DNA of 32,000 nt, taken from Horticoccus luteus. Its GTDB lineage: Bacteria > Verrucomicrobiota > Verrucomicrobiia > Opitutales > Opitutaceae. The translations under genes were made by a program, and so were the position numbers. Below are positions 1-32,000 of this stretch, one piece after another. Within the stretch, counting starts at the first letter, position 1; each line of letters starts with the position of its first letter. The stretch lies in assembly GCF_019464535.1 (NCBI RefSeq), contig NZ_CP080507.1, forward strand, positions 2,220,001 to 2,252,000. The letters run 5' to 3'. The notes beneath the pieces were generated by a model, which was not told the origin of the DNA, ran no database searches, and saw only the letters and a program-made list of their open reading frames with translations.

Positions 1-67
1 CGTAGGCGAGAAATCTCCGACAGAAGAGGAGGGCGCGAATCACAAAGGCCGCTTTGAGTTTGCTCAT
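1..67 (-). CDS. 5' end (22 codons, MSKLKAAFVIRALLFCRRFLAY...) of an unidentified gene that runs off the window
   Basis: The minus-strand ATG at 67..65 overlaps the TGA stop (66..64) of the upstream amidotransferase as ATGA. This is the same coupling pattern seen through the rest of the operon. It is too short to assign a product. Confidence 0.3.
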   Translation of the reverse strand, partial: MSKLKAAFVIRALLFCRRFLAY

Positions 68-1299
68 GGTTTGGCTTTCGCGGGGTTGGCCGCAGGACCT
101 GTCCTGAATGGAGTCAGGATTTTCCGAATGGCGGCAGTGAAGCGCGGCAGATTATTGAAGAGCCAGTTTTGGTTCGGATAATCGCCGTAGGTCTTCGCGG
201 GTGCCTGCATGATCGCGTTGTACTCGGCCTGCCCGAGTCCGAGTTTCTTCATGAAGAACTGGCGGTCCTGCTCGACCAACTCGGCCGGGCACGGCGGCTG
301 TTCCAGCTCGCGCATCGCACTCGCACGATCCAGTTGCCCGGACCAGATGAGGCCGGAGAGATGGAGACGGCGCTTATCGAGGCCGAACTTGCGCGGCAGG
401 ATGCAGCTCTGATGGAAGCGGGTGATGACGGATTCGAAATGCTTGCCCCCGTAGCGCCGCCAACCGATCCGCTGCTCGAGTTCCACGATCGCCGCCTTCT
501 TGTCGTAGGGCATCAGGTTGAGCGGGTCGCAGCGCTTAAGGTGCTTTCGTTCCATCCAGATGCGCTCGAACAGTCCCATAGCGGGGAAGGTCTTGAGCGG
601 CACGGTGCCGAAGCGGCGGTGCAGGGCGCGCAGGTGATGCAGGTCGGCATAGCGATACCCATAGCTGAAATGCTCCTTCGTCTTGGGGCCCACCGGGCAG
701 CAGGCTTCGGTCGCATTGTTCACGCCGCTGAGCAGCCAGCCGATGCGGTGCTGGCGGGCGGTGCGGTAGATACAGGCGAAGATGCCGTGGTCGCTCGGCG
801 CCTCGACGTTGGCCACGCCAGCCTTGAGGAACGAGAGCTGCAGGTCGCGGAACTCCGGCCAGTCCACGACGTAGGTGAAGAGGTCGAAGCCGAGTTTCTC
901 GCATATGGACTGGATGTTGTGGTTGGCCAGCTCGGTGTTCCAGCCGTTGTCGAACTGCACCACGAGCGGGCGCACTCCCCAATCCTTGCACTTCAAGGCC
1001 AGGTAGCTGCTATCCACGCCGCCGCTCAGTCCCAGCACGCAGTCGTAGTCGCGCCCGCGACCGTCGGCCTTCATCTGCGCGATCATCGCCTCTAGCTTGT
1101 GCGCGCAGACCTCGGGCGTCTGCTGCCGCGCGGTGACGTTCAGGTCGAAGCCGCGGCAGAAGTTGCAAACGCCGTCGTGATCGAAATCGATCTCGACCAT
1201 CGTCGTGTCCATCACGCAACGGGTGCAAACGCGGTAGCCGCGCTTACCGGGCATGATCTGGCCCTCGAGGGCGGGAGTGGTGCGAATCCAGTCAGCCAT
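64..1299 (-). CDS. wbpG: N-acetyl sugar amidotransferase (WbpG/WbuX/PseA-type PP-loop ATP pyrophosphatase)
   Basis: N-terminal Cys cluster CTRC...CNFC followed by the PP-loop LSGGVDSS. It lies immediately downstream of dedicated HisH/HisF paralogs, as in wbpG/wbuXYZ loci. The ATG at 1299 overlaps the hisF-like stop (ATGGCTGA). An alternative ATG at 1254 (MPGKRGYRVCTRC) is preceded by GAGGG. Confidence 0.85.
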   Translation of the reverse strand: MADWIRTTPALEGQIMPGKRGYRVCTRCVMDTTMVEIDFDHDGVCNFCRGFDLNVTARQQTPEVCAHKLEAMIAQMKADGRGRDYDCVLGLSGGVDSSYLALKCKDWGVRPLVVQFDNGWNTELANHNIQSICEKLGFDLFTYVVDWPEFRDLQLSFLKAGVANVEAPSDHGIFACIYRTARQHRIGWLLSGVNNATEACCPVGPKTKEHFSYGYRYADLHHLRALHRRFGTVPLKTFPAMGLFERIWMERKHLKRCDPLNLMPYDKKAAIVELEQRIGWRRYGGKHFESVITRFHQSCILPRKFGLDKRRLHLSGLIWSGQLDRASAMRELEQPPCPAELVEQDRQFFMKKLGLGQAEYNAIMQAPAKTYGDYPNQNWLFNNLPRFTAAIRKILTPFRTGPAANPAKAKP

Positions 1300-2056
1300 G
1301 GGCAAAGGTGCGGCGAATCTCTTCGATACGGGGATAGGTGATGAGCACGGCGCGATGTTTGCCGTGGAAAACGAAGAAGCTGCCCGCCGCGGCGGCATGA
1401 GCACCGGCGCGCACCGCCGCCGCCATATGCGTGAGATTCCCTGCGCCCCCCAAGGCGACCACCGGCACGTTCACGGCCGCGGTGACCTTCGCGATGAGCT
1501 CGAGGTCATAGCCGCCCTGCGTGCCGTCGCCATCGACCGATTGCAGCACAATCTCCCCTGCCCCCTGGGATTCCGCCTGCTGGGCGAACTCCACGGGGTC
1601 GAGGCCGGTATCGATTGTGCCACCGGAAACGCAGACGCGTGGGCGGCCGAGCCAGTTTTTCTTCACGTCGATGCAGGCGACGATGCTTTGGCTGCCCGCA
1701 ATGTCCGCTGCTTGGGACACAAGGTCCGGATGCGAGTGAAGCGCGGTGTTCAGGAGCACCTTCTCCACCCCGCACCGGAAAAGAGTGCGGATCTGGTCGA
1801 GCGTGGTCACGCCGCCGCCGTAACCCAACGGCATGAAGCACTCGCCGGCGAGCTCGGCCACGCGCTCGAAATTCGGACCGCGACGATGCTTCCAAGCGTC
1901 GATGTCCACAATCACCACTTCGTCGACCTCCTTCTCGTTGAAGACACGCAGCGCATTGATCGGGTCGCCCACATAGCGGCGATCCTTGAAGCGGGTGGAC
2001 TTCACCACGCCGGAATCCGTGAGCAGGAGGACAGGAATGACGCGCGGAGGATTCAC
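1292..2056 (-). CDS. hisF2: Imidazole glycerol phosphate synthase cyclase-subunit paralog (HisF-like, WbuZ/HisF2 type)
   Basis: 254 aa with the typical HisF N-terminus (RVIPVLLL..G.VVKS..F....YVGDPINA.RVFNEKEVDE). The GTG start at 2056 overlaps the hisH-like stop (GTGA). The gene is embedded in a sugar cluster rather than a his operon. Confidence 0.85.
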   Translation of the reverse strand: MNPPRVIPVLLLTDSGVVKSTRFKDRRYVGDPINALRVFNEKEVDEVVIVDIDAWKHRRGPNFERVAELAGECFMPLGYGGGVTTLDQIRTLFRCGVEKVLLNTALHSHPDLVSQAADIAGSQSIVACIDVKKNWLGRPRVCVSGGTIDTGLDPVEFAQQAESQGAGEIVLQSVDGDGTQGGYDLELIAKVTAAVNVPVVALGGAGNLTHMAAAVRAGAHAAAAGSFFVFHGKHRAVLITYPRIEEIRRTFAHG

Positions 2057-2685
2057 GTCGCCGGGAGTCGTGAAAAGTTGTCGAGCAGCCGCATGCCGTA
2101 GCGATGGCTCTTCTCGGGGTGGAATTGCACGCCGAATAGACGGCCGCGGCGCACCGCACAGATGAACCGGAAACCGTAGTCGGCTTCCGCCGCCACTTCC
2201 GCCGAATTTGCACAGCGGCAGTGATAGGAGTGCACAAAATAGAAGCGCGCGTCCTGCTCCAGACCCGCGAACAACTCCGGTGCCGTCGCGGCCGTTGCGA
2301 TCGAGCGCCAGCCCATGTGCGGGATGCGCGGGAGCGGCACGATTTCCGCACCAAACCGAAACTTCAACACCGCACCGTTCACGAGTCCCAATCCGGGCAG
2401 TTTGCCCTCTTCACTCGACGGGAACAACAGCTGCATGCCCAGACAGATGCCGAGCAGCGGGCGGCCGTCCTGCACGGCCGCTTCACTGCGCAGGCAATCT
2501 GTCCAGCCGAGTTCGGCCAGGCGGGTCATGCCTTCATCAAAGGCTCCCACCCCGGGGAGGATGATGCGATCGGCTCCCGCGGCCTCCTCGGGCGTGCGGG
2601 CCATTTCCGCCCGATGCCCGAGCCGGCCTAGCATGTTCCGGATCGAGGTGGGGTTGCCCATCCCGTAATCGATGATCGCAATCAT
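2053..2685 (-). CDS. hisH2: Glutamine amidotransferase subunit paralog (HisH-like, WbuY/HisH2 type)
   Basis: 210 aa starting MIAIIDYGMGNPTSI, with GICLGMQLL (catalytic Cys) and FHPEKS (His/Glu). The ATG at 2685 overlaps the wzx stop (ATGA). The 551-aa track ORF (to 3708) is an in-frame stop-free extension lying over wzx. Confidence 0.88.
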   Translation of the reverse strand: MIAIIDYGMGNPTSIRNMLGRLGHRAEMARTPEEAAGADRIILPGVGAFDEGMTRLAELGWTDCLRSEAAVQDGRPLLGICLGMQLLFPSSEEGKLPGLGLVNGAVLKFRFGAEIVPLPRIPHMGWRSIATAATAPELFAGLEQDARFYFVHSYHCRCANSAEVAAEADYGFRFICAVRRGRLFGVQFHPEKSHRYGMRLLDNFSRLPAT

Positions 2686-3950
2686 GCCGTGGCTGCTCCG
2701 GCGGCGTAACGTCGCGAAAGGAAGAGTTCCGTAAGGTATTTCAGCGAATAGATGGCGGAATATGCCATGACCGCGTGGCGCGCAGCCCAGCCGGAGCCGG
2801 TGCGTCCCGCCCAGAGAAAGACGCCGACCATCACCACGATGAGCGCGGATTGAATGACGAGGTCCGCCGCCTGTTTCTGTGCGATGTAGAACATAGAGCC
2901 GAGCGGACTCGCGATGAAGCGCAGCGCGAGGGCCGGGATGAGGTAGCGCACGTATTCGCCGCTTTCGCGCCAAGCCGAGCCGAAAATCAGCTCGAATGCC
3001 CACGGCGAGATCCACGCCGCCATCGCGAAGGCCGGCAGCGATGCCCAGAAGAGCTTCGCGAACGTACGGTTGAAGAGCGTGAGGCAATTGCCCTCGCGGG
3101 CATAAATCTCGCTCGCCTGCTGCCGGAAGACATCCGCCACCGACTGCGCCACCACCGTGAGCGGCAGGTTGGCGATGCGCTGCGCGAGCGAAAACCACCC
3201 CAGCGTGCTGGCGCCAAACAGCGAGGAGAAGAAAAACACGGGCACCTGCCCTGCCCCGGATTCGACGACTGCCGAACCCAGCGAATACTGAGGAAAGCGG
3301 CGTTGCGCTCCCGCCTGCCCCTGCAAGTCCGCCCAGCGCAAGGCGCGTATCTCCGAGCCGGACTCGCGCCAAATTTTCACGGCCAGAAACACAGCGCTGA
3401 CGAACAGTCCGAGCAACAGCCCCCCGATCAGGCCGAATTGCATCCAACCAAGCAGGCCAAAGGCTACGTTGAAGACCGCCGCGAGCACGCTCCGCAGCAC
3501 GTTGTTCGTCGCGATCGTGGCGAACGCCTTGCGGCGCAGCAGCCAATAGCGCGCACCGGTGGCGAAGCCCGTTACAAACATCGCCGCCGGCACCAGCCAC
3601 AGCCACTTCTTCAAGCGCGGTTCCTTGAGCACGTCCACCAACCAGTCGCCACACAGGGCGGTCAGCGGCACCAACGCTACCGCGATACCGAGTGCCACGA
3701 GCGTGCACACTCCCAGCAGCGCCAGGCCGTGGCGATCCTCCGCCGGCAGCGTAATCGCGTATTCGTAGCGCGCGCAGATCACCGACGTCAGCAAGGCCGT
3801 GATTGACACGAAGATCGCATACACGCCGAAGTCCGCGGGCGTGTAGAGCCGGGTCAGCACCGGCGACACCAAGATGGTGATCGCCTGGGCTGCAACCGTG
3901 CCGATCAGAATGACCAGCGCGTTGCGGGAGAACTGTCCGAGCTTGATCAA
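2682..3950 (-). CDS. wzx: Oligosaccharide/O-antigen flippase (Wzx, MOP superfamily)
   Basis: 422 aa, strongly hydrophobic multi-span protein with a Wzx-like N-terminus (FSRNALVILIGTVAAQAITILVSPVLTRLYTPADFG). The start codon in the track frame is TTG at 3950, overlapping the upstream stop (TTGA). Confidence 0.8.
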   Translation of the reverse strand: MIKLGQFSRNALVILIGTVAAQAITILVSPVLTRLYTPADFGVYAIFVSITALLTSVICARYEYAITLPAEDRHGLALLGVCTLVALGIAVALVPLTALCGDWLVDVLKEPRLKKWLWLVPAAMFVTGFATGARYWLLRRKAFATIATNNVLRSVLAAVFNVAFGLLGWMQFGLIGGLLLGLFVSAVFLAVKIWRESGSEIRALRWADLQGQAGAQRRFPQYSLGSAVVESGAGQVPVFFFSSLFGASTLGWFSLAQRIANLPLTVVAQSVADVFRQQASEIYAREGNCLTLFNRTFAKLFWASLPAFAMAAWISPWAFELIFGSAWRESGEYVRYLIPALALRFIASPLGSMFYIAQKQAADLVIQSALIVVMVGVFLWAGRTGSGWAARHAVMAYSAIYSLKYLTELFLSRRYAAGAATA

Positions 3951-5056
3951 GCGCGCGCGTAGAACGCCTTGATTTGCTCGACCACGTAGCCGATCATCTC
4001 ATCCGTCATCTCCGGATAAATCGGAAGCGAGAGGATGCGCGACTGATGCGAGTAGGCCACAGGGAAGTCCGCCGGCTTATGGCCCAGATAGGCGTAGGCC
4101 TTCAGGAACGGCAGCGCGACCGGATAGTTCAACACCGTGGGCACGCCGCGCTCCTTGAGGAAGGCCATCAAGGCATCGCGTTTCTCCGTGCGGATCACGT
4201 AGAGGTGATACACATGGTCCCGGCCGGGGGCAACGGGCGGCGTGATGACGTCGCCCACGCCGGCAAGGAGCTCGTTGTAGCGGGCGGCGATGCGCTGGCG
4301 CGCCGCGGTCCACTTCTGCAAGTGCGGCAGCTTCACGTTGAGCACCGCCGCCTGCAGGCCGTCGAGTCGGCTGTTGATGCCCTCGATCACATGTTCGCCC
4401 TTGGTGAGGCCGCCGTGGCGGGCATAGCACGTCATCTGGCGCGCGAGTTCGGCGTCGGAGGTCAGGATTGCGCCGGCGTCGCCGTAGGCCCCGAGGTTCT
4501 TGCCGGGATAGAACGAGAAGGTAGACACCCGGCCGAACGTGCCGGTGAGTTTGCCTTGAAAACGCGCAAGGTGCGACTGCGCACAGTCCTCCATCACCCA
4601 CAGATTGTGTTGTTTCGCGATCTCCATGATCGGGCCCATGTCGGCCGCCTGGCCGTAGAGGTGCACCGGGATGATGCCCTTCGTGCGCGACGTGATCATC
4701 GCGGCGATCAACGTGGGATCGATAGTGAACGTGTCCCTGTCGGTATCGACGAACACGACGCGGGCGCCGGTCTGCGTGATGGTCTCGGAGGTCGCGATCC
4801 ACGAGTGTGCGGTCGTGATGACCTCGTCTCCCGGCCCGACTCCCATGATCTTCATGGCGATGTAGAGGGCATCCGTGCCATTGGCGCACGAGATGCAATG
4901 CGGCACACCGAACAATGCGGCATAGTCCTGCTCGAATTTGTCGACGAAGGGACCGCGCACATAGGCGCTGTCCCGGATGACCCGGGCAATGGCCGCATCC
5001 ATCTCCGACTTAATCGTGAGATACTGGGCGTGTAGGTCGACGAACTGGATTTTCAT
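3947..5056 (-). CDS. wbpE: DegT/DnrJ/EryC1/StrS-family PLP aminotransferase (WbpE-like)
   Basis: 369 aa from MKIQFVDLHAQY. The PLP-lysine context FSFYPGKNLGAYGDAG is present. The ATG at 5056 overlaps the upstream stop (ATGA). The gene is flanked by WbpD-like and WbpB-like genes. The track ORF extended to 5326 is an upstream stop-free run. Confidence 0.88.
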   Translation of the reverse strand: MKIQFVDLHAQYLTIKSEMDAAIARVIRDSAYVRGPFVDKFEQDYAALFGVPHCISCANGTDALYIAMKIMGVGPGDEVITTAHSWIATSETITQTGARVVFVDTDRDTFTIDPTLIAAMITSRTKGIIPVHLYGQAADMGPIMEIAKQHNLWVMEDCAQSHLARFQGKLTGTFGRVSTFSFYPGKNLGAYGDAGAILTSDAELARQMTCYARHGGLTKGEHVIEGINSRLDGLQAAVLNVKLPHLQKWTAARQRIAARYNELLAGVGDVITPPVAPGRDHVYHLYVIRTEKRDALMAFLKERGVPTVLNYPVALPFLKAYAYLGHKPADFPVAYSHQSRILSLPIYPEMTDEMIGYVVEQIKAFYARA

Positions 5057-5556
5057 GACGAAACTTCGGATGCGGATGAGAGGGCGCGCAGGAGCTGCGC
5101 GGGATTTCCAACGTAGATGCCGGCCTCGGTGATGTCCTTCGTGACAACGGCGCCGGCACCGATGACGACGTGGTCGCAGATGCGCACCGGCAGGATCGTG
5201 GCGTTCGAGCCGATGCTGACGTGGTGGCCGATCGTCGTGGAGCGCCACTGCGTCTTGTCGCCGCGGGCCGGCCCGCCGGTGGCGAACGTGTCGTTGATGA
5301 ACATGACGCCGTGGCCGATGAAGCAATCGGTGCCGATCGTGACGAGTTCGCAGATGAACGCGTGCGACTGCACCTTAGTGCGGGCGCCGATCTGCACATC
5401 CTTCTGGATTTCGACGAACGGTCCGATGAATACGCCCTCACCGATCTCGCAGCCGTAGACGTTCACAGGTTCGACGACCGTCACATTTGCTGCGAAGCGA
5501 ACGTTGACGATGCCACTTTGGAAACGGCGGGCAGGGGCCGAGTTGGGCGTGCTCAT
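5053..5556 (-). CDS. wbpD: Left-handed beta-helix (hexapeptide) N-acetyltransferase (WbpD/WlbB-like)
   Basis: 167 aa with repeated hexapeptide pattern (IGEGVFIGPFVEI.., IGHGVMF, IGSNATI, IGAGAVV). It sits between the oxidoreductase and the aminotransferase, as in wbpB-D-E. Confidence 0.85.
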   Translation of the reverse strand: MSTPNSAPARRFQSGIVNVRFAANVTVVEPVNVYGCEIGEGVFIGPFVEIQKDVQIGARTKVQSHAFICELVTIGTDCFIGHGVMFINDTFATGGPARGDKTQWRSTTIGHHVSIGSNATILPVRICDHVVIGAGAVVTKDITEAGIYVGNPAQLLRALSSASEVSS

Positions 5557-5558
5557 TG

Positions 5559-6560
5559 TCAGCGGCTGGCTTGCTCCAGAATGCGCACGACCTTGCGGGC
5601 GTGGTCGATGCCGGTGAGCGGCGTCACGTTGCGGCGCACGCAGTCGACGAAATGATCGGCTTCGGCGCGGAGCGGCTCGATGAAATTGATCTGCGGCAGG
5701 AGGATGTCGCCCGACCGGTAGGAAAACTGCGCCGACATGGGCTTGTCGTAGTCCATGTTTTGGCCGAGCACGGCCTTGCGATCGATGCCCTTGTCGTAGA
5801 TCGCAATCTTGTCCTCCGCAGCGTCGTCGTAGACCACCATCTTTTTCGATCCGACGACCACCATCTTGCGCGTCTTCTGCGGGTCGAGCCAGCTCACGTG
5901 GATGTTGGCCATGACCTTTTGCGGATACTTGATATTGAGGAACACGACGTCCTGCACGCCAGGCTGGATGAAATCCATGCCATGACGGGTGACTTCCTCC
6001 GGCTCCGGGTCGCCGAGCCAGTATTGGATGATGGCGATGTCGTGCGGGGCAAAATTCCAGAGCGCATCAATGTCCGAACGGATGCGCCCGAGGTTGAGCC
6101 GCTGGCTGTAGATGTAGCGCAGTTCGCCGAGTTCGCCGCCCTCGATCATCTTGCGCACGTAGCGCACTGCCGAGTTGTAGAGGAAGGTGTGGCCGACCAT
6201 CACTTGCAGCTTCCGCTCGGCGGCGAGCTGCGCGAGTTCGTCCACCTCAGCCACCGTCGTGGCGAGAGGTTTCTCAACGAAGATATGCTTGCCGGCGAGC
6301 AACGCCCGGCGGCCGAGCTCGAAGTGATTGCCGGCGGGGGTGGCGATCACCACCGCATTGATCTCGCGATCGTTCAGGATCGCGTCGATTTCCGCAATCG
6401 CGTGGGTCGCCGGAAAGCTTTGCGCGACGAACTTGCGCCGCTCTTCGCTGAGGTCCGCGAGATACTTCACGCGGCAACCCTTCACCGCAGAAAAATTCCG
6501 CAACAGATTTGGTCCCCAATAGCCGCAGCCGATTTGGGCAATCTCGATAGTGCTACTCAT
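5559..6560 (-). CDS. wbpB: Gfo/Idh/MocA-family NAD-dependent oxidoreductase (WbpB-like)
   Basis: 333 aa with an N-terminal Rossmann motif IAQIGCGYWGPN. This is the first biosynthetic gene of the operon, and its stop lies 2 nt before the wbpD-like ATG. Confidence 0.85.
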   Translation of the reverse strand: MSSTIEIAQIGCGYWGPNLLRNFSAVKGCRVKYLADLSEERRKFVAQSFPATHAIAEIDAILNDREINAVVIATPAGNHFELGRRALLAGKHIFVEKPLATTVAEVDELAQLAAERKLQVMVGHTFLYNSAVRYVRKMIEGGELGELRYIYSQRLNLGRIRSDIDALWNFAPHDIAIIQYWLGDPEPEEVTRHGMDFIQPGVQDVVFLNIKYPQKVMANIHVSWLDPQKTRKMVVVGSKKMVVYDDAAEDKIAIYDKGIDRKAVLGQNMDYDKPMSAQFSYRSGDILLPQINFIEPLRAEADHFVDCVRRNVTPLTGIDHARKVVRILEQASR

Positions 6561-6659
6561 AAGTGCTGGCTCAACACGGCTTCGCCCCGTCGCTTCCGAA
6601 TAGGAAAACGACGAGGCGCAGGGGGGATGGCGTCGGGACGAGTTTCGCCCCGCGGCTTC

Positions 6660-7202
6660 TTACGCCGGCGCTGGACCGAGGAGGGTTTTCAGGATCGGCA
6701 GCAGGAGCCACATCTGGCGGCGCCAGGTCTCCAGCAACTTCACCTGATCTTCCGAAAAAGCCGCTCCCGCCGCATCCGGCGTCGCTCTCGCCAGCTCCCG
6801 CAATCGCGCCATCCGCGACTCGTCCGCGCTCACCAGGGGCTCCACTTTTTCCCGCAGGATGCCACTCACCAGACGCCGCAGCCGCGTCTCCGGCCAAAAC
6901 AGTTCCCGTCGATCCCCCGAGGTCCCTGCACTCCGCACCGCCCCCAGCGATTGCAACAACCGCAACCCCTGGCTCGCCGAGCCTTTGCTGATGTCCAGCC
7001 GTTGCGCGATGTCCGTGAAACCCAACGGCACCGGCGACGCAAACAGCAGCCCGTAAATCTGCCCCACCGACCGCGGGATCCCCACCACCCCCACCAAATC
7101 CGTGAAAAACTCCCCGCACGCCTGCTCGAACTCCGGAGACACCACCGCGCTCGCGTCGCTCGGACGCACAGCTTCAGCAGTTTCATCAGGCAGCAGTTTC
7201 AT
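6660..7202 (-). CDS. GbsR/MarR-type winged-helix transcriptional regulator
   Basis: 180 aa from MKLLPDET (ATG at 7202). The winged-HTH core GIPRSVGQIYGLLFASPVPLGFTDIAQRLDISKGSASQGLRLLQSLGAVR is typical of COG1510/GbsR-like regulators. Same strand as the sugar operon and about 100 bp upstream of it. Confidence 0.7.
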   Translation of the reverse strand: MKLLPDETAEAVRPSDASAVVSPEFEQACGEFFTDLVGVVGIPRSVGQIYGLLFASPVPLGFTDIAQRLDISKGSASQGLRLLQSLGAVRSAGTSGDRRELFWPETRLRRLVSGILREKVEPLVSADESRMARLRELARATPDAAGAAFSEDQVKLLETWRRQMWLLLPILKTLLGPAPA

Positions 7203-7318
7203 GGCAGGTCGGCGACGAAGCCGACAACGATTGGCAAGTTCAAGCAAATTTGAACTAGATTACGCCAAATCCGCCCATTCCCGGTCACCCCTCGCAGAGA
7301 ATCACCGACCGCACGTCT

Positions 7319-7547
7319 GACGATCAACGACTAATGCTCATCGAATACCTGCGTCCCGCCCATTCGTGTGCATTCGCGTCCATTCGTGACTTAAATGAGC
7401 TATTTCACAGAAGGTAACAGAGGTTTCACGCTTCTGCCCCATCTGTGTTCATCTGTGTCCATCTGTGGTTAAAAATGCATTTTCGATCTTCGCCCCAGAG
7501 ATCACGGAGAGCCCAACCCGAGTTCACGGAGTAAACCTCAAGGCCCC
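7319..7547. repeat. One copy of the composite repeat unit (modules a-b-c-d-e)
   Basis: The modules occur in this order: GATCAACGACTAATGCTCATCGAATACC; 3x phased CATTCGTG; TTTCACAGAAGGTAAC; 3x phased CATCTGTG ending GGTTAAAAATG; CTTCGCCCCAGAG..CACGGAG..GAGTTCACGGAG. The same module order recurs at 11240-11346 and 12440-12644. Confidence 0.85.
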
Positions 7548-7799
7548 GAAGGGTTGGTGTTGGTCGCCGGAGGCTTCATCGTGGCGACCAGAGGGTTTGC
7601 GTTAGTCGCCGGAGGGTTCGTGTTGGTCCCCGGAGGGTTAGTGTTTGTCGCCCGAGGGTTTGTCGTGACGACCGGAGGGTTAGTGTTGGTCGCCACGAGG
7701 TTAGTGTTGGTCGCCGGAGGGTTGGTGTTGGTCGCCGGAGGGTTTGTGTTGGTCGTCAGAGGCTTTGTCGTGGCGACCGGAGGGTTAGTGTTTGTCGTC
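7548..7799. repeat. 21-bp tandem repeat, 12 units (consensus GGAGGGTTAGTGTTGGTCGCC)
   Basis: I parsed 12 contiguous 21-mers. Units 2, 6 and 11 are a variant (..GTCGTGGCGACC) whose GGCGACC is complementary to the GGTCGCC of the majority units. The repeat is stop-free on both strands. The minus frame reads TNTNPPA heptads. Confidence 0.9.
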
Positions 7800-8107
7800 A
7801 CACGCAACCTCGTAAGGCTCCCGACGCTCATCGCGCCACCCACTTGCAGTTAACCGCCGCTTTTCACCGACTCTCCCGCCCGCGCATGCACATCCATCGC
7901 GCGAAATGAGCGGTTTATATTCCGGCCCGTTTACCGCGACGGCCCCAATCTTCGCACCGTTTTTAACAGGAGGTAACGAAGTGAAGGAAGAGCCCAGGCC
8001 TTCCGAGCGTCCGAGCCGACGCCAAGAGAAAAGTGCAGATTCTCGATCCCTGCGTTGGGTTAGCGAATAACGATCAACGAGTAACCCTCAGCGGAACACC
8101 GCTTCCC

Positions 8108-8864
8108 CATCTGTGCTCATCTGTGTCCATCTGTGGTTAAAAATGCATTTCGCTCTTCGCCACAAAGGCGCCCCAGCCTATTCGTGTCGATTCGTGTCCA
8201 TTCGTGGTAAAAAAAGCATTTCACAGAAAGTAACGCAGGTAAGAAAGAAGCACTCGGCTCCATACGTTCAACTAACGAATAGCGATCAACGAACACCGAT
8301 TCACGCGTCTGCCAATCCGTGTTAATCCGTGTTCATCTGTGGTTAAAAATGGTTTTTGTTCTTCGCCACAGAAGCCCCCCACTCATTCGTGTCGATTCGT
8401 GTCCATTCGTGGTTAAAAAAATAAGAGTATTTCAAAGAAAGTAACGCAGGTAAGAAAGAAGCGCTCGGCCACGTGCGTTCGACTCACGAGTAACGAACAC
8501 CGATTCACGCGTCTGCTAATCTGTGCTCATCTGTGTCCATCTGTGGTTAAAAATGGTTTTTGTTCTTCGCCACAGGAGCCCCCCACTCATTCGTGTCTAT
8601 ACGTGTCCATTCGTGGTTAAAAAAATAAGAGCATTTCACAGAAAGTAACGCAGGTAAGAAAGAAGCAGCGGCCACGTGCGTTCGACTCACAGTAGCGATC
8701 AACGAACACCGATTCACCCGTCTGCCAATCCGTGTTCATCTGTGCCCATCTGTGGTTAAAAATGGTTTTTGTTCTTCGCCACAGCCCCCCCCCACCCATT
8801 CGTGTCGATTCGTGTCCATTCGTGGTTAAAACAAAAGTATTTCACGTGTTCATCTGTGGTTAAC
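8108..8864. repeat. Head-to-tail tandem array of about 205-bp composite units (about 3.7 units, with a degenerate partial unit upstream from about 7960)
   Basis: Unit starts are at 8108, 8314, 8518 and 8727 (spacing 206, 204 and 209). The anchor CATCTGTGGTTAAAAATG lies at 8128, 8334, 8538 and 8747. The whole unit is conserved, not just short repeats. Confidence 0.9.
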
Positions 8865-8885
8865 GTCAGTCTCGTTCAGTCGAGT

Positions 8886-9485
8886 TTAGCGTAAATCAGC
8901 GTGATGAGCGGGAGAACTCCTGCCCGCCGCCCCCAAGTCGCTCAACGCAATCGCACCGTGCCAGCCGCGCTGCACATGCACAGCCCCCAGTTGAAAGCCG
9001 CTTTGCGGGAAACTCGCCGGCATATCGACCAGCACGATCTCTTTCAGCCCAAAGTCCGCCGCGCGGATGTCGCGCAACCGGGCCTTCGTCCACACGTGAT
9101 TGATGGTGAGCAAAAACACGACGTTGTCGGCGTGTTGCATCGCGTGTTGGAGGAAACGCCGGATCTCGCTCCAAGGCGGGTTGGTGATGATCCAGTCAAA
9201 CGTGTCCGTGCACGCGAAAAAGTCGCGCCCCGCCTTGATCTCCGTCCAAGCGACGCTCTCCCCTGCGCGGGCTCGCCGCTGCCCGCCAAGCCGGCCGTTC
9301 GCACGGCTGTCCGCCGTGGCGCCCCGCAGATGCGCGCGGAGGGCGCGATAAAAATTCCCTTCGCCGCGGCACGGTTCCAGAATGCGCCCCCGCGGCTGGA
9401 AATGCTGCACCAGCCGGCGGGCGAGTGCCGGAGGCGTCTGCACATCGTCGTTGCTGACGTAATCGCGATTGGGCTGGAGATGCAT
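8886..9485 (-). CDS. Small gamma-class (Eco57I/TaqI-like motif order) N6-adenine DNA methyltransferase, orphan
   Basis: 199 aa. Motif X DVQTPPALARRLV, motif I ILEPCRGEGNF and motif IV ITNPPW occur in that order. A 25-aa Arg/Gly/Ala-rich insert lies between motifs I and II. No recognisable large target-recognition domain and no adjacent endonuclease. Confidence 0.65.
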   Translation of the reverse strand: MHLQPNRDYVSNDDVQTPPALARRLVQHFQPRGRILEPCRGEGNFYRALRAHLRGATADSRANGRLGGQRRARAGESVAWTEIKAGRDFFACTDTFDWIITNPPWSEIRRFLQHAMQHADNVVFLLTINHVWTKARLRDIRAADFGLKEIVLVDMPASFPQSGFQLGAVHVQRGWHGAIALSDLGAAGRSSPAHHADLR

Positions 9486-9670
9486 GAGGTCGGGGTGCGC
9501 AAATACCGCCCCACCGCGTCGCCTTTGGCAAGGCCGCCCACGTCGCTCTCCGTTCGCTTATAAGAAGCCTCCAGGCTCCTTCGCCTTGGTCTCGGCGCTC
9601 GTCGAGCACCGGTGCGCTCGGTGTGAGAGCGCTTAATTACGCCGAGTAAACGGGCCCCGCGCCGCTCCAT

Positions 9671-9707
9671 AAAAAAGCCCGACCGCGCTGGCCGGCGCGA
9701 TCGGGCT
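9671..9707 (-). terminator. Rho-independent terminator downstream of the 129-aa ORF
   Basis: On the minus strand: AGCCCGATCGCGC-CGGCCA-GCGCGGTCGGGCT (13-bp stem with one mismatch) followed by TTTTTT. It starts 19 nt after the stop codon at 9726. Confidence 0.8.
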
Positions 9708-9725
9708 GCCTGTCACTCGCGGAGC

Positions 9726-10115
9726 TTAAGCCGCCGCGGGCGTCTCGTCAGGAGTGTTCTCCTCCGAGGCTGTATCGGTTTGCGATGGCCGGCGCGCATC
9801 CTTGCGTTTGCCGCCTGCCTTCTCATAGGCGTCACTGTTCCGTCCATACACGGCGCCGACGGCGGCGAGCATACGGTCGGACCAATCGGCCAGTTTGCGT
9901 TCCGCCACCAGGAAACGCGAGCGCGCTTCATCGGTGCCGGACAGCAACGTATTATACGTTCCGAGTTTCGTGCGCGCATCGCTGATGACGGCACGGTAGG
10001 CGGCGAGCGTGAGCTCACCTCCGAGTTCCAGCGGATCGGCGATCGAGGTGATCGCCGCCGCGCGGGCTTCGGCCCGGTCGAGATCGACCGAGCGCATTTT
10101 CTTCATTCTAGCCAT
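9726..10115 (-). CDS. Hypothetical protein, 129 aa, predicted all-helical with a charged Ser/Thr/Glu/Pro-rich tail
   Basis: ATG at 10115 preceded by GGGGATTGGGGTAAGT. A strong terminator follows. GC-rich third positions. No family recognised. A truncated paralogous 3' end lies at 10546-10665. Confidence 0.6.
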   Translation of the reverse strand: MARMKKMRSVDLDRAEARAAAITSIADPLELGGELTLAAYRAVISDARTKLGTYNTLLSGTDEARSRFLVAERKLADWSDRMLAAVGAVYGRNSDAYEKAGGKRKDARRPSQTDTASEENTPDETPAAA

Positions 10116-10545
10116 ACTTACCCCAATCCCCGGGGCGGAGGGTCGAGGTTCTGACTCAGAGTGAGCCAGTTATCTCCTCAACGGATTAATGTCGTGAGTC
10201 CGAAGTAGCAACACGTCAAACGATTATAACGGAATACTTATCGACGGGTTATTATCCATTTCGGCCGACGCATACCCATGCTTAAAAATGGGTTCACTTT
10301 CGAACGCCAGAACGCGTCGGCGGTATGTTTTGAACGACGCCCCCACCTCCGCGGTCTCTACAAGCCCTACCCAAGGGCTTCGAAGGGCTTCAAAGCACGT
10401 CGGATCACTCGGGAGCACGTGGGAGCGCGTGAGAGAAATCGGGCAGACCAGGCAAGGGGATAGCTAGGGCTTGGCAAGGGCATGGGTAGGGCTTGGTAAG
10501 GGCTCGACAAGTAAACGACCGATGTTAACGGTGCGGCCGCATCTG

Positions 10546-10665
10546 TCAGATGGCCGTCTGAGGGGTGTCCGGAGCTTTCTTTCTTGAGGAGGTTTCGGTT
10601 TGCGATGGTCGCGGCGGGTGCCCTCGGGTGCCCGCCGCGCTTCGTTTCCGCCCCTGGCGTCCGAT
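10546..10665 (-). pseudogene. Relic 3' end of a paralog of the 129-aa ORF, truncated by the repeat family
   Basis: The minus frame reads ..GRKRSAAGTRGHPPRPSQTETSSRKKAPDTPQTAI*, compared with ..GGKRKDARRPSQTDTASEENTPDETPAAA* in the intact gene. The shared DNA core TCGGTTTGCGATGG occurs at about 9775 and about 10594. Upstream, the frame runs straight into repeat module CGATCTTCGCCACAG. Confidence 0.55.
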
Positions 10666-10713
10666 CTTCGCCACAGAACGCACCGGGATTTCAAGCCGAG
10701 TCCCCCGCCGATT

Positions 10714-10819
10714 CTTCAACCACGAATAAACACGAACGGACACGAATCCGAGCCAGCGTTAGGCTGACCGACTCCACCGGATTTCATTCGTGTCTATTCG
10801 TGTCCATTCGTGGTTAAAC
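10714..10819. repeat. Imperfect 106-bp palindrome (about 34-bp arms), 5' CTTCAAC ... GTTAAAC 3'
   Basis: The left arm CTTCAACCACGAATAAACACGAACGGACACGAAT pairs with the right arm ATTCGTGTCTATTCGTGTCCATTCGTGGTTAAAC. About 29 of 35 positions pair, and the mismatches recur at about 10-bp intervals. Near-identical copies lie at 10967-11071 and 12131-12243. Confidence 0.85.
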
Positions 10820-10966
10820 TAAAACTACTTCCGAGAAGGTAACGGAGGTCACGAAAAAGCAGGCCACATCGGGTATCTGTGAGCATCTGTGGTTAAAAAA
10901 TGCCTTTCTACCCTCTCCACAGAGTCCACGGAGGCGCGATCCGAGTTCACAGAGCAACTGCCGATT

Positions 10967-11071
10967 CTTCAACCACGAATAAACACGAAGGGACACGAAT
11001 CCGAGCCACATTAGGCTGACCGACTCCACCGGATTTCATTCGTGTCTATTCGTGTCCATTCGTGGTTAAAC
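10967..11071. repeat. Second copy of the imperfect palindrome (105 bp)
   Basis: Same arms and same loop (CCGAGCCA..TTAGGCTGACCGACTCCACCGGATTT) as the copy at 10714-10819. Confidence 0.85.
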
Positions 11072-11390
11072 TAAAACCGCTTCACAGAAGGTAACGAAGT
11101 CCACGAAGAAGCAGGCCACATCGGGTATCTGTGAGCATCTGTGTCCATCTGTGGTTAAAAAAATGCCTTTCTACCGCCACCACAGAGTCCACGGAGATCC
11201 AATCCGAGTTCACGGAGAGTCCGAGTCTGGCTCTCCCCGTTTGGTTACGATCAACGATTAACGCTCATCGAATACCGGCGTCCCGCACTTTCGTGTCTAT
11301 TCGTGTACATTCGTGGTTAAAACCTTCCGACTATCTGTGGTAAACCCCGTCGCATCACTCGCGCCAAGCACCGTCGCGAAGGACAGTCGC

Positions 11391-11765
11391 TCAGTTGAAA
11401 AGTGCGACGAGCGCTGCGAGGTGCGCATCGTCGTGCTCTATTTCCACGCCATGCTCCCAAGCGCAGGCCGCAATCAATACGTCCGCCCCGGGCACCGTGA
11501 GTCCGCTCGCCCGGGCCCGCCGCGCCAGTTCGCGCGAGCGACTCCACACGGCGTCCGTCGTCGCCAAAAGGGTAATATCGGCCTCCAAGGCCTCCATTTG
11601 CTTGCGCTCCGCCGCCCCGCGCAGCCCGTTCCATAGCTCCAACCGCACGAAATCGCACCACCCGGCTTCCCCCGTTTGCATGAGGGCCTGTACACGGACC
11701 CGCACCGCGACATCTCCATCCCGGCGCAGAGCGTCAATCCAACTGGACGTGTCGATGAGCTTCAA
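11391..11765 (-). CDS. vapC: PIN-domain ribonuclease toxin VapC
   Basis: 124 aa with the N-terminus (M)KLIDTSSWI containing the conserved Asp, plus further acidic residues (LELW, GADVLIAA, EHDD). TTG start 3 nt after the vapB stop. Confidence 0.85.
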   Translation of the reverse strand: MKLIDTSSWIDALRRDGDVAVRVRVQALMQTGEAGWCDFVRLELWNGLRGAAERKQMEALEADITLLATTDAVWSRSRELARRARASGLTVPGADVLIAACAWEHGVEIEHDDAHLAALVALFN

Positions 11766-11768
11766 GGC

Positions 11769-11972
11769 TCAGTCGGTCTCCCGCATCCGGTTCAGGTCGT
11801 TGCGTGTCAACATATCCTGGAACGTGCCCATCCGGGCCGCGAGGCGGGTCAAACGTTGCCGCCGGTTGAAATCCGCGACCGCCAGGCTCACTGCCTCCGT
11901 CTTGGTTTTCGCGCCAGTGTGACGAATCGCTTCCGCCAGCTCATCCTCGGGAAGGTCAATGGTCGTCTTCAT
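11769..11972 (-). CDS. vapB: VapB-family antitoxin (DUF2191-like)
   Basis: 67 aa, MKTTIDLPEDELAEAIRHTGAKTKTEAVSLAVADFNRRQR, the typical VapB signature. The track ORF extended to 12191 runs into repeat sequence and is not credible upstream of this ATG. Confidence 0.85.
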   Translation of the reverse strand: MKTTIDLPEDELAEAIRHTGAKTKTEAVSLAVADFNRRQRLTRLAARMGTFQDMLTRNDLNRMRETD

Positions 11973-11990
11973 GCTTCTAAAATGACCCCA

Positions 11991-12005
11991 ATTCGGCATC
12001 CGAAT
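11991..12005 (-). promoter_or_regulatory. Palindrome ATTCGG-N3-CCGAAT upstream of vapB (putative autoregulatory operator)
   Basis: Perfect 6-bp arms lying 19-33 nt upstream of the vapB ATG, next to a TTGATT hexamer on the minus strand. Type II TA operons are commonly autoregulated at such palindromes. Confidence 0.35.
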
Positions 12006-12077
12006 CAAGGGTCTTTCGCTGCAATCCTCGATCATCCCCCCAGGCGTAGCTGGGCGGTTAAGAGTCCAGTTCATCCA

Positions 12078-12644
12078 CTCTTCGCCCAGAGTCCACGGAG
12101 GCAAACTCCGATCTGGTCCTACCGCCAATTCTTCAACCACGAATAAACACGAACGGACACGAATCCGAGCCAGAGAACAAATCACGTTCACGGGATTTCA
12201 TTCGTGTGTATTCGTGTCCATTCGTGTCCATTCGTGGTTGAACTAAAACCGCTTTACAGAAGGTAAAGAAGCCCGCGCTCACGTGCGTTCGGCTCACGAA
12301 TAACGAGTAACGAACACCGATACACGCGTCTGCCAATCCGTGTTCATCTGTGGCCATCTGTGGTTAAAAAATGCCTTTTCAACCGTCGCACAGAACCCAC
12401 GGACGACCAATCCGAGTTCACGGACTGAGTCTCGATTCTCGCTCCGCTCGTTTGGTTACATTCAACGATTAACGCTCATCGAATACCGGCGTCCCGCACA
12501 TTCGTGTATATTCGTGTCCATTCGCGGTTAAATAGGTATTTTACAGAAGGTAACGGAGGTCACGAAGAAGCGCCGACAGTGGTGCTTGGCTGTTCCCTAG
12601 CCGTCTTATCTGTGTAAATCTGTGTCCATCTGTGGTTAAAAAAC
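12078..12644. repeat. Composite repeat array C (about 2.5 units, including a third palindrome at 12131-12243 ending GTTGAAC)
   Basis: Contains the same modules as arrays A and B: CCACGGAG, TTCAACCACGAATAAACACGAACGGACACGAAT, 4x CATTCGTG, ACAGAAGGTAA, ACGAGTAACGAACACCGA, CATCTGTGGTTAAAAAATG, and GATTAACGCTCATCGAATACCGGCGTCCCGC. Confidence 0.88.
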
Positions 12645-12685
12645 GCCCTCCCTTCCACCCATGGGCGTCGATTAGCTGCGCGCCT

Positions 12686-14011
12686 TCAACCCATCGTCCG
12701 CGTCGCTTCGACCGGGGCCGCGATCCCGCTGCTCATCGCGCGCTCCTGTTCCACGCGCAGCCGCGCGGCGTTGCGATGTGCGTCAAAGTTTTCCTCCACC
12801 CATTTTCTGCCCCCCGCGCGCAGGCGCTCGCACAACACATCATCCGTGGCGATCCGCCGTAGCGCGGCCACCCATGCCGACGGCTGCTCCACGTCGGCGA
12901 TCAACCCCGTCACTTCATCCGTGACCGCCTCACGGGTCCCCGCGACCGGCGAACTCACCACCACCACGCCGATCGACATCGCCTCCGGAATCACGTTGGG
13001 CAACCCGTCGCGGTCGCCACTCGGGGCGATCACGCCCGTGTGCAACAACGCATCGGCCCACGAGAGCTGATCCCACACCTCGTGGTGCGGCAAATGGCCG
13101 GTGAACGTCACCTGCGCGCCGATGCCGAGTTCACCCGCCGCCCGGTCGAGGGACGCCCGCAACGGCCCTTCTCCCACGATGCGCGCCTCAAATTCAATCC
13201 CCGCAGCGCGCAAGGCCGCGTAAACCCGCAACTGGTGTTCCAAGCCCTTTTTCTCCACCAGCCGCGCGACGCATACCAAGTGCAGACGCCGCCGCGTGGC
13301 CCGCAAACGTTTGAATTTCGGCAACACGTCGAGTCCGCGCCGGATGCACACGATGCGCTCCGCCGGCCCGCCGCGCGCCACGAGCGCCGCCCGCGCCATC
13401 TCCGTCGAGGTATGCACAAACGCCGCGCCCTGCAGCTTCTCCCGCAGCCACCAGTCGCCGCCATGCTCAAACAAATCGTAGGCATGCGCCGCGGCGCTGT
13501 AGCGATGCCCATCGATGCGCCACAAAATCCACGCCGCCGTCGCGGGCGCGCCGCCCCACGCCGCATGCACGAGGGCCGGCTGCAAGCGGCGAAAATGCCG
13601 CGCAAACACACACGCGAAACCGGCACCCAGCATGTTCTCCCAGAAATTCAGCCACGACGGCGCCCGCCGCGTGCACAACCCCCGCAGCAATTCGCGCAAC
13701 ACCTCCGGCCGCCGCCACGATTCATACGGGATCAGCCAGACCAACGTGCACAGCCGCCACTTGTTGAACCGCGTGACCGGCAGGCCCCGAAATGAGGTTT
13801 GCCCGCCCCACATCGAATAGAGGCGGAGATCCGCGCCCTGCGCGCGCATGGCGACGATCTCGCGCTGGAGAAACGTCTCCGTGGACTTCGGAAACGTAGT
13901 GAACAGGTAGGCGACGGTGCGGTTGCGCGAGGACAAGCCGCCACGTTCTAGCCGCCGCCGCCCAAGCGCCAAGCGCGAAGCGCGCGCGTTCACGGTTCTC
14001 GCGCCCTCCAA
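12686..14011 (-). CDS. GT4-family glycosyltransferase (WcaL-like)
   Basis: N-terminal VAYLFTTFPKSTETFLQREI and C-terminal GT-B signature VARLVEKKG...GEGP...GLPNVIPEAMSIGVVVVSS..GTREAV.D..TG. The start is uncertain: the track start is TTG at 14011, and an in-frame GTG lies at 13993. Confidence 0.8.
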   Translation of the reverse strand: MEGARTVNARASRLALGRRRLERGGLSSRNRTVAYLFTTFPKSTETFLQREIVAMRAQGADLRLYSMWGGQTSFRGLPVTRFNKWRLCTLVWLIPYESWRRPEVLRELLRGLCTRRAPSWLNFWENMLGAGFACVFARHFRRLQPALVHAAWGGAPATAAWILWRIDGHRYSAAAHAYDLFEHGGDWWLREKLQGAAFVHTSTEMARAALVARGGPAERIVCIRRGLDVLPKFKRLRATRRRLHLVCVARLVEKKGLEHQLRVYAALRAAGIEFEARIVGEGPLRASLDRAAGELGIGAQVTFTGHLPHHEVWDQLSWADALLHTGVIAPSGDRDGLPNVIPEAMSIGVVVVSSPVAGTREAVTDEVTGLIADVEQPSAWVAALRRIATDDVLCERLRAGGRKWVEENFDAHRNAARLRVEQERAMSSGIAAPVEATRTMG

Positions 14012-14084
14012 GCTCCGCGTAACGCGCGCGCGAAACCGCTCTCCCCTGTGGGCGGGGTGCCCTCACCCCGCAACCCCGCAACGC

Positions 14085-15332
14085 CTACGCTCCCCCGCAC
14101 ACGCGCGCGTGCACGTCGACGATGGCGTCTCCGATGTAATCCGCATCCTCGTCGGTGTAGAGCCAGCCGATGCCGATCGCCACAAAACGCTGGGTCAGCT
14201 CTTCCGTGCGCGGAAAATCCTCCGCGCGGTAGCCCGGCGCCGGCCAGGGTTTGAACTCCCGAAAAGGCGACAACGCCGGCACCTGCGCCCGCCCCGTTTT
14301 CACGTAGTCGCGCCCGTAGTGCGGATACGTCCCCGTGCGCTGCCCGCAGTTCACGTTGCGCGCATCCAAGTCCGCGCGAAACGCCGCCACTTGCTCCGCA
14401 TCCCGCAGGAAAAAGTATAACTCGAAACCAAAATCTCCGTCCGGATCGGGCACGCGGCGGAGCGTGAGGCCCGGCAGCGCGGCGATTTTGGCGAGCACGC
14501 GGCGGCTCAGCCGGCGACAATGCGCCTTCATCGCGTCGCACTTGCGCAACTGCGCCAGCGCCACCGCCGCGGTGAGTTCCGACATGCGATACTGCCCGCC
14601 CGCAAACGCCGGCTCCTGCGCCGGCGCGATGGCCGCATGATACGGCCGGTAACTGCCCAAATCGTGCTGCCGCACCGCGCGTTCATAGAGGCGGTGATCG
14701 CGCATGACGAGCAAGCCGCCCTCGCCGGCCGTCATCACTTTGTTGTTTTGAAAACTAAACGTCCCGATATCGCCCCAGCTCCCCACGCGCCGCCCGCGAT
14801 ACGTCACGCCGGCCGACTGCGCGCAGTCTTCGATCACGTAGATGCCGCGCCGATGGGCCTCCTGCATGATCGGCTCCATCGCCGCGGCCACGCCTTGATA
14901 GTGCACCACGATCACGGCCCGCGTGCGGGGTGTGGCCAGACGCACAATCTCCTGCGGGGCCAGGTTCAACGTCTCGTCGATCTCGGCGAGCACCGGTCGC
15001 GCACCCACGCGCACGATGGCGGTGAAACACGAAATCCAGCTCCACGCCGTCACGATCACTTCATCGCCCGGGCCGATGCCGGCGGCCGCAAGGGCCACTT
15101 CCAGCGCCGCGGTGCCGCTGCTCACCGCGAGCGCGTAATCCACCTCCACCCAGGCGCGAAATTCCTTTTCCAGCTCCGCGGCCATCGGCGGCGGTTGCGC
15201 GGGATTCATCCCGTAATAACGGAACAGCTCCTTGCGCCGCAGCACGTCGAGCACCAGTCGCTCTTCCTCGGCGCCGATCGCGACGGCACCGAGCCCTTGC
15301 ACCGGACGCGGACGAAGTGGATTCACACTCAT
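14085..15332 (-). CDS. DegT/DnrJ/EryC1/StrS-family PLP aminotransferase
   Basis: 415 aa with AVSSGTAALEVAL and the PLP-lysine context FSFQNNKVMTAGEGG. ATG at 15332. Confidence 0.85.
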   Translation of the reverse strand: MSVNPLRPRPVQGLGAVAIGAEEERLVLDVLRRKELFRYYGMNPAQPPPMAAELEKEFRAWVEVDYALAVSSGTAALEVALAAAGIGPGDEVIVTAWSWISCFTAIVRVGARPVLAEIDETLNLAPQEIVRLATPRTRAVIVVHYQGVAAAMEPIMQEAHRRGIYVIEDCAQSAGVTYRGRRVGSWGDIGTFSFQNNKVMTAGEGGLLVMRDHRLYERAVRQHDLGSYRPYHAAIAPAQEPAFAGGQYRMSELTAAVALAQLRKCDAMKAHCRRLSRRVLAKIAALPGLTLRRVPDPDGDFGFELYFFLRDAEQVAAFRADLDARNVNCGQRTGTYPHYGRDYVKTGRAQVPALSPFREFKPWPAPGYRAEDFPRTEELTQRFVAIGIGWLYTDEDADYIGDAIVDVHARVCGGA

Positions 15333-15434
15333 GGCGTTCTGTTTTGCGCGCCGCTCACGAAGCGCAAACTCATTCGCCCGACGCCGTCCAAGTCACGGCT
15401 CTTTCAATCCGTGCGGCGCCCGACCCGACCACTT

Positions 15435-15905
15435 CTAGGCGTGCATGCCTTCGCCGGAAGACTCGCGGGGGAAGCGCGAGGAAGCTCCGTCCGCGTCCCG
15501 CAAAAACGGCAACGCCTCGCCCTCGCCGCTGAAATCGCCATCCGTCCGCCAACCCAAGCGCCGCAACATCCCCATCCCTCGCGCGCCCGCGGCGGCGCCG
15601 CCGCAAAAGACGAACGCGAGCAACGCCCCCGCGCACCAAAGCCAATGACGGTCCGAGACCACGGCGAGCACGATGGCGCCCAACGCCAGGCCGGAGACAA
15701 CCCACTCGATCAACCGCTCGCCCGTCCAGCTGTGATCCAGCGCGCCTCGCTGCATGTCGTGCTCGGCGGCGTGTCGGCTCGAATGCGCCGCGTCGTCCAA
15801 GGCCCTCGCACGTCCACTTCCCCCGCACCCGGCCCCGAGCGCCGCCGTCGGGCCTTCGTTCGTCATTTTTCCGCCTTGAACTGCTTCCGCTGCCGCATTC
15901 TCCAT
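15435..15905 (-). CDS. Hypothetical small membrane protein (two predicted TM helices)
   Basis: 156 aa with the hydrophobic segments LIEWVVSGLALGAIVLAVV and WLWCAGALLAFVFCGGAAAGA. Third codon positions are strongly G/C. Same strand as the downstream aminotransferase. An alternative start lies at M14. Confidence 0.45.
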   Translation of the reverse strand: MENAAAEAVQGGKMTNEGPTAALGAGCGGSGRARALDDAAHSSRHAAEHDMQRGALDHSWTGERLIEWVVSGLALGAIVLAVVSDRHWLWCAGALLAFVFCGGAAAGARGMGMLRRLGWRTDGDFSGEGEALPFLRDADGASSRFPRESSGEGMHA

Positions 15906-16114
15906 GACGTTAGTTTAGCGATCGCGGAGCGCCGAGCCATCCGTGTTTCGCCCCTGAAATCCTTGGGGCATTCGCCCGAGGATACGGCCGTTTCGCAGCA
16001 CTCGACCCTGCGCTCTCATGCGGGATGGATGGGCCGCGAAGACCGCTGTTTAATCTTTTGGCCCCGCTAACCGGTTGAATGTCAGTTCCTCGCGGTAAAA
16101 TTCGCTATTGCGAC

Positions 16115-16157
16115 TTGGAATTGTTCCAAACGCAGTTGAAACTTAGAACCATTCCAA
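16115..16157 (+). promoter_or_regulatory. Putative operator: TTGGAATTGTTCCAA palindrome (16115-16129) plus a related GAACCATTCCAA (16146-16157) upstream of fur
   Basis: Perfect TTGGAA/TTCCAA arms. A second long-range inverted match pairs GGAATTGTTC with GAACCATTCC. The region sits in the AT-rich divergent promoter area 20-65 nt upstream of the fur-like ATG. Confidence 0.3.
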
Positions 16158-16178
16158 TTAGCTACCTCCGATCCCTTC

Positions 16179-16625
16179 ATGTCCACCACCACGCACACGT
16201 TCAACCCCGACGATCTGGCTCAACGTTTGGCCGATAGCGGCCTTCGCGCCACCCCCCAGCGGGAAGTGGTGTTCGACGTGCTCCTCAACAAGCGGGATCA
16301 CCCCACCGCGGACGAAGTTTTCGCCCGCGTCAAAGCCGCCAAACCCGGCATCTCCCTCGCCACCGTTTACAACTGCCTCGAAACGCTCGTGCAGTGCCGC
16401 CTCGTGCGCGCCGTCAATTTCGAACGCGGCCCCACCCGCTACTGCCCCAATCTTCATCCGCACGCCCATTTCCACGACGAAGGCACCGGCCAGACGCACG
16501 ACGTCGATCTCCCTCCCGGCCTGCTCGATGAGGTGAAACGCATCCTCCCCGCGGGCTATGATGCCTCCTCGGTCGAGATTATTTTTCGCGGCTCCGCGCA
16601 TACGCCCGGCGCGGCGACCGCCTGA
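16179..16625 (+). CDS. fur: Fur-family metalloregulator
   Basis: 148 aa with LRATPQREVVFDVL....HPTADEVF..V......ISLATVYNCLETL and a His-rich metal site HPHAHFHDE. No CxxC pairs. It lies directly upstream of sufCBD. Confidence 0.85.
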   Translation: MSTTTHTFNPDDLAQRLADSGLRATPQREVVFDVLLNKRDHPTADEVFARVKAAKPGISLATVYNCLETLVQCRLVRAVNFERGPTRYCPNLHPHAHFHDEGTGQTHDVDLPPGLLDEVKRILPAGYDASSVEIIFRGSAHTPGAATA

Positions 16626-16658
16626 CCCGTTTCCACCGCTCAACCCATTTTTCCGCAC

Positions 16659-17414
16659 ATGTCCTCGCTCGAAATCAAGCACCTGCACGTCGCCATCGGT
16701 GAAAAGGAAATCGTCAAAGATTTCTCGCTCACGCTCCAAAGCGGCGAAGTCCACGCCATCATGGGGCCCAACGGCACCGGCAAATCCACGCTCTCCAAAG
16801 CGATCGCCGGCCATCCCAGTTATCGCATCACGCAAGGCGATGTCCTCCTCGACGGTCACTCGATCCTCGCCATGGAGCCCGACGAACGCGCCCGCGCGGG
16901 GATCTTCCTGGCGTTTCAATATCCCAGCGAAATCCCCGGCGTCTCCATCGCCAACTTCCTCCGCGCCGCCCAGCAGGCGCGCCTCGGCGAAGGGGAAGAG
17001 CTCGACGCCACCGCTTACTACAAGCGCCTCTATTCCAAGATGGATCTTTTGAAGATCGACCGGAAGTTCACCTCGCGCTCCGTCAACGAGGGCTTCTCCG
17101 GCGGCGAGAAAAAGCGGTGCGAAATCCTGCAGATGGCGATGCTCGAACCCAAATTCGCGCTCATGGATGAAACCGACTCCGGCCTCGATATCGATGCGCT
17201 GCGCATCGTCGCCGAGGGCGTCAACCACATGCGCGGCCCCAACCTCGGCGTGCTGCTCATCACCCATTATCAACGCCTCCTTGATTACATCGTACCCGAC
17301 TACGTCCATGTCATGTGGGATGGCCGCATCGTGAAGAGCGGCGACAAATCCCTCGCCCTCGAACTCGAGGCCAAGGGCTACGACTGGGTCAAAAAAGAAC
17401 TCGCCACCGCCTGA
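16659..17414 (+). CDS. sufC: Fe-S cluster assembly ATPase SufC
   Basis: 251 aa with Walker [10 protein letters not shown], the ABC signature FSGGEKKR and Walker [12 protein letters not shown]. Confidence 0.95.
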
Positions 17415-17517
17415 TGTCTCCCGCGCGCAACGGCACCGGGCCCCGCCCCAACGTGCCCGCTTCGCGCCCCTTCGCCCTCCTTTGCGTCTCCGCGCCTAAC
17501 TCAACGCTCCTCTCGCC

Positions 17518-18972
17518 ATGAAACCGCCGACCGAAACCGATCTCGCGCCCGTCGCTCCCGACGAAACCTTCGCCAATCCCGTCGCCGGCATTGACCAGTC
17601 CGCCGGTAATTTTTCCTACAAGGTCGACTACGAATTCGATGCCGGTTCCGGCCTCACGGAGAACACCGTGCGCTACATCAGCGCCGTCAAAAAGGAGGCG
17701 CCGTGGATTCTTGAATTCCGCCTCAATGCGCTGAAAACATTTTTCGCGAAGCCCATGCCCACGCACTGGGCCACGCGCGATCTCGACAACGTCAACTTCG
17801 ACAAAATCCGCTACTACCTCTCGCAGGGCCAGAAACCCAAGCGCACGTGGGACGAGGTGCCGGACGATATCAAGAAGACCTTCGAACGACTCGGCGTGCC
17901 CGAGCAGGAGCGCAAATTCCTCGCCGGCGTCGAGGCGCAGTTCGATTCCGAAGCCGCCTACTCCAACATCAAGGACACCGTCGCCAAACAGGGCGTCATC
18001 TTCCTCAACTCCACCGCCGCGCTCCGCGAGCACCCGGAGATTTTCCGCAAGTTTTTCGGCAAGGTCATCCCGACCGGCGACAACAAGTTCTCCGCGCTCA
18101 ACAGCGCCGTGTTCTCCGGCGGCTCGTTCATCTACGTGCCGCCCGGCGTGAAAGTCTCCCATCCGCTCCAGGCCTACTTCCGCATCAACGCGGAGAATTT
18201 CGGCCAGTTCGAGCGCACGCTCATCATCGCCGACGAAGGCTCCGAGCTGACCTACATGGAAGGCTGCACCGCGCCGAAATTCTCCACCTCCACGCTCCAC
18301 AGCGCGGTCGTCGAACTCGTCGCGCTCAAAGGCGCCAAAATCCAATACATCACCGTCCAGAACTGGGCGCCCAACGTCTTCAACCTCGTCACCAAGCGCG
18401 GCGTCGCGCACGAGGAAGCCGAGATCAAGTGGATCGACTGCAACATCGGCAGCCGCCTCACGATGAAATACCCCGGCGTCGTCCTCAAGGGCCGCAAAGC
18501 CCGCGGCGAGGTCATCTCTATCGCGCTCGCCAACGACGGCCAGCACCAGGACACCGGCGCGAAGATGATTCACGCCGCCGACGAAACCACGTCCACCATC
18601 GTCTCGAAATCCATTTCCGTCGGCCAAGGTCGTTCCACCTACCGCGGTCAGGTGCACATCCCGAAGCATCTCAAGGGTTGCAAAAACAACACCGAGTGCG
18701 ACGCGCTGCTCATCAACACCAACAGCCGCACCGACACCTATCCGGCCATCACCGTCCGCGGCGACCGCCACGCCGTGCAACACGAAGCGAGCGTGTCGAA
18801 AGTCAGCGAAGAAATGATCTTCTACATGCAGCAGCGCGGTCTCACCGAAGCGCAGGCCATGAGCCTCGCCGTCAACGGCTTTATCAACGACCTCGCCCGC
18901 CAGTTTCCGATGGAATATTCCGTCGAATTGAAACGCCTCATCGACCTCGAAATGGAAGGCTCCGTCGGCTGA
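17518..18972 (+). CDS. sufB: Fe-S cluster assembly scaffold SufB
   Basis: 484 aa with full-length SufB-like sequence (..[17 protein letters not shown].., ..CTAP.., ..[20 protein letters not shown]..). Confidence 0.95.
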
Positions 18973-19057
18973 TTCCCGCCCGCGGTGAGTCAACGGACGA
19001 GCGCTCCGCCTCGGCCCGCATTCCGCCCGCGCCACCTAGCATTTGTCACTCTTTCGC

Positions 19058-20383
19058 ATGCCTGCATCGACTCTTCCTCTTACAGCCGCCACCGGCGCTT
19101 TCACCGCCGAAGCGTTTGCCGCCCACCTCGCGTCCCAAACCACCGCGCCCGCGTGGTGGCTCGAGCGCAAACGCGCCGCGTTCGCCCGCTTCGCCGAACT
19201 GCCCATGCCCGCGCGCGGCGACGAATCGTGGCGCTTCAGCAGCGTCGGCCAGCTTTCCCTCGAAGGCGCCGCCGTCGTTCCCCCCGCCGCGCCGGGTTGC
19301 GATGTCCCGCTCGATTTCGGCCCCAGCGCCGCGCACCTCTGCTTCTCCAACAATCAACTCGCCCACCGCCGCCATCCGGCCGACGCGCTCGCCGCGCAGG
19401 GCGTGATCGTCACCACGATCGCCGACGCGCTCGTCACGCACCCCGAGCTCTTGCGCCGCCACTTCATGGCGCAGCCGCAAAAACTCGGCTCGGAAAAATT
19501 CACCGCCCTGCATGTCGCGTTCCTGCGCGACGGCGCGTTCGTTTACGTGCCGCGCGGCGTCGAAATCGCCGACCCGATTCTCATCACCCACGTGATGGCC
19601 GGCTCCGGCACCGCTGTGTTTCCGCACACCCTGGTCGTCGCGGAAGAAAACGCCAAAGTCACCGTCGTCGATTACTTCGTTTCCACCGATCGCGACTCCG
19701 GCGCCCACCAGCTCGCCGTCGGCGCCAACGACCTCTACGCCGCCCACGGCGCCCAGCTCAATTACGTCGCCGTGCAGGACTGGTCGCGCGACACGCTCTC
19801 GTTTCAGTTCAACTCCACCGTCACGCGCCGCGACGCACGCAACCTCTCGCTCAACGTCCACCTCGGCGGCCGGCAGGCGCGGCATGAGAGCCACAGCCAG
19901 TTGCAGGCTCCCGGTGCCCACAGCGAAATGCTCGCCCTCACGGTCGCGCGCGGCTCCCAGGAGTTCGACCAGCGCACGCTCCAGATGCACCAGGCGCCCA
20001 ACACCTCGTCCAATCTCCTCTATAAAAACGCGCTCCTCGACAGCTCGCGCACCATCTTCTCCGGCCTGATCGTCGTCGATCCCGACGCGCAGAAGACGGA
20101 CGCCTATCAGAGCAATCGCAACTTGATGCTGAGCGACGACGCCGAGGCCAACTCCCTGCCCGGCCTCGAAATTCAAGCCAACGATGTCCGCTGCACCCAC
20201 GGCGCCACCACCGCGCGCATCGATCCGGAGCAGGGCTTTTACCTGCAAGCCCGCGGCATCGATCCCCGCCAGGCCCACGAACTCCTCGTCTTCGGCTTCT
20301 TCGAAGAGGTGTTGAACAAGCTCGATAACGACGCGCTTCACGCCGCCCTCTCGGCCCTCATCCAAAAACGCTTCCACGAGTAA
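19058..20383 (+). CDS. sufD: Fe-S cluster assembly protein SufD
   Basis: SufB/SufD-family beta-helix sequence (GAFVYVPRGVEI.., ANDVRCTHGATTARID). It follows sufB. ATG at 19058; the track start at 19043 is a TTG. Confidence 0.9.
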   Translation: MPASTLPLTAATGAFTAEAFAAHLASQTTAPAWWLERKRAAFARFAELPMPARGDESWRFSSVGQLSLEGAAVVPPAAPGCDVPLDFGPSAAHLCFSNNQLAHRRHPADALAAQGVIVTTIADALVTHPELLRRHFMAQPQKLGSEKFTALHVAFLRDGAFVYVPRGVEIADPILITHVMAGSGTAVFPHTLVVAEENAKVTVVDYFVSTDRDSGAHQLAVGANDLYAAHGAQLNYVAVQDWSRDTLSFQFNSTVTRRDARNLSLNVHLGGRQARHESHSQLQAPGAHSEMLALTVARGSQEFDQRTLQMHQAPNTSSNLLYKNALLDSSRTIFSGLIVVDPDAQKTDAYQSNRNLMLSDDAEANSLPGLEIQANDVRCTHGATTARIDPEQGFYLQARGIDPRQAHELLVFGFFEEVLNKLDNDALHAALSALIQKRFHE

Positions 20384-20392
20384 TTCCGCGCG

Positions 20393-20935
20393 ATGAACAA
20401 AGAACGCACGCTCTCCCGCGACGTCACCGGCACCCAGATCCCTTCGGGCGAAAAGCAATCGCTGCCCGCCGGCACGCGCATCTTCATCCATCAGACCCTC
20501 GGCGGCAGCTACACCGTCCAGACCGACTTCGGCCTCTTCCGCATCGACGGCAAGGACGGCGATGCGCTCGGCGAACAGGTGATCGATAACACCGTCAAAG
20601 CCGCCACCCTCTCCGATGGTGCGCCCGACCCCGAAGCCATCTGGGGGCAGTTGCGCCAGGTCTTCGATCCCGAGATTCCCGTTAACATCGTCGACCTCGG
20701 ACTCATTTACTCAATGGACGTCGAGAAGACGTCCGACACCGGCTACAAAGTCAGCGTCGCCATGACGCTCACCGCGCCCGGCTGCGGCATGGGTCCGGCG
20801 ATCGCCGAGGATGCCAAATCGAAAATCCTCCTCGTGCCCGGCGTCGGCGATGCCGAAGTGCGCATCACCTGGGATCCCGCGTGGAACCAGTCGATGATTT
20901 CCGAAGAAGGTAAAATGAAGCTCGGCCTGATCTAA
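20393..20935 (+). CDS. sufT: SufT-type (long form) DUF59/MIP18 Fe-S assembly protein
   Basis: 180 aa with a C-terminal DUF59 core VFDPEIPVNIVDLGLIY...TLTAPGCGMG and an N-terminal extension of about 80 aa, as in long SufT. It starts 9 nt after the sufD stop. Confidence 0.8.
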   Translation: MNKERTLSRDVTGTQIPSGEKQSLPAGTRIFIHQTLGGSYTVQTDFGLFRIDGKDGDALGEQVIDNTVKAATLSDGAPDPEAIWGQLRQVFDPEIPVNIVDLGLIYSMDVEKTSDTGYKVSVAMTLTAPGCGMGPAIAEDAKSKILLVPGVGDAEVRITWDPAWNQSMISEEGKMKLGLI

Positions 20936-21080
20936 GCCTGCCGGCACGGGGCGTCGCACCCGTGTCCACCCGCGGGCGCGCACGTCGCCGCGAACGAACT
21001 TTTTGTGGCGCGGGTCGCGCCAACCGTGTTGTCATCTTCCCCGGCCCCGGCCTCGGGACCGACGCCACTCTCGCCCGCCC

Positions 21081-22985
21081 GTGAATTCGTTTCTTCTCCA
21101 CGCGCTCATCTACCTGCTCGCCGCGGTCATCGCCGTGCCGATCGCCAAACGTTTCGGCTTCGGCTCGGTTCTCGGCTACCTCCTCGCCGGCGTGCTCATC
21201 GGCCCGCACGCGCTGAATCTCGTCGGTGAACAAACGGGCGATGTCATGCACTTCGCCGAATTCGGCGTCGTGATGATGTTGTTTCTCGTCGGCTTGGAAC
21301 TGCAGCCCAGCCGCCTCTGGGGCATGCGCCTCCAACTGCTCGGACTCGGCGGCCTGCAGGTCCTGCTGACCGCTGCGGCCCTCGCCGCCGCCGGTCTCGC
21401 GTTTGGTGTGGACGCGCGCGTGGCGCTCGCCGGCGGTTTCATCCTCGCGATGTCCTCCACGGCGATCGTGCTGCAATCGCTGCAGGAGCGCGGCCAGTTG
21501 GCGACGCCGCCCGGCCAGGCCGCCTTCGCCGTCCTCCTGTTTCAAGATCTCGCCGTCCTCCCCATTCTCGCGTTTCTGCCGCTGCTTGCGCCGCGCGCCG
21601 AACAGGTGGCCGCCGTCCCCGGCGCGCAGCCCGCCTGGCAGCAAACCTGCCTCGTCCTCCTCGCCGTGGCCGCCGTGATTCTCGGCGGCCGTTATATCGT
21701 CAACCCGTTGTTTCGCGCCATCGCCCGCACCGGCTTGCGCGAACTCTTCACCGCCGCCGCCCTGCTCCTCGTCGTCGCGACGTCTCTGCTCATGCAAAGC
21801 GTGGGGCTCTCCGCCGCGCTGGGCACGTTTCTCGCCGGCGTCGTGCTCGCCAACAGCGAATACCGCCACGAACTCGAAGCTGACATCGAACCGTTCAAGG
21901 GCCTCCTGCTCGGCCTCTTTTTCATCACCGTCGGCGCCAACATCGATCTCGGCCTGCTCCGCGTGCAGCCGCTCACGATCGCCGGTCTCGTCGCCGCGTT
22001 GCTCCTCGTAAAATTCGTGGTGCTCTTCGCCCTCGCGCGCGCGTTCCGCCTCAGCACCCCTGCCGCGTTCACGTTCGGCTTTGCCCTCGCGCAAGGCGGC
22101 GAGTTCGCCTTCGTGCTGCTCGCGTTTGCCGTCGACCATCACGCCCTCGCCTTCGCCACCGCCTCGCCGCTCGTCGCCGCCGTCGCCCTTTCCATGGCCG
22201 TCTCGCCGCTGCTGTTTTTGCTCAACGAGAAATTCGTCCAACCCCGCTTCGCCGTGGTTTCCCCGCGTCGCGCGGACGACACCATCGATGCCTCCGCCCA
22301 GGAAAACCCCGTCATCATCGCGGGCTTCGGCCGCTTCGGCCACGTCATCGGCCGCCTCCTCCGCGCGAACAACATCGGCGCCACCGTGCTCGACCTCGAC
22401 GCCGGCCAGGTCGAGATCGTCCGCCGCCTCGGCATCAAAGTTTTCTATGGCGATGCGACCCGCCTCGATCTCCTGCACGCCGCCGGTGCCGCCCGCGCGC
22501 GCGCCATCGTCATCGCCATCGACGACGAGCGCAAAGCCGTGCAACTCGCCGAAACCGTCCAACACCATTTTCCCCGCCTGAAGATTTTCGCCCGCGCCGT
22601 CGGCCGCGTGCACGCCTTCGAATACCAAAAACGAGGCATCATGGGCTTCTATCGCGAGACGCTCGGCACGTCCCTCGACCTCGGCGTCGATCTCATGCAG
22701 GAACTCGGCCTCGCCCCCGCCCACGCCCGCCGCGCGGCCGCCTTGTTCAAGGAACACGACGAACGCTCCGTGCGGGAACTCGCGCGCTACTGGGACGACG
22801 CCGAAGCCTACTTCAGCCACGCCCGCGCGCACATCGCGGCCTTCGAACGCATGTTCGCGAGCGATACGCCCAGCGCGCTGGCCGTCGCCTCCGCCGAGCG
22901 GCCGCCACCGGCGCCCGGTGAACCTTCGCCCGCTCCCGGCGAACCCTCGCGCGATCCCGGCGTCGCACCCGACGTGGCGACATGA
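21081..22985 (+). CDS. kefC: CPA2-family K+/H+ antiporter with a C-terminal RCK/TrkA-N domain (KefB/KefC-like)
   Basis: GTG at 21081 gives VNSFLLHALIYLLAAVIAVPIAKRFGFGSVLGYLLAGVLIGP, the typical KefC N-terminus. The Rossmann motif IIAGFGRFG is present. The Pro-rich tail carries a duplicated APGEPS heptad. Confidence 0.88.
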   Translation: MNSFLLHALIYLLAAVIAVPIAKRFGFGSVLGYLLAGVLIGPHALNLVGEQTGDVMHFAEFGVVMMLFLVGLELQPSRLWGMRLQLLGLGGLQVLLTAAALAAAGLAFGVDARVALAGGFILAMSSTAIVLQSLQERGQLATPPGQAAFAVLLFQDLAVLPILAFLPLLAPRAEQVAAVPGAQPAWQQTCLVLLAVAAVILGGRYIVNPLFRAIARTGLRELFTAAALLLVVATSLLMQSVGLSAALGTFLAGVVLANSEYRHELEADIEPFKGLLLGLFFITVGANIDLGLLRVQPLTIAGLVAALLLVKFVVLFALARAFRLSTPAAFTFGFALAQGGEFAFVLLAFAVDHHALAFATASPLVAAVALSMAVSPLLFLLNEKFVQPRFAVVSPRRADDTIDASAQENPVIIAGFGRFGHVIGRLLRANNIGATVLDLDAGQVEIVRRLGIKVFYGDATRLDLLHAAGAARARAIVIAIDDERKAVQLAETVQHHFPRLKIFARAVGRVHAFEYQKRGIMGFYRETLGTSLDLGVDLMQELGLAPAHARRAAALFKEHDERSVRELARYWDDAEAYFSHARAHIAAFERMFASDTPSALAVASAERPPPAPGEPSPAPGEPSRDPGVAPDVAT

Positions 22986-23140
22986 ACGCGCGCTCCGCCC
23001 GCCCTCGCGCCGCGCTCATCGCGTGAACGCACGCGCCCGCCGCAGCGTCGCGCACACCGTTTCTCTCCCCCCGCACGGCCGGCCCAAAATCAACAATCGA
23101 CTCGCAAAACCGCCGCACCGTCGCACGGTTTGGGCCATCC

Positions 23141-23803
23141 ATGCATTACGACAACTTCACGCCCGTGTTCACCAACCCGCTCCACGTTCGCGCGGATGAC
23201 GACGACGATGATGATGACGACGAGTCGGAGTCCAAATCCTCCCGCAAAGGAGGCGCGCCGGTCGCGATGCTCATCCAGAAAAAGTTTCTCCAGCAGCGCA
23301 AAATCTTCCTCTGGGGCGCCGTCACCGACGAGACCGCCAAGGATCTCACCGAGAAACTTCTCTATCTCGAAGGCACCGCGCCCGGCAAAGACATCACGTT
23401 TTATATCAACAGCCCCGGCGGCTCCATCACGGCCGGCATGGCCGTTTACGACACGATGAAACTCATCACGTCGCCCATCACCGTGGTCGTCACGGGCATG
23501 GCCGCGTCGATGGGCTCCATCCTCCTCTCAGGTGCCGCCAAGGGCCGCCGCTTGATTTATCCGCACGCCCGCGTGCTCATCCACCAACCGCTCATCTCCG
23601 GCCGCATGGTGGGTCCCGCGAGCGATATCAACATTCAGGCCGCGGAAATGGAAAAGCTCCGCCAAGAGCTCAATCTCATCCTCGCCGAAGCGTCCGGCCA
23701 GCCGATCGAGCGCATCAACCGCGACACCGACCGCGATTTCTATCTCAACGCCAAGGAGTCGATCGAATACGGTCTGACCGACAAGATCGTCACGAAGATC
23801 TGA
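23141..23803 (+). CDS. clpP: ClpP-family serine protease subunit with an atypical N-terminus carrying a 9x Asp run
   Basis: The Ser-His-Asp contexts GMAASMG, LIHQP and DTDRDF are all present. The N-terminal 45 aa (..VRADDDDDDDDDESESKSS..) replace the canonical axial-loop sequence. No clpX or clpA is adjacent. Confidence 0.85.
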   Translation: MHYDNFTPVFTNPLHVRADDDDDDDDDESESKSSRKGGAPVAMLIQKKFLQQRKIFLWGAVTDETAKDLTEKLLYLEGTAPGKDITFYINSPGGSITAGMAVYDTMKLITSPITVVVTGMAASMGSILLSGAAKGRRLIYPHARVLIHQPLISGRMVGPASDINIQAAEMEKLRQELNLILAEASGQPIERINRDTDRDFYLNAKESIEYGLTDKIVTKI

Positions 23804-23842
23804 CGCCCCGCGCGGCACCCCGCCGCTGCGCCGGTCTCCTTC

Positions 23843-23870
23843 AGCCCGCCTTCACCGGCGGGCTTTTTTG
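23843..23870 (+). terminator. Rho-independent terminator after clpP, lying between convergent genes
   Basis: AGCCCGCC-TTCACC-GGCGGGCT followed by TTTTTTG, 40 nt after the clpP stop. Confidence 0.8.
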
Positions 23871-23873
23871 CGC

Positions 23874-25514
23874 CTATTTCGCGTCGGCCGCCGCCGGTTC
23901 CGCGCCCGCGTCCTGCCATTTCTGCGCCAGCCTCATCTCTCCGGCGGCAGTCGCGATCGCCGCCGCCTCCCGCGCCCACACCCGTTGCGCCGCGGCTGGT
24001 CCGGCCCCCGCATCCGCGATCAGATTCCGGCAAACCTGCACCGCATCCGCTCCCGCGCCCCACGCGCTCAATTGTTTCGCCGCCTCGGCCGCCAGAGCGA
24101 GATCCTGCGTTCGCAGACGCTTGATCGCCTTGAACACCCCCAGCATCCGCACCGCCGCCGCCCGGTCATGTTTTTGGTCGAGCCGTTCCGCCAACGACAA
24201 GGCGAGCGCCAGTCCCGGATTTTTCCGCTCCGCACGCAGCCCTAATTCCAGCGCCTCGGCCTGCCGCCCCTGACGGTCCAGCGCCGCCATCTCGCGCAAC
24301 GCCGCATACGGCACCAACGACGCCGGCAGATTCGCGCGGCCCTTCCAAATCTCGTCGGGCGTCCGCGCAAACGGCCGGTAAAGCGGATCGCCGATCGCCA
24401 CCGCCTGCCAGCTCAACGCCGGCAACGCGTAAAACACCGCGTCGCCCCACCGCTCCCCGCGCGCCAGCGCCAGCATCAAAATGTCCGGCCGGTGCGTCCA
24501 ATCCAGATACGGCTCAAACACGTTGCCCACCGTCGCCGTCACGCCGCGCGCGACGAGGGGCCCCGTCCACCCGCTGCTCGCCGACCGCAACGTCAGCGCC
24601 GAGTAACTATGGATGTGCAACGCGATCGCTCCGGGCGCGAACCGGAAGTCCGGCAGCGCAAACGGCCCGTTCAGATTCCCCGCATACCATCCGAAATAGA
24701 TCGCCGGCGCATCGCAGCGCGCTGTCACCGGCATGGTCCCTCGCGCGCGGTCCACATCGGTTTCGAAACCCAATTCCGCGATCGGTGCGATCGTCGCCTC
24801 GATCCACGTGTCGCCCTCCTTGTGCGGCCCGCCGAGGTCCACGTATGCGCGGCCCACCACGCCGTGTTTCTCCGCCTCGATCGCGTGGTCCACCAGCGCC
24901 AGCGTATCGCGCAACGTCGGCCCTTCGAGTCGGGACACTTTCACCACCTGGCCCTCGACAAAATCCGACGGACGCGTGCGGTTGAAAAGCGGGTTCGGCA
25001 CCAGCGCCACCGCCGGTGGATCCACGCGCGCCAGCAACGCCAGCTCCGAATCCACGGCCGCGCGCATCGTCTGCACCTGCCCCGGCAGCTTGCCCACGTC
25101 CAGCGTCGCCCGCAGCGCCGGATCGTCATCGACCCGCAACGGCACGCCGCGGCACACGACGAGATACGAAATCCGATGGCCCGACACCGCGTTCTTCTTC
25201 CGGCCCACGCTGTCCAGCAGGTCCATCGTCACGCCGCTGATCCAGCCCTTTTCGACCAACGCGTCCTGCAACGGCTGCCAGATCGTCCGCACAAACTCCG
25301 GCCACGAAATCGTCTCCGCCGCCGACATCGGCAGCGCGAAAATATTCGCTTTCGGCACCCCGCGCGCCGCCGCGTAATAGTCCGCCACGCGCGTCGAATC
25401 GGCATCATTGGCATTGGCCAGAATCACCACGCGCGCCGCCGCGTCGTCCGTCGATTCCGCCACCCCGCGCTGGGTCCAGCCTAACAGAAAAATCGCGGCA
25501 AAAATCCAACGCAT
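23874..25514 (-). CDS. Secreted conserved hypothetical protein (TIGR03790-like) with a helical-repeat C-terminus
   Basis: ATG at 25514 gives the signal-peptide-like MRWIFAAIFLLGWTQRGVA. Motifs I recall from the TIGR03790 family are present (RISYLVVCRGVPLRV, VDSELALL, YFGWYAG). The C-terminal 150 aa or so are Ala/Leu-rich and TPR-like. The family assignment is from memory only. Confidence 0.55.
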   Translation of the reverse strand: MRWIFAAIFLLGWTQRGVAESTDDAAARVVILANANDADSTRVADYYAAARGVPKANIFALPMSAAETISWPEFVRTIWQPLQDALVEKGWISGVTMDLLDSVGRKKNAVSGHRISYLVVCRGVPLRVDDDPALRATLDVGKLPGQVQTMRAAVDSELALLARVDPPAVALVPNPLFNRTRPSDFVEGQVVKVSRLEGPTLRDTLALVDHAIEAEKHGVVGRAYVDLGGPHKEGDTWIEATIAPIAELGFETDVDRARGTMPVTARCDAPAIYFGWYAGNLNGPFALPDFRFAPGAIALHIHSYSALTLRSASSGWTGPLVARGVTATVGNVFEPYLDWTHRPDILMLALARGERWGDAVFYALPALSWQAVAIGDPLYRPFARTPDEIWKGRANLPASLVPYAALREMAALDRQGRQAEALELGLRAERKNPGLALALSLAERLDQKHDRAAAVRMLGVFKAIKRLRTQDLALAAEAAKQLSAWGAGADAVQVCRNLIADAGAGPAAAQRVWAREAAAIATAAGEMRLAQKWQDAGAEPAAADAK

Positions 25515-25641
25515 GCCGCTGACTGTGCGTAAACCCTGATGATTTTCGAGGCTCGTTTGTGTTCGCCGGCGAGGCATCCGTCGCCCGACACCGCGTTTTT
25601 TGGTGCGTTCATCCGACCACCTCCCTTATCCCTGTCTCCCG

Positions 25642-26316
25642 ATGGCTGAAACCAATTCCCGGCTCGTTTCCGTGCGCAACGCCTTCTTCTCGGGCTTGGT
25701 CCTCCTCGCGCCCGCGCTCGTCACCATCTGGGCCTTCACCCGGATCGTGGAGCTCGTCGGCGGGTCGTTCCGTCCGCTGTTCATTCACCACATGCCCGAG
25801 TCGCTGCAACGCCTCGGACTCCTTTGGGACGTCGTCACGACGCTCATCGTTCTCCTGCTCATCACTGCTCTCGGCTATCTTTCCCGCTACGTGCTGGGAA
25901 AATTCTTCGGCACCCTGCTCGAACGCTTCATCCAGAGCATCCCCGGCGTCAGCAACGTCTACACCACCGTCAAGCAGATCATCGCCACCTTCAGTTCGCA
26001 CAATCGCAACCTCTTCTCGAAGGTCGTGCTCGTCGAATTCCCCCGGCGCGGCTCCTGGGTCATTGGTTTCCTCACCAGCAAAACCCAGGGCGAGGCGCAG
26101 ACGAAAACCACCCAGGAAACGTGGACCGTGTTCGTGCCCACCACCCCCAATCCCACCAGCGGTTTCCTCGTCATGGTCCCGCATTCCGACATCGTGGAAC
26201 TCGATATGAGCGTCGGCGACGGCATGAAAATGATCATCTCCGGCGGTGGCGTCGTCCCCCCGTGGTCGCCCGCCCACGTCCCGCCCGCCCCCATCGTCCG
26301 CGAGCCTCTTCCCTGA
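25642..26316 (+). CDS. DUF502-family membrane protein
   Basis: 224 aa with N-terminal FFSGLVLLAPALVTIWAFTRIVELV and a later VPTTPNPTSGFL, both typical of DUF502. Confidence 0.75.
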   Translation: MAETNSRLVSVRNAFFSGLVLLAPALVTIWAFTRIVELVGGSFRPLFIHHMPESLQRLGLLWDVVTTLIVLLLITALGYLSRYVLGKFFGTLLERFIQSIPGVSNVYTTVKQIIATFSSHNRNLFSKVVLVEFPRRGSWVIGFLTSKTQGEAQTKTTQETWTVFVPTTPNPTSGFLVMVPHSDIVELDMSVGDGMKMIISGGGVVPPWSPAHVPPAPIVREPLP

Positions 26317-26319
26317 GCC

Positions 26320-26937
26320 GTGCCCGGCGCCTCGCTGCAGACCGATGCGTTTGTCCTCGGCAAACGGCCGCCATCCGACGCCTTTCAAACGCTCACGTGC
26401 TTTTCCGCCGAACACGGCCCGTTGCTCGTCCTGCAACGTCTCCCCAAGAAATCCGCCGGCACCAGCACCCTCCTCGATCTCTTCGACGAGGCCGCCCTCG
26501 TCCTCGAAGCCTCCAACCAAGGCCAGCTCTGGTTCGTGAAGGAAGTCCGGCTCCTCGCCCGCCCCGCCGGCATCGGCCAAAGCTACGCCACGCTCGAGGT
26601 CGCGTCGCGCTTCGCTCAACTCATCGCCCGCAACCACGTCGCCCCCGAAAGTCGCGCCGACGTCTATCGCCTCGTTCACCAGGCGTTCGCCGCCTTTGCC
26701 TCCGCCGCGCGCGCCGACATCGCACTCTTCAAAAGCCTCTACCGCTTCGCCCGCGATCAGGGTTATCCCTTGAAAGAACAATGGTTCCCCTCGCTCACCG
26801 CTCCTGATCAGACGCAGGTGACGACCCTCCTCAATCGCCCTCTCGCCGGCCAGTCCGCCGCGCCCGCCGACGTCGCCCGCCTCCAAACGTCCCTGGAGGA
26901 CTATTTGCGCCGCGAAACCGAGATTCTCCTCGACTGA
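26320..26937 (+). CDS. recO: Divergent RecO-like DNA repair protein (tentative)
   Basis: 205 aa with a GTG start 1 nt after the DUF502 stop. There is an OB-fold-like N-terminus (TDAFVLGKRP.SDAFQTLTCFSAEHGPLLV) and a helical C-terminus with a RecO-like pattern (Y.TLEVASRF..L.., ALFKSLYRFARDQGYP). No Zn-finger cysteines. The similarity was judged by eye only. Confidence 0.45.
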   Translation: MPGASLQTDAFVLGKRPPSDAFQTLTCFSAEHGPLLVLQRLPKKSAGTSTLLDLFDEAALVLEASNQGQLWFVKEVRLLARPAGIGQSYATLEVASRFAQLIARNHVAPESRADVYRLVHQAFAAFASAARADIALFKSLYRFARDQGYPLKEQWFPSLTAPDQTQVTTLLNRPLAGQSAAPADVARLQTSLEDYLRRETEILLD

Positions 26938-27044
26938 CCGCGCCGCCGCGCGTGGTGAAAAACCCGTTCCCTCCGCCGCATAGGTCAACGCCGCCAGCGC
27001 GCACTTGCCACGCCGCGCCGTCTGACGGTCACTGTGCTCCGCGC

Positions 27045-29504
27045 ATGGAATTTTCCCTCGACCAACGGTCCGCCAGTTTGAGCGTCGGCGAATTCGCCGC
27101 GTTCAACGTCGGTCCGCGCGAGAGCGGCGACGGTCCCCACGGAGTGTGGCGCGCGCAGCTCGGCGTGCATTGGCACAACGAACTCCGCGCCCGCGCCGCC
27201 GACGACACGCCCGCCGCCGAGTTCGAGGTCGCCATCGCCGGCGCCGTCGCGCACCGCGGCTGGGTCATTCAGCTCACCGGCCGCATCGACCAATGGCTGC
27301 CGGCCGCAGCCGTCCCCACGCTGCGCGAAATCAAAACCGTCCTCCATCCGCTCCCCGTCGCCGAGGCGGAGTTGCGCGCCGATCATCCTGACTACTTCGC
27401 GCAACTCGCCGCCTACGTCGCGCTGCGCCGCCTCGCCGCGCCGACCGCCGCGCTGCGCGCCGAACTCGTCTTCGTCGAAGCCGGCAGCGGCCTCGCCCAA
27501 ACCGTCGTCCTCACCGCGGCCGACGAAACCTGTTTCGACGTTCAACTCGAGCGCGTCGTCGAGTTTCTCGACCTCCGCGCCCGCGCCCGCGAACGCCTCC
27601 GCCACCTGCACTTTCGCTCGCCGTTCGCGACCCTGCGCCCCGGTCAGGAAACCACTCGCGCCGAGTTGACCGCCGCCTTCGAGCGCCACCCCGCGGTCCT
27701 TTTCGAAGCGCCCACCGGCTTCGGCAAAACCGGCGTCCTCTTGGAATTTGCCTTGGGCCAGCTCCAGGCCGGCCACTTCGAACGCGTGCTCTATCTCACG
27801 AGCAAAGCCACGGGCCAGCTCCAGGTCGTGCGCACCCTCGCCGCGATGACCGCTCCCGCCGCCAATTCCGAACCGCCCCTTTCGCTTCAACCTTCTCCCT
27901 GCTCGACGGCGCTCGCAGTCTGGCACGTGCGCAACAAAGCCGAGCACTGCGTCAACCACACGTTCCACTGCGTGCGCGATTCCTGCACGTATCTCGCCGA
28001 CGTCGCCGCGCGCTGGGCCGGCAGCGGACTTTCACGTTTCTACCTCTTCGAAGATCAGCCGCGCGATCTGCCCACGCTGCGCGACGCCGGCCGCCAAGCC
28101 GGCATCTGCCCTTACGAAATCACCCGCACCGCGCTCGCGTTCAACGACGTCTGGATCGGCGACTACAACTACGTCTTCGCTCCGCGCAACCGCGGCCTCT
28201 TCTTCGAGCAACCCGGCTTCGATCCCGCGCGCACGCTCCTCCTCATCGACGAGGCCCACAACCTCCCCGCGCGCGTGGCCGATGCTTACTCGCACACCGC
28301 GCACGTCGACGACGCCCGCCCGCTCCTCGCCGAGCTCGATCATCAACGCGCCTCCGCGCCCCTGCTGCGCGCTTGGGAAAACTGGGTGCAACTGCTCGGC
28401 GCCCTTCCCGCCTGCGACTCCCTCGACCCCGCGCTCGAAGCCGATGTCACCGATGCCCTCGACCAAATCGTGCGCGCCTTGGAGTCCACGCCGCTCGACT
28501 ACGCCGCGCTCGGCCCCACGTTCAGCGACCAGCTCTGGCGCACGCAGGATCTCGCCGAGTGGCTCGCCGATTCCTCGTTCGATAAACTCCTCTGGTGCGC
28601 CCGCGCCGGCGAATTGCGTTTCACCTGCCTCAACGCAGCTGCTGCCATCGGCCGCGCCCTGCGCGAGTTTGGCGGCGTCGTCTGCGCCACCGCCACCTTC
28701 GGACCCGCCGCCGCCTTCGCCGACGCCTGCGGTTTCGCCGCCACACCGACGCCCCACCTCGCCCTCGCACCGACGACCACGCCGGCGTTTTTCCATCTTT
28801 CCGCGCACACGCCGTGGCGCGACACCGCTTACGACGTCGGTATCGATGCCCGCGTCGACACGACTTACCAACGCCGCAGCAGTTTCGCGGGCGTCACCGG
28901 CGAAACGATCGTCCGCCTTCACGCCGCCGCGGGCGCCGCGGTCGCCGTCTTCTTTCCCTCCTACGCTTACGCCGAGCAAATCGTCCGCGCCCTCGAGCGC
29001 GCCGGTTCGCCGCTCCGCATCGCCCTCCAGCCGCGCCTGCCCGATCTCGCCGCGCAAACCGCCTGGGTCGAGGAATCCCTCGCGTTCACCGACGCCGTCT
29101 TTCTCGTCCTCGGCTCCAGTTTCGCCGAAAGCATCGATCTGCTCGGCGGACGCGTCACGCACGCCATGGTCGTCGGTCCCGCGTTGCCCGAGGTCAACGC
29201 CGTGCAACGCGCCCGCGTCGCCGCGCTTTCCTCCCTCGGCCGCGGCGCCGCCTTCCGTCGTGTTTACCAGATTCCCGGCATGCAAAAGGTAAACCAAGCC
29301 CTCGGCCGACTCGTGCGCGCTCCCGGCCAGCGCGCCCGCGTCCTCCTGCATTGCCGCCGCTTCGCCGAGCCCGACTACGCCAGCCTCCTCGCCCCCGAAT
29401 ACCAACTCGGCACCAACATCCTCGACGACGCCGATCTCACCGCCTGGCTCGCCCAGCCGTTTCCGCCTCCCGCTCCTCCTCTCAACGCGTCCGCGTCGGC
29501 CTGA
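27045..29504 (+). CDS. Fusion protein: N-terminal PD-(D/E)XK (RecB/Cas4-type) nuclease domain plus XPD/DinG-family Fe-S SF2 helicase
   Basis: Nuclease motifs: GRIDQW, LREIKT and YFAQLAAY (D, ExK, QxxxY). Helicase motif I is EAPTGFGKTG. The four-Cys Fe-S module is HCVNHTFHCVRDSCTY...GICPYE, followed by DYNYVF. Motif II is LLIDEAHNL. The C-terminus reads FFPSY...VLGSSFAESIDL...QALGRLVR. Confidence 0.8.
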   Translation: MEFSLDQRSASLSVGEFAAFNVGPRESGDGPHGVWRAQLGVHWHNELRARAADDTPAAEFEVAIAGAVAHRGWVIQLTGRIDQWLPAAAVPTLREIKTVLHPLPVAEAELRADHPDYFAQLAAYVALRRLAAPTAALRAELVFVEAGSGLAQTVVLTAADETCFDVQLERVVEFLDLRARARERLRHLHFRSPFATLRPGQETTRAELTAAFERHPAVLFEAPTGFGKTGVLLEFALGQLQAGHFERVLYLTSKATGQLQVVRTLAAMTAPAANSEPPLSLQPSPCSTALAVWHVRNKAEHCVNHTFHCVRDSCTYLADVAARWAGSGLSRFYLFEDQPRDLPTLRDAGRQAGICPYEITRTALAFNDVWIGDYNYVFAPRNRGLFFEQPGFDPARTLLLIDEAHNLPARVADAYSHTAHVDDARPLLAELDHQRASAPLLRAWENWVQLLGALPACDSLDPALEADVTDALDQIVRALESTPLDYAALGPTFSDQLWRTQDLAEWLADSSFDKLLWCARAGELRFTCLNAAAAIGRALREFGGVVCATATFGPAAAFADACGFAATPTPHLALAPTTTPAFFHLSAHTPWRDTAYDVGIDARVDTTYQRRSSFAGVTGETIVRLHAAAGAAVAVFFPSYAYAEQIVRALERAGSPLRIALQPRLPDLAAQTAWVEESLAFTDAVFLVLGSSFAESIDLLGGRVTHAMVVGPALPEVNAVQRARVAALSSLGRGAAFRRVYQIPGMQKVNQALGRLVRAPGQRARVLLHCRRFAEPDYASLLAPEYQLGTNILDDADLTAWLAQPFPPPAPPLNASASA

Positions 29505-29640
29505 ACGGGTGGGCCGTGCGCTCCCCCGCGCAGCCTGCTCCCCGCCCTTCACCGCCCACCGCTCCGCCGCGCGGCCGTCACCCGCCAGCGGCACAAAATC
29601 CCTTGTTCTGCCGCGCCGTCGCTCTCTACCCTGCGCGCGC

Positions 29641-30510
29641 ATGATTTTGCTCCTCGGAGGTTCCGGTTACGTCGGCTCGGCTTACCAAGCGCTCTTCCAG
29701 CGCAAAGGCATCGCCTACCGCAATCTGCGGCGCGCCGAGGTCGATTACACCCATCCCGCCACGCTCACCGAATTCCTCCGCCGCGAGCGCCCGGAATTTC
29801 TCATCAACGCCGCCGGCTACACCGGCAAACCCAACGTCGACGCCTGCGAGCTCCACAAGACCGAATGCCTCTTCGGCAACGCTGTTTTCCCCGGCCTCGT
29901 CGCCCAGGCGTGCGCCGCCGCCGGCATTCCGTGGGGCCACGTCTCCTCCGGCTGCATCTACACCGGCGAGCGCCCCGATGGCTCCGGTTTCACCGAAACC
30001 GACGCCCCTAATTTCACCTTCCGCCAGAACAACTGCAGTTTCTACTCCGGCACCAAAGCCCTCGGCGAAGACGTGCTCGCCGGCGCGCCCGACGTGTTCA
30101 TCTGGCGCCTGCGCATTCCCTTCGATCACGTCGAAAACCCGCGCAACTACCTCACCAAATTGATGCGTTACCCGCGGCTCCTCGAAGCGACCAACTCCAT
30201 TTCGCAACTCCACGAATTCGTTGCCGCCACCTTCGCCTGCTGGGAGCAACGCATTCCCTTCGGCACGTATAACGTCACCAATCCCGGCCGCGTGACCACC
30301 CACGAAGTCGTCGCCCTCATCCGCGAATCCGGCGTGTGCGAAAAAGACTTCCAGTTCTTCGCCAGCGAAGACGAGTTCATGCACGTCGCCGCGAAAACCC
30401 CGCGCTCCAACTGCGTGATGGATTCCGCAAAACTCGCCGCCGCCGGCATCACGCTCACGGAAGTCCACACCGCCATCGCCGCCGCGCTGCGTTCCTGGCA
30501 ACGCGCCTGA
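29641..30510 (+). CDS. NRS/ER-like short-chain dehydrogenase (putative bifunctional NDP-4-keto-6-deoxyglucose 3,5-epimerase/4-reductase), often annotated as RmlD-like
   Basis: 289 aa from MILLLGGSGYVG. It shows extended similarity to my recollection of plant NRS/ER: NAAG.TGKPNVD.CE.HK, SGCIY, PNFT..SFYSGTKA, NPRNYLTKL.RY, NS...L.E, YNVTNPG, RSNCVMDSAKL. Confidence 0.7.
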   Translation: MILLLGGSGYVGSAYQALFQRKGIAYRNLRRAEVDYTHPATLTEFLRRERPEFLINAAGYTGKPNVDACELHKTECLFGNAVFPGLVAQACAAAGIPWGHVSSGCIYTGERPDGSGFTETDAPNFTFRQNNCSFYSGTKALGEDVLAGAPDVFIWRLRIPFDHVENPRNYLTKLMRYPRLLEATNSISQLHEFVAATFACWEQRIPFGTYNVTNPGRVTTHEVVALIRESGVCEKDFQFFASEDEFMHVAAKTPRSNCVMDSAKLAAAGITLTEVHTAIAAALRSWQRA

Positions 30511-30558
30511 ACGCGCTGCTCTTTTGGCGTTTCCCTCTACGCACGTCCCCTCTTCGGC

Positions 30559-31629
30559 ATGAAACTCCTCGTCACCGGCGGCGCCGGCTTCATCGGCAGC
30601 AACTTCATCCGCCAGCGCCTCCTCTCGCGCGACGGCCCGGCGATCAGCCGGCTCGTCAACCTCGATGCGCTCACCTACGCCGGCAATCCCGCCAATCTCG
30701 CCGACCTCGCCTCCGATCCGCGCTACGTTTTTGCGCACGGCGACATCGGCGATTCCGCCCTCGTCTCCCGCCTCCTCGCCGAACACGAGATCGACGCCGT
30801 CGTGAATTTCGCCGCCGAATCGCACGTCGATCGCTCCATCGATTCGCCCGAGCCGTTCATCCAGACCAACGTCACCGGCACGCTCCGCCTGCTCAATTGC
30901 GCGAAGCAACACTGGGCCCGGCTGCCTGCGCCGCAGCAAAGCGCGTTTCGTTTTCTGCATGTCTCGACCGATGAAGTTTACGGTTCGCTCCCGCCCGGCG
31001 CGCCCGCCTTCACCGAAGAGCACAACTTCGAGCCCAACTCGCCCTACGCCGCCTCGAAAGCCGCCAGCGACCACCTCGTGCGCGCCTACCAGCACACCTA
31101 CGGCCTGCCGACGCTCACGACCAACTGCTCCAACAACTACGGCCCGTATCATTTTCCCGAGAAACTCATCCCGTTGATGATTCTCAACGCCCTCGAAGGA
31201 AAACCGCTCCCCGTCTACGGCGACGGCCAGCAGATTCGCGACTGGCTCTACGTCGAAGATCACGCCGCGGCCATCTGGACCGTCCTCCAACGCGGCCGCG
31301 TCGGCGAGACTTACAACATCGGCGGTTGGAACGAAAAACCGAATCTCGAGATCGTGAAAACCATCTGCGCGCTCCTCGATAAAAAGTCCCCGCGCGCCGA
31401 CGGCCAGAGCTACACCACGCAAATCGCCTACGTCGCCGACCGCCCCGGCCACGACCGCCGCTATGCGATCGACGCCACGAAAATCCACCGCGAGCTCGGC
31501 TGGAAACCCGCCGAAACCTTCGCCACCGGCATCGAAAAAACCGTCGACTGGTATCTTGCCCATCCTGCCTGGGCCACCGACATCACCGCCACGCGCTACG
31601 CCCGCGAACGCCTCGGCGCCAAAGCCTGA
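30559..31629 (+). CDS. rfbB: dTDP-glucose 4,6-dehydratase
   Basis: 356 aa with [26 protein letters not shown] (YxxxK) and a full-length RmlB-like sequence. Confidence 0.95.
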
Positions 31630-31718
31630 TTTCCTCGGCCGCGCCACCGCGCCACCCGTCCGGATCGGCGGCCGTCAGCATTCATTAGCGGTCAAAAAAC
31701 TTCACTCGTTCTCTCTCC

Positions 31719-32000
31719 ATGCAACGCAAAGGCATCGTCCTCGCCGGCGGCTCCGGCACCCGCCTCTATCCGCTCACCATCGCGGTCTCCAAGCAGCTCA
31801 TGCCGGTTTACGACAAGCCGATGATCTACTACCCGCTCTCGGTGCTCATGCTCGCCGGCATCCGGGAGATCCTCATCATCTCCACGCCGCAGGACCTCCC
31901 GCTCTTTCAACGTCTTCTCGGCGACGGCGCCCAGTTTGGCGTCACGTTCAGCTACGCCGAACAACCCCGCCCCGAAGGCCTCGCCCAAGCCTTCCACATC
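31719..32000 (+). CDS. rfbA: Glucose-1-phosphate thymidylyltransferase, 5' part (runs off the window)
   Basis: ATG at 31719 gives [57 protein letters not shown], the canonical RmlA N-terminus. It is absent from the track because no stop lies within the window. Confidence 0.93.

What the first reader, a model, noticed from the sequence alone, without database searches (positions are those of the whole stretch)
7250..12685. Low-GC, repeat-partitioned accessory island inserted between two glycan-biosynthesis loci
Both flanks (1-7202 and 12686-15905) are minus-strand sugar-modification operons in high-GC, densely coding sequence. Between them lie about 5.4 kb in which three arrays of one repeat family (7319-8864, 10663-11346, 12078-12644) alternate with two small minus-strand gene blocks. 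Those blocks are the methyltransferase with the 129-aa ORF, and vapBC. The array/cassette/array/cassette/array layout, with no recombinase in view, is not a standard IS, prophage or ICE architecture. It suggests either a recombination hotspot or a cassette-capturing structure.
Basis: partly seen in the sequence, partly recalled or inferred. Interest (0 to 1): 0.65.

Follow-up and report, generated by a model that had tools for sequence, protein, structure and literature searches.

The report
Pile-up of miniature inverted-repeat elements
The interval is a junction between two sugar-coat gene clusters of an Opitutaceae bacterium, not one inserted island; it has been overrun by about 22 copies of a tiny repeat found in many bacterial phyla, whose full-length form brackets a small uncharacterised nuclease-like gene (GxxExxY).

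Summary
Three arrays of one repeat family (19 '+' and 3 '-' arms, all within 7362-12642, none elsewhere in 32 kb) alternate with two minus-strand gene blocks, and the window has no recombinase. The 'inserted low-GC accessory island / cassette capture' reading mostly fails. Low GC is confined to the arrays (0.47-0.52); the genes match the left flank. The methyltransferase-like gene is backbone: in three other Opitutaceae lineages it sits beside a homolog of the flanking HTH regulator and a collinear sugar operon, without repeats. The 129-aa ORF also recurs in glycan clusters next to toxin-antitoxin pairs. The repeat is a 35-nt arm, three phased 10-bp boxes (ATYYGTGTNC) ending GTGGTTAAA. It occurs in many phyla, always as outward-facing inverted pairs (41 versus 0), forming 57-160-nt palindromes. 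In longer versions it brackets a GxxExxY (PF13366, PD-(D/E)XK) gene: 15 of 51 metagenome hits. The arrays are best read as a BIME-like pile-up of ORF-less derivatives of this element, enlarged by tandem duplication, with vapBC lodged between two related arrays. How the element moves is unknown, and no description of it was found in the searchable literature.

The parts
6660..7247 (-). HTH regulator (195 aa, IclR/MarR-type HTH), first gene of the left sugar operon
   Evidence: Pfam HTH_IclR and MarR_2. Homologs at 32-44% identity lie next to the methyltransferase-like gene in L128, L130 and L132.
7319..8864 (+). Array 1. Ten '+' arms start at 7362, 7441, 8109, 8180, 8315, 8385, 8519, 8589, 8728 and 8798, with a one-box remnant at 8850-8863. 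ATTCGTG-type and ATCTGTG-type arms alternate. It fills the spacer between the methyltransferase-like gene and the HTH gene.
   Evidence: GC 0.517. The equivalent spacer is 155 nt and repeat-free in L132.
7546..7797 (.). Unrelated 21-bp x 12 tandem repeat (CCGGAGGGTTAGTGTTGGTCG) embedded in array 1
   Evidence: TRF. No Pfam hit for its ORFs. Absent from 205 other loci.
8099..8875 (+). 3.5 tandem copies of a 204-211-bp super-unit (ATCTGTG-type arm, 38-nt linker, ATTCGTG-type arm, about 100-nt linker)
   Evidence: TRF period 204. 8106-8629 matches 8312-8837 at 86.8% over 536 nt. Alignment A2.
8886..9485 (-). Methyltransferase-like gene (199 aa; EPxxGxG and TNPPW motifs). Conserved backbone gene, not a cassette.
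   Evidence: More than 1000 homologs. Synteny in three lineages. Weak profile hit to M.TaqI, E 0.02. AF2 pLDDT 81; Foldseek top hits are M.TaqI, type I M subunits and TrmM.
9676..9707 (-). Intrinsic-terminator-like hairpin (13-bp GC-rich stem plus T run) just after the ORF129 stop
9726..10115 (-). 129-aa ORF of unknown function, restricted to Opitutaceae
   Evidence: Five homologs only. In Rariglobus hedericola and JGI contigs it lies in glycan clusters after a 700-900-nt non-coding stretch and before a toxin-antitoxin pair.
10116..10662 (.). Non-coding stretch upstream of ORF129. Contains a different 11-bp-phased box run (AAGGGCTT/TAGGGCTT, 10360-10504).
   Evidence: GC 0.578. Not conserved at DNA level in relatives.
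10663..11346 (+). Array 2. Two copies of a 253-263-bp super-unit, each with a complete palindromic mini-element (10713-10820, 10966-11072) and an ATCTGTG-type arm (10865, 11127). It also has an ATTCGTG-type arm at 11289 and a one-box remnant at 11331-11344.
   Evidence: 10707-10954 matches 10960-11217 at 88.4%. DNA folds z -5.6 and -6.1.
11391..11972 (-). vapBC type II toxin-antitoxin pair (vapC PIN 11391-11765; vapB 11769-11972)
   Evidence: Pfam PIN 1.3e-10 and VapB_antitoxin 2.8e-10
12074..12644 (+). Array 3. One palindromic mini-element (12130-12244) plus arms at 12336, 12500 and 12608. Mosaic of array 2 and array 1 modules.
   Evidence: 11127-11321 matches 12336-12532 at 86%; 10705-10812 matches 12122-12226 at 87%; 8659-8762 matches 12265-12370 at 88%. 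Fold z -8.8.
12686..14011 (-). GT4 glycosyltransferase (WcaL-like), last gene of the right block. Synteny with relatives ends at its stop codon.

Best explanation
The interval 7250-12685 is a composite, not one acquired island.

(1) Backbone. The methyltransferase-like gene heads the left sugar operon together with the HTH regulator. ORF129 is a lineage-specific gene that recurs in Opitutaceae glycan clusters.

(2) Repeat unit. The unit is a 35-nt 'arm': three helically phased 10-bp boxes ATYYGTGTNC ending in GTGGTTAAA. Across many phyla, two arms in outward-facing inverted orientation delimit a small element. The full-length form carries a GxxExxY (PF13366, minimal PD-(D/E)XK nuclease fold) gene packed tightly between the arms. 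ORF-less forms are 57-160-nt palindromes. Solo arms are remnants.

(3) The arrays. They are BIME-like pile-ups of such ORF-less elements and decayed arms. Each starts 22-46 nt downstream of the stop codon of a minus-strand gene (methyltransferase-like gene, vapC, GT). They were then enlarged by local tandem and segmental duplication (204-211-bp unit x 3.5; 253-263-bp unit x 2; array 3 is a mosaic copy of array 2).

(4) vapBC. It is an ordinary addiction module lodged between two related arrays, at a junction where other Opitutaceae carry other toxin-antitoxin pairs.

What is shown and what is inferred. Shown: the anatomy, the cross-phylum conservation, the strict arm polarity, the link to GxxExxY genes, multi-copy dispersal within one genome, the backbone synteny and the duplications. 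Inferred: that a GxxExxY protein encoded elsewhere in this genome recognises the arms and moves or copies the mini-elements in trans, possibly by acting on the hairpin or cruciform the arms can form. Also inferred: that the arrays themselves have no host function.
For: Arm family and confinement to the interval.

Conserved core of exactly three boxes plus GTGGTTAAA, with information content falling to zero on both sides.

Exact 22-mer in more than 120 stretches of species-representative genomes: Verrucomicrobiota, Lentisphaeria, Kiritimatiellae, Planctomycetota, Acidobacteriota, Armatimonadota, Chloroflexota, Bacteroidota, Nostocaceae, Chlamydiae, WOR-3.

Arm polarity: 41 outward-facing inverted pairs, 0 inward-facing. 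The two arms of a pair share the variable YY dinucleotide in 61 of 69 pairs.

Position: the outer end abuts gene starts or stops within about 0-35 nt in either orientation.

Genes between the arms: GxxExxY in L035 and L049, and other small ORFs in L038 and L049.

Metagenome scan with the window's own left arm: 51 contigs. In 15 the arm directly flanks a GxxExxY gene, with the partner arm 392-412 nt away, always '-' on the left and '+' on the right.

Other GxxExxY genes carry the same architecture with variant boxes (ATCTGCG, TTTCGTG, CTCTGTG, CTTTGTG).

A 186-197-bp copy at 93-95% identity sits on four or more contigs of one MAG with unrelated flanks.

Three perfect palindromic elements in the window fold with z -5.6 to -8.8.

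Tandem and segmental duplication.

Backbone synteny. ORF129 contexts. Coding composition equal to the left flank.

Box density: 32 double-box hits in 5.4 kb here, against at most 8 per 8 kb in 120 other loci.
Against: - No GxxExxY gene lies in the 32-kb window. The rest of the genome could not be read, so a trans-acting partner in this organism is unproven.
- No target-site duplication was detectable.
- No empty-site versus filled-site comparison in close relatives was possible.
- Most '+' arms in the window have only badly decayed partner arms that do not fold better than shuffles. Much of the arrays may therefore reflect duplication rather than insertion.
- The link between GxxExxY and the arms is correlative. 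The arms could be expression or processing signals of that gene rather than transposition ends.
- Relatives used for synteny are distant (methyltransferase-like protein 64-65% identical, GT 82%).
Confidence: 0.62

Rival explanations
1. Recombination hotspot through portable homology. The arrays act mainly as stretches of shared sequence at which RecA-dependent recombination inserts, deletes or swaps modules (vapBC, whole glycan blocks). For example, a circle carrying one array plus vapBC could integrate Campbell-style. This is compatible with the best explanation for where the repeats come from, but gives them a role.
For: - vapBC is bracketed by direct repeats of 100-200 nt at 82-88% identity in the same module order.
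- Synteny with L125 ends at the GT stop.
- Different toxin-antitoxin pairs occupy equivalent junctions in L130, L186 and L188.
- GC skew changes from about 0 (1-10.5 kb) to about -0.2 (11.5-32 kb) inside the interval, whatever the gene strand.
Against: - 82-88% identity in short patches is poor substrate for homologous recombination.
- The relatives with toxin-antitoxin pairs at this junction have no arms at all, so the variability does not depend on the arrays.
- No recombination products or polymorphism were observed.
Confidence: 0.18
2. Host regulatory or architectural DNA. The phased 10-bp boxes are binding sites for a host protein (the adjacent HTH regulator, a response regulator, or a nucleoid protein), possibly modulated by the neighbouring methyltransferase. 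Copy-number changes would tune or phase-vary expression of the sugar operons.
For: - 10-bp phasing places the boxes on one face of the helix.
- About 60 boxes lie between a DNA-methyltransferase-like gene and an HTH regulator.
- In other genomes the arms often lie 6-15 nt upstream of start codons.
Against: - The same arms occur in unrelated contexts in many phyla and equally often point into gene 3' ends.
- They are always outward-facing pairs and bracket GxxExxY genes.
- Three lineages with the same methyltransferase-HTH pair have no boxes.
Confidence: 0.08
3. RNA-level element. The inverted arms matter in transcripts as long stems, for example as RNase III processing sites that excise or insulate the inserted ORF (as in ORF-bearing intervening sequences of 23S rRNA), or as stabilisers or terminators. 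The arrays would then be strings of such signals in the 3' UTRs of the minus-strand genes.
For: - Perfect 30-bp stems.
- Each array starts 22-46 nt after a stop codon.
- A 23S_rRNA_IVP-family gene in L128 is bracketed by another kind of inverted box run.
- The two arms keep matching YY types.
Against: - No Rfam family matches.
- There are no T runs after the palindromes.
- Most arms in the window lack a pairing partner.
- Conservation of the exact box sequence across phyla is more than a stem requires.
Confidence: 0.08
4. Integron-like cassette array without an integrase (CALIN). Arrays would be recombination sites and gene blocks would be captured cassettes.
For: - The layout alternates repeats with small genes, including a toxin-antitoxin pair, as in chromosomal integrons.
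- The outer end GTTAAAC/GTTGAAC of three arms fits the attC R' consensus GTTRRRY (consensus from own knowledge).
Against: - No tyrosine recombinase in 32 kb.
- There are 3-11 arms per gap rather than one site per cassette.
- The arms are direct 10-bp repeats with perfect pairing and no bulged bases.
- The genes lie outside the arm pairs.
- The methyltransferase-like gene is syntenic backbone.
- The arms occur singly next to housekeeping genes in many phyla.
Confidence: 0.02
5. Replication origin or terminus region. The ATCTGTG-type arms carry TTAACCACA, one mismatch from the DnaA box TTATCCACA, and GC skew changes nearby.
For: Ten near-DnaA boxes, all on one strand, against 1.9 expected. Skew shift.
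Against: - There is no perfect box and no dnaA, dnaN or par genes.
- The skew goes from 0 to negative, not negative to positive.
- The nonamer is simply part of the arm. ATTCGTG-type and ATCCGTG-type arms lack it, and the arms are dispersed elsewhere.
Confidence: 0.02

Closest known systems
REP / BIME clusters and REPIN-RAYT systems (Enterobacteria, Pseudomonas; Bertels & Rainey 2011, PMC3116915; Di Nocera 2013, PMC3733652)
   Same: Both are short extragenic repeats that occur as inverted doublets forming hairpins. Solo copies are remnants. Both cluster in mosaic arrays with alternating repeat types and conserved linkers at gene 3' ends, and both are linked to a single small protein-coding gene flanked by the same repeats.
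   Different: - Each arm here is not itself a palindrome but three direct, phased 10-bp boxes.
- There is no GTAG or CGTC tag.
- The associated gene is a GxxExxY PD-(D/E)XK-fold protein, not an HUH tyrosine transposase (RAYT).
- The arm sequence is conserved across phyla, whereas REPs are lineage-specific.
Bacterial MITEs derived from insertion sequences (e.g. Correia elements, MITEAba12, PMC6382973)
   Same: Terminal inverted repeats, lengths of 60-200 nt, no ORF, intergenic location, many dispersed copies per genome, and longer relatives that carry a gene between the same ends.
   Different: No target-site duplication was found. The gene in the long form is about 125 aa with a nuclease fold, not a DDE or serine transposase. 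The ends are built from tandem sub-repeats.
Integron cassette arrays / CALIN
   Same: Alternation of repeats and small promoter-less-looking genes, including a toxin-antitoxin pair; no mobility gene within the array.
   Different: There is no integrase. The repeats are not attC-like (no bulges, multiple per gap, direct sub-repeats). Genes lie outside the arm pairs. One 'cassette' is conserved backbone.
ORF-bearing intervening sequences of 23S rRNA (PF05635 23S_rRNA_IVP proteins; comparison from own knowledge)
   Same: A small selfish-looking ORF enclosed by long inverted repeats. A PF05635 gene flanked by inverted box runs sits in a related glycan cluster (L128).
   Different: The elements here lie between protein-coding genes, not in rRNA. 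RNase III excision is not shown. The box sequence differs.
vapBC type II toxin-antitoxin modules
   Same: RHH-type VapB plus PIN VapC, overlapping genes, typical size.
   Different: Nothing unusual except the flanking arrays.

Membership tests
Integron / CALIN | Tyrosine recombinase IntI with attI and Pc next to the array (complete integron) | tested here: not met
   No Phage_integrase or any recombinase among the ORFs of the 32-kb window. The region beyond the window was not testable.
Integron / CALIN | One attC site per cassette: imperfect palindrome R''-L''...L'-R' with extrahelical bases | tested here: not met
   3-11 arms per gap. Arms are 3 x 10-bp direct repeats. The three palindromes pair perfectly without bulges. 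No attC covariance model was available.
Integron / CALIN | Cassette content variable between relatives | tested here: not met
   The methyltransferase-like gene is syntenic with the HTH gene and sugar operon in three lineages.
REP/BIME, REPIN-RAYT | Unit is a 20-40-nt imperfect palindrome with a GTAG or CGTC tag | tested here: not met
   The arm consists of direct repeats ending in GTGGTTAAA and has no internal palindrome.
REP/BIME, REPIN-RAYT | Inverted doublets forming hairpins, with clusters in mosaic arrays in extragenic DNA | tested here: met
   41 outward-facing pairs against 0 inward-facing. Folds z -5.6 to -8.8. Mosaic arrays.
REP/BIME, REPIN-RAYT | Associated RAYT (HUH Y1 transposase) flanked by the repeats | tested here: not met
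   The gene flanked by the arms is GxxExxY / PF13366.
IS-derived MITE | Terminal inverted repeats shared with an autonomous element | tested here: met
   The same arms flank about 400-nt GxxExxY elements and 57-160-nt ORF-less palindromes.
IS-derived MITE | Target-site duplication | tested here: not met
   No direct repeat beyond the self-complementary TTAA. The central base of TTNAA is neither copied nor complementary above chance.
IS-derived MITE | Recognised transposase in the autonomous form | tested here: not met
   Only a roughly 125-aa PD-(D/E)XK-fold ORF lies between the arms. Its activity is unknown.
IS-derived MITE | Dispersed multi-copy within a genome | tested here: met
   Four or more contigs of MAG OH_PBrB_58 carry a 186-197-bp copy at 93-95% identity with unrelated flanks. 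Not testable for the window's own genome.
Genomic island / ICE / prophage | Integrase, tRNA or direct-repeat borders, and foreign composition of the genes | tested here: not met
   No tRNA. No integrase. Gene GC and GC3 equal the left flank.
CRISPR array | Regular repeat-spacer periodicity with cas genes | tested here: not met
   Arm spacings of 24-164 nt are irregular. No cas genes. No Rfam hit.
Type II toxin-antitoxin vapBC | PIN toxin preceded by a small RHH/VapB antitoxin in one operon | tested here: met
   PF01850 and PF09957; the two genes are 3 nt apart.
N6-adenine (amino) methyltransferase, gamma class | Class I SAM-MTase fold with motif I (GxG) before motif IV (NPPY/W) | tested here: met
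   EPCRGEGNF and TNPPW are invariant in the family. Profile hit to M.TaqI at E 0.02. Foldseek hits to M.TaqI and type I M subunits at E 2e-6, TM 0.5-0.64. No target-recognition domain is present, and substrate and activity are untested.
GxxExxY-gene element (provisional, defined here) | Outward-facing inverted arms of three phased roughly 10-bp boxes ending GTGGTTAAA | tested here: met
   Three complete pairs and 16 further arms in the window.
GxxExxY-gene element (provisional, defined here) | GxxExxY ORF between the arms (autonomous form) | tested here: not met
   No GxxExxY ORF in the window. The window holds only ORF-less forms.

The most novel reading that the evidence does not exclude
The arms are the ends of a previously undescribed, cross-phylum class of minimal mobile element. 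Its only gene would be a roughly 125-aa PD-(D/E)XK nuclease (the GxxExxY family, whose function is still unknown). That nuclease would recognise phased 10-bp boxes or the cruciform they form and mobilise both itself and ORF-less derivatives. The window would then be an extreme landing pad or graveyard of such derivatives inside a glycan super-locus.
Probability: 0.3. Interest if true: 0.8.

Novelty: new variant of a known kind. Interest (0 to 1): 0.55.

Why it matters
For this locus, the result turns an apparent exotic 'cassette island' into ordinary conserved genes plus a toxin-antitoxin pair embedded in a repeat pile-up. It also corrects the assignment of the methyltransferase-like gene from accessory to backbone.

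The wider point is the repeat itself. A 35-nt arm is conserved almost base for base from Verrucomicrobiota to Cyanobacteria and Bacteroidota, has strict polarity, and recurrently brackets GxxExxY genes. GxxExxY (PF13366 / TIGR04256) is a large family with no known function.

The arm architecture gives a concrete hypothesis (a selfish element with nuclease-recognised ends) and a direct experiment: does the protein bind or cut the arms? If that holds, many 'hypothetical protein plus odd intergenic repeat' sites in environmental genomes would be explained. These repeats would also need masking in searches for promoters, small RNAs and CRISPR arrays.

Tried and rejected
- Rfam at gathering and at permissive thresholds: nothing. 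The only weak hit, mir-425, is an artefact of the palindrome.
- tRNA scan: none.
- Directional promoter hypothesis (TGGTTAAAAT as an extended -10 for leaderless mRNAs). Rejected because the outer end faces gene stops as often as gene starts (35 versus 38).
- oriC / DnaA-box idea. Rejected (see rivals).
- Hairpins between a '+' arm and the decayed reverse boxes downstream: not better than shuffles.
- Target-site duplication search: negative.
- Exact-sequence look-ups of the window's own GT (twice: ORF-lister form and the database form P0001) and GFO proteins: not on record, so the source genome could not be read beyond the window.
- O. terrae and a JGI contig (GT 76-77% identical): no synteny on the relevant side and no arms.
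- Plasmid collection BLAST with a palindromic element: no match.
- Viral contigs: only 15 hits in 2.9 million, so the arms are not phage-borne in any obvious way.
- PADLOC: no defence-system assignment beyond weak methyltransferase hits.
- Literature: no paper contains the arm sequence. GxxExxY / PF13366 and PF05635 searches gave no description of flanking repeats. The REP survey that covers Verrucomicrobia describes GTAG-tagged repeats, which are different.
- Conservation of the 545-nt leader of ORF129 in relatives: none at DNA level.

Full report
OBSERVATION

The window comes from an Opitutaceae (Verrucomicrobiota) chromosome. Its own GT protein is recorded on a 4.32-Mb contig, and the nearest named homologs are from Opitutus, Horticoccus and 'Opitutaceae bacterium'.

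The repeat family is real and highly non-random.
- CCATYYGTGGTTAA (up to 2 mismatches) gives 20 hits against 0.19 expected.
- The two-box pattern ATYYGTGNNNATYYGTG gives 44 hits against 0.16 expected.
- Every hit lies in 7362-12639.
- A weight matrix built only from 134 arms of other genomes finds 19 '+' arms and 3 '-' arms (scores 19-58; best of 20 shuffles 3.5), and nothing outside 7362-12642.

Between the arrays lie:
- the 199-aa methyltransferase-like ORF (8886-9485, minus strand);
- the 129-aa ORF (9726-10115, minus strand);
- vapC/vapB (11391-11972, minus strand; PIN and VapB_antitoxin).

Both flanks are minus-strand sugar genes. From 16140 onward the genes are on the plus strand and are housekeeping: Fur, SufCBD, an Na/H exchanger, ClpP, a DinG-like helicase, RmlD and GDP-mannose dehydratase. 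There is no recombinase, transposase or tRNA in the 32 kb.

COMPOSITION

The low GC belongs to the arrays (0.517, 0.506 and 0.497; 0.469 for 8101-8864) and to the non-coding stretch 10116-10662 (0.578). The four genes have GC 0.61-0.65 and GC3 0.72-0.78. That is the same as the left-flank genes (GC 0.60-0.65, GC3 0.75-0.83) and only slightly below GT441 and DegT415 (0.67; GC3 0.81-0.83).

ARE THE GENE BLOCKS ACCESSORY?

The methyltransferase-like protein belongs to a family with more than 1000 members of about 165-200 aa. Three independent Opitutaceae lineages could be inspected.
- In each, the gene lies next to a homolog of the window's HTH regulator 6660-7247 (32-44% identity).
- In L132-L134 the order is methyltransferase-like gene, 155 nt, HTH, UDP-sugar dehydrogenase, DegT, GFO/IDH/MocA, then the flippase further on. 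This is collinear with the window read on the minus strand: methyltransferase-like gene, array 1 (1.6 kb), HTH195, GFO, DegT459, flippase.
- None of these loci contains a single box.

Array 1 is therefore an expansion inside a conserved intergenic spacer, and the methyltransferase-like gene is backbone.

The methyltransferase assignment holds. EPxxGxG and TNPPW are invariant in the family. The profile hits M.TaqI at E 0.02. The AlphaFold model (pLDDT 81) matches M.TaqI, type I M subunits and TrmM.

ORF129 has only five homologs. In Rariglobus hedericola and in JGI contigs it again lies in glycan clusters. There it follows 700-900 nt of non-coding DNA and precedes a toxin-antitoxin pair: RHH-PIN in Rariglobus, MNT-HepT in the JGI contigs. 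L130 has two RHH-PIN pairs between its methyltransferase-like and HTH genes.

The closest relative of the right flank (L125; DegT 87%, GT 82% identical) keeps DegT-GT. After the GT stop it continues with a TonB-dependent receptor and has no arrays. No relative shows the window's two flanks adjacent.

The picture is a junction between two glycan blocks that is variable across the family and tends to collect toxin-antitoxin modules. It is not an island dropped between formerly contiguous loci.

WHAT THE REPEAT IS

Most are Verrucomicrobiota. Others are Lentisphaeria, Kiritimatiellae, Planctomycetota, Acidobacteriota, Armatimonadota, Chloroflexota, Bacteroidota, Nostocaceae, Chlamydiae and WOR-3.

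Properties of the arms across these genomes:
- When 123 occurrences are aligned, information content is high for exactly three 10-bp boxes plus GTGGTTAAA and zero immediately outside.
- Inverted pairs are always outward-facing: 41 pairs, mostly 57-160 nt apart, and none inward-facing.
- The two arms of a pair share the variable YY dinucleotide in 61 of 69 cases, against 36% expected from pooled frequencies. This is partly confounded by genome-specific usage.
- The outer end abuts a gene start (38 cases) or a gene stop (35 cases) within 100 nt, typically 0-35 nt. The arm is therefore not a directional promoter.
- In one MAG a 186-197-bp copy recurs at 93-95% identity on at least four contigs with unrelated flanks.

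These are the properties of the ends of a small repeated element.

LINK TO A GENE

Longer versions carry an ORF packed between the arms.
- In L035 and L049 it is a GxxExxY protein (TIGR04256 at 1.8e-36 and 1.8e-41; PF13366). The start and stop codons overlap the innermost boxes.
- L038 and L049 carry other small ORFs of unknown family between the arms.
- I then scanned metagenome contigs with the window's own left arm (ACCACGAATAAACACGAANGGACACGAAT). It gave 51 contigs. In 15 of them the arm directly flanks a GxxExxY gene, with the partner arm 392-412 nt away, always '-' on the left and '+' on the right. The gene can sit in either orientation.
- Away from arms, GxxExxY genes are rare in the fetched DNA, roughly one per 100-150 kb.
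- Other GxxExxY genes show the same architecture with variant boxes: ATCTGCG, TTTCGTG, CTCTGTG, CTTTGTG.
- A PF05635 (23S_rRNA_IVP) gene in L128 is bracketed by inverted runs of GCTGAAA boxes.

No target-site duplication was found. I found no paper containing the arm sequence or describing repeats around GxxExxY genes. The GTAG-tagged REPs reported for O. terrae are a different family.

ANATOMY OF THE ARRAYS

The window holds three complete palindromic mini-elements: 10713-10820, 10966-11072 and 12130-12244. Their single-strand DNA folds have z -5.6, -6.1 and -8.8.

The other '+' arms are preceded by decayed reverse boxes, such as CACAGAAGGTAACGAAGTCCACGAAG or CCACAGAGTCCACGGAG. These do not fold better than shuffles. 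I read them as eroded left arms. On that reading the arrays are head-to-tail strings of mini-elements separated by 16-25 nt.

ATTCGTG-type and ATCTGTG-type arms alternate. Growth by duplication is evident:
- 3.5 copies of a 204-211-bp unit (87% identity);
- two copies of a 253-263-bp unit (88%);
- array 3 is a mosaic of array 2 modules (82-87%) with one array 1 module (88%).

Each array ends on the right with a '+' arm 22-46 nt from the stop codon of a minus-strand gene (the methyltransferase-like gene, vapC, GT441). This matches the cross-genome habit of abutting gene ends.

Box density here is 32 double-box hits in 5.4 kb. The maximum in 120 other 8-kb loci is 8. The locus is therefore an outlier for this family.

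MECHANISM

Shown: the arm architecture and polarity, the cross-phylum conservation, the GxxExxY association, dispersal within one genome, local duplication and backbone synteny.

Inferred:
- A GxxExxY nuclease encoded elsewhere in this genome acts on the arms, or on the hairpin or cruciform they form, and spreads ORF-less copies.
- The arrays are selfish DNA tolerated in non-essential spacers of a glycan super-locus.
- vapBC arrived independently.

This is the main gap.

The rivals are listed with their tests: a recombination hotspot through shared homology, host regulatory sites, RNA-processing stems, an integron-like array, and an origin or terminus. Relatives collect toxin-antitoxin pairs at this junction without any arms, however.

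COMPARISON WITH KNOWN SYSTEMS

Functionally the arrays resemble BIME clusters of REP/REPIN elements and IS-derived MITEs. They are not members of either family.
- The arm is not a tagged palindrome, and the associated gene is neither a RAYT nor a transposase.
- No target-site duplication is seen.
- The integron/CALIN criteria fail on the recombinase, the site structure, the number of sites per cassette and cassette variability.

VERDICT

The island and cassette-capture interpretation is largely replaced.

As a locus this is a repeat pile-up around ordinary genes. The repeat family and its tie to GxxExxY genes appear undescribed in the searchable literature and deserve follow-up. I rate novelty as 'new variant of a known kind' and interest at 0.55.

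Noticed in passing
window 7546-7797: Twelve copies of a 21-bp tandem repeat (CCGGAGGGTTAGTGTTGGTCG) sit inside array 1, with GC 0.61 and a strong G-over-C skew. ORFs are open on both strands (TNTNPPA heptads on the minus strand). There is no Pfam hit, and the repeat is absent from 205 other loci.
   Followed up: partly
window 10360-10504: A second kind of phased box (AAGGGCTT/TAGGGCTT, 11-bp period, with an inverted copy AAGCCCTA upstream) lies in the non-coding stretch before ORF129. It may be the remnant of another box-flanked element.
   Followed up: no
window 1-10500 versus 11500-32000: GC skew is about 0 on the left and about -0.2 on the right, whatever the gene strand. The break falls inside the interval (about 10.5-11.5 kb). 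It could mark the edge of a horizontally exchanged glycan block, or the replication terminus.
   Followed up: partly
window 9676-9707 (minus strand): A strong intrinsic-terminator-like hairpin lies directly after the ORF129 stop. ORF129 and the methyltransferase-like gene are therefore probably separate transcripts.
   Followed up: no
L130 7838-9432; L186 10845-11461; L188 10579-11212: Other Opitutaceae carry toxin-antitoxin pairs (two RHH-PIN pairs; one RHH-PIN; MNT-HepT) right next to homologs of the methyltransferase-like gene or of ORF129 inside glycan clusters. This is a recurrent hotspot that does not depend on the repeats.
   Followed up: partly
L128 8690-9290; L186 15810-16157 and 19031-19520: PF05635 (23S_rRNA_IVP) and PF13366 genes sit inside glycan clusters of relatives. 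The L128 gene is bracketed by inverted runs of GCTGAAA boxes. The L186 PF13366 gene has a CTCTGTG x3 plus TTAAAAAA arm on one side.
   Followed up: partly
L008, L021, L054, L083, L101, L112, L116 (Opitutaceae loci): A two-box arm is fused to a conserved GTAG-containing sequence (cagtgcGTAGccggtaggcgaagcc-ATTCGTGTCCATTCGTGGTTAAAA). This is apparently a composite of the GTAG-type REP reported for O. terrae and the arm.
   Followed up: no
window 7464-12639 (minus strand): Ten copies of TTAACCACA, one mismatch from the DnaA box TTATCCACA, all in ATCTGTG-type arms. Judged a by-product of the arm sequence.
   Followed up: yes
L035, L121, L144, L146, L152, L161, L170, L176, L178: GxxExxY elements or mini-palindromes sit immediately upstream of sugar-nucleotidyltransferase genes (MKV[VI]ILAAG...) in several genomes. 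This hints at a preference for, or persistence in, glycan loci.
   Followed up: no
window 8886-9485: Compared with the family consensus, the window's methyltransferase-like protein carries an insertion of about 30 aa (around residues 50-80). The model has low confidence there.
   Followed up: no

Follow-up and report, generated by a model that had tools for sequence, protein, structure and literature searches.

Repeat clusters of Horticoccus luteus may be the gene-less form of a widespread inverted-repeat element that carries a predicted nuclease gene

Four repeat clusters lie between positions 7319 and 12644 of the window that we analysed (by which we mean the whole 32,000-nucleotide stretch of DNA) from Horticoccus luteus, a member of the Opitutaceae. 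On balance we lean towards the view that these clusters are the gene-less solo form, similar to MITEs or BIMEs, of an inverted-repeat element that elsewhere carries a nuclease gene, is widespread and has the look of selfish DNA. Neither an Rfam family nor a paper matching the repeat was found, in keeping with the first-pass annotation of this DNA, which knew of no functional description of the family. The clusters are built of modules a to e as follows:

7319-7535 (+): cluster 1, a-b-c-d-e, upstream of a GbsR/MarR-like regulator gene (6660-7202, minus strand)
8047-8865 (+): cluster 2, a' d e b c, then tandem (a'' d e b c); 204-bp unit, 3.5 copies
10660-11345 (+): cluster 3, e b' b c d e b' b c d e a b; two intact hairpin-type elements
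12070-12644 (+): cluster 4, e b' b (four words) c a'' d e a b c d

Allowing at most one mismatch, TTCGTGNNNATTCGTG occurs 27 times in the 32-kb window against 0.04 expected, and ATCTGTGNNNATCTGTG occurs 16 times against 0.00 expected, every match to either lying inside 7363-12634 and the rest of the window being free of them. Arrays of period 10 were detected by TRF at each b and d module, and together with the excess of matches this bears out the proposal of a genuine repeat family made of words at an exact 10-bp phase. The five modules that the first-pass annotation described were all found where it had placed them, and the pseudo-peptides NHEWTRIDTN, NHRWAQMNTD and FVSIRVHSWLK occur in the open reading frames that it had named; its dismissal of the frames across the repeats as spurious is supported. 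The 7-bp period that it saw in module a exists but is weak, with TRF scores of 31-40. Its picture of an assembly from five independent modules needs revision, since the modules are present but the arrays are built up from 30-nt arms in inverted pairs. One such arm occurs in two word variants, the modules b and d, and a regex scan of the window returned 19 forward and 3 reverse canonical copies of it:

7362-7391 (+): forward arm, b type, degenerate tip GTGACT
7441-7470 (+): forward arm, d type (ATCTGTG words), tip GTGGTT
8109-8138 (+): forward arm, d type
8180-8209 (+): forward arm, b type, tip GTGGTA
8315-8344 (+): forward arm, mixed ATCCGTG/ATCTGTG words
8385-8414 (+): forward arm, b type
8519-8548 (+): forward arm, d type
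8589-8618 (+): forward arm, b type, one ATACGTG word
8728-8757 (+): forward arm, mixed ATCCGTG/ATCTGTG words
8798-8827 (+): forward arm, b type
10718-10747 (-): reverse arm b', partner 10786-10815, loop 38 nt
10786-10815 (+): forward arm, b type
10875-10894 (+): forward arm, d type, only two words
10971-11000 (-): reverse arm b', partner 11038-11067, loop 37 nt
11038-11067 (+): forward arm, b type
11127-11156 (+): forward arm, d type
11289-11318 (+): forward arm, b type
12135-12164 (-): reverse arm b', partner 12200-12239; 33-nt arms, 91% complementary
12200-12239 (+): forward arm, b type, four words
12336-12365 (+): forward arm, mixed ATCCGTG/ATCTGTG words
12500-12529 (+): forward arm, b type, last word ATTCGCG
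12608-12637 (+): forward arm, d type

The three b' arms are perfect reverse copies of b, and each forms with the next b a 33-nt inverted repeat enclosing a loop of 37-45 nt. Of the 22 canonical arms, 19 point forward, an asymmetry for which our model accounts by tandem duplication only. The remaining modules consist of words in reverse orientation, so that forward and reverse arms alternate along the arrays, and are themselves reverse-oriented arms that are diverged or lineage-specific:

7398-7435 (+): module c, purine-rich reverse-type words (CACAGAAGG TAACAGAGG ...); diverged reverse arm before d
7963-7991 (+): module c, isolated copy
8220-8248 (+): module c
8431-8459 (+): module c
8635-8663 (+): module c
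10829-10857 (+): module c
11081-11109 (+): module c
12253-12281 (+): module c, truncated
12540-12568 (+): module c
7483-7535 (+): module e, reverse arm of a second word type (CCACAGAG / CACGGAG), tip CTTCGCC
10662-10701 (+): module e, partial
10907-10958 (+): module e
11170-11220 (+): module e
12074-12111 (+): module e
12378-12428 (+): module e
7320-7357 (+): module a, ACGATCAACGAnTAAnGCTCATCGAATACC..., heptad-phased reverse-type words before b
8070-8107 (+): module a variant
11247-11284 (+): module a
12458-12495 (+): module a
8259-8310 (+): module a'', ..ACGAATAGCGATCAACGAACACCGATTCACGCGTC.., 7-nt phased words before d; TRF 8274-8300, period 14
8470-8514 (+): module a''
8680-8722 (+): module a''
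12280-12333 (+): module a''; TRF 12296-12314, period 7

The arrays are therefore chains of head-to-head arms that have been amplified in tandem, most visibly at 8109-8831, where TRF detects a period of 204 bp in 3.5 copies (score 1067). The order of modules is cyclic and fixed, (a) b c (a'') d e (b'), and the arrays are thus a higher-order repeat and not free mosaics. Between clusters of the window the arms are far better conserved (79-100%) than modules c and e (60-83%).

The arm is specific neither to this genome nor to PVC bacteria. An exact 19-mer of it was found in at least 120 stretches in species genomes with unrelated flanks, and the matches listed include Verrucomicrobiota, Planctomycetota, Acidobacteriota, Armatimonadota, Nitrosomonas and others, the taxonomy of many of them depending on MAG binning. 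Loci chosen by GxxExxY protein homology alone contained 123 arms, versus 0.4 in shuffles, and outside the 30 nt of these arms no sequence information was found. The arm comprises three decamers ATYNGYGTYY at an exact 10-bp spacing with GTGGTT at the outer tip of the last; within the decamer A1, T2, G5, G7 and T8 are near-invariant, and positions 3, 6, 9 and 10 are pyrimidines. Three words were counted in 215 arms and two in 169, and GTT directly followed the arm in 260 of 389. The usual pairing is AACCAC...loop...GTGGTT: of 137 adjacent pairs of arms 67 were reverse-then-forward, 57 of these with a gap of at most 150 nt. Only b and d are universal; the sampled loci of other genomes held no match to modules a and c and one to module e, whose word type makes a full hairpin in locus L113.

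The arm family is also tied to one gene family. Of 73 GxxExxY (PDDEXK_3) genes in an unbiased sample of metagenomes, 42 were bracketed by inverted arms versus none of 73 shuffles. Their start codon is often placed within the left arm, so that the product, a predicted PD-(D/E)XK nuclease of about 125 aa, begins with MDTNxHE. The window holds neither a GxxExxY gene nor a remnant, and the gene is present in 5 of 120 arm-selected loci among the matches listed. GxxExxY protein similarity did not track the type of arm word (permutation p about 0.1), so no signal of nuclease-arm co-evolution was seen. The perfect reverse b copies, the multi-phylum spread and the GxxExxY link were all absent from the first-pass annotation.

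With genes called by a home-made gene caller, the arms are extragenic (11 of 169 inside called genes), enriched in convergent gaps (30/108 vs 87/452 of all gaps) and depleted in divergent gaps (11/108 vs 75/452). Their orientation follows no rule (64 tips point to the end of a gene and 44 to the start of one), and in most loci the neighbours are ordinary housekeeping genes. No enrichment of transposases was found near the arms.

We propose that the complete element would consist of two inverted 30-bp arms (AACCAC...GTGGTT) separated by a loop of roughly 10-110 nt, and that in the full-length form the loop would hold the predicted nuclease gene. The constraint on each arm would lie in its sequence, with three putative recognition sites one helical turn apart along the same face of the double helix, and not in a base-paired stem of RNA; candidates for the binding protein are a host factor and the predicted nuclease whose gene the arms enclose. 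The element would spread by transposition or homing, with solo copies as its non-autonomous, MITE-like form. In the window, where forward b and d arms alternate with reverse arms of which only the three b' copies are intact, the resulting chains would then have been tandemly duplicated into a BIME-like mosaic, local growth probably proceeding by unequal recombination or slippage.

It is unlikely, in our estimation, that the arms instead act at the level of RNA, as a transcript stem serving as an RNase III site, mRNA stabiliser or insulator in the manner of REP elements or rRNA intervening sequences, and sequestering the GxxExxY start codon. That start codon lies within an arm, which implies that arms are transcribed; hairpins also occur inside operons (in L113 between nuoE and the gene that follows it, and in L070, L121 and L122 between Aldedh genes), arms are enriched at gene 3' ends, and cluster 3 with its b'/b pairs folds well as DNA (z -4.7). 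However, most window arms have no complementary partner, and cluster 2 folds much like shuffled sequence (z -0.5). The arms are not terminator-like, because a T-run precedes the hairpin and an A-run follows it, and they have no Rfam match. Between partner arms, agreement above chance is confined to the Y positions 3 and 6; position 4 and spacer positions 9, 10 and 19 match at chance level, without covariation. The mismatches comprise 36 G.U-sense, 32 G.U-antisense and 74 transversions, the commonest kind, which gives no G.U excess on either strand. This pattern argues for a constraint on sequence, consistent with protein sites on double-stranded DNA and not with RNA pairing: the word positions are fixed, whereas position 4 and the spacers are free and non-complementary between partners. 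The comparison with protein-binding sites and iterons made by the first-pass annotation would thus survive in its first half, the replication-control sense of iterons being unsupported.

We are equally doubtful that a conserved DNA-binding protein of the cell (nucleoid-associated, regulatory, or acting in replication or segregation) recognises the decamers, which would then be kept for the benefit of the cell as in iterons or centromere-like repeats. Exact 10-bp spacing with three sites per arm and the invariance of 5 of 10 decamer positions across phyla would fit such a role, as would purifying selection at an orthologous Opitutia locus, where the non-coding right arm is kept although neighbouring bases are unalignable. 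A conserved host factor could also account for the cross-phylum identity, a counterpoint to our preferred explanation. The arrays sit where GC skew weakens or changes, yet no dif-like site was found when looked for. Against a host function, position and orientation relative to genes are not fixed, copy number is highly variable with diverged copies, the element is scattered over many intergenic regions beside unrelated genes, and a relative carries no arms in the orthologous region. The arms are moreover closely tied to a single family of small predicted-nuclease genes that is horizontally transferred.

Far less probable is an integron-like cassette array (attC, or a CALIN without integrase) in which the hairpins are recombination sites between small mobile cassettes such as VapBC or a methyltransferase-like ORF. 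The element ends, AAC...GTT, do resemble the R''/R' boxes of the imperfect inverted repeats of attC, and hairpins part toxin-antitoxin pairs and small genes of unknown function in two loci, the window and Nitrosomonas L009. However, most copies adjoin housekeeping genes, no integrase occurs in the window or is enriched in arm loci, cassette genes lie outside the hairpins without a one-gene-one-site pattern, and the bases after GTT are not RRRY in other genomes; attC conserves structure and not sequence, and the arms do the reverse.

We likewise give very little credence to an ordinary REP/REPIN family mobilised by a RAYT (Y1 HUH) transposase, for although the elements are extragenic, paired in inverse orientation and clustered like BIMEs, and L122 has a Y1_Tnp gene 1 kb from its GxxExxY cassette, that gene is preceded by its own GTAG-type hairpin, a different repeat, no Y1 transposase family recurs near arms, the GTAG or CGTC tag is absent, and no match to a known REP/RAYT family, which the first-pass annotation had envisaged, was found. 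Enterobacterial BIMEs and REP sequences share with the arms an extragenic location, alternating orientation, a fixed grammar with other short motifs, variable cluster size, a bias towards the 3' ends of genes and a lack of coding capacity. Yet the REP unit is a short imperfect palindrome and lineage-specific (PMC3733652), in contrast to the non-palindromic phased decamer triplet, which recurs in many phyla and is associated with a PD-(D/E)XK gene instead of a RAYT. REPIN-RAYT systems offer the parallel of an inverted doublet with many non-autonomous copies and a rarer coding partner flanked by the same repeats, but here the doublet encloses a predicted PD-(D/E)XK nuclease of about 125 aa and not a Y1 HUH transposase.

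The solo element in the reading that we favour resembles MITEs such as the Correia elements and BrickBuilt of Porphyromonas gingivalis in being short, non-coding and bounded by inverted repeats; MITEs too are often nested or contain an internal minisatellite, and BrickBuilt has been annotated as spurious ORFs. Unlike MITEs, it has three phased sites per arm and the same arm in many phyla, and neither a target-site duplication nor a DDE transposase partner was found. Free-standing PD-(D/E)XK homing endonucleases such as I-Ssp6803I are encoded by a very small gene embedded in a defined DNA site, much like the predicted nuclease here, although to our knowledge homing endonuclease genes normally lack triple-repeat inverted arms or large populations of empty sites in one genome. 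If the element is homing-like, cleavage of empty sites followed by repair would account for the constant bracketing of the ORF by arms. The repeats of H. luteus look like widespread, undescribed selfish DNA rather than an oddity of one genome.

The repeat region of the window (7319-12644) is made up of four clusters, at 7319-7535, 8047-8865, 10660-11345 and 12070-12644, all of which are intergenic and AT-richer (GC 0.48-0.56) than the surrounding DNA (0.60-0.70). Short minus-strand genes sit between the clusters, and a regulator and a glycosyltransferase gene flank the region:

6660-7202, GbsR/MarR-like regulator, flanking gene
8886-9485, minus strand, 199-aa ORF with an NPPW motif, without Pfam family
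9726-10115, minus strand, 129-aa ORF without family
11391-11765, minus strand, PIN-domain VapC
11769-11975, minus strand, VapB antitoxin
12686-14011, group-1 glycosyltransferase, flanking gene

A Horticoccus luteus (Opitutaceae, Verrucomicrobiota) protein matches the regulator at 100% identity. The ITNPPW motif of the 199-aa ORF is that of adenine methyltransferase motif IV, and this ORF may be a methyltransferase, either orphan or truncated. At 9676-9707 (minus), near this ORF and the 129-aa one, is a strong terminator-like hairpin. The VapC/VapB toxin-antitoxin pair (11391-11975, minus) is intact and lies between clusters 3 and 4. GC skew is approximately 0 up to 6 kb and about -0.06 over the repeat region; from 12 kb it lies between -0.16 and -0.26, despite which the window genes are on the minus strand throughout; a search of the window for dif-like sites gave no matches. 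Directly after cluster 1 lies a 21-bp minisatellite (CCGGAGGGTTAGTGTTGGTCG, ~12 copies, 7546-7797) that also reads as an 84-bp period, yields ~100-aa repeat ORFs (TNTNPPA...) from both strands and falls outside the decamer family. Between the 129-aa gene and cluster 3 there is a short-period block (10373-10504) composed of AAGGGCTTCA (x2.3), AGCACGTGGG (x4) and GGCAAGGGCTT (x5), and CAAGGG words like those of this block also occur near arms in two loci from other genomes (L044 and L087).

The first-pass annotation had resolved the arrays into short-word modules lettered a to e, and all of these were found in the repeat region. TTCGTGNNNATTCGTG (up to one mismatch) gave 27 matches versus 0.04 expected and ATCTGTGNNNATCTGTG gave 16 versus 0 expected, in both cases entirely within the repeat region, while TRF returned a period of 10 at every b and d module and, at 8109-8831, 3.5 copies of a 204-bp higher-order repeat. 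The modules follow a single cyclic order, (a) b c (a'') d e (b'), in which b and d are one object: a 30-nt arm of three decamers (ATYNGYGTYY at exact 10-bp spacing) ending GTGGTT, with differing word variants. A regex scan placed 19 forward and 3 reverse arms in the window, all in 7362-12637, and each of the reverse arms (b') pairs with the next b to form a 33-nt inverted repeat, 85-91% complementary, with a loop of 37-45 nt. Modules c, e, a and a'' are built from reverse-orientation words (CACAGAAG, AACGGAGG, CCACAGAG, CACGGAG, AACGAAC and others), and the clusters are therefore chains of alternating reverse- and forward-type arms. Identity between clusters is 79-100% for the arms versus 60-83% for modules c and e. 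Module e is a separate arm type: at another locus (L113) it makes up a complete inverted pair, and the gene downstream of this pair (3078-3566) probably encodes the NuoE subunit, to judge by a 2Fe-2S_thioredx match when pooled Pfam hits were surveyed. In the sampled arm surroundings of other genomes (830 kb), modules a and c found no match. The number of words per arm also varies, in that the window arm at 12200-12239 has four, and orthologous forward arms of L044 and L101 differ by exactly one decamer (3 versus 4 words), which suggests that word number changes by slippage.

The arm family spans phyla. A scan of one genome per species with the exact 19-mer TTCGTGTCCATTCGTGGTT returned at least 120 stretches, and among the matches listed Verrucomicrobiota were in the majority, accompanied by Planctomycetota, Acidobacteriota (including a closed Terriglobia chromosome), Armatimonadota (a closed chromosome), Hydrogenedentota, Kiritimatiellota, Victivallales, Sumerlaeota, Spirochaetia, Nitrosomonas, Halofilum, Binatia, Methylomirabilota and WOR-3, with the caution that some assignments rest on MAG binning (e.g. 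a contig from a Bifidobacterium bin). Twelve IMG/VR contigs carry the 19-mer, and a BLAST search of plasmids gave no match to an arm query that the low-complexity filter may have masked. What the loci have in common is ~30 nt alone, their flanks being unrelated. By a looser word definition arms held three words in 215 cases and two in 169, and were directly followed by GTT in 260/389. The inverted pair recurs as a unit: 67 of the 137 adjacent arm pairs run reverse-then-forward, 57 of these with a gap of ≤150 nt (looser definition), and the stricter three-word pattern, metagenome loci included, gave 63 reverse-forward pairs with loops of ≤150 nt, whose lengths peak near 10, 35 and 85-105 nt.

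Several loci have features of their own. In a Nitrosomonas MAG (L009, 1-3420) the architecture is the same as in the window, with an ORF-less tandem array of ~170-bp arm units (1-720) followed by hairpins that separate a RelB/ParE-like pair, a DUF4160 ORF plus the next ORF, a 79-aa ORF and a gene of the GxxExxY nuclease family; its left arms carry CACTAAT and its right arms ATTCGTG, giving a systematic T/C mismatch. In five Verrucomicrobia MAG loci (L024, L034, L042, L081 and L088) the motif GTTCCGGCTAAGG flanks both sides, ~14 nt outside the GGTT tip, and it lengthens the palindrome in some Verrucomicrobia. In a distant relative, whose regulator is 58% identical, the corresponding region is free of decamer arms and carries a (GAGAGCT)n heptad array instead; there (L215, 8631-8824) ~25 copies of the heptad and an MNT/HepT toxin-antitoxin pair occupy the space downstream of the orthologous regulator. 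Heptad repeats also follow an arm in L099. An acidobacterial module of ~125-220 nt (74-83% identity) adjoins the reverse arm, with copies at:

L046, 1880-2100
L109, 5147-5345
L101, 3872-3997
L082, 531-715
L044, 5730-5859

This module is a lineage-specific companion, analogous to a, c and e of the window.

The constraint on the arm is on sequence and not on pairing. A position matrix built from protein-selected loci found 123 arms versus 0.4 in shuffles. Positions A1, T2 and T8 of each decamer are 93-100% conserved, though not imposed by the search pattern, positions 3, 6, 9 and 10 are pyrimidines, position 4 is free, and information content is zero directly outside the 30 nt. Partner arms agree above chance only at the Y positions 3 and 6 (0.90-1.00 observed versus 0.5-0.78 expected), and agreement at position 4 and at spacer positions 9, 10 and 19 is no better than chance in short-loop pairs. 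Mismatches between the arms that bracket GxxExxY genes comprise 36 G.U on the sense strand, 32 G.U on the antisense strand and 74 transversions. The lack of complementarity at the free positions and of a G.U bias speaks against a selected RNA or single-strand stem. Against shuffled sequence, strong folding is confined to the b'/b cluster (z -4.7), cluster 2 doing no better than its shuffles (z -0.5); Rfam gave no gathering-score matches in the window and none on hairpins in 18 loci, and the sub-threshold hits are apparently fortuitous (mir-425, E 0.04). The observations are consistent with a sequence-constrained motif present in two inverted copies, each offering three sites spaced by one turn of the helix, as might be read by a protein on duplex DNA, and to this extent they support the likeness to arrays of protein-binding sites drawn in the first-pass annotation.

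Genes were called by amino-acid composition, a method that retrieved those window genes with Pfam support, and of 169 three-word arms only 11 fell inside a called gene. Gaps between convergent genes are enriched in arms (30/108 versus 87/452 for all gaps) and gaps between divergent genes depleted (11/108 versus 75/452), while tip direction obeys no rule (64 towards a gene end, 44 towards a gene start). The neighbours in the Pfam survey are housekeeping genes, among them IspF, formyltransferase, NuoE-type thioredoxin-like 2Fe-2S ferredoxin, amidase and ABC transporters, and all-against-all ORF clustering of 120 loci detected no recurrent transposase or integrase near arms. Extragenic position, housekeeping neighbours and the lack of a recurrent transposase or integrase together are the behaviour of REP/BIME- or MITE-like extragenic repeats. 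A role as promoter is disfavoured by a sigma-70 scan (1 site versus 1.9 expected) and the absence of any orientation preference towards gene starts, and one as intrinsic terminator by a T-run that precedes the hairpins and an A-run that follows them. At L044 (3878-5824) an ISAzo13-like DDE transposase ORF (4119-5366) lies between reverse and forward arms 1.9 kb apart, with sequence rich in CCACGAAGG words upstream; this gene is probably a secondary IS inserted into an element.

GxxExxY (TIGR04256; Pfam PDDEXK_3) is the only small gene family recurrent near arms (5 loci of 120), and in L070 and L010 a reverse and a forward arm exactly enclose its ORF. The best 120 homologues of the L070 protein are nearly all equal in length, and all 20 inspected start with MDTNxHE or a close variant, some behind a short N-terminal extension. 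MDTNxHE is the translation of CGA ATG GAC ACG AAT G.A CAC GAA, which is arm sequence, and the start codon of GxxExxY thus lies inside the arm. The best L070 homologues are orthologous and come from a single conserved locus of Opitutia (Aldedh - GxxExxY - PTR2/Aldedh), where the arm is conserved: across five genomes the non-coding right arm retains the decamer pattern and the adjoining bases are unalignable. For an unbiased test, metagenome contigs were scanned with an N-terminally trimmed GxxExxY alignment, giving 73 loci with enough flank. An inverted repeat scoring ≥15 brackets the ORF in 42 of these versus 0/73 shuffles (shuffle maximum 13), and the bracketing repeats in all 42 are decamer arms. 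Word types vary between loci (ATTCGTG, ATCTGTG, ATCCGTG, ATCTGCG, ATTCGCG, ATCAGTG, ATTCACG and others), and the two arms of one locus share theirs. GxxExxY protein similarity does not track arm word type (p about 0.1), which argues against a simple model of the nuclease recognizing the arm.

The GxxExxY family is annotated without known function and with "multiple transfers" between divisions (PMC3424549). The PD...D-x-K residues are invariant in our alignment, and an AlphaFold model of moderate confidence (pLDDT 67) matched PD-(D/E)XK proteins such as Cas4 SSO0001 and lambda exonuclease, though weakly (no E below 0.004); by sequence there was no match among solved structures. No GxxExxY gene was found in isolate phages, nor any ORF or remnant of one in the window, whose copies are solo arms only.

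In architecture the arms resemble BIMEs, REPINs and MITEs, yet each has defining features that are absent here. The likeness to BIMEs lies in extragenic repeat units that alternate in orientation and are joined by other conserved motifs, an architectural parallel that does not imply homology. With MITEs they share terminal inverted repeats (the 57 close reverse-forward pairs, and three in the window). The GxxExxY genes bracketed by the same arms at 42/73 loci might encode an autonomous partner, although GxxExxY does not count among the known transposases; a DDE transposase partner is lacking. Unlike MITEs they also lack a target-site duplication: the flanks outside AACC...GGTT are not direct repeats and, where similar, extend the palindrome (T-run ... 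A-run). REP units are short imperfect palindromes (stem 5-13 bp) with a GTAG or CGTC tag (PMC3733652), whereas the arm consists of three direct decamers with neither internal palindrome nor GTAG/CGTC tag, and RAYT (Y1_Tnp) genes were absent from the window and not recurrent in the 120 loci. At L122 a RAYT-like Y1_Tnp gene (2840-3393), preceded by a GTAG-tagged REP-type hairpin, lies 1 kb from a GxxExxY cassette; this hairpin belongs to a different repeat family within the same genome.

The toxin-antitoxin genes of the window and L009 raised the idea of an integron attC/cassette array, which was dropped on account of the housekeeping neighbours in the Pfam survey and the covariation test: there is no integrase in the window and none recurs in the loci, sequence is conserved with variable positions not complementary, and the bases following GTT depart from RRRY across loci. 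Iterons are direct repeats beside a rep gene or origin to which the initiator binds, and the likeness to them drawn in the first-pass annotation does not hold for replication repeats, there being no rep gene or DnaA-box cluster and the arms being dispersed in many intergenic regions of many genomes. A CRISPR array, in which identical repeats of 24-48 nt alternate with unique spacers of similar length, is contradicted by intervals that are themselves repeated modules at irregular spacing (70-290 nt), and the familiar consensuses of the DnaA box, parS, dif, sigma-54/ECF promoters, CsrA sites and UNCG tetraloops, compared by eye, do not fit the invariant positions. A full-text literature search using the sequence itself, the names GxxExxY and PDDEXK_3, and MITE combined with phylum names yielded no description of the family.

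The favoured reading, somewhat more likely than not, is that of a selfish extragenic element: a protein would bind the arms, solo arm pairs would be its non-autonomous form or its homing sites, and in the window the clusters would have grown through nested insertion and tandem duplication. A less likely but still substantial possibility is that the decamer arms and the GxxExxY gene make up a mobile or homing element of a class not recognized before. It would be a ~430-bp cassette whose sole protein, a ~125-aa PD-(D/E)XK nuclease, would recognize three helically phased sites in each inverted arm; large populations of empty (solo) arm pairs would serve as non-autonomous copies or homing sites, and the whole would have spread horizontally over at least ten bacterial phyla.

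For annotation, masking arms could remove false ORFs and correct GxxExxY start sites. If the proposal is true, one 30-bp DNA signal would account for unusual intergenic repeats by the thousand, together with spurious small ORFs, in Verrucomicrobiota, Planctomycetota, Acidobacteriota and further little-studied phyla, and the element would rank among the smallest known protein-coding selfish elements. It would also be a marker of DNA exchange across phyla and might yield a compact nuclease module that binds DNA sequence-specifically. For the large GxxExxY/PDDEXK_3 family this would provide a concrete context, that of a nuclease encoded between its own probable recognition sites.
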